The notes under the pieces are model-generated. The model was not told the origin of the DNA. It made no database searches and worked only from the letters and a program-made list of their open reading frames with translations. Positions 1-61,374 of a DNA stretch of 61,374 nt are shown here, in pieces. Position 1 is the first letter of the stretch. The number at the start of each line of letters is the position of its first letter. The DNA is taken from the NCBI GenBank assembly GCA_013203315.1, contig JABMQJ010000015.1:1-61374 (forward strand), written 5' to 3'. Origin of the DNA: Candidatus Omnitrophota bacterium. GTDB lineage: Bacteria; Omnitrophota; Gorgyraeia; JABMRN01; RBG-13-46-9. Position numbers and translations under genes: made by a program.

Positions 1-138
1 CTTTTAGATAAAATAGATAAAATAGTTATGCCTATCGATTTCGAGCTCAATTATTATTTGAAGATTTTAAACTTTAATGTTTACTGGTGGGCACCTGGTT
101 TAACGAAAATAGCACCATATATAAGTTCGATACAGTGA
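1..138 (+). CDS. 3' end of a gene cut by the window edge; probable GT25-like glycosyltransferase
   Basis: Frame 1 is open from base 1 to TGA at 136-138: LLDKIDKIVMPIDFELNYYLKILNFNVYWWAPGLTKIAPYISSIQ. The PID...VYW.P.L...SSI pattern resembles GT25 C-termini. Not in the ORF track. Confidence 0.5.
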   Translation, partial: LLDKIDKIVMPIDFELNYYLKILNFNVYWWAPGLTKIAPYISSIQ

Positions 139-172
139 TCTAACTTAGAACTGACCGTATCAATGCCAGAAC

Positions 173-253
173 ACAATTTTACCTCAATCTATTGGCTTTG
201 AACTTTTTCCTTGCCATCTTAGACCCCTTTCTGTTACCATATTTTAACACAAA
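173..253. repeat. 81-bp direct repeat, copy 1 (core of MITE-like element ~148-281)
   Basis: Matches 1265-1345 with 5 mismatches in 81 bp. Flanked by imperfect inverted ends gaactgaccg (148-157) and gggtcaggtc (272-281). Confidence 0.9.
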
Positions 254-384
254 TACTGGTACGGTTTTAGGGGGTCAGGTCAGGAATTGGGATTACATAA
301 ATATGGACGGTGTAATGCTCAATGTGCAAAAATTCATTCACACTTTTCTAAAAAAGTGATACATGTTATGGAAGCAAGTCAATC

Positions 385-1221
385 GTGATGAAAAACTTAA
401 TCTTGAGCCTAGCCAAAGGATACGATTTTAATACTTTGAAGCCATTTATTATTTCATTAGAGGAATCCGGGTTTAAAGGAGACTTGGTCTTGTTTGTTTC
501 AGATATAAATGAGAAAACGAGAGATATTTTGATTAAGAGGGGAGTACAGCTGGTTTCTTTTAGCGAGGACTATCCATATCTTGATGGATTTGCATCCGAG
601 AATATCCCAAAAAAAGAATATCTGGGAAAAATGCCTCTTCTTTCCCTAAGGTTCGTAATGTTTTACTTGTATTTATCGAAATACGGGAAGAGTTATTCTC
701 AAATAATGCTGACCGATATAAGAGATGTCATATTCCAAAAAGACCCGTTTGACTTTGCGCTTAACGAGGAGTTATGCTGTTTTCTTGAGGACAAGCGAAT
801 GAGGATTAGTGATGATCAAAGATGGAATGCAACGTGGATAAGGGAGAGTTTTGGCGAAGAAGTTTTGAAAAAAATAGAAAATAACTATATCTCATGCGCA
901 GGAATTGTAATCGGGACCCTTTCTCCAATAATGGATTACTTGAAGAAAATGGTTGATATTCTGGCGGATACTAACAAGGTTTGTAACGACCAAGCAGCTC
1001 ATAATTATTTGATTTATACAAACCAATTTGAAAATCTGAAGTTTTTTGAAAATGAAAATGGCCCTATCCTAACCCTTGCTTTTAAGAAAGAGGAAACAAT
1101 GCAGTTTAATGATAAAGGGCTTATTATTAATGCTAGCGGAGATGTTGTAAATATTATACATCAGTATGATAGGCACGATGGGCTAATGGAGAATATCAAA
1201 AGGAAATATAAGGCTTATTGA
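385..1221 (+). CDS. putative GT-A-fold glycosyltransferase (TDxRDVxFQxDPF family)
   Basis: Motifs LTDIRDVIFQKDPF, CAGIVIG, DQAAHNY and IIHQYDR; glycan-gene context. Confidence 0.65.
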   Translation: MMKNLILSLAKGYDFNTLKPFIISLEESGFKGDLVLFVSDINEKTRDILIKRGVQLVSFSEDYPYLDGFASENIPKKEYLGKMPLLSLRFVMFYLYLSKYGKSYSQIMLTDIRDVIFQKDPFDFALNEELCCFLEDKRMRISDDQRWNATWIRESFGEEVLKKIENNYISCAGIVIGTLSPIMDYLKKMVDILADTNKVCNDQAAHNYLIYTNQFENLKFFENENGPILTLAFKKEETMQFNDKGLIINASGDVVNIIHQYDRHDGLMENIKRKYKAY

Positions 1222-1264
1222 CTCACCCCCAATAGTTGTACCACTTCTTAAGAGAGGGCTCGGA

Positions 1265-1345
1265 ACAATTGTACCTCAATCTGTTGGCTTTGAACTTTTT
1301 CCTTGCCATCTCAGGCCCCTTTCTGTTACCATATTCTAACACAAA
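1265..1345. repeat. 81-bp direct repeat, copy 2
   Basis: 76/81 identical to 173-253. Degenerate ends gactcacccc (1220-1229) and gtggtcatgt (1365-1374). Confidence 0.9.
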
Positions 1346-1371
1346 CTTTAGCATAGTCTTATAAGTGGTCA

Positions 1372-1380
1372 TGTTATAAT
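1372..1380 (+). promoter_or_regulatory. extended -10 promoter element (TGtTATAAT)
   Basis: Perfect TGnTATAAT 11 bp upstream of the ATG at 1392; no clear -35. Confidence 0.5.
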
Positions 1381-1391
1381 AGTGAGAAGTA

Positions 1392-4124
1392 ATGACTAAT
1401 CCTGCCGCAAATACAGTAACACAGATGAAAAAACCATTTCTATCGGTACTTTTTGATTTACTTCATAATATCATTGTGAAGGCCGCGGCCATACCGGGTG
1501 GACTAAAGGATCCAAAAGTAATATACAGATTTCGAGGACTTATAGCTACCTTTATTATTCTGATAGGTTTTTTCGTACTTTATAATAGGTTGCTCATAGA
1601 TAACACTCTTGAGAATCTCAAGTTTTCCCTCGAACAAACCGCACTGGCACAGGATATAGAAGGTGTTAACGGCCTTGATATGGTTATAAACCAGGCTACG
1701 GCAAAGGAAATTTCCCCCATATCGATGAACGCCTTTGACATAGGCAATCTGGAATATGCAACCAGCATAGTGAACACAGGTACGTCTTCCAACCAGCTTG
1801 AATACATGAAAAAAACTCTATCAACCTTGATAGGGCAAAAAGAAGAAGAGCGCGGCCCTATTCTCGCGGCACTGGACAGGATAAACCGCCCCATAAGGAG
1901 GGGAATGGTTTATCTGCTCCATCTGCCTAATTATATCTTTCGACCGCTTTTAGCGCACGCCCAGGTAGGCGAGGGCACGATGTCTATTACGCTCATGGAC
2001 AGAGTAAGGGCCATAGAAAGAGCTGGGGACCTGGAGAAGGCCGTCTTAGAATACGAAAGGTTGATCATCGTATTCACCGAAACCGATAAAGCATCCTTAC
2101 TTAAATTAAGGCTGGCTTATACATACCAGCGTCTAGGTGAATACGACAAAGCCGTTAAATTGTATAAGCAAATCCTGTGGAGATATTATCCTGATAGACA
2201 AGCAAAGATAGCCCGGATTTTTGTGGATATGCTGAAACAAAAAAACAAATTACTGAAGGAAACGGATCTCTTAATCCTGCGCTATGTTGAAACTCCCAGG
2301 GATAATATTGAAATGAGGCAGGATATCTTTTATCAAATAGGCACAATCTACATGAGGTTATTTAATCTGGTAGAGGCCAAGAAGTTTTTTAATAGAGCCA
2401 TTAAGCTTGATCCTTCAACCGACATCGCCCAAAAAGCGCAGTTTAACCTGGCATGGGCGCTGAAACAGGAATATAAGCTGGCAGAGAGCCTGGAAGGGTT
2501 TTCCATGATAATGGAACAAAAACCTGATAGCAAATTGGCCCTCGATAGCCGTTACCAGACAGCCAGTGTCTTGCATTACCAGGGTAAATATAAAGAGGCG
2601 ATAGCCGTCGAGGAAGATATTGCCGAAAAAAGCAAAGATTACAAGCTTGCCTCACTTGTCCTTTACCAGATATTCGGTTCATTTATGTATGACCTGGATG
2701 ATGACGAAGCAGCAAATAAAATATCCGAAAGACTTGAAAAAGAATATCCTACGAACCTTTACACCGGACACGTCAAGATTTCGAAGGAATACTTACTCCC
2801 AACCGCACTAGTATATTTCGCCATCAGCATTTTCTTGCCGCTAGTAGGGCTCATCAGTACTATATTTGCTATTGGCGCACCGATCATATTCGATTTTTTG
2901 GGAGGCCGACTCTATCTGGGCAATCTTATTTTTGCCGTGAGTTTCGCGGCCTTTCTGATAAATAACACTGTAAGAAATAAATTGTTCAGGCTTTTTGGGC
3001 GAGATGTTTTTGTGGCATTTTTACCTTTTATATTAGTACTTATCGCTTCGGGGTTATATAACCTGAGGGGGTCCTTTACGGAGACAGGTCTTGCTAGGCT
3101 AGCCAGCTTCACGCTGCGTTGGATGGAAATGCCGGTTGCTTTTATTTTTGTCAGCAATGTAGTAAGGAGCAAGAGATCTGTCAGGGCGGTTGCCTATTTC
3201 TCTTTCGCGGCGGCTATCGCACTAAGCTTATATGCTTTAAGGGCGTATTTATATATGCCTTTTGAGCAATTATTCGATAAAATGCCGGCAATCACTGCTT
3301 TTTTCAAATCCGGCCTGATAGACGAAACCGGCAGGTTGGGCAAAGAGATAGGATTGGGGCCCAATATTGTCGGTATTCAGCTGGCTATGGCCTTTCCAAT
3401 CGCAATAGCGCTCATTTTTATGACACCCAGCAAGCTTAAAAAAATAATACTCGCTTTTTTAACCGGTATCACGCTTTTCGTGTTGACATTAACGTTTTCA
3501 AAGAATGCGATATTTTCCCTTTTTGTAGGAATGGCGACCTGGGCGACAGTCTTGAAAAGAAGAAAGAAAATCTCTGTTTATCTATTGATTAAAAAAAGAA
3601 TAAAAATTTTTATTCTATTACTTATTACCATTGTCATAGTGATTGCCATCTTTCGCTGGTGGGCTTCTTCGGAACAGTTTAGGCTTGAGCGCCTAAACCC
3701 GAAATTCATAATGACTGAAGTAATAGACAGAATAGCGATCATGCATCAGGCGATAATGACTAGCCTGAGAAATCCCCTGACAGGGGTCGGCCCCGGCAAT
3801 TTCGGCGTTCCCCAGATATGGGATCAATCCCGTCCGGCCGTTATGCTTGAGGCGCATAATCTACTTATTCAAATACTTGTTGAAACAGGGATTTTTGGTG
3901 TCCTGGCGTATCTATATTTTTTGAAAGTTATAATATTAAAAGTGAAAAACAATTTAAAGCCACTGAAACAGCTTGGCTCACCATACATTCTTGCCTCGGC
4001 TCTTGCCGTAAGCTTTCTTGTATTTCTGACGGATCAGATAGTCGACATAAATATATGGCACGGCATAGGAATCCAGGCCGGTATAAACATAGGCTTGCTC
4101 AATGCCATGGCTAACATCGAGTAA
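1392..4124 (+). CDS. membrane-anchored TPR protein fused to an O-antigen ligase/O-oligosaccharyltransferase-like (Wzy_C) domain
   Basis: N-terminal TM helix, TPR repeats (LAYTYQRLGEYDKAVKLY; IGTIYMRLFNLVEAKKFFNRAIKLDP), then many TM helices with NPLTGVGPGNF and AHNLLIQILVETGIFG motifs. Confidence 0.8.
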   Translation: MTNPAANTVTQMKKPFLSVLFDLLHNIIVKAAAIPGGLKDPKVIYRFRGLIATFIILIGFFVLYNRLLIDNTLENLKFSLEQTALAQDIEGVNGLDMVINQATAKEISPISMNAFDIGNLEYATSIVNTGTSSNQLEYMKKTLSTLIGQKEEERGPILAALDRINRPIRRGMVYLLHLPNYIFRPLLAHAQVGEGTMSITLMDRVRAIERAGDLEKAVLEYERLIIVFTETDKASLLKLRLAYTYQRLGEYDKAVKLYKQILWRYYPDRQAKIARIFVDMLKQKNKLLKETDLLILRYVETPRDNIEMRQDIFYQIGTIYMRLFNLVEAKKFFNRAIKLDPSTDIAQKAQFNLAWALKQEYKLAESLEGFSMIMEQKPDSKLALDSRYQTASVLHYQGKYKEAIAVEEDIAEKSKDYKLASLVLYQIFGSFMYDLDDDEAANKISERLEKEYPTNLYTGHVKISKEYLLPTALVYFAISIFLPLVGLISTIFAIGAPIIFDFLGGRLYLGNLIFAVSFAAFLINNTVRNKLFRLFGRDVFVAFLPFILVLIASGLYNLRGSFTETGLARLASFTLRWMEMPVAFIFVSNVVRSKRSVRAVAYFSFAAAIALSLYALRAYLYMPFEQLFDKMPAITAFFKSGLIDETGRLGKEIGLGPNIVGIQLAMAFPIAIALIFMTPSKLKKIILAFLTGITLFVLTLTFSKNAIFSLFVGMATWATVLKRRKKISVYLLIKKRIKIFILLLITIVIVIAIFRWWASSEQFRLERLNPKFIMTEVIDRIAIMHQAIMTSLRNPLTGVGPGNFGVPQIWDQSRPAVMLEAHNLLIQILVETGIFGVLAYLYFLKVIILKVKNNLKPLKQLGSPYILASALAVSFLVFLTDQIVDINIWHGIGIQAGINIGLLNAMANIE

Positions 4125-4180
4125 TTGGATTGAACTTAAGAAAACCATCTCTAGGTTCTGCTATTGGTAATAAGTGCTGC

Positions 4181-5194
4181 ATGAATAACGTTAATCCCTT
4201 GGTATCGATTATTATAGCTTGCTTTAACGGGGAGCCTTATTTGGGCGATGCGGTAGAAAGCTGCCTCGGGCAAACCTATTTAAATATTGAAATTATTATT
4301 GTTGATGACGGCTCAGCTGATCGGAGCGTAGAAATTGCCGAAAAATACGCGTCTTCCGATTCACGAGTAAAGATTTTTCCTGCATTACACAAGGGGTATC
4401 TAGGAGCGATAAATTTCGGGCTTGATATCACAAAAGGTGAGTATGTTAAATTTCTGGATCAGGATGATTTGTTGTCGCCTTGTTCGATTGAATACCAGGT
4501 CCGGAGCCTGATCTTTTTTAAGGCCGAAATGGCTATCGCCAGGGTATTTTTATTCGAAAGTGCCAAGCTTGCGGATGCCCGTAAGAAAATGCCGTCAAAA
4601 ACCCCATTTTCAGCATCGGATAACATTGCCGAAAACATCTTGGACTTCCTGAAGAGATTAACAGGCTCGTTTAGTGGAAGCTTATTTTCGAAAGCGGCCC
4701 TTCAAAAAGCAGGGAAGTTTAACCCGGCGCTAAAAAGCGCTGATGAAGTACATGTATGGCTGAAAATTGCCATAGCCTTTCCCGGAACCAGGGTAGTATA
4801 CTGTAAGTTACCCATGCTCATATTAAAGCGTGTAGGGGATCACTCGGCCGCTAGCAAGTTTATGGATATCAGGTGGCTCTTGCTATCTCTAGAGGGCGCA
4901 GCGAGGGACTACTTAGAGAAGAGCCCACCCCAAAGCGCGAAACTTAAAAAATACATTTTTGACAGGTTGTACATCATTATGGCATATTCTTATCGCGACG
5001 GACTTAAAAATGCAGTTTTTACGGCTCTCGGTGTCTGGAAAAAAGCCGGCTTAAGGCCCCCTATTATAGAGCCGTGGTACCATAACGCGCTTCACCGCGC
5101 GCTTGGCTTTACTTTTGCCGAGGGATTTCTATCAAAAGCCCGGCAACTTCGTTCTCAACTTTTAAGGTCGAAACAACCAAGATCGTATTTATGA
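4181..5194 (+). CDS. glycosyltransferase family 2
   Basis: VSIIIACFN, IVDDGSAD and FLDQDD motifs. Start moved to ATG 4181 from the track's TTG 4130. Confidence 0.9.
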   Translation: MNNVNPLVSIIIACFNGEPYLGDAVESCLGQTYLNIEIIIVDDGSADRSVEIAEKYASSDSRVKIFPALHKGYLGAINFGLDITKGEYVKFLDQDDLLSPCSIEYQVRSLIFFKAEMAIARVFLFESAKLADARKKMPSKTPFSASDNIAENILDFLKRLTGSFSGSLFSKAALQKAGKFNPALKSADEVHVWLKIAIAFPGTRVVYCKLPMLILKRVGDHSAASKFMDIRWLLLSLEGAARDYLEKSPPQSAKLKKYIFDRLYIIMAYSYRDGLKNAVFTALGVWKKAGLRPPIIEPWYHNALHRALGFTFAEGFLSKARQLRSQLLRSKQPRSYL

Positions 5195-6000
5195 ACGCAA
5201 TTCGAAATTTCATACGCCACATTTTAAGCTTGATACCCTCTTCTTTAAAAGAGAAGTATTTATATAAAAAAGCCCGGGAGATAAAACAGAACCTAGTTAT
5301 TGAATGCTTATCGTTCCGCAAAAAACCGGCCGAATACGCGGGAATAAAGATTTATATCGACCGCCTCTTGCCTAGAAATATGAGGCGGATACTTTACACA
5401 GGTTATTATGAGTTAAGCGAGCTAGCCATTCTCGAGGCCTATCTTGGACCTGACGATGTTGTTATGGAAATAGGAGCAGGTATCGGCTTTCTTTCCAGTT
5501 ATTGCGCCAAACAGATCGGCTCGGATAAGGTTTTCGCCTATGAAGGAAACAGTTTTTTAAAAAGTTATATTCTAAAAACCTACAAGCTTAATGGGGTTAG
5601 CCCTAGATCTGAGCATTGCCTGGTCGGTGAGGAGGATGGGGAGATGGAATTCTTCATAATGAGAGATTTCCGGTTGTCGTCAACTATCGAGCATTCTCCT
5701 GAAAGATGCATAAGAAAAATCAAGGTCCCTATGAAGTCTTTTAACCGAGAAGTCGCCAAGAATAAGCCCACTTTTCTAATTCTTGATGTTGAAGGTGGGG
5801 AGTATGACCTCATCAAAAGTGCGAATTTCGGAAGCATCAAAAAAATACTAATAGAAACACATCCTCACATAATCGGTCGTGAAAAAGCCGATTATGTGAA
5901 AAAAAGGTTTAGAGAATGCGGTTTCAGGAAAAAGGATTGCATGGGAGGGGTATATTTTTTCACCAAAGAAAAAAGTAAAAACCTAACCGGGCCCTCTTGA
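5191..6000 (+). CDS. FkbM-family SAM methyltransferase
   Basis: VMEIGAGIG SAM-binding motif, AYEGN, LILDVEGGE. Confidence 0.85.
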   Translation: MNAIRNFIRHILSLIPSSLKEKYLYKKAREIKQNLVIECLSFRKKPAEYAGIKIYIDRLLPRNMRRILYTGYYELSELAILEAYLGPDDVVMEIGAGIGFLSSYCAKQIGSDKVFAYEGNSFLKSYILKTYKLNGVSPRSEHCLVGEEDGEMEFFIMRDFRLSSTIEHSPERCIRKIKVPMKSFNREVAKNKPTFLILDVEGGEYDLIKSANFGSIKKILIETHPHIIGREKADYVKKRFRECGFRKKDCMGGVYFFTKEKSKNLTGPS

Positions 6001-6016
6001 GAGTTAAAAACTACCG

Positions 6017-6086
6017 TGCTATAATATACATATCTATTACACACTTGTTACACTTTCTTGACCAAGTGGTTGCCATTTTTTAGTAT
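6017..6086 (+). promoter_or_regulatory. sigma70-like promoter(s) upstream of the PilZ gene
   Basis: TGcTATAAT at 6017-6025, and TTGACC(6058)-17 bp-TAGTAT(6081). Confidence 0.45.
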
Positions 6087-6126
6087 AATAGATGTAGTAA
6101 GTGTTGCGTCAATTCAAGGGGTTTAT

Positions 6127-6753
6127 ATGAATAAAAAAATAAAGACAAAACTTTTTTTATGCACCGCGGTATTGCTATCAATAACAGGTTTAGTAACCGC
6201 GCTATATGTATTATCCGTCGAGGAGGCGGAAAGCTTTTTTGCTTTCAAAATCAGCTTTGTCTATACGCTTCTTATCCTGGCAGCCCTATTTTTGTTTATT
6301 GCATCGGTTTCCAAGAAACTTTTTCTTTTAATTTCTAATATCTTACATAAGCACGGGGGCATGGAAAAGCTTCTTTTGGATTTAAGGGACGGCACGAAAA
6401 CTTTTTATAAGGAAAAACGTAAATATCATCGCATAAAAACAAAAGGCCAAGTGTTAACAAGAATAATTCAAAAGGAAAAAGATAAGCTAATAGAGGTCCT
6501 TGACTTGAGCTACGGAGGAGCACTTTTAGGAGCTCGGCAGACGAGTTTTCAGAATGGCGAGACAGTGGATTTAAGCATGCACTTGCCGCTATTTCCTCAG
6601 CCCATTGACGTTAAGGGAAGGGTTGTTAGGATCGAACGCGCTTCCGGGAGAGACCCCAAAACAAGCGACGCAAAAAATGTGGGAATAGAATATTTAGATA
6701 TGCCCCGTTCCGACAGAGAAAAGCTAATCGAGACAATAAACACGCTATCGTAA
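6127..6753 (+). CDS. two-TM membrane protein with C-terminal PilZ domain (c-di-GMP receptor)
   Basis: EKRKYHR (RxxxR) and DLSYGG (DxSxxG) motifs; two hydrophobic N-terminal helices. ATG 6127 has an AAGGGG RBS. Confidence 0.85.
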   Translation: MNKKIKTKLFLCTAVLLSITGLVTALYVLSVEEAESFFAFKISFVYTLLILAALFLFIASVSKKLFLLISNILHKHGGMEKLLLDLRDGTKTFYKEKRKYHRIKTKGQVLTRIIQKEKDKLIEVLDLSYGGALLGARQTSFQNGETVDLSMHLPLFPQPIDVKGRVVRIERASGRDPKTSDAKNVGIEYLDMPRSDREKLIETINTLS

Positions 6754-6794
6754 ACCCCGCCGCTAAACAAGCCTTTAAACTACGTGAAAACCAC

Positions 6795-6824
6795 TTGCAT
6801 TTGCCCGGATAAATGGTATAGTAT
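6795..6824 (+). promoter_or_regulatory. sigma70-like promoter
   Basis: TTGCAT(6795)-16 bp-TATAGT(6817) with a preceding TG. Confidence 0.5.
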
Positions 6825-6833
6825 GCTTAATAT

Positions 6834-8177
6834 ATGGTAGGAACTACGCTTCAAACGCGCCTTATTATCTTAATGGTGGTGTCGTCGATATTCCTTATAA
6901 GCGCCTTTACCGCCATTCAGTTAAATAATCAATTACAAAGAGCAGCTGAGCTCAATCTATACCGCGCAAAGCTCGGATCCCTTATCACAAAAGATAAAAT
7001 TCAGAACCTATTTCAAGGTACCGGCGCGGTGCAGGCACCCCTTGCTATCCAGTCGGGGACTGAAGAAATTTTTTCCTCACTTCTTGAATCAAACATAATC
7101 GAGAAAGCCACCCTTTTGGATAGAAATGGCTCGCCATTAACCTCTGTAGGCAATCCGGAATCCGCCCTCGCCAACGACAAAACAATTTTAGAAAGAATTA
7201 CCCAGGTAAAAGATAAAGCCAGATGGCTTTTTCCTTTTGTTGACAAAAAGAAAAAGCGAATTACGCTTTTTATAAATGTTGACAATCCTTACGGCTATGT
7301 AGTTAAACTCGTTTTTTCTCTCGGCAATCTCCAGGATGCCTTAAATGAGGTTTATGTGCCTGTAATGTTTACGATAACCATAGTCGTAATCGGCAACGTC
7401 ATACTTGCCATGCTGCTTTCCAAGGCGCTGATTTCCCCCGTTAAGCTTCTTAACCAGGCAACCAAGGACATAGCCGCCGGCGATTTAGACAAGAAGATAT
7501 CAATCGAGACAAAAGACGAACTGGAAGAGCTTGCGGGGACCTTTAACTATATGACGGTAGAACTGAAAAAGATGAAAGCAAAAGCCGAAAACGCCAACCC
7601 CCTTACTAAGCTACCCGGTAATATCGTGATTCAGGAACATGTGGAAGAAAGAATAAAGAATAATGATAAATTCGTTCTCATATACTGTGACCTGGATAAT
7701 TTTAAGGCCTTTAACGATAAGTACGGCGTGCACGCCGGAGACGATGCCATCATGCTTACGGCTACAATTTTTAAAGAAGCGATGGAAAAGAAAGGGAAGC
7801 CCGGGGATTTTATAGGGCATGAGGGCGGAGACGATTTCCTGCTCCTGACCGTGCCGGAGCGGTCCGAACCAATAGGGGGCTACGTAGCAGAAGAATTTGA
7901 CAAGCGCGTAAAGAAACTTTATTCAAAGGAAGATTTAGACCGCGGTTATATCGAGGGCAAGTCGAGAGAAACGGGTGAAGCGGTAAAATTTCCCATAATG
8001 ACAATCTCTTTAGCCGGGGTAACCAATCTCGAGAAAAAGATAGATTCTTATTCTCAGCTTACAAATATTGCCGCTGAACTGAAGAAAATAGCGAAGAAAG
8101 CCAAAACCGGACATAGTAAGCTATTGATTGACAGAAGGGTTATAGATTTAGGCGCAGAAGGCAGGCAGCAAAAATAA
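6834..8177 (+). CDS. membrane diguanylate cyclase (TM-periplasmic-TM-HAMP-GGDEF)
   Basis: HAMP (PVKLLNQATKDIAAGDL...DELEELAGTFNYM), NPLTKLPGN, DLDNFKAFNDKYG, active-site GHEGGDDF. Confidence 0.9.
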   Translation: MVGTTLQTRLIILMVVSSIFLISAFTAIQLNNQLQRAAELNLYRAKLGSLITKDKIQNLFQGTGAVQAPLAIQSGTEEIFSSLLESNIIEKATLLDRNGSPLTSVGNPESALANDKTILERITQVKDKARWLFPFVDKKKKRITLFINVDNPYGYVVKLVFSLGNLQDALNEVYVPVMFTITIVVIGNVILAMLLSKALISPVKLLNQATKDIAAGDLDKKISIETKDELEELAGTFNYMTVELKKMKAKAENANPLTKLPGNIVIQEHVEERIKNNDKFVLIYCDLDNFKAFNDKYGVHAGDDAIMLTATIFKEAMEKKGKPGDFIGHEGGDDFLLLTVPERSEPIGGYVAEEFDKRVKKLYSKEDLDRGYIEGKSRETGEAVKFPIMTISLAGVTNLEKKIDSYSQLTNIAAELKKIAKKAKTGHSKLLIDRRVIDLGAEGRQQK

Positions 8178-8233
8178 GGTTGCCACTCGAGTAGTATTTA
8201 AACAATCTAGCTTGCCGGTATAAAAGGAGAATC

Positions 8234-10951
8234 ATGATGGCGCGATCAAAATTTTTAGATATACTATCCAGATTCCGCAAACTTGTTGCCACGTTTGTCG
8301 TTTTAATAGGCTTTTTTTCGTATTATAACATATTTCTTATAGACGCTACTCTCGAGAACCTGAAGTTTTCTCTTGAGCAAACCGCTATGGCCTACGACAT
8401 AGAAGATACAAACGGTATCGACATGATCTTAAGCCAGGCTACGGCAGAAGAAGTCGCGCCGGCCAAGATGAACGCATTTGACATAGGAAACCTTGAATTC
8501 GCAAAAGGTTTAATAGATACCGGGACGAACTTTAATCAACTTGATTATTTGAAAGTTGCTTTATCTACCGTAATAAAATCAAAAGAAAAAGAGCGCGGCA
8601 TTATTCTCACAATGTTGGGCAGAATAAACAGGCCTATCAGAAAAGGCGTGATTTACCTTGCTTATCTACCTCGACAATTCTTCCGCCCGCGCCTTGCGCA
8701 AGCCCAGACAGGGGAGGCAGCCATACTTAAGCTCTCAGGGAAATTAAGGGCCATAGAAAAGGAAGAAAACCTCAGTGACGCAGCCGTGAAGTATGCCGAA
8801 CTAGTCAAAGAATACGCCGAAACCGACAAAATATCTTTGATTAAGCTAAGATTGGCATACACTTACCACCGCCTGGGCGAGTACGACAAGGCCCTGGAAC
8901 TCTATCGCGAAATCGCAAAGACATACTATCCCAACCAAGACGCAAAAATTGCCCAAATTTTCATATCAGGTCTAAAGCACAAAGACACCTTGCTTAACGA
9001 CGCTAATCTATTAATTATAAAATCCGCCGCGATTCCGGACGACAATATTGACGCAAAACAGGATACATATTACCAAATAGGATTGGTTTATACCAAACTC
9101 TTTAATCTGGAGGAAGCCAGGAGATTTTTCCGGAGGACCATTAGACTTAATCCTGTAAGTGACATGGCCGCAAAAGCACAGTTTAACCTGGCCTGGATCC
9201 TTAAGCAGGAAAATAAGCTGACCGAAAGCATTGAGGAATTCTCGAAGATAGCCAAGGAAAAGCCCACCAGCGAATTAGTCCTCAACACCAGCGTCCAGTT
9301 GGCCGATGTTTTACATTCCGAGGGTAAATATGAAGAAGCGGCAAAGCTTCAGCTAAAAATGGCTGAAGAATATAAGGATAGCGAAGAAGTAGCTGCTCTC
9401 GCACTTTTCCAGGCAGGTGCGACATACATGTATGACCTGAATGATACAAAGAAAGCAAAAGAAATCTTTAGTAAACTTACAAAGCTGTACCCGAAGAGCA
9501 CATACGGCCAATATTTAGCGCCGGAAAAAAGCGCCATAGGAATGTTTCTTACCTACGTGCTCCCCAGGACCACAAGAGTACTGGCCTGGAGGGTAGCAGG
9601 GCTTTACGCGCTTAGCGGTCTTTCCGGCGAGCTCGTTAAGGCAGAAACAGTATTCGAAGAGCCCGGCATGAACCTCTCCGTAAACGACTGGTGTGCGGAA
9701 GAATTTCCGGATTCAATCGGCGATATATTTTTCGACGTAAGAGGCATAGATATAAAATTGGAAAAAGGTAATATTACCATTTCAGGTAAGATTACTTTCG
9801 GCAAATATGCGGTAAAGGCTGAGGTAGAGGGGCATCTGGAAGTTACCAAAGACGGCGGAGCAAAAGTAGTAATCACAAAAGCCTATCTCAATAAAATACC
9901 CATATTACCGATGCTCATCAATAACACCTTAACAAAAACAATATTACTCATCAATAATTTCTTCCCGCTTGTTTTCACAAACATTTCCATTGAAGACGGA
10001 AAAATGGCTATTGAAGCGTACGGATCCAAAAGAATAATAGAAGAAATAAAATCGTCTACAAAAAATCGATTAGCAGGGGAAACTACAATCGAAGAAATAA
10101 AAGATCCGAAAGAGCAGGCAAGGATTTACGGATTATTTAAGGAAAAATTTCCCGCGAGCGACTTTTCACCTAAGCCTACATATAGCCAGGAAGAACTATT
10201 CCAGGATTTTTTCACAAGAATGTATTTATATGCCGGATTTAAACTCATGGAAACTGTTAAAGATTCAAAACTCGATTACGCAAGATCGATACGTACTTTA
10301 GGGCGGCTCATGCTCGTAGAAAGCAAGTTCAGGGTTAATTATACCCAGGATCACATAAACGCAGATATAGCGAGATTCGTATCAAACGAATTTCCCAGGG
10401 TAATGAATGAAAGATTTTTGTTTGATGTTATTGGACTTAAGCTTCATTTTAAGGATAGCGGGGAAATAGGTTTTCAAAGCCACATTGGCCTTGGCTATAA
10501 CGAGACATTCCCCATGGAGCCCAAGCGCGTTTATGTCGAAGGGACAATGGTTTTAGAGATAGATCTGGAGAGCAAACTTCCGAGATTAGTATTTAAAGAA
10601 GTTAGTTTAGACAATAAACCTTATGACGTAGAAAAACTTAACCTTGTTACTTTGGATGGCTTTAATTTGCTAAAAGACGCGCACATACCGTTTAAACTGG
10701 ACGAAATCAAAGTTTACGAAGGTGGCATTGTGCTGCAAGGAAAGGCGCCGAGGGATTATACCGAAAGGCTCTTCAGCGATCCTTACCTATTTGTTATTTT
10801 CCACGTCAGGGACTGGGATTTAGGCATGGCCGGTATTGAGCGTCTCAGATCACCACTTGCCACAGAATACGAGGACTATCGTGGCACGTCATGGGAAAAA
10901 GGAGGCTATGGGCACGGACAGATATATCAATCGGAATACACTTTAAAATAA
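8234..10951 (+). CDS. membrane-anchored TPR protein with two tandem beta-rich C-terminal domains (possibly LmeA/DUF2993-like)
   Basis: N-terminal ~430 aa clearly paralogous to 1392..4124. Internal repeat EEFPDSIGDIFFDVRGIDIKL / NEFPRVMNERFLFDVIGLKLHF. Confidence 0.75.
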   Translation: MMARSKFLDILSRFRKLVATFVVLIGFFSYYNIFLIDATLENLKFSLEQTAMAYDIEDTNGIDMILSQATAEEVAPAKMNAFDIGNLEFAKGLIDTGTNFNQLDYLKVALSTVIKSKEKERGIILTMLGRINRPIRKGVIYLAYLPRQFFRPRLAQAQTGEAAILKLSGKLRAIEKEENLSDAAVKYAELVKEYAETDKISLIKLRLAYTYHRLGEYDKALELYREIAKTYYPNQDAKIAQIFISGLKHKDTLLNDANLLIIKSAAIPDDNIDAKQDTYYQIGLVYTKLFNLEEARRFFRRTIRLNPVSDMAAKAQFNLAWILKQENKLTESIEEFSKIAKEKPTSELVLNTSVQLADVLHSEGKYEEAAKLQLKMAEEYKDSEEVAALALFQAGATYMYDLNDTKKAKEIFSKLTKLYPKSTYGQYLAPEKSAIGMFLTYVLPRTTRVLAWRVAGLYALSGLSGELVKAETVFEEPGMNLSVNDWCAEEFPDSIGDIFFDVRGIDIKLEKGNITISGKITFGKYAVKAEVEGHLEVTKDGGAKVVITKAYLNKIPILPMLINNTLTKTILLINNFFPLVFTNISIEDGKMAIEAYGSKRIIEEIKSSTKNRLAGETTIEEIKDPKEQARIYGLFKEKFPASDFSPKPTYSQEELFQDFFTRMYLYAGFKLMETVKDSKLDYARSIRTLGRLMLVESKFRVNYTQDHINADIARFVSNEFPRVMNERFLFDVIGLKLHFKDSGEIGFQSHIGLGYNETFPMEPKRVYVEGTMVLEIDLESKLPRLVFKEVSLDNKPYDVEKLNLVTLDGFNLLKDAHIPFKLDEIKVYEGGIVLQGKAPRDYTERLFSDPYLFVIFHVRDWDLGMAGIERLRSPLATEYEDYRGTSWEKGGYGHGQIYQSEYTLK

Positions 10952-10990
10952 CAGAAAAACATAAAACTTAAACGAAGGGGGGGGAAAGAA

Positions 10991-11377
10991 ATGAAGAAAA
11001 CATGTTGCTTAATAATTATTTTTACGCTTTTACTGTTATTAAACTCTTTTTCTTTTGCTGCAGGTAAATCTTCCAGCGATCTTTTGAAAGAAGGGCTCCT
11101 GGGGGCCGGTTCAGGCGCAGTTGGTGGCCTTGCTTCCGGGGCCAAGGGCGGAGATGTCTGGAAGGGCGCATTAGCCGGGGCAGGCGTGAATATTGTAGGC
11201 GGAGCGCTTCTTGATTCTATCAGCGGAGAGAAAGTAGATACGGTTAACAACGTAGAGTCGATGGATCCCCAGAAAGCGTATGGTAACGGGTATAAAGAGG
11301 GTTTTCATAATGGCTATAAACAAGGTTATACCCAGGGCTATAAAGAGGGCATAAAAGAAGGTATGAGTAGCCGGTAA
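10991..11377 (+). CDS. secreted glycine-zipper protein with GYxxG repeat tail
   Basis: Signal peptide (…SFSFAA), GLLGAGSGAVGG…GALAGAGVNIVGG, tail YGNGYKEGFHNGYKQGYTQGYKEG; strong G-rich RBS. Confidence 0.75.
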   Translation: MKKTCCLIIIFTLLLLLNSFSFAAGKSSSDLLKEGLLGAGSGAVGGLASGAKGGDVWKGALAGAGVNIVGGALLDSISGEKVDTVNNVESMDPQKAYGNGYKEGFHNGYKQGYTQGYKEGIKEGMSSR

Positions 11378-11408
11378 GGCTCTTGTGCTAAGCTGTAAAA
11401 AGCTTCAC

Positions 11409-11446
11409 AATAAAGGGGTGTTTCTGTGAGGAGGCGCCCCTTTATT
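11409..11446. terminator. hairpin, probable intrinsic terminator
   Basis: AATAAAGGGG tgtttc…gaggcg CCCCTTTATT inverted repeat following the operon. Confidence 0.65.
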
Positions 11447-11460
11447 ACATAAGGATTGAG

Positions 11461-12447
11461 ATGTTATTATTATTTATTTTTATAATAAGCGTACTTCTTA
11501 TTTCAGGCGTATGCTCCATGACGGAAGCTGCAATATTAAGCTTATCGCGTACAAGGGCTCGGATTCTTTGCGAAAAGAAACAAAAAGGAAGCCACGACGT
11601 TCTTTATATTAAAGAAAATATCCATTCTGCGGTGGCGACCATTGTTATTCTCAATAATGCCGTTAATATAATCGGCGCCATATTCGTCGGGCAGATAGCG
11701 TCAAAAATATTTGGCAATGAATTTTTGGGAATATTTTCAGCCGTTCTGACTTTCGGAATTATAGTCATCTCCGAGGTTATCCCAAAAACAATAGGCGAAC
11801 ATTATAAGATACCTGTTTCATTGGCAAGCGCGAAATTCTTGCGGGTTTTAATGTGGTTATTCCAGCCTTTTGTGAAAGCCATCGGGATGCTAATGCGGCC
11901 ATTCGGTAAGATGGATAAAAGGCCGTGGGTAACAGAAGAAGAGATAAAGGTGCTTCTTCGCCTCGGAAGGGACTTCGGCACGGTTGAGGTCGACGAAGAA
12001 AGGCTTATAAACAGAGTTTTTAAACTAAACGACGTAAGGGCAAGCCAAATGATGAAAAATATGGATGGTATTTACGCCTTAGACGGTCAGAGGACTCTTC
12101 TCGAAGAAAAAGAACGCATAATAAATTCTCCGTATAACAGAATAGTTATCTACCAAAAAGAACCATCCTATATTGTAGGCATTTGTCAGCAGAGAGTACT
12201 TTTGAGGGAAATCGCAAACGATAATTACAATGTACAGATAAAAAACTTTATGACAGAGCCAATATTTGTAAGCGGTGATGAAAAAGCCGATGTGCTCCTC
12301 GAAAAATTTCAATCCTACCACCAGCACCTCTTTATCGTCCGCGAACAAAAGGCCAAAAACATCGGCATCATTACAATGGAAGACGTCCTGGAGGAGCTCT
12401 TCGGCGAAATCTACGATGAGAAAGACATCTCCTCGCGCGCGAAGTAG
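11461..12447 (+). CDS. CNNM/DUF21-CBS domain protein (HlyC/CorC-like)
   Basis: SGVCSMTEAAILSL, SEVIPKTIG, tandem CBS domains, GIITMEDVLEELFGEIYDE. Confidence 0.9.
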   Translation: MLLLFIFIISVLLISGVCSMTEAAILSLSRTRARILCEKKQKGSHDVLYIKENIHSAVATIVILNNAVNIIGAIFVGQIASKIFGNEFLGIFSAVLTFGIIVISEVIPKTIGEHYKIPVSLASAKFLRVLMWLFQPFVKAIGMLMRPFGKMDKRPWVTEEEIKVLLRLGRDFGTVEVDEERLINRVFKLNDVRASQMMKNMDGIYALDGQRTLLEEKERIINSPYNRIVIYQKEPSYIVGICQQRVLLREIANDNYNVQIKNFMTEPIFVSGDEKADVLLEKFQSYHQHLFIVREQKAKNIGIITMEDVLEELFGEIYDEKDISSRAK

Positions 12448-12517
12448 GTAAGCAAAAACAAAACCCCTTCCCTAAGACCGGAGCTTGTGTAACCACCGGA
12501 TTCCGGGCCCTTCTTAA

Positions 12518-12546
12518 TTGACTTAAATCATACTATATGACATAAT
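12518..12546 (+). promoter_or_regulatory. sigma70-like promoter of the polysaccharide operon
   Basis: TTGACT-17 bp-CATAAT with extended TG; RBS AAGGAAAGGA before ATG 12591. Confidence 0.6.
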
Positions 12547-12590
12547 ATTAAGCTATAAGTAGATATAGCCTCTTAAGGAAAGGAAGCGAG

Positions 12591-14429
12591 ATGGCTAAAT
12601 TCGAAATAAAAAATACACACCTGTACATGAAAAGTGCTACATTAATGCGCTTTTTCCGCATAATGAGAGTAACTCCCGCTTACTTTATTGTAACGGTATT
12701 TTCATCGTTTATCGTAGCATTTTTTGACGGCCTCTCCATAGGGCTTTTGGTGCCACTAGCCAAGGGGATCGTTGACGGCAATTTCAGTTTTTTACTAAAA
12801 ATACCTATTTTTAAAACTATTATAGCCTACTCTCCGCAGCTATTCGACAAAGCGCCGGCTAAATTTCTATTTATACTGCTAGTGGGAACGATTTTTATAG
12901 CGGCGCTAACCAAAAACGTTTTCAAATACCTGGCCAATTTATATAATACCTATCAGCAAGGGACATACAGCCTTAATTTAAAGAAATTCATATTTGACAG
13001 ATACCTTGGCTTCGGAAAGCTCTTTTTTGACAGGACAAGCCAGGGGTATATCACCACAACATTGGGATTCTCCGGAAGCGTTGTGGGTCTTCTCAATATT
13101 TTTATACATGCGCTTGACACGTTTTTTACCTTTGTTATCTACATAACCATACTGCTTATAATTTCGTGGAAATTAACGATTTTCTCGCTAATTATTTTTC
13201 CGATTTTACACTACAGCTTAAAGTGGATTATTAAGAAGATCGAAATGACAGCAGGGTTGCAGACTAAGGCAGCGCTTAAATTAGGCCGGGAAGTATTCAA
13301 TGTCCTATCTTGTATTCCCCTGGTAAAGGCCTATAACAAGGAGGAGGAAGCGAAAAGAAAATATCGCGACATAAATGAGCTCATGAGAAAATTGGATTTT
13401 AGCATGGCCAAGAAAACTGCATTAGTAGGACCGATTCAGGAAATTATCATGCTGATAGCCCTTGTATTAGCTATTTCGGCGGCAGCTTTTATGCTTATAA
13501 GAGGCAAATTAGACGAAATAGCGGGATTTTTGGTATTCTTTTATCTTCTCAGAAAAATCATTCCCATCTTCATGTCTTTCAATGGAATCAAAATTTCTTT
13601 AAGTCAGACAAAGCCGGTAATAAAAGAAGTATTGGATATATTCAATGACAAAGATAAATTTTGTGTACCCGAGGGAAGCAGGGTATTTCGTGGTTTAGAA
13701 AGAAAGATTGAGTTTAACCATTTAAGTTTTTTGTATAAAAAAAATATACCCGTATTGAAAGACCTGGGTTTCACTATTGAAAAAGGAAAGATGACAGCAA
13801 TTGTAGGCCCTACCGGCGCAGGCAAGACAACAATTATAAGCCTTATTATGCGCTTTTATGACTGCGTGCCCTCGACTATTTTAATGGATGACGTTGATAT
13901 AAGAGAATTTACCTCAAAGTCTCTAAGGCACTATATGGCCCTGGTGAGCCAGGAGGCCCTGCTTTTTAATAATACCCTAAGGTATAATATAGGTTTTGGA
14001 ATCGAAGAAAAAATTAACGAGGAAAGGCTCATTGACATTGCGAAGAAAGCAAGGCTATACGATTTTATTATGAAATTACCCGAAGGCTTTGATACAGAAG
14101 TGGGGGACAGGGGTATCAGGCTCTCAGGAGGTGAAAAGCAAAGGGTTTCAATTGCAAGAGCGCTCCTTAAGGAAGCAGCGATATTGATCCTGGATGAAGC
14201 CACAAGCTCCCTTGATACACACACAGAGCGCCTTATCCACGAGGCAATCGAGGAAGCGGTAAAGGATAGAACCACAATCGTGATCGCCCACAGGCTTTCC
14301 ACAATAAAAAAGGCCGATAAAATTATAGTCGTCGAAAAAGGCAGATTCATCGAAGGAGGTACCTTAGACGAGCTCCTTCTCCAGAAAGGCAAGTTTTACG
14401 AATACTGGGAAGAGCAAAAGTTTTATTGA
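12591..14429 (+). CDS. MsbA/PglK-like ABC half-transporter (probable lipid-linked glycan flippase)
   Basis: N-terminal TM domain, Walker A GPTGAGKT, LSGGEKQR, ILILDEATSSLD, IAHRLST; first gene of the GT operon. Confidence 0.9.
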   Translation: MAKFEIKNTHLYMKSATLMRFFRIMRVTPAYFIVTVFSSFIVAFFDGLSIGLLVPLAKGIVDGNFSFLLKIPIFKTIIAYSPQLFDKAPAKFLFILLVGTIFIAALTKNVFKYLANLYNTYQQGTYSLNLKKFIFDRYLGFGKLFFDRTSQGYITTTLGFSGSVVGLLNIFIHALDTFFTFVIYITILLIISWKLTIFSLIIFPILHYSLKWIIKKIEMTAGLQTKAALKLGREVFNVLSCIPLVKAYNKEEEAKRKYRDINELMRKLDFSMAKKTALVGPIQEIIMLIALVLAISAAAFMLIRGKLDEIAGFLVFFYLLRKIIPIFMSFNGIKISLSQTKPVIKEVLDIFNDKDKFCVPEGSRVFRGLERKIEFNHLSFLYKKNIPVLKDLGFTIEKGKMTAIVGPTGAGKTTIISLIMRFYDCVPSTILMDDVDIREFTSKSLRHYMALVSQEALLFNNTLRYNIGFGIEEKINEERLIDIAKKARLYDFIMKLPEGFDTEVGDRGIRLSGGEKQRVSIARALLKEAAILILDEATSSLDTHTERLIHEAIEEAVKDRTTIVIAHRLSTIKKADKIIVVEKGRFIEGGTLDELLLQKGKFYEYWEEQKFY

Positions 14430-14496
14430 TCTAGCGCAGTCAACTCCGTTTTCCTTGCTTACTTTTAGCATTTTAAAATAAACTATCCGATTTAAA

Positions 14497-15375
14497 GTGG
14501 ACCATCTAAAACTATCTATCATTACGCCTGTTTATAATGGCGAACAGTTCATAGAGCCATGCATCAAAAATGTTATAGCGCAGAACTGTGCACACATCGA
14601 GCATATTATCATAGACGGTAATTCTAAAGACCGTACGGTAGAGATTATTAAACAATACGCCAAGCGATATCAACACATTGTTTGGATTTCCGAAAAGGAC
14701 AGAGGCCAATCAGATGCAATGAACAAAGGGATTGCCATGGCGAGAGGGAAGGTCATTAGCTTTTTGAACGACGATGATTTTTATGAACCGAATGTATTCA
14801 ATCGAGTAATAGAGATTTTCAAAACATTACCGGAATCAAGCCTGCTTGTAGGCAACTGTAATGTCCGGAGCGAAGACGGCACCATAGAAGCAGTAAATAA
14901 ATCATCAAAGATGAAATTGTCCGATCTCTTACTCGGAATTTTAGTAAATCCCATCCCATTGAATCCTACCGCTTATTTTTACCACAAATCATTGCATGAA
15001 AAAGTAGGCCTTTATAAAATTATGTATTATGCGATGGACGTAGATTTCTTAATGAGAGCCGTGCAGGTAGCGAAAATCAAATATGTAAATGAAACATGGG
15101 GCAATTCTGTATTAAGGGAACATAGCAAGACCGGCAGAGAGATGAAAAGCGGAAAAAGCTACATACGGCATCAAAGTATTATAAGAAGCTATAGAAAGGA
15201 CCTGCCATTTTTCCAGCGATTAATAGTAGCCATAAAGTACGAACTTTATTACAAAGAAAAAATAGGAACAATTAAAAGTAAATACGAGAGATTTAAATAT
15301 TATGTAAAAAACGTACGGAAAATCCCCACAATGATTAAGCGAAAAATAAACAATCGTTTTAGTGTCCGGAAATAG
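14497..15375 (+). CDS. glycosyltransferase family 2
   Basis: SIITPVYN, IDGNSKD, GQSDAMNKG, FLNDDD. Confidence 0.9.
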   Translation: MDHLKLSIITPVYNGEQFIEPCIKNVIAQNCAHIEHIIIDGNSKDRTVEIIKQYAKRYQHIVWISEKDRGQSDAMNKGIAMARGKVISFLNDDDFYEPNVFNRVIEIFKTLPESSLLVGNCNVRSEDGTIEAVNKSSKMKLSDLLLGILVNPIPLNPTAYFYHKSLHEKVGLYKIMYYAMDVDFLMRAVQVAKIKYVNETWGNSVLREHSKTGREMKSGKSYIRHQSIIRSYRKDLPFFQRLIVAIKYELYYKEKIGTIKSKYERFKYYVKNVRKIPTMIKRKINNRFSVRK

Positions 15376-15429
15376 CGGCCGAGAATCCCACAACTATCAA
15401 AACTTCGCAAGTATACAAAGAAAATCATC

Positions 15430-16488
15430 ATGAATAAAAAAAATCTTTTTATAGAACCTTCCATAGGAGGCTTTCTATTTAGTATAGATACTGCATTAGA
15501 GGGATTGCGTCGGCCAGGGTACGTGATACCCGATGAGCGGTTTCTCGAATTTTCGCCAATAGAAACCGACTGTTATCACCCAATTACCAACCCGCTGGAT
15601 AGGGCTCTCTACAACTTAGCCTCAGAAATTAAACCGGGAACCGTACTCGCAATGGACTTGGACGATACCTTGCTTACTAACTCATACACTTGCGGTAACG
15701 AATGGCAAAAAGAAGGTTCTGGCAGTGATTCCAAATATTTCGAATCAATACGGTATAGCCAAATGAGGCGTTCTCTTTCCGGGTATTTAAAATATGCGCA
15801 GAACTCACCCAAACGCGCTCAATATGATTCTCGGAAATATACATTTCTCAAAAACCCGCAAGTTATTTCCCAACTCCGGCCTGGCATACTTCAAGCGCTA
15901 AAAGGATTTAAGAATGCGGGCGCTATATTAGTTCTTGTTTCCGCGACAGCAAGAAAGAGAATGGATTTTTTATTAACAAGGTTCCCCATCTTAAAAAGGC
16001 TATTTTCTTTTGATAACAAATTATGCGTTATCGCGGCAGAAGATATTTTAAAAGCATCTTACGAACTTCTACAAAACAAAGACAAGCTTCGCCTTGCCAC
16101 AGAAGAGGACAGGCTTTCTTTAAGCGCGCATATTGATCGGCCCATGTCTTTGGCCGCAAAAACACCGTATCTCATAAAGAGAATATTGGGCATAAGTAAT
16201 TATGATATTCTCATCGATGATTCTAGTGTAACATTTGAATTGTTTAAAGCCCATAACCTGAGCCACAAGATCCTCAAGGTAAACCCGCGTTTACCCCATA
16301 CAGATTATGCTTTGGATATCGTAACCAGCGTCCTTCGCAGGCTGCAGAATAAAAAAGACGCCGCAGACGAAGTAAAGCGGAGCAAAAAAAATAACAATAT
16401 TTTCGATGCAAGCAATTACCGCTACATTCGTTTCGAGGACCCCCTGTATTATCCGCTGATTCATATGCGAGATCAAGTAGAGGCGTAA
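15430..16488 (+). CDS. HAD-superfamily (NIF/FCP1-like) phosphatase
   Basis: MDLDDTL (DxDxT), LRPG, LVSAT, AKTP and ILIDDS motifs. Confidence 0.65.
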   Translation: MNKKNLFIEPSIGGFLFSIDTALEGLRRPGYVIPDERFLEFSPIETDCYHPITNPLDRALYNLASEIKPGTVLAMDLDDTLLTNSYTCGNEWQKEGSGSDSKYFESIRYSQMRRSLSGYLKYAQNSPKRAQYDSRKYTFLKNPQVISQLRPGILQALKGFKNAGAILVLVSATARKRMDFLLTRFPILKRLFSFDNKLCVIAAEDILKASYELLQNKDKLRLATEEDRLSLSAHIDRPMSLAAKTPYLIKRILGISNYDILIDDSSVTFELFKAHNLSHKILKVNPRLPHTDYALDIVTSVLRRLQNKKDAADEVKRSKKNNNIFDASNYRYIRFEDPLYYPLIHMRDQVEA

Positions 16489-16489
16489 A

Positions 16490-17371
16490 GTGGATAAAAA
16501 TATTAAAATCGCTGTTATTGTTGTCAATCGAGACAGGCCGGATTTAACGAACAATGTTGTCAGGCAAGTCCGCCGGATGGGGCAAGGCCTTGCGAAAGAC
16601 ACTTTTGTCATCGAATGCGGCAGCTCACCAAGGGGCCGCAGTAGATATATGACCCACTGGTTCCTGGATCCGTTTTACAGGGGCAGGTATTATGCTTTTA
16701 ACAAAGGCCTTAGCATAGCCAAAAGGAAAAACGAGTACGATTATTATTGGTTTGTAGCAAATGATGTAGTATTTCCTGAAACAGAAGATACGCTACGCGA
16801 ACTCGTAGATACAATGGAAGAAAATCCGCGTATGGCACTAATTGGCCCTGGCGAACCAAGCGCAAAAGATTACTTGGGGTGCTTCCCAAAACCGGGAAGG
16901 AAATGGCACAAAGCCTCTACCGTTCACGGCCTGGCTTTTTTAATGAAAAAAAAGGCCATTGAAGAAATAGGATTTTGTAACCCCGCTTTTAGGTATTCAC
17001 AGGGAGCTGGTACGGAGCTCGCGTATAAGTTATATAAAAATAAGTGGTTTCTGGCTTATTCGGATAAAGTAAGCCTCAAACATCTTGGCGGCACTACCTA
17101 CGGAAAAGTAGTTAGGATTTCCAGGCACGAGTATCTCCGTCGCTCGAGGGACTTTGCTTCTAAATATCTGCGCAAGCATTACGGAGAGAATTGGGACAAG
17201 CGTTTTACAGAAGCCCTAGACCCGGATGTCGAAATAAACACATTTCCGTGGCAAAAAAAAGTTTGGGAAAAGAAATTAAGAAAAGAACCGCCTTTCTTGT
17301 GGGCTAAGGCGCGCATTATAGGAAGCAGGCTAAAGCAAGCTATGTTACGGGTCTTGAGAAGAAGCACATAA
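16490..17371 (+). CDS. glycosyltransferase family 2-like
   Basis: IAVIVVN, VIECGS, WFVANDV, KAIEEIGF…ELAYKL…HLGG pattern. Confidence 0.75.
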   Translation: MDKNIKIAVIVVNRDRPDLTNNVVRQVRRMGQGLAKDTFVIECGSSPRGRSRYMTHWFLDPFYRGRYYAFNKGLSIAKRKNEYDYYWFVANDVVFPETEDTLRELVDTMEENPRMALIGPGEPSAKDYLGCFPKPGRKWHKASTVHGLAFLMKKKAIEEIGFCNPAFRYSQGAGTELAYKLYKNKWFLAYSDKVSLKHLGGTTYGKVVRISRHEYLRRSRDFASKYLRKHYGENWDKRFTEALDPDVEINTFPWQKKVWEKKLRKEPPFLWAKARIIGSRLKQAMLRVLRRST

Positions 17372-17380
17372 TAAATCAAA

Positions 17381-18634
17381 ATGAAAATTCTCCAAATAAA
17401 CAATTGCGATACAAAAGGAGGCGCGGCTAAAGTCGCCCATAGGCTTTGCCGGGGTCTTATGGGGCGAGGTCATGAGGTTTTGTATTTAGTTGCCAAAAAA
17501 CATGGTTCTGATAACTTTGTAAAAGAAATTGAGAAACCTTCCGTAAAACTCAATAGCACGTTTAAGAAAATTCTTTACAGACTCGGACTGGATATGGTTA
17601 CCCTTAATGCTTCCTTTCCGTTTAACATGGGAAGAAACTTTATTAATGATTTTGATATTATTCATATCCATGACCCAATGGGCGGGTATTTTAATCTCGC
17701 CGGAGTTGCCTGGCTTTCAAGAATAAAGCCACTTGTGTGGACCATGCATACAATGTGGCCCTTTACAGGGGGTTGTCTTTATTCATACGATTGCCAGCGC
17801 TGGAAAAAAAATTGCGGCAAATGTCCGCAATTCGGAACATTTCCGATAATAGGGTTCTCGAGAGACGGATCCCTCCCGGCGATAAATATAAAACGACTTA
17901 TTTACAAACACTCGGCTATCTTTCCGGTTGCGGTTTCACAATGGTTATGTAGTATTGCAAGGCAAAGCATTCTAAGGCGTTTTGACATCATAAAAATCCA
18001 GAACCCCGTTGATACGAGATTATTTCATCCGATAGATAAAAACCTGGCAAAAGCTAAACTCGGGATCCCGGCCAACGCGAAAACCATCATCTTTTCCGTA
18101 GCCTCTAAGCCAGAAGACAAAAGAAAAGGGATAGAAATTATTTTAAAAGCCCTGCCACTCTTAAAAACGAAAAACATTTTCCTTTTACCACTGACAATAA
18201 CAGCTGATTCTCATAAAATAGAAGAGGCCCTAAGGCCTTACCCTTCTTTAGCAGCTTCTCACATAGAAAATGAAATCGAACTCAACACGGCCTATAACGC
18301 GGCAGATATTTTATGGCATCCCAGTCTGGCAGACACTTCCTCGCTTGGCATTTTAGAGGCATTTGCAGCCGGCACCCCTGCAGTAGCCTCAAGGGTTGGC
18401 GGGGTGCAGGAGATAGTTGTTGACGGAGAGAATGGTTTTTTTGTAGAGCCTAACAACCCTGAGCAATTGGCAGAGAAGACAGACATTCTTTTTTCTGATG
18501 ATAAAAAAAGAAGAGATATGTCAAAAAATGCCTGCAGAAAAGCTATATCTGATTATTCCATCGATATTTTTCTTGATAAATATGAGCAACTTTATAAAAA
18601 AATCATCGAAAAGAAAACAAAAGTGAGAAGATAG
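17381..18634 (+). CDS. glycosyltransferase family 4 (WcaC-like)
   Basis: GGAAKVA, WTMHTMWPFTGGC…C..C..CPQ, LEAFAAGTPAVASRVGGVQE. Confidence 0.9.
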   Translation: MKILQINNCDTKGGAAKVAHRLCRGLMGRGHEVLYLVAKKHGSDNFVKEIEKPSVKLNSTFKKILYRLGLDMVTLNASFPFNMGRNFINDFDIIHIHDPMGGYFNLAGVAWLSRIKPLVWTMHTMWPFTGGCLYSYDCQRWKKNCGKCPQFGTFPIIGFSRDGSLPAINIKRLIYKHSAIFPVAVSQWLCSIARQSILRRFDIIKIQNPVDTRLFHPIDKNLAKAKLGIPANAKTIIFSVASKPEDKRKGIEIILKALPLLKTKNIFLLPLTITADSHKIEEALRPYPSLAASHIENEIELNTAYNAADILWHPSLADTSSLGILEAFAAGTPAVASRVGGVQEIVVDGENGFFVEPNNPEQLAEKTDILFSDDKKRRDMSKNACRKAISDYSIDIFLDKYEQLYKKIIEKKTKVRR

Positions 18635-18637
18635 GGA

Positions 18638-21600
18638 ATGGATTTATCTAAACTAAAAGGACAATTCATCTTAAGCCAGAAACAGGATTTTATTATAAAC
18701 GAATGGAATTTAAGACAGAAAAACCTTTGGATGCTATCATCTCACCCCTCGTTACCCGTGGCAGATATTTTTACGCAAGACAATAAACACCTCGGTTGGA
18801 TATTAGGATACCCGGTACTTTTGGCCAAGCAGGAATTCTGTCCAAAGAAAATAATTTTCGACATAAATTCTAAACATGTAACCCCTGAAATCGTTGAATC
18901 TAAACTCTACGAATTTGGAGGCCGTTTTACCGCTATTTTTCTTACGGATAAATTTTCAAGATTATATTTAGATCCGGCAGGATCCCTTTCATGTGTTTAT
19001 TCTTTGGATAAACCCGTAATCAGTTCCACCTATGATTTATTAGAGAAAAAAATCCAAAGACGTGAATGGGATGTTTTAAAAGCTTTAGATGAAATGAAAA
19101 CTAATGCAAGCCAGACCTGGTATCCGTGTGGGTTAACGCCGCTCAAAGACGTCAAGATACTTCTACCTAATCATTTTATTGACTTGAAGAGCTGGAAAGC
19201 AGCGCGTCATTGGCCTAAGGAAGCAATAAGACGAATCAGTGGCTCAAGAAATATTCGAAAAACAGTCGATGAAATAACGCATATAATTACAAGTGTTATC
19301 GAAACAATTGCTGCTTATCAGCCTTTACATATTAGCTTGAGCGCGGGTAAGGATACACGGACACTTCTTGCATGTTCGCGCAATGTACTAGACAAAGTTA
19401 TTTTTTACACAACAAAAAGACAGCCGGATGCGCCTGATACTATTATCCCACCGATGTTGGCGAAATTATATAACCTAAACCACGTCATGAATCGGCAATT
19501 CGATCCGGATAGAATAGTGCTGCTTGGTTTCGGAGGGGAGGCCGGCCGAGGATATCTTTGGCCGGGAAATTACTACTATAACAAATTTTGTAAAGATGTA
19601 AAAAGCGCAAAAGGCCACATGAGCGCCGAGGAAGCACTTGCCCGCATGCTACATCCCGCCACAAAGAAAGAATTCTTCTTAGACGAAATAAGAAATTGGC
19701 TTACAGATATTTCTCAATTTGACCCGTATTTAATAGCCAATCTATTGTATGTCGAACAGCATCTCGGATGTCTGATAAGCCAGGTTATGTATAATGAGTA
19801 TGATGTTAGGGCCGGAAAATTTAGTTTATACCCCATGAACCACAGGAGGATGTTTGAGCTAATGTTTTCGCTGCCGATTGATTACGTAGAAAAAGACAGG
19901 CTACCCGAGGATGTCTGCAAGGTCGCCTGGCCGGAACTTTTAGAAATTCCCTTTAATGCACATCATTTCGAGGGTAGAGTAAAATATAAAAAGCTGTTGA
20001 AATATCTATATAAATCAATAACAGAAACGCCGACCCAAGAAAATAAAGAAAAGCGACAACTTATTAAGAAAATGATAACGGGAAACCGCTCTATTATGAA
20101 AATGGTACGGGATGATATAGCCAAGGCCATGAATAAGCCATCTAGGTTATTCAATAAACCCCTCTTCTTATATAAATATCACATTAAGCTACCCCTGACA
20201 AGAGAGATGCATCTTTTTAATACCATCAGGAAACTAAAAAAGATTATGGGTGAGATTGTAAAGCACAAAGATATTCCAAAATTATCTAAAGAATTTACAA
20301 CTAAACACAACATCAATATTCACATCCTTTGCTCGCACGCTTCACTGGAATCTTGCTTCCTTAGCCTTGCAACCTTCTACTTTTTTTCAAAAGAATACGC
20401 CGAAATCGTTATTCATGAAGACGGAACATTCACAAAAAAAGACGAGGAATTTATTAAAAAAATATTCCCTTGGGTTAAATACGTTTCCTTAAAAGACGCT
20501 GATGCCAGGTTAAAAAGTAAAAACTTTTCCCCTGAAACAATAGCATCGCGTCACAAGCATAAATTGCTTATCAAGACGATCGATTTTCACCATATTGAAT
20601 CAAGGGATAGAATTTTAATAATAGATACGGATATTTTTCTCCTGGGTGGCATGCAGGAGCTCTGGAGCAAAATAATCGAAGGTGCGCAACTTGTATTTAA
20701 CGACGATCTTGAACCTGCGTACGGGAGTTCAAAAGATCTTCTCGAGAAGGTCTTAATGAGACAAATAAACATCGACCCCAAACCATGTATTAATACAGGT
20801 CTAATCGTAGAGCCTGCGCAACTTTTGAGAGGTGAAAAGCGCACAATCGAATGTTACTGTAAAGAACTTGCGAGCTTTCCGTATGAAAGGATACACTGCG
20901 TTGAGCAGGGTTATATCGCTTGCATCTTAAAAGATAAGAGAATTGAAGAAAACCCTCTGTCGCGAAAGCATAAAATAATTGGTCACAGGGATACGGAAGG
21001 AATAGAAGGCTTAAAAAACTACGATTTCATAAAAAATCAAGACTCACTGGAAACCATTCATTTGTGCGGATGGGATAAGCTGGAGCGAAATTTCCAAGCG
21101 GTAAAGAGAGAAATATTACACTTATTGATATGTAAGAAAAGAAGAGCCGAGATAGCTTTTTATCCAAACACTGTTTTAGATTGGCTCGATCCTTCCTGGA
21201 GAATGATAAAAGAGGCCCTCTGTAAACGTGGTGTCGAAGTTATAAAAATGAAGCTATCATTTTTAAGCCTTTTGAATAATCGAAAAAAAATAAAATGTAT
21301 ACATTTTCATTATGTATACCCCGATATTTCACGCGATAATTATAAATATTTACCCGCAAAGATTTGGAATAGAGCTTCCCTGCTTATCGCTTGGTTCCAA
21401 AAAAGAACTTTTAAATCTAAATTAAAAATTGCCAAACTTTTGGGTTACAAAATCGTGTACACTGCTCACAATCTGGATTTTCACGAAGAAGCCGACTGCG
21501 CTGCAACAAAAAACAAAGATTTGCTATATAAAATGGCAGATTCTATTACTATCATGGGGCATGACATTAAAGGCAAGCTGGCGGAATTTATAGCCAAAAA

Positions 21601-22207
21601 AAAGGTTAAATACATTCCAATATGCGACTTTAAAAAGTCCTATAAAAACTATGTAACAAAAGAAATAGCCAGAGAAAAGCTTGGTATTCCTGCAGAAGCA
21701 TTTGTTTTTCTCTTTTTCGGTTCCATTCGAAGATATAAGGGTATCGATACGCTGGTAAATATTTTTAAAAAAATACAGATAGATGCGCTCTTATTAATAG
21801 CAGGCGACATTTCCCATGACCCAATTTATGTAAAAGAGATACAAAGCCTCGTAGGGCATAGCACAAATATAATGTTTGCCAATGAAATAATCCCTGACGA
21901 TGCCGTGCAGTTTTATATGAACGCTTCCGATGTGGTAGTTTTTCCATTTCGCCGTATTTATAATTCAGGGTCTTTAATATTGGCAAAATCATTTTTTAAA
22001 CCCACCATATGCATGGATAGGGGGAATGTAAGAAACTATGTTAACCCAAACACGGACATTCTTGTAAAAGGCGAAAAAGAACTCGAAAAAGCGCTTATAG
22101 AAACGAGACATCGCGTTTTCCCGAAAACCAAAGAGGAATACCTGAAAGGTATCCCGAGCCCCGAGGAAGTGGCCGGGATGTATAAAAGCGTATACGATGA
22201 ACTATAA
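18638..22207 (+). CDS. three-domain fusion: asparagine-synthetase-like amidoligase + GT-A + GT4 glycosyltransferase
   Basis: LDPAGSL, SLSAGKDTR (PP-loop-like) and GFGGE; middle domain IHEDG…LIIDTDIF…INTG…EQG; C-terminal FLFFGSIRRYKG…ASDVVVFPF…NSGS. Confidence 0.75.
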   Translation: MDLSKLKGQFILSQKQDFIINEWNLRQKNLWMLSSHPSLPVADIFTQDNKHLGWILGYPVLLAKQEFCPKKIIFDINSKHVTPEIVESKLYEFGGRFTAIFLTDKFSRLYLDPAGSLSCVYSLDKPVISSTYDLLEKKIQRREWDVLKALDEMKTNASQTWYPCGLTPLKDVKILLPNHFIDLKSWKAARHWPKEAIRRISGSRNIRKTVDEITHIITSVIETIAAYQPLHISLSAGKDTRTLLACSRNVLDKVIFYTTKRQPDAPDTIIPPMLAKLYNLNHVMNRQFDPDRIVLLGFGGEAGRGYLWPGNYYYNKFCKDVKSAKGHMSAEEALARMLHPATKKEFFLDEIRNWLTDISQFDPYLIANLLYVEQHLGCLISQVMYNEYDVRAGKFSLYPMNHRRMFELMFSLPIDYVEKDRLPEDVCKVAWPELLEIPFNAHHFEGRVKYKKLLKYLYKSITETPTQENKEKRQLIKKMITGNRSIMKMVRDDIAKAMNKPSRLFNKPLFLYKYHIKLPLTREMHLFNTIRKLKKIMGEIVKHKDIPKLSKEFTTKHNINIHILCSHASLESCFLSLATFYFFSKEYAEIVIHEDGTFTKKDEEFIKKIFPWVKYVSLKDADARLKSKNFSPETIASRHKHKLLIKTIDFHHIESRDRILIIDTDIFLLGGMQELWSKIIEGAQLVFNDDLEPAYGSSKDLLEKVLMRQINIDPKPCINTGLIVEPAQLLRGEKRTIECYCKELASFPYERIHCVEQGYIACILKDKRIEENPLSRKHKIIGHRDTEGIEGLKNYDFIKNQDSLETIHLCGWDKLERNFQAVKREILHLLICKKRRAEIAFYPNTVLDWLDPSWRMIKEALCKRGVEVIKMKLSFLSLLNNRKKIKCIHFHYVYPDISRDNYKYLPAKIWNRASLLIAWFQKRTFKSKLKIAKLLGYKIVYTAHNLDFHEEADCAATKNKDLLYKMADSITIMGHDIKGKLAEFIAKKKVKYIPICDFKKSYKNYVTKEIAREKLGIPAEAFVFLFFGSIRRYKGIDTLVNIFKKIQIDALLLIAGDISHDPIYVKEIQSLVGHSTNIMFANEIIPDDAVQFYMNASDVVVFPFRRIYNSGSLILAKSFFKPTICMDRGNVRNYVNPNTDILVKGEKELEKALIETRHRVFPKTKEEYLKGIPSPEEVAGMYKSVYDEL

Positions 22208-23249
22208 AATTTTAATAATCAAAATCGGCTCAATGGGCGATGTTTTAAGAACAACCTCTACCTTGAAGGGGTTGAAAGAAAAATATAATAAATCAAAAAT
22301 TTATTGGTTAATCTCAGGCAAAAACAAAGAAATTATTATCCACAATCCTTTTGTAGATAAAATACTTATTTATTCGAAAAGCTCTATAAACGCTATACTA
22401 AAAGAAAAGTTTGATTTAGTAATTTCTTTAGAAGATAGTGCTGTATTATGCCGGGTAGCATATAAAATAAAAGCAAAAAAGCTAATCGGGAGTTTCCAAA
22501 ATGCCAAAGGCATATTGTGCTATACTGAAGATCTAAACGATTACTTTGATATGAGCTTAATTTCTAAATATGGGAAAAAGACATCCGATCAACTTAAGAT
22601 ATCGAACAAAAAAACATATCAAGATATAATCGCCAAAGCTTTAGGAGTAAAAAAACGTCTACCATTAATACATTTAGATAACGAAAATTACTTGTATGCC
22701 GAAAAATTTGCTAAAACTCATCAACTTGCCAAACATACAGTGATTGGGTTAAACACAGGCGCGGGGTCGAAATGGCAACAAAAGAAATGGAGTGAAATCA
22801 AAACGGCTACTTTGGCTAAAGCGCTCGCAAAACAGTCGGGAATTAAGGTTGTCCTTTTCGGCGGCCCGGGCGCTTCTTTGAGAAATAAAAGAATCATAAA
22901 ATATGCCGAAAACTCTATTATCGATACCGGTTGTTATAATAATTTTTCAAATTTTGCAGCATTAATCAATCTATGCGCTATTTTAGTAACAAGCGATTCT
23001 TTAGCGCTTCACGCAGGAACTGCATTAAAAAAATATGTAATTGCCCTTTTCGGACCGACAAGTTCCAGCGAAATAGACTTGTTCGGCAGGGGAGAAAAAA
23101 TAGTTCCAAAAATACCCTGCCTATGTTGTTACAAAAATATTTGCAAAAAAAAACCCAACTGCATGGACTCTATAAGCGTGGACAATGTCCTTAAATTTAT
23201 TAAAAGGGCTATTTCTTTGCCAAGCACATATAATTGTGTTCCAAAGTGA
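22197..23249 (+). CDS. GT9 (ADP-heptose-type) glycosyltransferase
   Basis: KIGSMGDVL, GLNTGAG…KKW, VTSDSLALH, ALFGPT, C-terminal CLCC…C…CMDSISV. Confidence 0.9.
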   Translation: MNYKILIIKIGSMGDVLRTTSTLKGLKEKYNKSKIYWLISGKNKEIIIHNPFVDKILIYSKSSINAILKEKFDLVISLEDSAVLCRVAYKIKAKKLIGSFQNAKGILCYTEDLNDYFDMSLISKYGKKTSDQLKISNKKTYQDIIAKALGVKKRLPLIHLDNENYLYAEKFAKTHQLAKHTVIGLNTGAGSKWQQKKWSEIKTATLAKALAKQSGIKVVLFGGPGASLRNKRIIKYAENSIIDTGCYNNFSNFAALINLCAILVTSDSLALHAGTALKKYVIALFGPTSSSEIDLFGRGEKIVPKIPCLCCYKNICKKKPNCMDSISVDNVLKFIKRAISLPSTYNCVPK

Positions 23250-23268
23250 CAAAAAACAAATTTCTAAT

Positions 23269-24330
23269 ATGAAGATCGGTATATACGCAGAAGAATTAAA
23301 TCATTTTATCGTAACCATAGCTTATTTTATATCACTTGATAATCTATCGAAAGTTCTCGTTATAACTGATGGAAAGTGCAATAGAGAGTTTTCAGAACAC
23401 CCATGGTGCCTGAAAATATTAGAACAAATTAAAAATGTAGATATAATACCAGCAAGTAGCCGTGTTGATAGGCTGGATTATTTATATCTTTGCCTGTCAA
23501 GCAATCGATTTTTATGGAACCAAGAGCTTAATAAATGGGTGTATAGCGCAATGAAAATAGGATGTCTGCGAGAGTCATATTTACATAAAACTATAAAAGA
23601 GCATATAAAAGAACTAGTATATTCGTTTCCATATTATCTTAATGTGCAGTCGGTAACCTTGCAAGACAGCAAGGATGTAAAGCATCCCTTTTTCTTTATA
23701 AGAAATAAATATTTTTTTTCTCCCTCAGTTCATCCTCAATTCTTTATAAACAAAAATTGGGGCAAAAAACTCTTTGAGGAGATAAAAGATCCAAGTAAAT
23801 CGAGAACTTTTAAAATCACATTTATCGGAAACAAAGAACCGCCGGAGCGGGAAGCAACTTTGCGTTTTATTGTAAGAAGACTTAGTAATTTAAACAATGT
23901 AGTTTTAAGTGATAAGTTTCCGCCTACTGATATGGATACGGAAAAGACAAAAATTTTGTGGATCGAAAACGATTTAAAACACCCGGAACGAAGCTTAAGC
24001 CCCGGATTATATGCGGATGCCCTTGGGGATTCAGATTTTTCCGTTTGTCCTTTAGGGTGGGGGGGGAATTGGACTCACAGAGTTATAGAGTCCTTATTAA
24101 GAGGCGCTATACCTATTGTGGAAGATGAAAAAATATATAATATCGAGCTTGCGGATATGGAAAACTGCATCGTAGTTAAAAACGCTGACTGGAATGAAGC
24201 CATTGAAAGGGTTTCCGGGCTTAGTTTAAGCGAAATATGTAGGCTACGGTCAAACATTGTCAAACTCCGTGATGAATATCTCCTGCCAGAGGTAGCGGCA
24301 TCGCGGCTAAGAAAAGGCATGTTGTTATAG
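23269..24330 (+). CDS. exostosin-like (GT47-type) glycosyltransferase
   Basis: [30 protein letters not shown] matches the exostosin S.F.LCP.G…R..E.L..G.IPV motif. Start moved to ATG 23269 to avoid overlap. Confidence 0.7.
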
Positions 24331-24356
24331 TAGAATTTAAAGAAAGGGAAATTTTT

Positions 24357-25265
24357 GTGTTTAAAACAGTAAAGAAAGTTTCGCAGTGGCCAAAAATTAG
24401 TATTGTCACCCCTAGCTATAATCAGGGAAAATTCCTGGAGCAAACAATATTGTCCGTCCTTTGGCAGGATTATCCAAACCTGGAATATATAATCATCGAT
24501 GGCGGAAGCAAAGACGGCTCCGTTGAAATTATCAAGAAATACGAGAAATATCTCACCTACTGGGTAAGCGAGCTCGATCAAGGACAAAGCCACGCTATCA
24601 ATAAAGGTTTTGCTCGCTCTACCGGCGAAATTATGGCCTGGCTTAACAGTGATGATTTGTATATGCCGTGCGCTTTGCACCATATCGCTTCGATTTTTTT
24701 GCGCAACCCCCGGGTCGATTCAATCATAGGCGCTTTAATCGGGTACGACAATCAAACAAGGGAGCTTGATGCGACGAGGGCCGGAAGTGTAGGGCTCTGC
24801 CCTACAGTAGCCATTATGCTTTTTTATCCCGGCTATGTTGATCAATCTTCGACTTTCTGGCGTAAACATGTTTGGCAGGTAGCGGGGCCATTGAGAGAAG
24901 ACTTATATGATGCCATGGATCACGACTTTTTTCTCCAATGCTGCAAGCATGGTCTAAAGTTCAAATTAACCGCAAAACATCTTTCTATATATCGTAAGCA
25001 TCCACAACAAAAGACAGCGCATCCGGAGGGTTTCGCAAATGCATTTAAGGATATAGTTCGCCGATATGAAATGCATCCGGAATGGAGTGGTTTTAAAGGA
25101 AAAGCAAAGATATTTCTTGCTAAAAAACTCATTTCTCTGGCATACCACCGCAACATACACCCGAGCGTTGGTCTGGTACCGCGGTTCAATGAAGAACTGA
25201 CTCGTAAATGGTTGGTCTCTTTACATCGCAAAACAAGAAATACCAGTTTAATTGACGAAAGTTAG
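24357..25265 (+). CDS. glycosyltransferase family 2
   Basis: [32 protein letters not shown]. Confidence 0.92.
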
Positions 25266-25285
25266 GGCAATGGATTTTTAATAAA

Positions 25286-26257
25286 ATGTACAAACCTTTA
25301 GTTTCTATACTAATACCTTGTTACAACAAGGTGCAATGGATCGGCCAAGCGATAGAAAGCGCCTTAAGCCAAACATACTCGAATAAGGAGATTATCGTAG
25401 TTGATGATGGCTCGGCTGACAGGAGTCCGGAAGTAATTCAAGCATTTGGCAATAAGGTTCAATGGGAAGCAGGGCCTAATAGAGGCGCAAATGCCGCAAG
25501 AAACAGGCTTTTAGAACTTTCGCGGGGGGAGTGGCTCCAGTATTTAGATGCCGATGACTATTTGCTGCCGGATAAACTGGAACGCCAGATTAATAACGTT
25601 GATAATATTAATGACGTCGATGTTGTCTATTCTCAGATTCTGCTGGAAACAAAAGAAGGGGAATCGATTGTCAGAAAGAGCGCCGAAGAAATAAACCCGA
25701 TTAAAAAAGAGACGGATATCTTTGTCAATTTTGCCAAATGGAGCTTTCCTCAAACAGGCGGCGTACTTTTTAAAAGGCAAACCCTTATAGAAATCGGGGG
25801 ATGGAAAGAAGAACAGCCTTGTTGCCAGGAGCACGAGCTTTATCTTAGGTTATTAATGGCAGGCAAAAAGTTCGTTTTTTGCAAAGACGAAGACGCGGTC
25901 TATCGCTTAATCGAGGAAAAAACATTAAGCCGAAAAGATCCCCTGAAAACCATAAAAGAGCGAATGCGAATCACTAATACATTAGAAAATTGGCTATATT
26001 CGCACAGCATGCTTGATCCCAAGAGGCAGGAGACTATTAACATCTCGCGTTTCGAGTGTGCCAGGAAGGCTTACGAATCTGATAAAAAGCTAGCAGATGC
26101 GCTTATCAAGAAGATAAAACAAAGTAATAGCGCATTTATTCCTAGCGGCAACGCAGCGCCTCCGGCCTATAGATTACTTTATAGAATGTTTGGATTTTCC
26201 GTGGCTGAGAGTATCGGAATAGTCAAACGCAAAATATTTAAAGGTCGCGAGGTGTAA
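25286..26257 (+). CDS. glycosyltransferase family 2
   Basis: SILIPCYN, VDDGSAD, ARNRLL, YLDADD. Confidence 0.92.
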   Translation: MYKPLVSILIPCYNKVQWIGQAIESALSQTYSNKEIIVVDDGSADRSPEVIQAFGNKVQWEAGPNRGANAARNRLLELSRGEWLQYLDADDYLLPDKLERQINNVDNINDVDVVYSQILLETKEGESIVRKSAEEINPIKKETDIFVNFAKWSFPQTGGVLFKRQTLIEIGGWKEEQPCCQEHELYLRLLMAGKKFVFCKDEDAVYRLIEEKTLSRKDPLKTIKERMRITNTLENWLYSHSMLDPKRQETINISRFECARKAYESDKKLADALIKKIKQSNSAFIPSGNAAPPAYRLLYRMFGFSVAESIGIVKRKIFKGREV

Positions 26258-26260
26258 CAA

Positions 26261-27487
26261 ATGCGTATTTTTACTGCTATTCGCCACTCGATCGACCCGA
26301 AACTATATTACGGTAGCCTTTGGAGCGCCAATTTTTGCCCAGCCCTGCGTGAACTGGGACACGAAGTCATAGAGGCGCAGGTAGACCTCTTGCCGGCCAG
26401 CCGTTTTATGGATATACCGGGTAACTTTACCCGCCAGGAGGAAGAAATTCGCACAAGGATTACAGAACAAATTATCAGCGAAGTACGCAATGAACACAAA
26501 AAAAGTCCTATAAATATTTTTTTATGTTACTTTTACAACGCCCACTTTGATTCTGCCGGCTTTCGTGAAATTCATAAATTAGGCATTCCAACAGTCAACT
26601 TTTATTGTAACAGCCTTTATCAATTTGAACTTGTAACAGCAATTGCCAAAGAAGTAAATTTTTCCTGGCACACGGAGAAAAACGCCACGGAGTCATATCT
26701 TAGAATAGGAGCAAATCCGGTGTGGGTACAGATGGCCGCAGATCAGAAGCTTTGTCATCCGGTACCGGATGACAAACGCCAGCCGAAGGCTTGTTTCATG
26801 GGTCAGCGTTATGCCGATCGTGATCGCTGGTTAGCAAAATTAATTACTGCTAATATTCCCCTTGAAATCTACGGAACCAACTGGGGATTACAGAATTCCG
26901 GAGGCAACGAAGAGATGCTGCCACCAAGCGAATCTTTTTATTTGGGACGGCGACAGCCAAAGCCAGGCACATTAGGCGCGTATCTTAACGCCGTATTGAC
27001 GAACATAGAAAAACAGGGTATCCCGAGGGGCATTCAAAGATCTGCCAGGCAGTTGCGATACAGGGACGAAAGCCGTAAGTTAGATACCTTGCTTCTCCCG
27101 GCAATTCGCGGTTTTGCCAAAGACATAAGCCACACCTTTGCCGGTTACGACGTAATTCTTAATTTAAGCAATGTGTGGAGTGACGGACGGCCCGGCTCAA
27201 GGTTGATACCCCATGTGCGCCTGCGCGATTTTGAGGCCCCGATGTGCAGAACCTGCTATCTCACAGGCCATACGGATGAAATCGAGGAATTTTATGAAAT
27301 CGGTAAAGAAATCGATACTTACCGCACGCCGGAAGAATTGATAGACAAGGCCAAATTTTATTTAGCACACCCGGGAGAAGCCGAGAGGTTGCGCGAGGCA
27401 GGATGCAGGCGCGCGGTAAAGGACCATACCTGGAAAGAGCGCTTTAAGACTTTATTTAAGAAAATAGGCATAGAAAAAAACCGGTAA
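26261..27487 (+). CDS. CgeB/Glyco_trans_1_2-family glycosyltransferase
   Basis: RLRDFEAPMC, EEFYEIGKEI, YYL-type motif, …DHTWKERF C-terminus. Confidence 0.8.
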   Translation: MRIFTAIRHSIDPKLYYGSLWSANFCPALRELGHEVIEAQVDLLPASRFMDIPGNFTRQEEEIRTRITEQIISEVRNEHKKSPINIFLCYFYNAHFDSAGFREIHKLGIPTVNFYCNSLYQFELVTAIAKEVNFSWHTEKNATESYLRIGANPVWVQMAADQKLCHPVPDDKRQPKACFMGQRYADRDRWLAKLITANIPLEIYGTNWGLQNSGGNEEMLPPSESFYLGRRQPKPGTLGAYLNAVLTNIEKQGIPRGIQRSARQLRYRDESRKLDTLLLPAIRGFAKDISHTFAGYDVILNLSNVWSDGRPGSRLIPHVRLRDFEAPMCRTCYLTGHTDEIEEFYEIGKEIDTYRTPEELIDKAKFYLAHPGEAERLREAGCRRAVKDHTWKERFKTLFKKIGIEKNR

Positions 27488-27505
27488 AAATATGGAGGGC
27501 GACAA

Positions 27506-28072
27506 ATGGCAAAAGATTATTTAATCAATAAAATCATACGATTTCCCTCTAGCACATGGATGCGGATCCGAATATTATGTCTTAGATTGCTCGGAGTGAA
27601 AATCGGCAAGAAATGCTGGATTCAGAAAATATCTATTCCGCGGAACCCATGGGATATAGAGATAAAAAATGGCGCCTCTCTCGATAAATATAGCATATTA
27701 TTGACTACCGGCAACAAGCGAAAGGAACCAAGGATTACCATCAAAGAAAAAACATATATAAACCGCTTTGTTATGATAGATGCCTCGGAGAAAATAGAAA
27801 TAGGGGAAAATTGTATGATAGGGCCATACTGCTATATTACCGATCACGACCACTCTTTTAAAAAAGATGTAAAATTGGCAGAACAACCATTAATAGGCCT
27901 CCCGGTGATTATAGGCGATGATACGTGGGTAGGCGCGCATGTTATAATACTAAAAGGCGTTAAAATCGGCACCGGAGCGGTAATAGGAGCCGGTAGCGTT
28001 GTTACGAAAGATGTGTTGCCGTACGCTAAAGTTGTTGGCGTCCCAACGCATCAAATCGGAGTTAGAAAATAA
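27506..28072 (+). CDS. hexapeptide-repeat O-acyltransferase
   Basis: IGENCMIGP, DHDH, IGDDTWVGAHVIILKGVKIGTGAVIGAGSVVTKDV, GVP. Confidence 0.92.
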   Translation: MAKDYLINKIIRFPSSTWMRIRILCLRLLGVKIGKKCWIQKISIPRNPWDIEIKNGASLDKYSILLTTGNKRKEPRITIKEKTYINRFVMIDASEKIEIGENCMIGPYCYITDHDHSFKKDVKLAEQPLIGLPVIIGDDTWVGAHVIILKGVKIGTGAVIGAGSVVTKDVLPYAKVVGVPTHQIGVRK

Positions 28073-29008
28073 ATGATATCCGTAATCATTCCGACTAATG
28101 GGAGAAAAGAAGCGCTCAAAGAATGCCTGGAGAGCCTAAGTCAACAAACCTTGCTTCCTGATGAAATAATTATTGCCGGCGGGGGCGCTGACAGCCAGAC
28201 ACCGGAGTTTATAAAGACGTTGGCCAAAGATAGCCGCTACAAACCCAAGCTAGAATATTATAGTTTCGGACCATTAGGAGCAGCCGGACAGAGGAATAAA
28301 GCTTCGGAGATAGCAAAAGGAGATATTTTATTTTTTCTTGATGACGATGTTATTTGTAGACCGGAATTTATAAATAAAACAAACGCAATTTTTACCAAAG
28401 ACAGCACAAAAAATATTGCCGGTGTAAGCGGAATTATTACAAACCAAACGTATGTTCCGCTCGGCAAGGCAAGCAGATTCTTATTCAACCTGTCTTTAAA
28501 GGCAAATGAAAGGCAGGGCAGCTATGCCGGCAAGGTTATAGGTCCCGCAGTAAACTTTCTTCCAAGAGACGGAAAAGGTGTTGAACAAGAGGTTGATTGG
28601 CTTTCCTCGTGTTGTTCGGCGTATCGAAAAAAGATATTTTTAGAATATAAATTCAATGAAAACTTCAATGGATATTCGTTTATGGAAGATGTGGAGCTCT
28701 CGTGTCGCATCAGAAAAAAGCACAAACTAATAAATACAACTAAAGCACGTTGTTTTCATAAGGATCTTGGCGGGAAGACGCATGAAAATTGGATTGAAAT
28801 CGGAAAAATGCAGATTTTAAACAGATGGCATGTTATGACCAAAGTCATGGATAAACGCTTACCTTCGGACAAATGCAGATTCTTTTATTACCAAATATAT
28901 TGCGTGATAACCGAATCAAAGCTTCTTTTTAAATGGCCCGAGCTAAAATATACCCTGCTCAGGTGGTGGGGAAGAATACTCGGATGTCTGAAACTTTTTA
29001 GAAAATGA
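28073..29008 (+). CDS. glycosyltransferase family 2
   Basis: SVIIPT, RNKA, FLDDDV, MEDVELS. Confidence 0.9.
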   Translation: MISVIIPTNGRKEALKECLESLSQQTLLPDEIIIAGGGADSQTPEFIKTLAKDSRYKPKLEYYSFGPLGAAGQRNKASEIAKGDILFFLDDDVICRPEFINKTNAIFTKDSTKNIAGVSGIITNQTYVPLGKASRFLFNLSLKANERQGSYAGKVIGPAVNFLPRDGKGVEQEVDWLSSCCSAYRKKIFLEYKFNENFNGYSFMEDVELSCRIRKKHKLINTTKARCFHKDLGGKTHENWIEIGKMQILNRWHVMTKVMDKRLPSDKCRFFYYQIYCVITESKLLFKWPELKYTLLRWWGRILGCLKLFRK

Positions 29009-30237
29009 TTACAAAAAACGATATATTAGTTAGCCATGCCGGAAAACAGCACTCTTATAAGCTTGCGATTTCTTTGCAAAACATGGGTCGCCTGTCAAGG
29101 TTTGCAACAAGCTCTTATTACGATCCTTCGAGATTCCCCGATACATTTTTTTCACGATTTACCAAGCTAGATAAAATCTTGAAAAAAAGACATGAACCAG
29201 GTCTTTCTGATAAAGTAAGAAGATTTCCGTTTTTTGAAGTTCCAGAAATCATTTTACGTACATTATTAGGAAACAAGAAAATTTCTTCCGATGCGACTTG
29301 CTTAAGAGACATGTTATTTGATAGGTTTGTATCAAAAACCCAGATTTACAACTCCGGAATCTTCTGGGGATTTCAAGGAAGCTGCCTGGAGAGTCTGAAA
29401 GCTGCTAAAAGAAAAGGAATTATCGCCATAGCTGAGTTTGCCACAGCGCACGTAACTGCAGCCATTCGGATACTCGAAGAAGAGAGAAAGAGAAATCCAG
29501 AATGGGCAGATTCCATAAATAACCTCTGTTTTCCGAATTGGTATTTGAAAAGGTTAAAGGAAGAACCGTTCCTCGCAGATTTTTGTGTCGCAGCAAGTGA
29601 ATTTTCAAAAAAAACTTTAGAAGACGCGAATGTCGAATCCAAAAAAATATTATTATTACCCTTAGGCGCAAGTCTTGAGAAGTTCAAGTTTAAAAAAAGA
29701 AAAATAAAATCAAACTTCCAAGTTCTTTTCGTAGGAAGCGTCGGGCAGAGGAAAGGAATGAAGTATCTCCTGGAAGCAATTAAAATGCTGCGTTCAAATA
29801 AAGTCGTCACCAAAATAGTGGGCCCCATCGTGGGTTCGGGTAAGGCATTTCGCAGCTATTCAAACTATTACGAATATCTTGGATGTTTAACTCAGGAAGA
29901 GGTACTTAAGGTCATGCACGAGAGCGATTGCCTTGTTTTGCCTTCTCTTCTGGAGGGGTTCGGCCTTGTCATACCTGAAGCCATGGCAAGCGGCATGCCC
30001 GTGATCGCAACTACTCATACCGCGGCACCGGAAATTATCCGGGAAGGAAGAGACGGATTTATTCTGGAACCCTGTGATGCTCGTGGCCTGGCGGGGAAGC
30101 TAGACTGGCTGGCAACACATAAAGAAAAATCGATAGAGATGGGGCAGGATGCCCGGGAAGGTTCCGAAAAATTTTCCTGGAAAAAACACCAGGAGAGGTT
30201 AAAGCAAATATTACAGGTTATAGAAGATGAAAGATAA
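29005..30237 (+). CDS. glycosyltransferase family 4
   Basis: FVGSVGQRKG, LPSLLEGFGLVIPEAMASGMPV. Confidence 0.92.
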   Translation: MITKNDILVSHAGKQHSYKLAISLQNMGRLSRFATSSYYDPSRFPDTFFSRFTKLDKILKKRHEPGLSDKVRRFPFFEVPEIILRTLLGNKKISSDATCLRDMLFDRFVSKTQIYNSGIFWGFQGSCLESLKAAKRKGIIAIAEFATAHVTAAIRILEEERKRNPEWADSINNLCFPNWYLKRLKEEPFLADFCVAASEFSKKTLEDANVESKKILLLPLGASLEKFKFKKRKIKSNFQVLFVGSVGQRKGMKYLLEAIKMLRSNKVVTKIVGPIVGSGKAFRSYSNYYEYLGCLTQEEVLKVMHESDCLVLPSLLEGFGLVIPEAMASGMPVIATTHTAAPEIIREGRDGFILEPCDARGLAGKLDWLATHKEKSIEMGQDAREGSEKFSWKKHQERLKQILQVIEDER

Positions 30238-31099
30238 GCTACGCGGCTCAATAATCGTTGTTACCCGGAACAGGTCCGCGATTTTAGAAGAGATGCTGAA
30301 TGAGACAAGAAAACAGGCCGGATATCGGGATTTTGAAGTTATTGTAGCAAATGACGGGGGCGAAATAGATATCAAAAGGAATTTGGAAGGGACTTTCCCA
30401 GAAATTAAATTTATTAATTTTTTAAAACAAGAAGGGTATATTGGGTTGCGGAGCAGATTATTTAAAGAAGCTAGGGCCGAGGTTGTCTTTTTTTTAGACG
30501 ACGATTCATGGTTCGAAGAGGAGCACGCTCTTATGCGTGCCGTTCGAATATTCGAAGAATATCCACAAGCCGGTATTTTAAGCTTTGGAGTTCGATTACC
30601 AAATGACCGGACGATTCCACAGAGCCTAACCGGGACGGTGCCATACAGGGTAGCAAGTTACATGGGTTGCGCGCACGCGGTCAGAAAAGTATTTTTTGAA
30701 AATAATGACATATACGATGCAGATTATTTCAGGCAGGGAGAGGAAAGAGATCTCGCGATCAAGTGCCTGGATAAAAACTATGAGATTTTGCAGGTTAATT
30801 CCATAATCGTGTATCACCGCCAAGTAGCGCTGAATCGAGACCACCAGTTTATTCACGGTTATGCTTTTCGCAATGAATTATTTTTCTATCTGAAATATTT
30901 TCCAGCTATCCCCTGCGGTATCTTTATGCTAAAATGTATAGCAAGCCACAGTATTTTTTGTTTCAAAAAAGGCTGGTTTGCGGCTTACTTTTTCGGTTTA
31001 AAAAAATTTATCAATGACTTTTTTAAATTTCTTAAAAAAAGAAAACCAGTTAAAATGGCTACAGTAAAAAAATATATTTATTTAAAAAAACAAATATAA
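30227..31099 (+). CDS. glycosyltransferase family 2
   Basis: SIIVVTRNR, VANDGG, FLDDDS, GEERDLA. Confidence 0.88.
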   Translation: MKDKLRGSIIVVTRNRSAILEEMLNETRKQAGYRDFEVIVANDGGEIDIKRNLEGTFPEIKFINFLKQEGYIGLRSRLFKEARAEVVFFLDDDSWFEEEHALMRAVRIFEEYPQAGILSFGVRLPNDRTIPQSLTGTVPYRVASYMGCAHAVRKVFFENNDIYDADYFRQGEERDLAIKCLDKNYEILQVNSIIVYHRQVALNRDHQFIHGYAFRNELFFYLKYFPAIPCGIFMLKCIASHSIFCFKKGWFAAYFFGLKKFINDFFKFLKKRKPVKMATVKKYIYLKKQI

Positions 31100-31110
31100 G
31101 AGAGAAAATC

Positions 31111-32520
31111 ATGGTAAAAAAAGGAAAGAATATTGTTATTGCAGAGTTCTTTATAATCGGGCTAATGGCAATTTTAGTCTATAACCTTTTTTCTCAAGGG
31201 GTAAGCTGGAAAATCGTGCAATCTGCCGCTGCCCTTATTTTTTTAGGAATTCTTCTTTCCCTTGTGTTCGAAGCAAGGCAAAGGAGAATGTGTATCGTTA
31301 ATGCTAAAACCATGATTCTTACAGGCGTCCTGGCGTGGATACTTCTAGATCCGCTGACATTGAAGGAGGGAATTGAGAAGTTTTCCCCCGAGAGTATTTC
31401 AAAAGCATTTGTGATGATCCTTCTTTTTATGCTCATGGTTTACCTCGGGTATATTATAGAGTGGCCAGCCTATTTTGAAAAAATCTTCAAAAAACTTGAT
31501 TATAAATACTCCTTTAGTCGCGGGAAATTGTTTAAATTTACAGCAATATTCCTTTTTTTGGGGCTCCTTCCTATCCTTATCTGGGGCGGTGGTGCGAAAA
31601 ATATTATCTATAACCTTACTCATGCGGGCCGTTTCGGAACAGCGTGGGGGAGAGGGGCTTACGGTGGGTGGACAGATTGGATTAAAACAGGGCTTAGCCT
31701 TTTTGGAATAATAGGTATTCAGCTCACCTGGTTTTATAGTATTTTTGTAAAAAAGAAAATTACTCTGATTCTGCTTGCCCTGGTAAACATATTAATAATC
31801 TTCAATACGGGCACAAGGACAAGCCTTGGCGCTGTGCTGCTGCCGCTCTTTCTGCTTTATTACCTGCATGCTTATAACAACAGAAGGAAATCGCGGTATG
31901 TTATTTTTATATTGTTTTATTTGCTGCTCATTGTTTTTCAGATTCAGCTAATTGTAAGAAGCTCTTCACATGGAACGCGTGTCGAAGATATTGTCCGCGA
32001 ATCTATTTCGAAAGTTAGCGGAAAAGCTCCAACGGAATTTCAAAGAGATAACCAGTTTTATGAGATTGTCCGAATCGGCGAATATGTTCCAAGCACATTG
32101 CCCTATTCAGGCGAACTTTTAATATTTAGGCCCTTATATCATTTCGTACCGCGGGCGATATGGAAGGGGAAGCCGGGCGGCATCACTAAAAACTACGAAA
32201 ACTTAGTTCTTGGTGAAGGAATGAGCTTAACACTTGCGGTTTCTATGATCGGTGAATTTTATATCTGTAACGGGTGGCTCGGCATATGCGCAATAGGTAT
32301 TTTAATAGGATTTCTGGCGAAACAGTTTGATTCACTGATTGAAATGTCGAGACGCTCACCCGCTATCTTGCTGGTGTACAGCTACGGGCTAACCTTCTTA
32401 TTTATCAGTATAAGGTCGTATCAGATCGTGTATGAAGGTTGGTATGCGTTTATATTCATATATTTCATGCTCAAATGGATAAGGGTAAAAAAACCCACAA
32501 CTCAATATGAACATACTTAA
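31111..32520 (+). CDS. Wzy-like O-antigen/polysaccharide polymerase
   Basis: About 11-12 TM helices, TGTR, PLYHFVPRAIWKGKP and GEFY…GWLG motifs; located inside the GT cluster. Confidence 0.75.
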   Translation: MVKKGKNIVIAEFFIIGLMAILVYNLFSQGVSWKIVQSAAALIFLGILLSLVFEARQRRMCIVNAKTMILTGVLAWILLDPLTLKEGIEKFSPESISKAFVMILLFMLMVYLGYIIEWPAYFEKIFKKLDYKYSFSRGKLFKFTAIFLFLGLLPILIWGGGAKNIIYNLTHAGRFGTAWGRGAYGGWTDWIKTGLSLFGIIGIQLTWFYSIFVKKKITLILLALVNILIIFNTGTRTSLGAVLLPLFLLYYLHAYNNRRKSRYVIFILFYLLLIVFQIQLIVRSSSHGTRVEDIVRESISKVSGKAPTEFQRDNQFYEIVRIGEYVPSTLPYSGELLIFRPLYHFVPRAIWKGKPGGITKNYENLVLGEGMSLTLAVSMIGEFYICNGWLGICAIGILIGFLAKQFDSLIEMSRRSPAILLVYSYGLTFLFISIRSYQIVYEGWYAFIFIYFMLKWIRVKKPTTQYEHT

Positions 32521-33673
32521 TGTAGTCCCATACTGGGGCCCTGAATTCGGGGGCCAGTATGTAAACGTGGCAAATATCACGGCCAACCTTATATTGCGCG
32601 GGCACGGAGCCTCTATCATAACAACCTCAAAAACGGCGCAGAACTTTGGAAAAACTTATCCATGGAGAATTGCCGAGCAGCTCATATCTTTACCGATTCG
32701 CGCGTGCAAGTGTTACGAGAATTTAACATCTTTCTCTCCGGAGTTTGTGAGGCAAATTGCCAAGCATATCCGTGAATACGACGCCGTGTTAATACACGGT
32801 TTATGGAGATTCCCCACGTCGCTGGCTGCTTTTCTCTGCAGAAAACAAGGTATTCCCTATATCGTTTTTACCCACGCGATGATGTCTCCATGGAGCTTAT
32901 CAAATAGGAGAATAAGAAAAAAGATATATTTTTATCTATGTGAAAAAAACGATCTAAACAAAGCGGCAAGGGTTGCCGTTATGGATGATCCCGAAAAAAA
33001 TATGGCAAAAAAACAAGGGATAACAGCGAAGTCGTTCTCTTTTCAAAATGCGCTCAACGCAAAAGAAACAATTTTATCCAAAACCTCACGTGACATAAAC
33101 AAAAGAACGTCATCGGGTACAACTAATTTATTGTATTTAAGCCGTATCCATCCGAAAAAAGGGCTGATTTACCTGATTAAAGCAGTTACCGAACTTAGCC
33201 GGGCAAATCACAAAATCAAACTTATCGTGGCAGGGCCTCCGGAGAAGCGCTGGTACGTAAGAAAAATACAGAATATAATTAGAGAAAACAACCTGCAGAA
33301 ATACATATTTTTCATTAACACTGTATGCGGAGAAGAAAAGAAAAAACTTTTTATGGAAGCAGATATTTTTCTCCTCCTTTCGGATGATGATAGCAGGCCC
33401 CTGGCGATCCTGGAAGCCATGAGCTACGGTTTACCGGTAATTGCGACCGCAGGGTGCAGAATGCCGGAAATTGACAATAAGATGGGCTACATTGTAAGCC
33501 GGAACCCGAAAGAAATCGCCGGATCCATTTGGAAATTAGCGGAAAACAAGGAATTAGCGGAAAAGATGGGAGCAAGCGGGTACCGGCATATCCTGGAAAA
33601 TTTCACGTGGGATAAAAGGATTAATGAATTAATGGAAGTGTTAGGCCGGGTTATTGCAGAAGGCAAAGCATGA
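32507..33673 (+). CDS. glycosyltransferase family 4
   Basis: EFGG, HGLW, LSRIHPKKG, LEAMSYGLPV. Confidence 0.9.
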   Translation: MNILNVVPYWGPEFGGQYVNVANITANLILRGHGASIITTSKTAQNFGKTYPWRIAEQLISLPIRACKCYENLTSFSPEFVRQIAKHIREYDAVLIHGLWRFPTSLAAFLCRKQGIPYIVFTHAMMSPWSLSNRRIRKKIYFYLCEKNDLNKAARVAVMDDPEKNMAKKQGITAKSFSFQNALNAKETILSKTSRDINKRTSSGTTNLLYLSRIHPKKGLIYLIKAVTELSRANHKIKLIVAGPPEKRWYVRKIQNIIRENNLQKYIFFINTVCGEEKKKLFMEADIFLLLSDDDSRPLAILEAMSYGLPVIATAGCRMPEIDNKMGYIVSRNPKEIAGSIWKLAENKELAEKMGASGYRHILENFTWDKRINELMEVLGRVIAEGKA

Positions 33674-36012
33674 AGATACTGCTTATCAGCTCGAACTCAA
33701 GTTCGGCAGGCGGAGGCGAAGAGTATTTTGTATATCTTGCCAAGGGCCTTAAGAACCTTGGCGAAGAAGTTATCGTTCTCCTGTCGGATAGGCCTTACAT
33801 GGATGCCTGGGAAGAGAAGTTTAACACAATAGGGATTCGCGTAAAAAGGTCGGATTTGAAAGGACTTCGGGAAAGGCCGCTCCGGTTTTTCCAGAGCATA
33901 AATGATAAAAGACAGATAGGGCTCATTGCTTCATTATGCGGCCAATTAAAGCCGGACATTATTCACGTCAATCAACAATATGATGCAGACGGCCTGGATT
34001 ATTTAATGGGTGCGTTGCACTACGGAAAGGCCCCGGTCATATCCATGATTCATATGCCCATGAGCCTGACGAAACATCTGCGACCGAAAAAAAGCGTAAA
34101 AACGTGGGCTATAAAAATTTTTTTACTCGACAAGCTTAAAACATTAATTCTAAAAACTTGGTATAGAAAACACGAATTTACAAAAATATTTCCCACCGAA
34201 ACAATGAAAAACGAATTTGCAACTGTCTATGGAAAAAACGGCGATCTGCACGTTATTATTCACGGGGTTGACATTGACAAAATCCCGTATCCTGCCGGTC
34301 AAATAAAAACACATACCATAGGTTTTTGCGGAAGGTTCACCCCCCAGAAAGATGTATTTCTTTTAATAAATGCGTGGTTAAATGCGCGTAAAAGAGGATT
34401 GAAAAGCAAACTACTTTTAATAGGTGATGGCATATTGCGCAAAAAAATAGAAAAAGAACTAAGAAAAAAAGCCCCTGAAGATTCATGGAAGATTACAGGC
34501 TGGGTCCGTAACCCGAAAGATTACATGGCCCGGGTGGATTTATTACTAGTGACTTCGAAGTTTGAAGGTTTTCCAATAGCGGTATTGGAGGCAACCTGCG
34601 CAGGTAAACGCTGTCTTTGCACGGATTTTCCAGGGGCCTCGGAACTGGCGGAGAGAATCCCGTCTTTAAAAGTGGTAAATTCAAGAAACCCGGATATTTT
34701 GGCTCAAGCGATTCTTGGGTGCACCGATAAAAACATTTGCGAAAAAGAAAAAATTGAAAAAATGAGAACCTTTTTTTCGTGTACAAGAATGGCCGCTGAT
34801 ACCATGGCTCTTTATAAAAGCCACACAGAAAGAAAAATGCCAAAAGTCGCGTTACTATGGCCCGATTTTAATTTCTATCACGTTGCCCGCTTTCGTGCGT
34901 TGCATGAAAAATTGGGAAATAGGCTTTTAGGAATAGAACTTATAGGCGGCGTAGGGGACGACGAAACAACGCAGTGGCGCCATAGTAAAAGAGACGGTTT
35001 ACCTATAGTTACTTTATTTCCGCACAAAGACATGAGGGGGCTTTCGCGCAAGGCACTTGGCCGAGCTATTGTTGATAAGCTAAAAGAATGCCGCGCTGAT
35101 ATAATTTTCGTAAATGGTTACAGTACACCCGAACTCAGGATTGTCATCGATTGGGCGTACAAAAATAATAAAAGATGCTTTACATTTTTTGAAAGTAAAA
35201 AAGATGATTTCAAGCGATTTTTCATAAGCGAATATTTTAAGAAAAGAATTGTAATGAAACTGAGTGGTGCTATCTGCGGGGGCAAGCTTCATCGAGAATA
35301 TTTAACAGAACTCGGGATGTCCGAGGAAAATATATTTTTTGGATATAATGTTATAGATAACAATTTTTTTAAAGAAAAGAGCTTTCTCGCACAAGAAAAC
35401 TCCGAATTAAATAGAAAAGAATACGGCCTTCCGAAAAACTATTTCATTACTTCTTCACGACTTGTAAAAAAGAAGAACTTATCACGACTACTCGATGCCT
35501 ATAAGGCATATAGGAAAAGGTTTAATGCTGCCAAAAGCCGCGTATCGAGTGAAGCCGACGATAAAATTCCATGGGGACTGGTCCTTTGCGGAGCGGGATC
35601 CGAAGGCGCTCTTTTAGAGAAGAAAGTTAAGCGTGAAAAAATAAAAGGAGTAAATTTTGCCGGCCCCAAAGAACCAAAAGAGCTGGCTTTGCATTATGGG
35701 CTGGCGAGCGCTTTTATTTTAGCAAGTACCCGGGAACAATGGGGCCTTGCCATAAATGAAGCAATGGCATCAGGTTTGCCGATTCTTGCGACAAACATCG
35801 CAGGCGCGAGCCGAGAACTTGTCGAAGATGGTATTAACGGATATAAATTTAATCCCTTGGATAAAAATAGGTTATCCGAGCTTATGTTAGACATGACATG
35901 CCTAGACGAAGCCAAGCGCTTGGAAATGCGAAAAAATAACCAGGAGAGAATTTCTTCATATTCACCGGAATATTTTGCGGAAAATATCATCAAAGCGATA
36001 GAAAAATGGTAA
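33670..36012 (+). CDS. tandem double GT4 glycosyltransferase fusion
   Basis: Two complete GT-B units: GGGE…GRFTPQK…EGFPIAVLEA, then from Met390 (nt 34837) MPKVALL…SRLVKKKN…EQWGLAINEAMASG. Confidence 0.88.
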   Translation: MKILLISSNSSSAGGGEEYFVYLAKGLKNLGEEVIVLLSDRPYMDAWEEKFNTIGIRVKRSDLKGLRERPLRFFQSINDKRQIGLIASLCGQLKPDIIHVNQQYDADGLDYLMGALHYGKAPVISMIHMPMSLTKHLRPKKSVKTWAIKIFLLDKLKTLILKTWYRKHEFTKIFPTETMKNEFATVYGKNGDLHVIIHGVDIDKIPYPAGQIKTHTIGFCGRFTPQKDVFLLINAWLNARKRGLKSKLLLIGDGILRKKIEKELRKKAPEDSWKITGWVRNPKDYMARVDLLLVTSKFEGFPIAVLEATCAGKRCLCTDFPGASELAERIPSLKVVNSRNPDILAQAILGCTDKNICEKEKIEKMRTFFSCTRMAADTMALYKSHTERKMPKVALLWPDFNFYHVARFRALHEKLGNRLLGIELIGGVGDDETTQWRHSKRDGLPIVTLFPHKDMRGLSRKALGRAIVDKLKECRADIIFVNGYSTPELRIVIDWAYKNNKRCFTFFESKKDDFKRFFISEYFKKRIVMKLSGAICGGKLHREYLTELGMSEENIFFGYNVIDNNFFKEKSFLAQENSELNRKEYGLPKNYFITSSRLVKKKNLSRLLDAYKAYRKRFNAAKSRVSSEADDKIPWGLVLCGAGSEGALLEKKVKREKIKGVNFAGPKEPKELALHYGLASAFILASTREQWGLAINEAMASGLPILATNIAGASRELVEDGINGYKFNPLDKNRLSELMLDMTCLDEAKRLEMRKNNQERISSYSPEYFAENIIKAIEKW

Positions 36013-37739
36013 TCTTGGGAATTAATGCTCACCATCCTGATTCTTCGGCGGCAATAGTTGTGGATGGCAAACTTGTTGCTGCTTGCGAAGAGGAAAGATT
36101 CCGCCGAATAAAGCATTTTGCGGGATTTCCTGAAGAGTCAATAAAATATTGCTTAAAAGAAGCAAGTGTTTCCGCCAAAGACATTACACATATAACCATT
36201 CCGCGTCAACCGTGCGCACGAATATACAAAAAAATACTCTACGGATTAAAAATGCCTTCCCTTGCTTGCCGCAGGATGTCGGCCTGGAAAGAAACATTTA
36301 GCGTGAAAACACGGCTTTCGCAGCTTTTCAATATCGATGAGGACAAAATTAACGCAAAAATCGTGAAAGTGGAACATCATCGAGCCCACCTAGCCTCGTC
36401 TTTTTTTGTATCAGGATTCGATAAAGCCTTTTTGTTCTCCGCAGATGCGTTGGGAGATTTTGCTTCTACGATGTGGGCAGTCGGGGAAGGAAACAAAATA
36501 AAAATTTTAGGAGAAACCACATTTCCTCACTCTTTAGGATTTTATTATACGGCAATTACGCAATATTTAGGATTTTTACGCTTTGGCGACGAATACAAAA
36601 TAATGGGATTAGCCCCTTACGGTGAGCCTGTATATAAGGATGAGTTTGCGAAAATATTAATGCTTAAAAATAAAAAATTCGAACTTAACCTAAAATATTT
36701 CCTGCAGCAGGATGGGGCAGTAGACATGTCTTTTAAAGACGGATATCCTGAGATTGAGGCGCTTTTTTCTCCTTATCTTGAGAAAAGGTTGGGGAAAAAA
36801 CGGATGCCGCAGGAACCCTTAGAAAAAAGGCATAACGATATAGCTTTCTCGCTGCAAAAGAGGCTAGAAGATGCCATCAGCTATCTTATAAGCACTCTTT
36901 CGCCCGGAGACATTCCCAACCTTTGCCTTTCGGGAGGTGTCTCTCATAACTCAGCTGCTAACGGAAAGTTATTCGACAAAACCCGGTTCAAAAAAATATA
37001 TATTCCCCCTGCACCAGGAGATGCCGGATTGGCCATAGGGGCGGCTTTTTACTTCTGGAACCAGACACTCAGGAGGCCGAGAAGCTTTCAAATGGAACAT
37101 GCTTATTGGGGTCCTGAGCACAAAAACATTGCCACAGAAGTTGAATACAAAAAAGACGCACTCGTAAACCATAATTGCGGGATAAAAGAAGTAAAGGACG
37201 AAAGCACGCTATGTAAAAACATAGCGCAGGAGATATCGAATGGGAAAATTGTAGGATGGTTTCAGGGAAAAATGGAGTTGGGCCCGAGAGCATTAGGGAA
37301 TAGGAGTATCCTTGCCGACCCAAGAAGAAAAGATATGAAAGATATTTTGAATAAGCGGATAAAACAAAGAGAACCTTTCAGGCCTTTTGCGCCGTCAATT
37401 CTTGAGGAGAATACAGGGGAGTATTTCAAAAAATCTCACCCATCACCCTTTATGAGTTTCGTGTATGACATAAAAGAAAATAAAAAAAATACAATTCCCG
37501 CAGTTTGCCATGTTAACGGAACCGCCAGGCTGCAAACAGTAAATAGGAATGCAAACCCTTTCTACTGGAAATTAATAAACGAATTTAAAAATATCACAAG
37601 AATACCGGTATTGCTTAATACCTCATTTAATGAAAATGAACCCATAATATGTTCTCCCCAAGAAGCGATCAAATGTTTTTTACGGACAGAGATGGACATA
37701 TTGGCGATGGGGCCATTTATTTTTCAAAAAAATAAATAA
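36006..37739 (+). CDS. NodU/CmcH-family carbamoyltransferase
   Basis: EEERFRR.KH, EHHRAH, HSLG.YY, EYKIMGLAPYG, GPRALGNRSILADP, FRPFAP, LNTSFN. Confidence 0.93.
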   Translation: MVILGINAHHPDSSAAIVVDGKLVAACEEERFRRIKHFAGFPEESIKYCLKEASVSAKDITHITIPRQPCARIYKKILYGLKMPSLACRRMSAWKETFSVKTRLSQLFNIDEDKINAKIVKVEHHRAHLASSFFVSGFDKAFLFSADALGDFASTMWAVGEGNKIKILGETTFPHSLGFYYTAITQYLGFLRFGDEYKIMGLAPYGEPVYKDEFAKILMLKNKKFELNLKYFLQQDGAVDMSFKDGYPEIEALFSPYLEKRLGKKRMPQEPLEKRHNDIAFSLQKRLEDAISYLISTLSPGDIPNLCLSGGVSHNSAANGKLFDKTRFKKIYIPPAPGDAGLAIGAAFYFWNQTLRRPRSFQMEHAYWGPEHKNIATEVEYKKDALVNHNCGIKEVKDESTLCKNIAQEISNGKIVGWFQGKMELGPRALGNRSILADPRRKDMKDILNKRIKQREPFRPFAPSILEENTGEYFKKSHPSPFMSFVYDIKENKKNTIPAVCHVNGTARLQTVNRNANPFYWKLINEFKNITRIPVLLNTSFNENEPIICSPQEAIKCFLRTEMDILAMGPFIFQKNK

Positions 37740-37741
37740 AA

Positions 37742-38512
37742 ATGAAAATTTCCATAATTACAGTTGTTCATAATAACGCCGAGTATATTGGAGATTGTAT
37801 TAAAAGCGTAATAGGGCAGTCTTACTCCGCCATCGAATACATAATTGTAGACGGTAAATCCACGGATGGTACGCTTGAGGTTGTTAATCAGCATAAGGAA
37901 AAGATCGCTAAGATCATTTCCGAAAAAGACAAGGGATACGTATATGCCATGAATAAAGGCCTGGAAGCGGCTACCGGAGATATAGTAGGGTTTTTGCATT
38001 CAGATGATTTTTATGCGCACGAGAGAGTGATAGAAGAAATCGTCGGCATGTTTAAAAAGACATCCACGGATAGCCTGTATGGAGATTTGGTATATGTAAA
38101 AAAAGATAATCCGAACAAAATCGTTAGATATTGGAAAGGGGGAGCGTATAATCTGAATAGAATCAGATGGGGATGGATGCCGCCCCACCCTACTTTTTTC
38201 GTCAAAAGGGAAATCTATGAAAAACACGGTTATTTTAACACCGATTTTAAAATAGCAGCAGACTATGAAATTATGCTTAGATTTTTATACAGGCACAAGA
38301 TCTCGATTCATTACATGCCCGAGATCCTGGTGAATATGCGCACCGGGGGTGTGAGCAATAAAGGGTTTCGAAATATAATGCGAAAATCTTTCGAAGACTA
38401 TAAAATCTGTAAAAATTATGACGCGGGAAAGGGATTCTCTGCTATAATATTAAAGAACCTTACGAAGATCCCGCAGTTTTTCATAAAAGAAAACAAAAAG
38501 GCTAAACGATGA
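37742..38512 (+). CDS. glycosyltransferase family 2 (WcaE-like)
   Basis: SIITVV, VDGKSTD, AMNKG, FLHSDD, PPHPTFF, IAADYE. Confidence 0.92.
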   Translation: MKISIITVVHNNAEYIGDCIKSVIGQSYSAIEYIIVDGKSTDGTLEVVNQHKEKIAKIISEKDKGYVYAMNKGLEAATGDIVGFLHSDDFYAHERVIEEIVGMFKKTSTDSLYGDLVYVKKDNPNKIVRYWKGGAYNLNRIRWGWMPPHPTFFVKREIYEKHGYFNTDFKIAADYEIMLRFLYRHKISIHYMPEILVNMRTGGVSNKGFRNIMRKSFEDYKICKNYDAGKGFSAIILKNLTKIPQFFIKENKKAKR

Positions 38513-39585
38513 CTTTCGTGTTAATTCTTTATAGCGCTACTCTTAGCTTTATTATTTCCTATATGGTGTCCCGCTATCTCCTGGGCAATGCCAATAAACT
38601 CCGTATGGGTAAAAGAGTGTATGCGGAGAGGATAAGGCTTCACGAGAAAGGCGTGCCAAGACTGGGCGGCTTGGCGTTGTATTTGGCGTTCTATGCGGTG
38701 CTTTTATCTTTTTACATTTTCAAAAGAGATATTTTACAGGAATACGATACTAAGCTTCTCGGTATTTTTTTAGCTTCAACTATACTGATAATCTGCGGGC
38801 TTTACGATGATTTAGTAAAACGTCTAAGTTACAAAATAAAATTTGCTTTACAATTTCTTGCCGCTATCATTGTCATCGTTTTTGGATATAACATAAACAT
38901 TTTAACCAATCCCTTCAATGGGGAAATCTATATTGGCATTCTGGGCATACCCCTTCTCATCCTGTGGATGGTTATGATTATGAACGCGATTAACTTAATG
39001 GATGGGCTTGACGGATTGGCCGGCGGGATATCAATAATTGTATTTTTTAGTTTTTTTGTGATAGGGTTTTATCGTGGCAACGTTTTTTCCATGATAATTA
39101 TAGCGTCTCTTATTGGCGCGGGTATTGGATTCTTAAGATATAATTTTTATCCGGCAAAACTTTTTTTAGGGGATTCCGGGAGCTTCTTTTTAGGATTTAT
39201 GATAGGTATCTTGGCTCTAGAAAACTCAACAAAACGAGCCACTGTTATTTCACTGATCGTACCTTTTCTGACAGTCTTTATACCCCTGGCGAGCGTTACC
39301 TTTACGTTTTCAAGGAGGATAGCCTATGCAAAGAACCCTTTTAGACCCGATAGGAAACACATGCATTACCGCCTGCTGCGCGCCGGAATTTCCCACCGGG
39401 ACACGGTTTTATTATATTATACCGTAACCTTTCTCTACGCGGCACTGGGCGTACTATGCTTTTTCATGCCGAAAAAATTTGAATTCTCAATTATCGCTTT
39501 TGCAGTAATAGCTATCTGGGGGCTGTATATGTGGGCACTCCATTTCGTAAGCTTAAAAGAGAGATTGCAGAGGAAGCGACATTAA
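38509..39585 (+). CDS. WecA/TagO-like undecaprenyl-phosphate GlcNAc-1-phosphate transferase (MraY family)
   Basis: PRLGG, GLYDD, NAINLMDGLDGLAG, NFYPAKLFLGDSG, PDRKHMHYRL. Confidence 0.92.
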   Translation: MTFVLILYSATLSFIISYMVSRYLLGNANKLRMGKRVYAERIRLHEKGVPRLGGLALYLAFYAVLLSFYIFKRDILQEYDTKLLGIFLASTILIICGLYDDLVKRLSYKIKFALQFLAAIIVIVFGYNINILTNPFNGEIYIGILGIPLLILWMVMIMNAINLMDGLDGLAGGISIIVFFSFFVIGFYRGNVFSMIIIASLIGAGIGFLRYNFYPAKLFLGDSGSFFLGFMIGILALENSTKRATVISLIVPFLTVFIPLASVTFTFSRRIAYAKNPFRPDRKHMHYRLLRAGISHRDTVLLYYTVTFLYAALGVLCFFMPKKFEFSIIAFAVIAIWGLYMWALHFVSLKERLQRKRH

Positions 39586-40271
39586 ATTCCTTTAGCCTCC
39601 AAAACGACGCGGAGGCACTGAAACATAATTCCTATATCATAAAATAACATTTCTATCGCAGAAGCCTTGAGATACTTCTGGAAATACAATCTATCTATAA
39701 AGACTATCGTCTTATTTTTTATCGCGTGTTTTGTAGCCATTCGGGCAAGCGCGTTTCGCATTTTCGAATTTCCTTTCGACCCCTGCACAAGGCCCATTAC
39801 CCCGGCTTTTATGTATTTTGCCGCAACAATGCCCTCTCTTAAATCGCTAGCGTAGTGTTCGGGGACATGAGGCCTGGGCCCTACCAGACTCATATCGCCT
39901 TTTAGTACATTAAAAAATTGCGGAAGTTCATCAAAATATATCTGCGCCAGGAAAACACCGACAGGTGTTAGGTATTTGGACTTATTGCGTTTAGCAGTAA
40001 ACTCCGTAATGCTAACCTTTTCTTTTTTAACCAACTCTAAGATGTTATACCTAACCGCCCTGAACTTATATATATTGAAAGGCTTCCCCTTCGATATTCG
40101 GATCTCTTTATAAAAAACAGGACCCCTTAAGGAAGGATTCATGAGCCCTTCCAATTTCAAAAGTAGCGCAATAAGAATAAAAAAAGGCGCAAGAATGATC
40201 AAAAAAAACCCTGACACTACAACATCAAAAATGCGTTTCACTATACGTTCGTTTATTGCCTTTTTTTTCAT
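39582..40271 (-). CDS. PglC-like bacterial sugar transferase (phosphoglycosyl transferase)
   Basis: KRIFD, single TM, GPVF…R…GKPF.IYKFR, DELPQ, GDMSLVGPRP. Confidence 0.88.
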   Translation of the reverse strand: MKKKAINERIVKRIFDVVVSGFFLIILAPFFILIALLLKLEGLMNPSLRGPVFYKEIRISKGKPFNIYKFRAVRYNILELVKKEKVSITEFTAKRNKSKYLTPVGVFLAQIYFDELPQFFNVLKGDMSLVGPRPHVPEHYASDLREGIVAAKYIKAGVMGLVQGSKGNSKMRNALARMATKHAIKNKTIVFIDRLYFQKYLKASAIEMLFYDIGIMFQCLRVVLEAKGI

Positions 40272-40357
40272 AACCTAAACCATTGATTGAGTTACGAGTT
40301 AAACTTATATAATACATTGTAATGTTTCTATTATGTATTTTCAAGCACAATATTAGA

Positions 40358-40386
40358 TTGACATCGCCATATATTTATGATAAGTT
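40358..40386 (+). promoter_or_regulatory. promoter of the tRNA genes
   Basis: TTGACA-17 bp-TAAGTT, 10 bp before tRNA-Phe. Confidence 0.55.
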
Positions 40387-40396
40387 ACCGCAAAAA

Positions 40397-40472
40397 GCCG
40401 GGATAGCTCAGCTAGTAGAGCGCGGGCCTGAAAAGCCCGGCGTCCCCAGTGCAACTCTGGGTCCCGGCACCA
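40397..40472 (+). tRNA. tRNA-Phe(GAA)
   Basis: Cloverleaf GCCGGGA…CGGGC-CTGAAAA-GCCCG…TCCCGGC-A-CCA; 76 nt. Confidence 0.95.
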
Positions 40473-40529
40473 TATTATACTCTATATACTGATTTGGTTT
40501 CGGCGGAAAAAGTGATGTATGTGCTTTTT

Positions 40530-40582
40530 CTGCCTGGCCCTTGCCTTCAGGGGGTTGTTTGAGGCCTGGAGGCAGTTTTTTT
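40530..40582 (+). terminator. possible intrinsic terminator between the tRNA genes
   Basis: CTGCCT(40530)…AGGCAG(40575) stem followed by T7. Confidence 0.45.
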
Positions 40583-40595
40583 ATTTACGACATAT

Positions 40596-40668
40596 GCCCG
40601 CGTAGCTCAGTTGGTAGAGCAAGCGCTTCGTAAGCGCTAGGTCGGTGGTTCGACCCCACTCGCGGGCT
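40596..40668 (+). tRNA. tRNA-Thr(CGT)
   Basis: GCCCGCG…AGCGC-TTCGTAA-GCGCT…GGTTCGA…CGCGGGC-T; CCA not encoded. Confidence 0.95.
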
Positions 40669-40669
40669 C

Positions 40670-40781
40670 TTCTACTTCGCCGAATATTTATATATTCGGC
40701 TTCGTAGGAATGACAAAATTCATTCGCGAAGTAGAAAAATTCCTACGAAGCTGAACGCGAAAGCAATTCAGCGAAGTAGAA
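40670..40781. repeat. REP/REPIN-like nested palindrome
   Basis: TTCTACTTCGC…GCTTCGTAGGAAT is mirrored by ATTCCTACGAAGC…GCGAAGTAGAA, with a third GCGAAGTAGAA in between. Confidence 0.8.
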
Positions 40782-42052
40782 TGGCAAAATTTAGGTCGCT
40801 TCTAAAAAATAAGAACTTCGTTCTTTATTCTATCGGGCAGGCCTTTTCGCAGTTCGGCGACAGGCTTGTTCAGATAGTGTTAATCGGGCTTGTATACAAA
40901 AGATGGCCCGGCTCCACGGTTCAGCTCGCCAAGCTATTTTTCTTTACTGTCATACCGTCTTTTTTTATAAGCCCCATAGCAGGCGTTTATATTGACAGGT
41001 GGAACAAGAAGCACGTTATGATCGCAAGCGATGTGCTTCGCGCGGTAGCAATATTGCTTATCCCTGTTTTTTTCCTTTACAGGGAAAGCATTATCCCGAT
41101 CTATGCTATTATATTTTTTATATTTGCATCCGCATGCTTTTTTCTACCGGCAAGATTATCTATCCTTCCAACGCTGGTTTCCAAAGAGGACCTGTTGATC
41201 GCAAATTCAGCAAGCTCTATTACGTGGGTCGGTGCGGGGATTGCTGGGTTTAGTTTGGGAGGCGTTTTAGCCGAATGGATCGGCATAAAAAATAGCTTAT
41301 TAATAAACTCGTTTGTTTATTTACTTTCCGCAGGCAGTTTTACGCTTCTCCTTTTTCGCATGAGAAACGGAAAGAAATTTTCAAAACCTGTATTTAATCC
41401 GCATGAAATAAAAGAAGTTATCAGAAAATCATTCCGTCACGACCTCGTAGAAGGTGTGAAGGCAATCTTTTTTGAGAAAAAAATAAGATTTGTCGTATAT
41501 ATCTTTTTTGTTTTTTCTTCGATGATCGGAGCCATATACGTAGTAAGCGTCGTATTTATCCAGGAAACCTTAAAGTCGATGACAAAATATGTGGGCATAT
41601 TCAGCATGTGTCTATTTGTCGGGCTTCTTGTAGGCTCGTACATATACGGGAAAATAGGCCAGAGGCTTTCACGCGCAAAAACGATTTTTTTCTCACTCAT
41701 GCTGGCAGGTGCGTCAATAAACGCTTTTGTCGTGGGACTTAAAATAATGCAGTCACTTTGGGCCGGATGCGCGTCCGCCGCCCTTTTAGGGCTTTTTATA
41801 TCGCCTATATTCGTGACCTCGAACGTAATTATTCACGAGTGCACAGAGAGCAATCTTCGGGGCCGCATATTCAGCTCCATAGGCATCGTGATGAATCTCG
41901 GATTTCTCTTGTTTATGTTTTTGTCTTCAGTATTAGCCGAGCACATAGACAGGTTCTGGATACTTATCGCGTGCGGATCTGGATTTGCTATTTTTGGATT
42001 AGTAAATTTTTTGGCAGGTACTTTAAAAAAGGCTACTTTTTCTTCTTCTTAG
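40781..42052 (+). CDS. MFS transporter (DHA3/MFS_3-like)
   Basis: GQAFSQFGD, AGVYIDRWNKKHVMIASD motif A, about 12 TM helices, LRGRIFS. Confidence 0.9.
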   Translation: MAKFRSLLKNKNFVLYSIGQAFSQFGDRLVQIVLIGLVYKRWPGSTVQLAKLFFFTVIPSFFISPIAGVYIDRWNKKHVMIASDVLRAVAILLIPVFFLYRESIIPIYAIIFFIFASACFFLPARLSILPTLVSKEDLLIANSASSITWVGAGIAGFSLGGVLAEWIGIKNSLLINSFVYLLSAGSFTLLLFRMRNGKKFSKPVFNPHEIKEVIRKSFRHDLVEGVKAIFFEKKIRFVVYIFFVFSSMIGAIYVVSVVFIQETLKSMTKYVGIFSMCLFVGLLVGSYIYGKIGQRLSRAKTIFFSLMLAGASINAFVVGLKIMQSLWAGCASAALLGLFISPIFVTSNVIIHECTESNLRGRIFSSIGIVMNLGFLLFMFLSSVLAEHIDRFWILIACGSGFAIFGLVNFLAGTLKKATFSSS

Positions 42053-42209
42053 ACCTTTTGAGGGCGGGTTCTAACTCATTGATACAGACCCTGTAAAAAT
42101 TGCACAAGGGACAGCAGATATTCTCTTCGCCCCGCTCACCCCTATACCACTTAGTCTCGCAGGTCCAATAAAGTTGACACTTTTCGCAGCAATGCAATTT
42201 TTTTCCCAT
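42033..42209 (-). CDS. small Cys-rich protein (58 aa, two CCxxCxxYxxC repeats)
   Basis: MGKKLHCCEKCQLYWTC…ICCPLCNFYRVC…; AGAGGA RBS 7 nt upstream and its own promoter. Confidence 0.75.
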   Translation of the reverse strand: MGKKLHCCEKCQLYWTCETKWYRGERGEENICCPLCNFYRVCINELEPALKRSKKKKK

Positions 42210-42240
42210 ACAAGAATCCTCTTTAGTCTCGATCGAATTC

Positions 42241-42268
42241 ATTTTACACCATTTTTAAAATGTGTCAA
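42241..42268 (-). promoter_or_regulatory. sigma70 promoter of the Cys-rich gene
   Basis: Minus strand TTGACA-16 bp-TAAAAT. Confidence 0.65.
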
Positions 42269-42305
42269 GCGTTTTGTATAACCGAAATCTACCCGGTGAA
42301 AGATT

Positions 42306-42333
42306 TTGACAAATACAGCGCATAGGGTATAAT
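42306..42333 (+). promoter_or_regulatory. consensus sigma70 promoter of the rnf operon
   Basis: TTGACA-16 bp-TATAAT, 8 bp before ATG 42342. Confidence 0.75.
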
Positions 42334-42341
42334 ATTATACT

Positions 42342-43670
42342 ATGTTTACAAAGACATTTCGCGGAGGAACGCACCTTTCTGAGCACAAGGAATTAACCGT
42401 TGACAAAAAAATAAAGGCGTTAAATGCGCCGGCTGAAATTATTTTACCACTAAGCCAGCACATCGGCGCGCCGAACAGGCCCATTGTCAACATAGGGGAT
42501 AGTCTAAAAGTGGGCCAGCGCATCGGAGAGGCTGATGCGTTTGTTTCAGCACCGGTGCATTCGCCTGTATCGGGTAAGGTAAAAGCCATTTCTACATTTT
42601 TTAATGCTGTCTCCGGAAAAAGCCCCGCTGTAACAATAGAAAATGACGGAAAAAACGAAACCATTGCCTTTGCAAAACGAGAAGAACCCGAAACGCTGCC
42701 CAAAGATGAGTTAATAAAAATCATAAAAGACGCCGGGATCGTGGGGATGGGCGGAGCAACTTTTCCTACACACGTAAAATTAAATATCCCGAAAGAAAAA
42801 TCAATAGACACACTGATCGTTAACGGCGCAGAATGCGAACCGTATCTTACCTGCGATCACAGATTAATGCTCGAGAAAACGAGTGAAATTTTAAAAGGAA
42901 TTAAACTTGTCGCCAAAATCCTGGGTGTAAAAAATATTATTTTAGGAATAGAAGAAAATAAATTAAGCGCCATCTTCGCGTTAGAGAAACAAGCCCGCCA
43001 AATAAATAAAAATTCAACGCAGATACCGATACAAATTATCATGCTTAAAACAAAATATCCGCAAGGGGGAGAGAAACAACTCCTCGGTGCTATCCTGAAG
43101 CGCGAAGTTCCGCCCGGCAAGCTTCCTTTGGACGTGGGCGTAGTAGTGCAGAACGTGGGGACGTGTTTTGCGATTTACGAAGCCGCATATCACGGAAAAC
43201 CACTTACAGAAAGATGTGTTACCTTTACGGGAAATCCTTTAAGAGAACCCGGAAATTTTGTAATAAAACTTGGCATGCGCTTAAGAGATGCCATAGAATC
43301 TTCGGGAGGGTTCAAAGAGGATCCTGCAAAAATAATAGTAGGCGGACCAATGATGGGCGTTACCCAATATAGCCTGGACATACCTATTATAAAGGGCGTA
43401 ACCGGTGTAATATTTCTTTCAAAAAGGGAATTAGAAGTTTTTGAGGAAACCCCTTGTATCCGCTGCGCCAAATGCGTAGATATTTGTCCGGTCAACTTGA
43501 TGCCTACTGAGATTATGCGCATGGTAAAATATTCGAAATGGTATAACATGCCAAAGCTTCATGCCACAGACTGCATGGAGTGCGGGGCATGTGCTTATAC
43601 CTGCCCGAGCTCTATACCCCTGGTACAATATATAAAACTTGCTAAATTAGAGGAGTTAAAGAAAAAGTAA
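42342..43670 (+). CDS. rnfC: Rnf complex subunit C
   Basis: QHIGAP, AGIVGMGGATFPTHVK, NGAECEPYLT.D, YPQGGEKQL, two CxxCxxCxxxCP clusters. Confidence 0.96.
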   Translation: MFTKTFRGGTHLSEHKELTVDKKIKALNAPAEIILPLSQHIGAPNRPIVNIGDSLKVGQRIGEADAFVSAPVHSPVSGKVKAISTFFNAVSGKSPAVTIENDGKNETIAFAKREEPETLPKDELIKIIKDAGIVGMGGATFPTHVKLNIPKEKSIDTLIVNGAECEPYLTCDHRLMLEKTSEILKGIKLVAKILGVKNIILGIEENKLSAIFALEKQARQINKNSTQIPIQIIMLKTKYPQGGEKQLLGAILKREVPPGKLPLDVGVVVQNVGTCFAIYEAAYHGKPLTERCVTFTGNPLREPGNFVIKLGMRLRDAIESSGGFKEDPAKIIVGGPMMGVTQYSLDIPIIKGVTGVIFLSKRELEVFEETPCIRCAKCVDICPVNLMPTEIMRMVKYSKWYNMPKLHATDCMECGACAYTCPSSIPLVQYIKLAKLEELKKK

Positions 43671-44608
43671 TGGAAGAAAACTTTTATATTTCACCGGGCC
43701 CTCATATTTTTACGAAATCCAAAACACCAAAAATGATGAAAGATGTAATTATCGCGTTAATTCCCGCAATCTTCGCAGCTGCCTACTTTTTTAAATTAAA
43801 AGCCATTATTTTAATTCTTGTTTGCACGGTATCCTGCGTTGTTTTCGAGGCGCTTATCCAAGCTTTGCTGAAAAGAAAAGTAACCATTTTAGATCTTAGC
43901 GCTGTAGTTACGGGTATCTTGCTTGCTATGATTATGCCTCCGTCTTTGCCGATCTGGACAACCGTGCTCGGATCTTTAATCGCTATAGGTTTGACCAAGC
44001 AACTTTTCGGCGGCCTTGGATCGAATATATTTAACCCGGCCCTATTGGGCAGGGCCTTCCTTATGGCGGCATTTCCCACGTATCTCACGCGCTGGAACGC
44101 GCCTTTTACGCTTGAAGCCGTAACAGGGGCTACACCCCTCGGCATGGTTAAATTCGGGCACAATATGAACATAAACTTCGGGGGCCTTTTTACCGGTAAT
44201 GTTTCCGGTTCCCTGGGAGAAACTTCGGCCCTGGCGCTTCTAATAGGTGGCGCATACCTTCTGATCAAAAAAACGATCGACTGGCGCGTCCCGCTGGCAT
44301 ATATAGGTACGGTCATGGTTATAAGCTTTGTTACTAACTTAGTTGCGCCGGGTACGTATGCGGGCGCATTGTTTCACGTTTTAGCCGGTGGACTCCTAAT
44401 AGGCGCTATATTTATGGCTACTGACCCGGTCACAAGTCCTGTTACTAAGGCAGGGCGTTGGGTTTTTGGAATAGGTTGCGGTTTAATCACGATGGTAATA
44501 AGATTATGGGGCGGCCTTCCGGAGGGCGTTATGTATTCGATTCTTTTAATGAACGCGATAACACCTCTTTTAAACAGATTAACGCGTCCAAGAAGATACG
44601 GAACATAA
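43670..44608 (+). CDS. rnfD: Rnf complex subunit D
   Basis: FGGLGSNIFNPA, FMN site AVTGATPL, MATDPVTSP, PEGVMYSILLMN. Confidence 0.96.
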   Translation: MEENFYISPGPHIFTKSKTPKMMKDVIIALIPAIFAAAYFFKLKAIILILVCTVSCVVFEALIQALLKRKVTILDLSAVVTGILLAMIMPPSLPIWTTVLGSLIAIGLTKQLFGGLGSNIFNPALLGRAFLMAAFPTYLTRWNAPFTLEAVTGATPLGMVKFGHNMNINFGGLFTGNVSGSLGETSALALLIGGAYLLIKKTIDWRVPLAYIGTVMVISFVTNLVAPGTYAGALFHVLAGGLLIGAIFMATDPVTSPVTKAGRWVFGIGCGLITMVIRLWGGLPEGVMYSILLMNAITPLLNRLTRPRRYGT

Positions 44609-44610
44609 AA

Positions 44611-45165
44611 ATGCGTAACACGGTAAGAATAATAAGCGTTTTGACGGTTGTTGGACTGATTTCAGGTACGGCGCTTGTGCTTATGTACAATTACGCGAAT
44701 CCGCGTATAATAAAAAATCAGAAAAACGAAATGGAAAAAGCTGTATATAAACTTTTCCCTAACGCAAAGAAATACGATAAGGTAGCTATGGGCGATGATG
44801 TTGTTTTTAAAGTAACGGATAAAAGCGGTAAATCTTTAGGTTATGCTTTTATAGCCGAAGGAAACGGATACCAGGGACCGATAAAGATGATGGCTGGGAT
44901 AAAACCGGACCTGGCTACGCTGGAAGGCATAGAAATTTTAGAATCGCAGGAAACGCCGGGCCTCGGACAGGAAATAGCAAGCGACAATTTTAGGGCGCAA
45001 TTTGACGGCCTTAAAACATCACCGGAAATCACCTACGTGAAAAACGCAAAACCCGGAAGCCCCAATGAGATCCAGGCCATAACGGGCGCTACAATATCTT
45101 CAAAAGCCGTTTGTACGATATTAAATGAGCAAATTAAAACAATAAAACAAAAGCTTTCGAAATGA
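44611..45165 (+). CDS. rnfG: Rnf complex subunit G
   Basis: N-terminal TM, GYQG.I, ETPGLG, FMN site ITGATISS. Start ATG 44611. Confidence 0.94.
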   Translation: MRNTVRIISVLTVVGLISGTALVLMYNYANPRIIKNQKNEMEKAVYKLFPNAKKYDKVAMGDDVVFKVTDKSGKSLGYAFIAEGNGYQGPIKMMAGIKPDLATLEGIEILESQETPGLGQEIASDNFRAQFDGLKTSPEITYVKNAKPGSPNEIQAITGATISSKAVCTILNEQIKTIKQKLSK

Positions 45166-45788
45166 ACAACGTTTGCAATCAAACATGCACCGGTTGCGGT
45201 AAAGAGTTCTCTAAAGGGCTCTGGCGCCAAAACCCCATTTTTGTCCAGGTCCTGGGCATGTGCCCGACCCTGGCCGTTACAACGAAGGCGCTTTTCGGGT
45301 TTTCCATGGGAATGGCTACGGCGTTTGTTCTTATTTGCTCAAGCCTTGCGGTCTCAGTTATCAGGAAACTTGTCCCGCAGCAGGTAAGGATTGCTACGTT
45401 TACCGTAATCATCGCGACCTTTGTTACCTGCGCCGATTATTTTCTTCAGGCAAATTTTTACACTATCAGTAAAGAGCTCGGCCCGTACGTTCCTTTGATT
45501 GTTGTAAACTGCATTATCCTCGGTCGCCAGGAGGCCTTTGCCTCAAAGAACGGCGTCTTTAGAAGCTTGTTAGACGCTATCGGCATGAGCGTTGGTTTTA
45601 CCGCCGTACTTATATTGCTTGGTTCGATCAGGGAACTTCTTGGATTTGGAACAATTTTTAATTTTAAAATTCTAGGCGCGGGTTTTGAACACTGGGTAAT
45701 CATGGCGCTTCCCGCAGGCGCTTTTATTACACTAGGCTTTCTTATAGGGTTATTTAATTGGATGAACAAAAAATCGAAAAGTAACTAA
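45162..45788 (+). CDS. rnfE: Rnf complex subunit E
   Basis: LGMCPTLAVT, VPLIVVNCIILGR, PAGAF. Confidence 0.95.
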   Translation: MNNVCNQTCTGCGKEFSKGLWRQNPIFVQVLGMCPTLAVTTKALFGFSMGMATAFVLICSSLAVSVIRKLVPQQVRIATFTVIIATFVTCADYFLQANFYTISKELGPYVPLIVVNCIILGRQEAFASKNGVFRSLLDAIGMSVGFTAVLILLGSIRELLGFGTIFNFKILGAGFEHWVIMALPAGAFITLGFLIGLFNWMNKKSKSN

Positions 45789-46372
45789 TGATAATAAATC
45801 TAGTATTAATATTTATAGCCGCGGCAATTACGCAAAACTTTGTTCTTACCTACTTTTTGGGAATCTGCCCGTTTATAGGCGTTTCTAGAAAGCTGGACCA
45901 GGCCATAGGCATGGGTGTTGCCACGACATTTGTCATGACGCTTGCTGCTTGCGTCACGTGGCTTATTTATCACTTTATACTTGTACGGTTCGGGCTACCA
46001 TTTTTACAATACGCATCTTTCATAATTGTTATCGCGAGCCTGGTACAGGTGGTAGAGATGTTTATCAGGAAGACCTCACCGGCTCTATACAGGGCATTAG
46101 GGATATACCTTCCTCTTATTACAACAAACTGCGCCATTCTTGGATTAACGCTTTTTATGGTGCTGAAAGAATACACGTTTTTAGAAGGCATTATCTTTGG
46201 CCTTGGCGCCGGTTGCGGATTTACGTTGGCGCTTCTTATTATGGCCGGTATAAGAGAAGAACTTGAGTGCTGCGATATTCCAAAACCATTACAGGGCGCC
46301 GGTATTACGCTTATTATTGCCGGTCTACTTGCGCTTTCGTTTATGGGATTTGGTGGACTGATCGGAAAATAA
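45788..46372 (+). CDS. rnfA: Rnf complex subunit A
   Basis: FLGICPFIGVS, LGIYLPLITTNCAILG, AGIRE. Confidence 0.96.
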   Translation: MIINLVLIFIAAAITQNFVLTYFLGICPFIGVSRKLDQAIGMGVATTFVMTLAACVTWLIYHFILVRFGLPFLQYASFIIVIASLVQVVEMFIRKTSPALYRALGIYLPLITTNCAILGLTLFMVLKEYTFLEGIIFGLGAGCGFTLALLIMAGIREELECCDIPKPLQGAGITLIIAGLLALSFMGFGGLIGK

Positions 46373-46375
46373 AAG

Positions 46376-47179
46376 ATGGCAAACACAGTCATAACCTCAA
46401 TACTAAGCATGGCGGGACTTGGATTATTTTTTGCTTCAGTTCTTGCGTTTATGAATCAGAAATTGAAGGTAGAAGAAGACCCCAGAGTAGAGAAAATTGC
46501 AGGAGTCCTTCCCGGCGTAAATTGCGGCGCCTGCGCATTTACAAACTGCCACTTGTACGCGGAAGCGCTCATAAAAGGCAAGGCCCAACCCGATCAATGT
46601 AGGGCGGGGGGCGAGCAGGTTGCCAGCGCTATTTCCGAAATTCTTGGTGTAAAGGTTAAAAAAAGGATCAAAGAAATCGCTACCGTTCATTGCGGAGCGG
46701 ATGCGTCAAAAAGAAAAAAGAAAGCTACGTACCTTGGTATAAAAACATGCGTTGCAGCGCACAATATATTCGGAGGGGAAATTCTTTGCGAATATGGTTG
46801 CCTGGGTTACGGCGATTGCAGAGAGGCGTGTCCTTTCGGGGCAGTTAAGCTGGTAGACGGTCTTCCTGAAATAGATAAAGATAAATGTACCGCTTGCGCC
46901 AAGTGTGTAGTAGTATGTCCACGCAATATCATAAGCTTGCAAAAAATGGAATCAAAAGATTTTTTATACATAACCTGCAATAATCCATCTAAGGGCGCAG
47001 AAACCAGAAAGGTATGCCCGGTAGGCTGTATCGCATGCGGCATTTGTCAAAAAGTAACAGACGGCATATTCTACGTCGAAAACAATCTTGCCCATGTGCG
47101 ATCCGAAAGAATAAAAGAAATAGTTAACCCGCAGGAAGTTGTTGGTAAGTGTCCGACAAAGTGTATTGCTAAACTTTAA
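46376..47179 (+). CDS. rnfB: Rnf complex subunit B
   Basis: LPGVNCGAC, CEYGCLGYGDC..ACP, CTACAKCVVVCP, CPVGCIACGIC. Confidence 0.94.
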   Translation: MANTVITSILSMAGLGLFFASVLAFMNQKLKVEEDPRVEKIAGVLPGVNCGACAFTNCHLYAEALIKGKAQPDQCRAGGEQVASAISEILGVKVKKRIKEIATVHCGADASKRKKKATYLGIKTCVAAHNIFGGEILCEYGCLGYGDCREACPFGAVKLVDGLPEIDKDKCTACAKCVVVCPRNIISLQKMESKDFLYITCNNPSKGAETRKVCPVGCIACGICQKVTDGIFYVENNLAHVRSERIKEIVNPQEVVGKCPTKCIAKL

Positions 47180-47198
47180 AATGAACAAGGAGGAAAAA

Positions 47199-47528
47199 GT
47201 GGCAGAGAATTTACTGAAAATAGGTACAGATAATTTTAAAACAGAAGTACTCGATTCAGATACGCCGGTTCTCGTGGATTTCTGGGCCGAATGGTGCGCG
47301 CCGTGCCGCATGATATCACCTGTCATAGACGAGCTTTCGGGAGATTATAAAGGTAAGGTCAAATTTGCGAAAGTAGACGTAGATAACAATACCGCGCTCG
47401 CTACTGATTTACAAATTTTAAGCATACCCGTCTTAATACTTTTCAAAAACGGAAAAGAAATAACAAGAATAACAGGCGCGAATCCGAAAGAATACATACA
47501 GAAAGAGATAGACAAGGCTTTAGCCTGA
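47199..47528 (+). CDS. trxA: thioredoxin
   Basis: VDFWAEWCAPC, SIP. GTG start at 47199 follows an AGGAGG RBS. Confidence 0.93.
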   Translation: MAENLLKIGTDNFKTEVLDSDTPVLVDFWAEWCAPCRMISPVIDELSGDYKGKVKFAKVDVDNNTALATDLQILSIPVLILFKNGKEITRITGANPKEYIQKEIDKALA

Positions 47529-47554
47529 TAACGAAAATCCCAAATCACAAAACA

Positions 47555-49372
47555 ATGCATATCCTCGGAATATCCGCATATTACCATGATTCTGCCGCAG
47601 CTATCATAAAGGACGGTGATATAATAGCAGCGGCGCAAGAGGAGCGTTTTACGCGGAAAAAACATGATTCAAGTTTCCCCAAAAACGCGATTAACTTCTG
47701 CTTGCATACCGCCGGAATAACGGTAAAAGACTTAAGCTACGTCGCTTTTTACGATAAACCATTTATTAAATTTGAGAGGATACTCGAGACATACCTCGCC
47801 TACGCGCCGCTCGGATTCCGGTCCTTCATGAAAGCCGTTCCTCTCTGGATTAAGAAAAAGCTTTGGATGAGAGATCTTATAGCGAAGGAACTCGGTTACG
47901 CCGGAAAAATTATTTTTCCGGAACACCACGAATCTCATGCCGCAAGCGCGTTTTTTCCGTCACCGTTTAGAACCGCAGCTATACTTACCATGGACGGTGT
48001 TGGCGAATGGACAACAGCGAGTTTCGGAGAGGGAGAAGGCAATGCAATTACGCTTAAAAGCGAAATAAAATTTCCCCATTCTCTCGGACTTTTGTATTCA
48101 GCGTTTACCTACTATACGGGATTTAGGGTAAATTCAGGGGAATACAAGCTCATGGGACTTGCGCCGTACGGTGAGCCTAAATATAAGGACCTAATTCTGA
48201 AGGAGTTAATTGATCTAAAAAGTGACGGGTCATTTAAACTCAACATGAAATATTTTAATTATTGCGCCGGACTTACAATGACCAGTAAGAAATTTCACGA
48301 GCTTTTCGGGGGAGAGCCAAGGAAGCCCGAATCACGCCTTACGCAGCGCGACATGGATCTTGCGCGCTCAATCCAGGCGGTTACCGAAGATGTAATGATT
48401 AGAATGGCAAGGCATGTCCGTGAGGCTACCGGTAAGGAGAATCTTGTGTTAGCAGGCGGCGTTGCGCTAAATTGTGTAGGAAACGGAAGGATCTTGTGCG
48501 AGACGCCCTTTAAAAATGTGTGGATTCAACCGGCCGCGGGCGATGCTGGTGGGGCCCTGGGCGCTGCGCTTCTTACGTGGTATCAATACCTGGGAAACGA
48601 ACGCATAGCAGACGACAAAAATGATTTCCAGAAAGGCTCATACCTTGGTCCGGAATACAAAAATGATGAAATAATAAAATTTCTTAAAAGTAAAAACGTC
48701 CCCTATACAGAAGTTAAGGATGAAGAAATCCCGGAGCGCATCGCGGATTTAATTAAAAATGAAAAAGTTATAGGCTGGTTCCAGGGTAGGATGGAATTCG
48801 GGCCCCGCGCGCTTGGCGCGAGAAGTATAATAGGAGACGCCAGAAGCCCTAAAATGCAGGAAACCATGAATCTCAAGATAAAATTCCGGGAATCATTCAG
48901 GCCCTTTGCGCCCTCTGTCTTAAAGGAAAAATCTCAGGAGTATTTTGAATTAAAAGGAGAAAGCCCGTACATGTTGCTTGTTGCGCCGGTTTGCCGTGAA
49001 AAAAGGCGCGAGATAAATACGGACGAAAATAAGCTTTTTGGGCTTGCAAAACTAAATATTAAGCGCTCTTTTATCCCCGCGGTTACGCACGTAGATTATT
49101 CCGCGAGGGTGCAGACAGTGGACGGCGTCTACAATAAACACTTTTACGATATGATGAAAAAATTTGACGAAAAATACAACTGCCCTATTATTATTAACAC
49201 CTCTTTCAATGTGAGGGGTGAGCCCATTGTTGCCACGCCAACTGATGCGTACCTTTGTTTCATGAGAACAAATATGGATTATCTGATTATGGGTAACGCC
49301 CTCCTTGAAAAAAAATCCCAGAAGCCGCTCGATAAAGATATCGATTGGCTGCGGGAATACGAGTTGGATTAA
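47555..49372 (+). CDS. NodU/SxtI-like carbamoyltransferase
   Basis: AQEERFTRKKHD, EHHESH, GFRVNSGEYKLMGLAPYG, GPRALGARS, FRESFRPFAP, NTSFNVRGEP. Confidence 0.95.
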   Translation: MHILGISAYYHDSAAAIIKDGDIIAAAQEERFTRKKHDSSFPKNAINFCLHTAGITVKDLSYVAFYDKPFIKFERILETYLAYAPLGFRSFMKAVPLWIKKKLWMRDLIAKELGYAGKIIFPEHHESHAASAFFPSPFRTAAILTMDGVGEWTTASFGEGEGNAITLKSEIKFPHSLGLLYSAFTYYTGFRVNSGEYKLMGLAPYGEPKYKDLILKELIDLKSDGSFKLNMKYFNYCAGLTMTSKKFHELFGGEPRKPESRLTQRDMDLARSIQAVTEDVMIRMARHVREATGKENLVLAGGVALNCVGNGRILCETPFKNVWIQPAAGDAGGALGAALLTWYQYLGNERIADDKNDFQKGSYLGPEYKNDEIIKFLKSKNVPYTEVKDEEIPERIADLIKNEKVIGWFQGRMEFGPRALGARSIIGDARSPKMQETMNLKIKFRESFRPFAPSVLKEKSQEYFELKGESPYMLLVAPVCREKRREINTDENKLFGLAKLNIKRSFIPAVTHVDYSARVQTVDGVYNKHFYDMMKKFDEKYNCPIIINTSFNVRGEPIVATPTDAYLCFMRTNMDYLIMGNALLEKKSQKPLDKDIDWLREYELD

Positions 49373-49376
49373 GTAC

Positions 49377-49790
49377 ATGTTTGAAGAAATTAAAGACATA
49401 AAAAGCACGCGAAAAGAACTTCGAGAGTTTGGCTTGACGATCGGGGTAATTCTTGTTATTCTAGGGGCGGTAACGCTCTGGCGCGGCAAGCCAACCTATC
49501 CTTATTTTCTGGGAGTAGGCGCGTTATTTATAGCCCTGGGCTTAACGCTGCCGGGCATTCTAAAGCCGCTTCAAAAAGTATGGATGAGTTTCGCCGTAAT
49601 TATGGGCTTTTTCGTAAGCCGCATTATTCTTACGATTCTTTTTTATGTTGTTGTGACACCCATAGCGATAATCGTGCGTATTCTCGGGAAGGACATACTG
49701 GACCAGCGGATAGATAAGAATCGCAAGACCTACTGGCAGAAAAGAAGCCCCGAAGTAAAAGATAAAACCAGCTACGAAAACCAATATTGA
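49377..49790 (+). CDS. SxtJ-family membrane protein
   Basis: LREFG, PL…WM…G…SRIIL…FY…TP…GKD.L…TYW…NQY; directly after the carbamoyltransferase. Confidence 0.85.
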   Translation: MFEEIKDIKSTRKELREFGLTIGVILVILGAVTLWRGKPTYPYFLGVGALFIALGLTLPGILKPLQKVWMSFAVIMGFFVSRIILTILFYVVVTPIAIIVRILGKDILDQRIDKNRKTYWQKRSPEVKDKTSYENQY

Positions 49791-49799
49791 GGAGCAAAA

Positions 49800-49958
49800 A
49801 TGAGCAAAATTTCATTTTTTAAAGAATTATGGGGATTTTTAATAACGCGGAAGAAGTGGTGGCTCATGCCGATTATTGTTATCCTCCTTCTTCTGGGCCT
49901 TCTCATAATATTTACCGAGAGTTCAGCCGTTGCGCCGTTTATCTACACGTTGTTTTAA
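49800..49958 (+). CDS. SxtK-like (DUF5989) small membrane protein, 52 aa
   Basis: MSKISFFKELWGFLITRKKWWLMPIIVILLLLGLLIIFTESSAVAPFIYTLF; GAGGAG RBS; below the ORF-track size cutoff. Confidence 0.88.
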   Translation: MSKISFFKELWGFLITRKKWWLMPIIVILLLLGLLIIFTESSAVAPFIYTLF

Positions 49959-49973
49959 AGGGTGGGGACCATC

Positions 49974-52115
<2,142 letters not shown>

Positions 52116-52140
52116 CTTTAAAAAGCGCCAACTTGAAAAT

Positions 52141-52174
52141 AAAAAAGGTTTTCTTTAATAAGAAAACCTTTTTT
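52141..52174. terminator. bidirectional intrinsic terminator
   Basis: AAAAAAGGTTTTCTT-TAAT-AAGAAAACCTTTTTT between the convergent ftsB and tRNA genes. Confidence 0.8.
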
Positions 52175-52178
52175 TAAT

Positions 52179-52255
52179 TGGTAGCGGGGGTCCGATTCGA
52201 ACGGACGACCTCAAGGTTATGAGCCTTGCGAGCTACCAGGCTGCTCCACCCCGCA
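52179..52255 (-). tRNA. tRNA-Met(CAT), initiator type
   Basis: TGCGGGGTGGAGCAGCCTGGTAGCTCGCAAGG-CTCATAA-CCTTG…CCCCGCT-A-CCA; 77 nt, 1:72 mismatch, fMet-type D arm. Confidence 0.93.
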
Positions 52256-52271
52256 ATATTTACGTCCGGCC

Positions 52272-52299
52272 ATTATAACAGATTTCAGGATAAAGTCAA
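52272..52299 (-). promoter_or_regulatory. promoter of the initiator tRNA
   Basis: Minus strand TTGACT-16 bp-TATAAT with extended TG. Confidence 0.7.
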
Positions 52300-52429
52300 T
52301 GTATTTCGAGTATTCCATTTTCGGTATCCCCAATGTTAAATATGAAAAAGGTAGATTTGATTTTACAATTCTGTGGCCCAGCCCCTCTTGAATTATGGTA
52401 TTATATATGCAACGAGGAGGTGGAAAGAG

Positions 52430-52600
52430 TTGAGTAGAATCAAAAAAGAAAGAGCAAATATATCAGACACCAAAGATCTATTTTCATTCTTTGAAGGATA
52501 TCTCAAGGAAACAATCGAGGAAGACCTTCGTCACATATATAAGGACGAAGCGCGTCTTATAAGTTCGGAAGAACCCTGGATTTTTCAGTTGGAAAAATAA
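52430..52600 (+). CDS. small hypothetical protein (56 aa)
   Basis: TTG start after a strong GAGGAGGT RBS, upstream TGgTATTAT; MSRIKKERANISDTKDLFSFFEGYLKETIEEDLRH…. Confidence 0.5.
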   Translation: MSRIKKERANISDTKDLFSFFEGYLKETIEEDLRHIYKDEARLISSEEPWIFQLEK

Positions 52601-52684
52601 GTATCTTCCTTCCGCCCGCTAGATAATCCAATTTGAATATGCGCATTCTTGTGTGTGCAAACACGCCCGTCCTTAGCATAATCG

Positions 52685-52713
52685 TTGACAATAAATACTA
52701 TATATGGTATAAA
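52685..52713 (+). promoter_or_regulatory. promoter of the pur operon
   Basis: TTGACA-17 bp-TATAAA with extended TG. Confidence 0.7.
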
Positions 52714-52742
52714 ATTATGTCTAATGTAACGTACGGAGCAAC

Positions 52743-54035
52743 ATGATAGAACGATACACCCTTCAAAAGATGGCCCGCGTGTGGTCAGAAGATAACAAGT
52801 TCGAGAAGATGCTCAAGATTGAAATCCTGAGCTGCGAGGCCCTCGCCAAACTCAAAATCATACCAAAAGAAGATCTTTTCCGTATTAAGAAAAAAGCCAG
52901 ATTCGATATCGCCAGCATAAAAAAGATCGAAGAAAAAACAAACCACGATATCGTAAGTTTTGTCATGAATCTCTCCGAATACATAGGCGATTCCGCCAAA
53001 TACGTGCACTTCGGTCTTACCTCAAGCGATGTTGTAGATACGACGCTATCCTGCATGATGACTGAGGCAATGGACATTTTAATTAATGATACCAAAGCGC
53101 TCCTTCAAGCATTCCGGATCAAAGCCAAAAAATATAAAAATACAATAATGATAGGACGCTCTCACGGTGTTCACGCAGAGCCCATTACATTCGGCCTCAA
53201 GTGCGCCCTTTTTTACGAAGAAACAAAAAGAAATCTCGAGAGGCTCCGAAAGGCGCGCGAAACAATAGCGCACGGGAAGATCTCAGGTTCCGTGGGCACG
53301 CACGCTAATATCGACCCTTTTGTAGAAGAATATGTTTGCAAAAAACTTGGCCTGAAACCCGCAAAGGTTTCTTCCCAGATTCTGCAGCGCGACAGGCACG
53401 CGGAGTACTTAAACGCCATAGCAATTACAGGAACTTCTCTTGAAAAATTCTCAACAGAATTTCGGGCACTTCAAAGAACGGAAATAGGCGAGGTTGAGGA
53501 ATATTTTTCTCCGACACAAAAGGGCTCTTCCAGTATGCCGCACAAGAAAAACCCGATAATGTTTGAACGCATATGCGGCCTGGCCAGGATTTTAAGAGGG
53601 AACGCTATGGCAAGCATGGAAAATATGCCGCTCTGGCACGAGAGAGATATTTCTCATTCTTCGGTCGAAAGGGTAATAGTGCCTGACTCTACGATTCTTC
53701 TGGATTACATGCTTACGAAAATAACAAACCTCGTAAATAAACTCACGGTAAACGAGGAGAGAATGACCGAAAACCTCGGTAAATCCAAAGGGATTATATT
53801 TTCGCAACGCGTGCTTCTTGAACTTATACAAAGGGGATTAACCCGCCTGGAGGCATACGATATAGTCCAGGATGCCTCTCTTAACATGAGAACCGAAGAC
53901 ATAGGATTCGAAGAAGCGCTGAAAAAAAATAAAAAGGTAAGAAACGTAATGGGGCCCGCTGCCATCGAAAAGTGTTTTGATCTGGCCTACCACACGAAAT
54001 TTGTGGACAAAATTTTTAAGAAAGTAGGTATATAA
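52743..54035 (+). CDS. purB: adenylosuccinate lyase
   Basis: MIERY, HFGLTSSD, GRSHGVHAEP, GSSSMPHKKNP, WHERDISHSS. Confidence 0.97.
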   Translation: MIERYTLQKMARVWSEDNKFEKMLKIEILSCEALAKLKIIPKEDLFRIKKKARFDIASIKKIEEKTNHDIVSFVMNLSEYIGDSAKYVHFGLTSSDVVDTTLSCMMTEAMDILINDTKALLQAFRIKAKKYKNTIMIGRSHGVHAEPITFGLKCALFYEETKRNLERLRKARETIAHGKISGSVGTHANIDPFVEEYVCKKLGLKPAKVSSQILQRDRHAEYLNAIAITGTSLEKFSTEFRALQRTEIGEVEEYFSPTQKGSSSMPHKKNPIMFERICGLARILRGNAMASMENMPLWHERDISHSSVERVIVPDSTILLDYMLTKITNLVNKLTVNEERMTENLGKSKGIIFSQRVLLELIQRGLTRLEAYDIVQDASLNMRTEDIGFEEALKKNKKVRNVMGPAAIEKCFDLAYHTKFVDKIFKKVGI

Positions 54036-54049
54036 TAATGAGGAGTGTT

Positions 54050-54754
54050 ATGGAAAAACGCAAACAAGTATACGAAGGAAAAGCAAAAAAAGTTTACAAA
54101 ACAGACGACCAAGATCTTTTTATCCAGGAATTTAAAGACGACGCGACCGCTTTTGATGCCACTAAGCGCGGGACCATTGTAAACAAAGGCGTTGTCAACA
54201 ATAGAATCTCAGAAATATTGTTTGAGCTTCTGGAATCAAAAGGCATCGAAACGCATTTTGTGAAAAAATTAGACGAACGTCAGATGCTTATAAAACGCGT
54301 TGAGATTATTCCGCTTGAGGTTACCATACGGAACATCGTAGCCGGGGGAATGGCCAAGCTTCTGGCAATGCCCGAAGGCATCGTTCTCGAGGAGCCGGTT
54401 TTGGAATATCACTACAAAAAAGACGAGCTTCATGACCCGCTTATAAATGAATACCACGCAAAGGCCATGAAAATTGTTACAGACGAAGAGCTGGACTTTA
54501 TCGCAAAAAGGTCTTTTGAAATTAACAACATCCTGAAGGCATTTTTCGACCACAAAAATTTGGACCTTGTTGACTTCAAACTTGAATTCGGAAGGCATAA
54601 GGGAAAGGTTCTTCTTGCCGACGAAATTTCACCCGATACGTGCAGGTTCTGGGACAAAAAGACAAAGAAAAAACTCGATAAGGATAGGTTTAGAAGGGAC
54701 CTCGGAGGCGTAGAAGACGCCTACCAGGAAGTATTGAAGAGAATAACAGGATAA
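54050..54754 (+). CDS. purC: SAICAR synthetase
   Basis: YEGKAK, FKDDATAF, DFKLEFG, ADEISPDTCRFWD, DKDRFR. ATG 54050 has an AGGAG RBS (alternative start 54038). Confidence 0.97.
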   Translation: MEKRKQVYEGKAKKVYKTDDQDLFIQEFKDDATAFDATKRGTIVNKGVVNNRISEILFELLESKGIETHFVKKLDERQMLIKRVEIIPLEVTIRNIVAGGMAKLLAMPEGIVLEEPVLEYHYKKDELHDPLINEYHAKAMKIVTDEELDFIAKRSFEINNILKAFFDHKNLDLVDFKLEFGRHKGKVLLADEISPDTCRFWDKKTKKKLDKDRFRRDLGGVEDAYQEVLKRITG

Positions 54755-54776
54755 ATAAGAGTTTTCAACTTAAGAA

Positions 54777-55781
54777 ATGAAGAAACTTTCCTATAAGAAA
54801 TCCGGCGTTGATATAAACAAAGCCAATCTTTTCATAAGCAAAATAAAACCCCTCATAAAAACTACAAAAAATCGCGGCTGGGTTTCGAACATAGGCGCCT
54901 TTTCAGGGCTTTTTAAACCCGACATGTCCAAATACAAAAATCCGTTCATTGTTGCCGCAACAGACGGCGTTGGCAGTAAGCTCATGATAGCAAAATGGGC
55001 CGGGAAACACGACACCATAGGCATTGACCTTGTGGCCATGTGCGTAAACGATATTATTGCCTGCGGTGCGGAGCCGCTATTTTTCCTGGACTATTTTGCA
55101 ACCGGAAAACTAATGCCCCGCGTTTCTTACGAAATGATGAAGGGCATCGTTCGGGGCTGCAGGATGGCCGGCTCTGCTTTAATAGGCGGCGAAACAGCGG
55201 AACTACCGGGCATGTATAAACCCGGCGATTATGATTTAGCCGGATTTTCGGTAGGAATCGTAGATAAGAAAAATATTATAGATGGTTCGAAAATAGAAAA
55301 AGGAGACCTTATTCTGGGGATTGCTTCCACGGGGCTTCACTCCAACGGCTATTCCCTGGTAAGAAAGGTGTTTTCCAAAAAAGTACTTTCAGCAAAACTG
55401 GCAAAAGAAATACTAAAGCCCACGGCGATATATGTAAAGCCAATCCTTGAGCTTACAAAACGATTTAACGTAAAAGGCATAGCGCATATCACCGGAGGCG
55501 GGTTTCGCGATAACATCGTGAGGCTCTTACCTAAGAGAGCGAGCGCTATAATATTCCGGGATACGTGGCCTATTTTGCCCATCTTTAAATTAATTCAAAA
55601 AAAAGGACGCGTGGAGGACGACGAAATGTTTCGAACTTTCAACATGGGAATAGGCATGACAGTTATTCTTCCGAGAGGTGAAATTCTAAAAGCCAGAGAC
55701 AGTCTCTTAAAAAAATACAAACTAAAAAGCTGGGTGATCGGAGAGATTATTCAGGGCAAAAAAAGAGTCGAGATAATATGA
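54777..55781 (+). CDS. purM: AIR synthase
   Basis: Y..SGVD, TDGVGSK, GGETAELPG, GLHSNGYSL, HITGGG, RTFNMGIG. Confidence 0.97.
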   Translation: MKKLSYKKSGVDINKANLFISKIKPLIKTTKNRGWVSNIGAFSGLFKPDMSKYKNPFIVAATDGVGSKLMIAKWAGKHDTIGIDLVAMCVNDIIACGAEPLFFLDYFATGKLMPRVSYEMMKGIVRGCRMAGSALIGGETAELPGMYKPGDYDLAGFSVGIVDKKNIIDGSKIEKGDLILGIASTGLHSNGYSLVRKVFSKKVLSAKLAKEILKPTAIYVKPILELTKRFNVKGIAHITGGGFRDNIVRLLPKRASAIIFRDTWPILPIFKLIQKKGRVEDDEMFRTFNMGIGMTVILPRGEILKARDSLLKKYKLKSWVIGEIIQGKKRVEII

Positions 55782-57061
55782 AGGTGCTTGTTATAGGCCA
55801 GGGCGGAAGAGAACACGCGCTTTTGTGGAAGCTCAAACAGTCGAAAGACATAAAAGAACTTTTCTCGGCCCCGGGAAACGGCGGAACAGCCGAAATCGCC
55901 GAAAATGTCGATATAAAAGCAAACGATCTAGAGGGCTTGAGCAAATTTTGCGAAGATAAAAAAATAGATTTTACAATCGTCGGACCGGAGGCGCCGCTTG
56001 CAGAGGGCATAGTCGATTTATTTAACAAAAAAGGCCTTAAGATATTCGGACCCACAAAAGCCTCGGCGCAACTTGAAGCGAGCAAGGTTTTCACGAAGGA
56101 ACTTTGCGAAAGCGAAAAAATACCGACAGCATGGTTTAAAACTTTCAATGATGCCCAAAAAGCCAAAGATTTTGTAAAGTCAAAAGGGGCACCAATTGTC
56201 ATAAAAAAAGACGGATTAGCAGAAGGTAAGGGCGTAATTGTAGCAAATACCGAAGCCGAGGCAATAGACGCCATAGACAAGATAGTCGTGGAAAAAGCAT
56301 TCGGCGCATCTGGCAACAAGGTGATAGTAGAAGAGTGCCTGGAGGGTGAAGAGGCCTCTGTTATTGTTTTATCCGACGGCGAAAACATCGTTCCCCTTGC
56401 CTCAAGCCAAGACCACAAAAGGGTATTTGACCAAGATAAGGGCGCTAATACCGGCGGCATGGGCGCTTATTCCCCGGCACCCGTAGTAACCGACGATATT
56501 TTTAACGAAACAATTTCAAAAATAATTAAACCGACAATTGCCGGCATGAAAAAAAGAAACACCCCTCACAAGGGTGTTTTGTACGCCGGAATAATGATTA
56601 CCGAAGACGGCCCTAAGCTCCTGGAATATAACGTGAGATTCGGCGATCCCGAGACCCAGGCTATTTTGCCGAGGCTGGATTCAGATCTTTTAGAATTGAT
56701 CGAGCGGGCTATGAGCGGTTCTCTCGCGGACTTTAAACTAAAATGGCGCAAAAAAAGTTGCGCATGCATTGTTATGGCCTCGGGCGGCTATCCCGGTAGA
56801 TATGAAAAAGGAAAAGAGATTACAGGCATCGAAAAAGCGCGTGAGCTACAAGACGTTTTGGTTTTTCATGCCGGCACAAAACTTGAGAAGACGAACAAGA
56901 TTCTTACAAGCGGTGGACGCGTCCTAAACGTAGTTGCGCTTGGCGACAATATTGAAAAAGCAATAAGCACCGCATACAAAGCCTGTGATAAAATAAAATT
57001 CGATAACGCGCATTTCAGAAAAGACATAGGCTTTCGCGCGATGAAGCAGGAAGTTTTATAG
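55778..57061 (+). CDS. purD: phosphoribosylamine-glycine ligase
   Basis: [38 protein letters not shown]. Confidence 0.97.
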
Positions 57062-57072
57062 AAGGAGATATC

Positions 57073-57564
57073 ATGGCAAGAAAACCGCAAGTTTCAGTTA
57101 TAATGGGAAGCGATTCGGATTTAGGCGTAATGAAAGAAACAATGCATGTTCTGCAAAAATTCAAGATTCCTTATGAAGTAAAAATTCTATCCGCGCATAG
57201 GTCACCTGACATGACCTCTGTTTTCTCTAAGCAGGCGGAAAAAAGAGGCATAAAGATTATAATCGCAGGCGCCGGGGGTGCGGCGCATCTTGCAGGTGTT
57301 GTCGCAAGCCATACGACTCTTCCGGTAATAGGCGTTCCCATGGATACAAAGGCCCTAAAGGGGATCGATTCACTATTGTCTACTGTTCAGATGCCGGGAG
57401 GCATTCCCGTAGCGACTGTTGCCATAGGAAACGCTGGCGCCAAAAATGCCGCGATCTTAGCTGCTGAAATCCTGGGTTTAGGTGACCGTGTGATGCGCAA
57501 GAGACTAAAGTTACTGAAAAGAGAGCTTGTCGTTGCCGTCAAAAAGAAAAATAAAAAACTATGA
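57073..57564 (+). CDS. purE: N5-CAIR mutase
   Basis: [34 protein letters not shown]. Confidence 0.97.
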
Positions 57565-58184
57565 TGACCACAGAAACAAAGGTAATAAAAGTAGATCCGA
57601 TTTCACCCGACGAAAAAACAATCGAATTTGCAGCCACGCTTTTGCGTGACGGAGGGCTTGTTGCCTTTCCTACTGAAACAGTATACGGCATAGGCGCTAA
57701 TTTCCTTAACGAAAGCACGATAAAAAGATTGTATGAAATCAAAAAAAGGCCCGGGAATAAGCCCTTTACAATTCATATATCAAGCGTTGATATGATTAGG
57801 GACATGGGTTGCGAGATTACGCCTCTGGCAGAAGAGTTTATAAAAACATTTTGGCCCGGACCCCTTACGCTGGTTTTAAAATCGAAAAGCGGTAAACTCG
57901 GATTTCGTATGCCAAAAAACAATATCGCCAAAGACCTTATATCTAAAAGCGGTGTACCTATTGTTGCGCCAAGCGCTAATATATCGGGGGAAAAGCCGCC
58001 GGTGGAGGCAGGCGAAATTTTAAAAACACTAAACGGAAAAATAGATTTAGTTTTAGATAGCGGAAAAACGGAATTCGGAAAAGAATCAACAGTTGTTGAC
58101 ATTGCCGGAAATACTTATAAAATATTACGAAAGGGATCGATTTCGGCAAACGAAATAACCAAAACCGCAAACAAAGTAGAATAA
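57561..58184 (+). CDS. tsaC: threonylcarbamoyl-AMP synthase (Sua5/YrdC)
   Basis: [34 protein letters not shown]. Confidence 0.93.
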
Positions 58185-58208
58185 GGCAAAAGGGGTGATG
58201 CCCGGACG

Positions 58209-58679
58209 ATGAAAAACATAAAGAAAATCTTAATGGTCTGCACAGGCAATAGTTGCAGGAGTATAATGGCTGAGGGGTATCTAGCTAAAAGATTAAAAGA
58301 GATAGGCGAAAAAGACATAGTAGTTCATTCGGCAGGGACGCATACAGTCGTTGGTTTTAAACCAACGAATGAGACGATTGAAGTTATGAAGGAGCATGGC
58401 GTGGACGTATCGGAATACATGTCTTCGCCCTTGAACAAAATACATATAGACACTGCGGACATAATACTGGTTATGGAACCGCACCATAAAGAGAAAGTTT
58501 TGAACCTGGCCCCTGATGTAGAAGAGAAGATAAAATACTTAAGAGAATTTTCGTCAGAAAATAGCATTGAAAAATGCAGGATAAACGATCCTATCGGACA
58601 ACCTATTAAATTTTATAAACAAGTTTTTGCAATTATAGAAGATTCCATCGAAGGATTTTTAAAATGGCTAAAAGAATAA
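58209..58679 (+). CDS. low-molecular-weight protein Tyr/Arg phosphatase (YwlE-like)
   Basis: VCTGNSCRS P-loop, SAG, INDPIG. Confidence 0.88.
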   Translation: MKNIKKILMVCTGNSCRSIMAEGYLAKRLKEIGEKDIVVHSAGTHTVVGFKPTNETIEVMKEHGVDVSEYMSSPLNKIHIDTADIILVMEPHHKEKVLNLAPDVEEKIKYLREFSSENSIEKCRINDPIGQPIKFYKQVFAIIEDSIEGFLKWLKE

Positions 58680-59113
58680 CAATCGGATCTGACCACGGCG
58701 GATTTAAGTTAAAAGAACTTCTTAAGAAGTTCTTAACAAAAAAAGGCTATATGGTGAAAGATTTAGGGACACACACAGATGCGCCGTGCGATTACCCGAT
58801 CGTGGGCTACAAAGTAGCAAAGAGCGTCTCAGCCGGCACCTTCAAAAGAGGAATCCTTATATGCAAGACCGGTATCGGCATGGCTATCATAGCGAATAAA
58901 TTGCCCGGTGTGCGTTCAGCCGTTTGCAACAATATTGCCCAGGCAAAAACATCAAGACTTCACAATGATACAAACGTTCTTAGCCTCGCTGCGAAATTCG
59001 TAAATTCTAATAAGGCAAAAAAAATAGTTAACACATGGCTTGCAACCGAAGCCGAGGGCCACCGGCACAAAAGACGCGTGAATCAAATCAATCAATTGGA
59101 GAAAAAACGATGA
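58664..59113 (+). CDS. rpiB: ribose-5-phosphate isomerase B
   Basis: [36 protein letters not shown]. Confidence 0.95.
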
Positions 59114-60372
59114 GGCATCTGAAAAAGGTAGATCCCGAAATTTTTAAAGCTATCTTAAAGGAAACCAAACGCCAGAATGATAAACTGGAACTCATAGCCA
59201 GTGAGAATTTCGTTTCAAGAGCCGTCATGGAAGCCGAGGCGAGCGCCATGATTAACAAATATGCCGAAGGCTATCCGGGCAAACGCTGGTATTCGGGATG
59301 CGAGTTTGTTGATACCGCAGAGCGTATTGCGATAGAAAGGGCGAAAAATCTATTCGGTGCCGAACATGCAAATGTTCAACCTCATTCCGGTTCGCAGGCC
59401 AACCAGGCAGTTTATTTCTCGATGCTCAATATAGGCGACACGGTTCTGGCGATGGATTTAAGATGCGGCGGCCACCTGACGCACGGCCATAATCATAATT
59501 TTTCAGGTAAATATTTTAACGTCATACATTACTGCGTAGATAAAAAGACAGAAATGCTCGATTATGATGTAATCAGTAATCTTGCAAAAATTCACAAACC
59601 AAAAATGATACTAACCGGCGCCAGCGCATACCCGCGGATCATAGATTTCAAAAAATTTAGAAAAATATGCGACGAAGTAGGCGCATTTTTAATGGTGGAT
59701 ATGGCTCATATCGCGGGCCTTGTAGCAGCCGGTCTTCACCCGAACCCCGTTAAATACGCGGAATTCGTTACTACCACCACGCATAAAACAATGCGCGGCC
59801 CGCGCTCCGGTGTAATTTTATGTAAAAAAAGATTTGCGAAAAAAATTGACGCCCAAGTTTTCCCGGGGATCCAGGGCGGTCCGTTCATGCATGTCATAGC
59901 AGCGAAGGCGGTTTGTTTTAAAGAAGCCCTCGAACCCTCCTTTAAAAAATATCAGGACCAGATTATAAAAAACGCAAAAGCGCTTGCCAAAGGTCTTTCC
60001 GAAAAGGGATATAGAATTGTATCGGGTGGCACGGACAATCACCTGCTTTTGGTCGACCTTTCGAATAAAAACCTTACGGGAAAATGTGCAAGCCAAATCT
60101 TAGATGACGTCGGCATAACCATTAATAAAAACCTTATTCCTTTCGACAAACGAAGCCCGGCTATTACAAGCGGCATTCGTCTTGGAACACCTGCCCTCAC
60201 TACGCGTGGGATGGGGGAGAAAGAGATGCTCGTGATAGCCGAGTTAATCAATATAGCGCTAATGAATTCGGCAAACGGCAAAAGTCTTTCTTTAGTGAAA
60301 GAAGAAGTAAGGAAGCTTACCAAAAGATTTCCTCTTTATCAGGACTTAATAAAGGAATTAGAAAAAACCTAA
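59110..60372 (+). CDS. glyA: serine hydroxymethyltransferase
   Basis: [39 protein letters not shown]. Start ATG 59110. Confidence 0.97.
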
Positions 60373-60827
60373 TGAAAAATCAAATGCGTCCGAACTGGGA
60401 TGAATATTTTTTATCCATAGCAAAACTTGTTTCAAAGAGATCCACCTGTTTAAGAAGAAAAGTCGGAGCGGTTTTAGTGAAGAATAAAAGAATTCTTGCC
60501 ACAGGTTATAACGGTGCCCCCTCCGGCATAAAGCATTGTGAAAAAACAGGTTGTCTCCGGGAAAAGTTAAGAGTCCCGTCAGGCCAGCGGCACGAATTAT
60601 GCCGCGGGTTACACGCCGAGCAAAATGCGCTTCTTCAGGCAGCCCTTCACGGTGTGAGCGTACAGGGCGGCAAGATGTACGCTACAAGCCAACCATGCAT
60701 CATATGCGCGAAAATGCTTATAAATGCCGGCATAGAAGAAATCGCGATTTCGGGCCATTATCCGGATAAGATGGCAAAAGAATTCCTGAAAGAAGCCGGA
60801 ATAAAGGTGAGGGTGCTTAAAAAATGA
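60372..60827 (+). CDS. dCMP deaminase (ComEB family)
   Basis: RP.WDEYF, RSTC.RR.VGA, TGYNG, HAEQNA, PCIIC. Confidence 0.92.
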
Positions 60828-61273
60828 AGTGTCCCTATTGCCGCGGTAAAAGGGATAAGGTCGTTGATTCCCGTTCCATTCGCGGAAGCCAGGCAATTCG
60901 TAGGCGCAGGGAATGCCTGAAATGCCACAAAAGATACACCACCTACGAATACGTCGAAGAAATTCCAATCATGGTTATAAAATCAGACGGCCGCCGCGAG
61001 CCGTTCGACAGACAAAAGATTTTAAGCGGTCTCATTAAGGCTTGCGAAAAAAGGCCGATTTCCGTAGAAAAACTGGAAAATATCGTAACAAAAATCGGAG
61101 CCCAACTCCAGAATAAATTCGTAAAAGAAGTGAAATCCAAAATTGTTGGCGAGATAGTTATGAAGTCCCTGCGCTCTCTCGACGAAGTCGCCTACGTGCG
61201 ATTCGCCTCTGTATACCGCCAATTCCGCGACGTATCACAATTTACCAGAGAACTCAAAACCTTCCTGAAATAA
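60824..61273 (+). CDS. nrdR: transcriptional repressor NrdR
   Basis: MKCPYC, VVDSR, RRRREC..C..RYTTYE, ATP cone, [11 protein letters not shown]. Confidence 0.97.
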
Positions 61274-61374
61274 CAAATCTTTCGCTTTTCCCAAACTTAC
61301 GGAATGAGAGGGTATTGGTGAGGGCGGCATGGCACTAACGACGGAGCTCTTTCTTCTTCAAAAAATTGTAGTAA

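Follow-up and report, generated by a model that had tools for sequence, protein, structure and literature searches.

Gene content of the locus

The window, i.e. the whole stretch of Candidatus Omnitrophota DNA that was analysed (61,374 nucleotides), contains two ORFs on the same strand whose products begin with related N-terminal modules and which lie 4 kb apart within one large glycoconjugate cluster. The first, P0001 (1392..4124, 910 aa), is a fusion of the module with a WaaL-like (Wzy_C) protein, as judged from its ORF and Pfam matches. The second, P0002 (8234..10951, 905 aa), carries the module ahead of what its structural model suggests to be a tandem of TULIP-like units. All features described here are on the + strand. 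The database gene call for P0001 (P0003, 899 aa) begins at M12, nt 1425.

Between the two ORFs lie genes for a GT2 glycosyltransferase (4130..5194), an FkbM-type methyltransferase (5191..6000), a PilZ membrane protein whose N-terminus has two hydrophobic segments (6058..6753; PF07238, E 1e-12) and a HAMP-GGDEF protein (6834..8177) with GGDDF at the signature site. PilZ receptors of c-di-GMP are recognised by the motifs RxxxR and [D/N]xSxxG, and both are present in the PilZ neighbour as RKYHR and DLSYGG. P0002 is followed by a secreted glycine-zipper protein of 128 aa with C-terminal GYK(E/Q)G repeats (10991..11377), a GldE/CorC-like CNNM/CBS membrane protein scoring below family cut-offs (11461..12447) and an ABC exporter half-transporter (12591..14429). 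The latter is HepA/MsbA/PglK-like, below equivalog cut-offs, and is a candidate flippase for a lipid-linked glycan. There is also a separate oligosaccharide repeat-unit polymerase of the Wzy type (31111..32520; TIGR04370 at 49.2 bits, cut-off 40), and about 20 glycosyltransferases are encoded downstream.

P0002 belongs to a conserved unit consisting of membrane PilZ, HAMP-GGDEF, TPR-TULIP, small secreted protein and CNNM genes. A contig scan of genomes yielded two loci from 26 pattern matches. One of these (L001), which begins at the PilZ gene, has the same order, with identities of 42% for PilZ, 71% for GGDEF, 63% for the P0002-like protein (long form, see below), 84% for the small protein and 73% for CNNM. 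The other (L002) has a distant module protein within a cluster holding a Wzy_C gene fragment. The promoter-like site that scored highest in a scan (5997-6025, 11/12) lay before the PilZ gene, and 37 sites in total against 34.7 in shuffled sequence is no excess.

The shared module

By BLASTP, P0001 and P0002 share 239 of 479 positions (50%, E 5e-153) across aa 43-511 and aa 10-485 respectively, with the genuine similarity finishing at about aa 457/424, at YPTNLY/YPKSTY. The codon alignment of the module comprises 417 codons (nt 1518-2771 and 8261-9517), with 54.4% amino acid identity, 63.2% nucleotide identity and identities of 0.67/0.75/0.48 at codon positions 1/2/3, while over the 450 nt past the junction the ungapped identity drops to the chance level of 26%. 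An earlier note on this DNA had described a two-copy module of about 420 aa with a series of shared peptide motifs, every one of which is present, and a sudden stop of similarity after the two hexapeptides; both descriptions hold. Its statement that long DNA matches remain was too strong, as the run it quoted is 14 nt (CAGTTTAACCTGGC), the longest exact run in register is 15 nt and synonymous sites of the module are saturated (pS 0.71).

The module duplication is, judged from the sequences, an old one that precedes the divergence of the sampled lineages, because synonymous sites are saturated, the longest run is so short and a sister relationship of the P0001 and P0002 modules is rejected by the AU test (p 1.2e-7). 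The saturation and the AU test contradict any hint of a recent duplication, which was discarded as an explanation. Nor was there any sign of gene conversion: over aa 43-200, P0001 is 61% identical to P0002 of its own genome, and equally near, at 62% and 65%, to P0005 and P0007, two P0002-type proteins from other organisms.

The module is made up of a signal-anchor, a conserved juxtamembrane helical domain and approximately 6-7 TPR pairs. In P0001, the signal-anchor TM (aa 47-65, 1530..1586) was identified by hydropathy and flank charges, its N-flank being positively charged. It is followed by the juxtamembrane helical domain and linker (aa 66-200, 1587..1991), which is without a Pfam family, and by the TPR region (aa 201-460, 1992..2771; Pfam TPR_1/2/6/8), the sole portion of the P0001 AlphaFold2 (AF2) model that is confidently modelled (pLDDT 70-92). 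The copy in P0002 (aa 10-428, 8261..9517), delimited by BLASTP and the codon alignment, has one N-terminal TM, and its model shows some 6-7 helix pairs at aa 160-430 (pLDDT 79-89). In both proteins TPR_1/2/6/8 and other TPR families score above Pfam cut-offs. The juxtamembrane domain of P0001 has the motifs that are most conserved in the family, TLENLKFSLEQTA, NLEYA and RINRPIR. A "TM+TPR module", as it was termed in the earlier note, is thus correct for both of its named parts and too narrow as a whole, since conservation in the module peaks outside the TPR, in the juxtamembrane domain. A Protein Atlas search with aa 1-175 returned nothing usable.

Integrity of the P0001 junction

A chimeric assembly or a sequencing artefact near nt 2770 would account for the abrupt end of similarity, and nothing else speaks for it. 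P0001 is a single uninterrupted frame across the junction, and its GC3 is steady (0.469 before, 0.462 after). Two independent full-length orthologues, P0004 (891 aa, on three contigs, the longest of 79,957 bp) and P0024 (888 aa), share the module and Wzy_C layout end to end at 39-43% identity. P0001 and P0004 align over their full length (40%) with the junction continuous, and the three-way alignment including P0024 spans it also. As both orthologues keep the same layout across the junction, the misassembly that the earlier note wished to see excluded is a negligible prospect, and the search that it proposed, for the TPR and Wzy_C architecture in other genomes, has found the same layout in these two. 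No description of that architecture was met in a narrow literature search, which took in part of the text of PMC4594306 and from which absence is not claimed.

The WaaL-like half of P0001

The WaaL-like membrane core of P0001 (aa 483-910, 2838..4121) has about 12 predicted TM segments, as delineated by Pfam, hydropathy and profile comparison. Pfam Wzy_C (PF04932) matches aa 692-841 with 52.6 bits (cut-off 31.7). As a single sequence the Wzy half found no solved relative in the PDB, while a profile of four Wzy halves matched 7TPG/7TPJ only (E 4e-12), its positions 114-450 aligning to chain residues 66-402 of 413 in 7TPG (~337 positions). The O-antigen-ligase-like nature of this C-terminus, proposed in the earlier note, is supported by these two matches.

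A large, putatively periplasmic loop with the catalytic motifs (3663..3890) includes GVGPGNF (aa 798-804) and HX10G (H822-G833). GxGxGxF and HX10G occur in all three fusions, P0001, P0004 and P0024, as well as in the standalone protein P0023, with the HX10G histidine at H822, H785, H790 and H325 respectively, and the 7TPG residue aligned with that of P0001 is the His of HAHN. WaaL-like ligases bind the Und-PP phosphates by two arginines. For these a single candidate emerged, R780, which aligns to an Arg of 7TPG and is R in P0004 and K in P0024. By hydropathy and loop charge, the three fusions are compatible with 12 segments, the ninth of which is followed by a loop of 63 aa, and in the P0001 core K/R-rich loops that are predicted to be cytoplasmic lie at aa 528-537, 591-598, 678-684, 722-738 and 850-863. 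The AF2 model of P0001, built on a 5-row alignment, had an overall pLDDT of 47 and ~30 over the membrane half, so that TM number and parity are those read from hydropathy.

As described in the available text of PMC2932511 and PMC10920833, WaaL spans the membrane 12 times, TM9 and TM10 being joined by a large periplasmic loop, and an HX10G motif with an essential His at the end of this loop is part of the ligase definition (PMC2932511). Like WaaL (PF04932; 7TPG/7TPJ, Cupriavidus metallidurans), P0001 has HX10G and GxGxGxF and, as predicted from hydropathy, some 12 hydrophobic segments with the 63-aa loop between the ninth and tenth. It goes beyond WaaL in having about 465 extra N-terminal residues, which comprise the anchor, the helical domain, the TPR and an extra hydrophobic segment. 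A standalone relative of the Wzy half is represented by one weak match in a word-index search with length windows, namely P0023 (E 2.7e-4).

To our knowledge, Wzy_C proteins cannot be sorted by sequence into ligases, polymerases and protein O-oligosaccharyltransferases. Conceivably, though this is unlikely, the Wzy_C half acts as a protein O-oligosaccharyltransferase (PglL/PglS-like) or as a second polymerase, with the TPR recognising the acceptor protein or the growing chain and the module being a generic periplasmic scaffold that was reused with no pathway in common. In favour of this, TPRs are peptide binders, the one match with a solved structure bears the deposited name "polymerase/ligase", and WaaL-like folds include O-oligosaccharyltransferases according to the portions available of PMC3643930 and PMC12800693. 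Against this, the cluster has its separate Wzy-type polymerase gene, which is circumstantial, no candidate acceptor gene was identified adjoining P0001, and conservation peaks in the non-TPR juxtamembrane domain, which is common to proteins of the lipid-binding type.

The TULIP-like half of P0002

The C-terminus of P0002 has two like units in the AF2 model (pLDDT 74.7, pTM 0.50). TULIP-like unit 1 (aa 467-598, 9632..10027) is composed of a strand, a helix, 4-5 strands, a helix and 2 strands, and unit 2 (aa 697-838, 10322..10747) is homologous to it, hhalign giving a probability of 97.8% (E 9e-13), which makes them an internal tandem repeat. Top Foldseek matches of the model were BPI (1ewf) and CETP (2obd; E 1.2e-6), followed by LBP (4m4d, 2.2e-5) and P47 (5wix, 4.8e-4). 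TM-scores by target for matches of this type are low, at 0.14-0.16 (rmsd ~25 A), because the query was the whole 905-aa model. From the tandem repeat and the best matches to BPI, CETP and LBP, the P0002 C-terminus looks like a double TULIP with putative lipid-binding units. The "beta-rich repeat" of the earlier note is confirmed as a repeat and refined, by Foldseek and hhalign, to a probable tandem TULIP-like pair.

No Pfam family was found for the C-terminus, whole or either half, in P0002 or its L001 counterpart at E up to 10, and it has no sequence membership in the described TULIP families LBP_BPI_CETP, LmeA/DUF2993, DUF4403, YceB and P47. Structure rows of the Protein Atlas pointed weakly to an LmeA-like domain (aa 430-598; TM 0.29/0.53) and to LBP_BPI_CETP, with feature scores of 0.75-0.79 that are under the Atlas's own lead threshold. 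Module proteins occur in a short form, with one TULIP-like unit after the module, and a long form such as P0002, with two; the C-tails of 34 short forms match both P0002 units (98.0% and 96.1%). Standalone relatives of the C-terminus in the word-index search with length windows were just two fragments on contigs of ~1.3 kb.

[quoted passage not shown] In a BPI-like double TULIP there are two units in tandem, in each of which a curved antiparallel sheet wraps a long helix. Like BPI/LBP/CETP and the bacterial double TULIPs (P47, DUF4403, Bdellovibrio TipA), P0002 has in its model tandem homologous units of helix and curved sheet. It differs from these in its inner-membrane tether, formed by the ~420-aa anchor/TPR module, in its PilZ/GGDEF operon, and in its low TM-scores and lack of a sequence-family match to known double TULIPs. 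LmeA/DUF2993 proteins of Actinobacteria and Cyanobacteria, linked to lipoglycan biosynthesis in the parts seen of PMC7643837 and PMC6791001, resemble the predicted layout of P0002 in having an N-terminal TM anchor and then a periplasmic domain of the lipid-binding type. However, P0002 has no PF11209 match and its Atlas match to LmeA is weak, and its TULIP units are preceded by the TPR module instead of a Chorein-N-like domain. No description of a TPR and TULIP architecture was met in a narrow literature search, which covered PMC12419801 in part and does not amount to a claim of absence.

Membrane topology

The net charge of the anchor's N-flank is above that of its C-flank in 55 of 59 family proteins (means +2.7 and -0.5). 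By K+R alone the bias is weaker, N being above C in 36 of the 59, equal in 10 and below in 13. From the anchor charge bias we infer that the module is periplasmic and anchored N-in. At the P0001 junction there is an uncharged hydrophobic stretch (aa 466-505, 2787..2906) with an invariant Pro483, and such a stretch of 35-40 aa with the invariant Pro is present in all three fusions. It probably comprises an extra "return" crossing and, next to that, TM1 of the ligase core. The hydrophobic segment ending at Pro483 would bring the chain back across the membrane, and the ligase core would therefore keep its usual orientation. As a point against such a hairpin, its leading half would be only 13-18 residues long.

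If the junction stretch crossed the membrane once, nine TMs would precede the large loop and the TPR would be opposite the catalytic loop, as for a LapB-like cytoplasmic module whose TPR couples both proteins to PilZ/GGDEF-type regulators. LapB is among the TPR fold matches (9up5, Foldseek), and the flank immediately before the junction stretch is K/R-rich, which taken alone favours a cytoplasmic location. This arrangement is nonetheless quite improbable. The net-charge bias of the anchors towards a positive N-side is the opposite of that of an N-out anchor, the extra junction segment would be needless, yet all three fusions have it, and the bacterial TULIPs described in the available text of PMC6791001 are extracytoplasmic.

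Distribution of the module and origin of the fusion

The stored rows with an N-terminal module match number 77; four of these (three clusters) have the Wzy half, 18 have the full P0002-type C-terminus and the remainder are short forms, so that the module is carried by non-ligase proteins in ~70 of 77 rows. In this census the TULIP form predominates, and ligase fusions are rare. Among 169 stored proteins, only the three fusion clusters and standalone P0023 were multi-TM. In a rooted tree of 26 module sequences, short forms lie outside and the fusions fall within an 11-row clade (100/98) together with long forms. The three fusions as one clade are kept by the AU test (p 0.598). Independent origins of the three are superfluous, the single clade giving a slightly better likelihood, and part-trees with weak support place P0001 with P0024 (60) or with P0004 and P0024 together (57/48). 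Domain shuffling by which a ligase gained the module, as suggested in the earlier note, is supported, since the module is mostly found in non-ligase proteins and the fusions nest inside non-ligase forms. By sequence, a module copy is taken to have joined a WaaL-type (Wzy_C) protein long before the sampled lineages diverged.

A possible role in glycolipid assembly

The common module suggests that P0001 and P0002 act on the same cell-envelope glycolipid pathway. The module may be a docking or positioning device for a putative periplasmic partner, and since both proteins have it, both activities would be brought to the same place. The ~20 downstream glycosyltransferases would build the glycan, the MsbA/PglK-like ABC protein would flip it and the separate Wzy might polymerise it, and P0001 would move the flipped undecaprenyl-PP-linked glycan onto a lipid acceptor. 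With its BPI/LBP-like barrels, P0002 may hold the lipid-linked substrate or product, or move it, under the control of c-di-GMP. This reading in full, with a TULIP family, an old ligase fusion, periplasmic docking of ligase and lipid carrier through the same module, glycan ligation with lipid carriage, and c-di-GMP control, is given roughly even odds (about 0.5). It agrees in part with the interpretation in the earlier note, whose observation is confirmed.

The earlier note also envisaged that the two modules bind each other directly, with ligase and TULIP protein in one complex. Both are encoded in one cluster and the modules are 54% identical, and not a single position is invariant in the three fusions yet different from the residue found in at least 80% of 17 long forms, so that surfaces could be shared. 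On the other hand, the P0001 module is no nearer to P0002 than to P0005 or P0007 over aa 43-200, and thus shows no sign of partner-specific co-evolution. A complex prediction of aa 66-460 with aa 34-428 stayed below the mark of 0.32, at 0.05 and 0.00, without controls, and weighs neither way. Such a heterodimer is considered distinctly unlikely, and docking of both proteins to a common partner is preferred. An extension of the preferred reading, in which the locus would be a lineage-specific, c-di-GMP-wired periplasmic assembly line of Omnitrophota for a surface glycolipid, whose tethered double TULIP extracts the newly ligated lipid-linked glycan from the inner membrane and bypasses the classical Lpt bridge, is speculative and would be a surprise.

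Envelope building in the uncultivated, possibly host-dependent Omnitrophota is barely known. The locus offers a link of the "Rosetta-stone" kind, with a WaaL-type enzyme on one side and, on the other, a family of TPR proteins that are tethered to the membrane and bear BPI/LBP-like domains unmatched in Pfam. If this link is functional, glycan ligation would be coupled to periplasmic lipid extraction, a step under c-di-GMP control. At the minimum, a new domain family is defined, and the likely annotation of its members as plain "TPR repeat proteins", as in the source names, is corrected.

BcsC, PelB, PgaA and AlgK are periplasmic TPR scaffolds of polysaccharide secretion, where PilZ gives c-di-GMP control. 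The locus resembles these systems in having an envelope TPR in a glycan pathway, adjoining PilZ and GGDEF genes. It differs from them in lacking a porin or beta-barrel as well as a synthase-type GT2-PilZ fusion, and its TPR has an inner-membrane anchor, with a ligase or TULIP units as the fusion partner.

Two large proteins share an N-terminal module

In its first 14 kb, the window carries genes on one strand, among them two large ORFs, at 1392-4124 (+ strand; P0001, 910 aa) and 8234-10951 (+ strand; P0002, 905 aa). Residues 43-511 of P0001 align with residues 10-485 of P0002 at 50% identity (BLASTP, E-value 5e-153), meaningful similarity ending at YPTNLY in the former and YPKSTY in the latter. 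An earlier note gave the coordinates and peptide motifs of the two module copies correctly, but its "long DNA matches" is too strong a description, the longest exact run between the copies being 15 nt. Protein identity between the copies is 54.4% and DNA identity 63.2% across 417 aligned codons; in the 450 nt past the junction, identity is at chance level (26%).

The fusion of the module to a ligase-like half in P0001 is a real feature and not an artefact. Misassembly at the junction is ruled out by two further fusions, P0004 (891 aa) and P0024 (888 aa), which match P0001 end to end, anchor, junction and C-terminus included, at 39-43% identity, and by the equal GC3 on either side (0.469 before, 0.462 after). 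All source-named matches, as well as both genome-derived loci (L001, L002), belong to Candidatus Omnitrophota.

Modelled with AF2 from a 14-row alignment (pLDDT 74.7, pTM 0.50), P0002 is helical throughout up to aa 461, with an N-terminal TM anchor, a bundle of approximately five helices (aa 38-149, pLDDT 58-81) and some 6-7 TPR-like pairs (aa ~160-430, pLDDT 79-89). Conservation across the whole family peaks in the juxtamembrane stretch rather than in the TPR region (mean top-residue frequency of 0.74 and 0.64 in P0001 aa 61-100); no Pfam family matched this stretch and an Atlas search gave no usable lead.

The ligase-like half of P0001

P0001 matches Pfam Wzy_C with 52.6 bits (cut-off 31.7). 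A profile built from the three fusion halves and a weak standalone relative (P0023) matches exactly one solved protein (E-value 4e-12, ~337 positions), namely 7TPG/7TPJ, the WaaL of C. metallidurans (PMC12800693). WaaL is described as a 12-TM protein whose TM9 and TM10 are joined by a large periplasmic loop; the histidine that opens its HX10G motif is essential, and two arginines serve Und-PP (PMC2932511, PMC10920833). P0001 has H822-x10-G833 and GVGPGNF, both motifs being kept in P0004, P0024 and P0023. Its ninth hydrophobic segment is followed by a 63-aa loop, and its K/R-rich loops alternate between the two sides. Its core is of WaaL type and the catalytic motif is intact. The glycan cluster of the window also encodes a separate Wzy-type repeat-unit polymerase (31111-32520, TIGR04370 above cut-off), an MsbA/PglK-like ABC exporter, approximately 20 glycosyltransferases and two initiating transferases, which, with the WaaL features, makes a ligase-type role for P0001 plausible.

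Topology of the anchor and junction

By net charge, the N-flank of the anchor is more positive than the C-flank in 55 of 59 family proteins (mean +2.7 vs -0.5; 18 of 77 rows had first been removed as duplicates or partial matches), which indicates a probable N-in orientation of the anchor, the module lying outside the cytoplasm. Counted by K+R alone, the N-flank has more in 36 of the 59, equal numbers in 10 and fewer in 13. The ligase core itself requires its N-terminus inside, and all three fusions possess 35-40 uncharged residues in a row exactly at the junction, an invariant proline (P483) among them. It is known from the membrane-protein literature that a central proline can split such a stretch into a helical hairpin; here the stretch would make a short return crossing and then form TM1 of the ligase core. 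Two features speak against such a hairpin: its first half would span just 13-18 residues, and the flank ahead of it is K/R-rich. A cytoplasmic TPR region is considered unlikely given the charge bias at the anchor, and a periplasmic location of the module is favoured.

The C-terminus of P0002

No Pfam match was obtained for the P0002 C-terminus even at E-values up to 10, nor did a protein search restricted by word index and length windows find standalone relatives beyond two fragments on contigs of ~1.3 kb. In the AF2 model it possesses two units with the same element order (aa 467-598 and 697-838), and the profiles of the two halves match mutually (hhalign 97.8%, E-value 9e-13). The tails of 34 short forms (180-277 aa) match both units (98.0% and 96.1%), and therefore short forms have one unit and long forms, such as P0002, two. 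Foldseek against the PDB placed BPI and CETP on top (E-value 1.2e-6), with LBP and botulinum P47 next, each of the four a two-barrel TULIP protein; the other high-ranking matches among those shown are helical-repeat, mostly TPR, proteins aligned to the N-terminal half. TM-scores are low because the query was the whole 905-aa model, and the TULIP fold is therefore graded as likely, not proven. The literature describes bacterial TULIPs, some of them pseudo-dimeric, as lipid binders located outside the cytoplasm (PMC6791001; TipA preprint).

Each protein varies a known architecture: the fusion is a WaaL-like enzyme with an added N-terminal, probably periplasmic module, and P0002 a likely double TULIP with a TPR tether. 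We infer a docking role for the module and functional coupling of the ligase to a lipid carrier, a connection through the shared module being a plausible hypothesis; the heterodimer suggested in the earlier note is a less likely possibility.

Age of the duplication and origin of the fusion

Synonymous sites of the two module copies are saturated (pS 0.71, nominal dS ~2.2, at which the dN/dS ratio is unreliable) and dN is 0.34, so that the duplication is old, not recent, with both copies under constraint. Searched exhaustively against 1.84 billion representative proteins, the module gave 34 matches at E<=1e-30. When stored proteins were sorted into architectures by BLAST, the N-terminal module was present in 77 rows. 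Only four carry the Wzy half, representing three clusters (P0001 under two start codons, P0004, P0024), 18 have the full P0002-type C-terminus and the remainder are short forms of ~590-690 aa, which makes the TULIP type the usual form of the protein.

In a maximum-likelihood tree of 26 of the 77 modules (duplicates and most short forms left out), the three fusions lie within an 11-row clade (support 100/98) alongside long forms, and five of six short forms fall outside. Rooting on short forms suggests that the TULIP type is also the older form. Holding the fusions as one clade is not rejected (AU test, p 0.598; constrained tree better by 1.2 lnL units), while P0001 and P0002 as sisters are rejected (p 1.2e-7). 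The P0002 module is 80% identical to that of its orthologue P0005, but no long form exceeds 56% identity to the module of P0001. The first 160 module residues of P0001 have 61% identity to P0002 vs 36% to P0004; long forms from other organisms match them just as well (62-65%), so the pattern is put down to rate differences and not to gene conversion within this genome. An old, conserved domain-shuffling event lies behind the fusion, most simply a single one in which the ligase gained a copy of the N-terminal module of a TULIP-type protein.

Gene neighbourhood

Between the two genes lie those for a GT2, an FkbM methyltransferase, a membrane PilZ protein and a HAMP-GGDEF protein. The PilZ protein (6058-6753) has a pair of hydrophobic segments at its N-terminus, and its RxxxR and DxSxxG motifs (RKYHR, DLSYGG) look canonical; just upstream of the gene is the promoter-like site (5997-6025) that ranks best in the first 15 kb. 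The HAMP-GGDEF protein (6834-8177; L001 orthologue 71% identical) could be an atypical cyclase or a degenerate one, having GGDDF in place of GGDEF/GGEEF and a Pfam match covering profile positions 5-94 of 161. The double-TULIP gene is immediately followed by one for a 128-aa secreted protein (10991-11377), 84% identical to its L001 orthologue, an arrangement recalling the Bdellovibrio TipA/TipB gene pair. This small protein has a signal peptide and a glycine-zipper, and GYK(E/Q)G repeats at its C-terminus. Locus L001, from another Omnitrophota genome and on a contig that starts at the PilZ gene, has the same order (PilZ, GGDEF, long form, 128-aa glycine-zipper protein, CNNM; 42-84% identity), and this neighbourhood of c-di-GMP type is conserved. 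In L002 (163-771, 4794-6191), from another Omnitrophota MAG, a distant module-family member is clustered, unfused, with a Wzy_C gene fragment, GT4, epimerase, Bac_transf and methyltransferase genes.

Elsewhere, a 1189-aa protein (18638-22207) has a GT1 domain (aa 1008-1152) as its sole Pfam match, leaving ~1000 N-terminal residues without an assignment. ORFs 385-1221, 15430-16488 and 16490-17371, in or beside the glycan cluster, matched no Pfam family, one having a weak HAD-IIIC hint (NCBIfam). There are two carbamoyltransferase genes (36006-37739, 47555-49790), the second followed and overlapped by a gene for an SxtJ-like protein. The remainder is ordinary chromosome, with purine genes, enolase, SHMT, NrdR and the Rnf complex, the latter as a complete-looking operon (RnfC, D, G, E, A and B-like; 42342-47179) followed by a thioredoxin gene.
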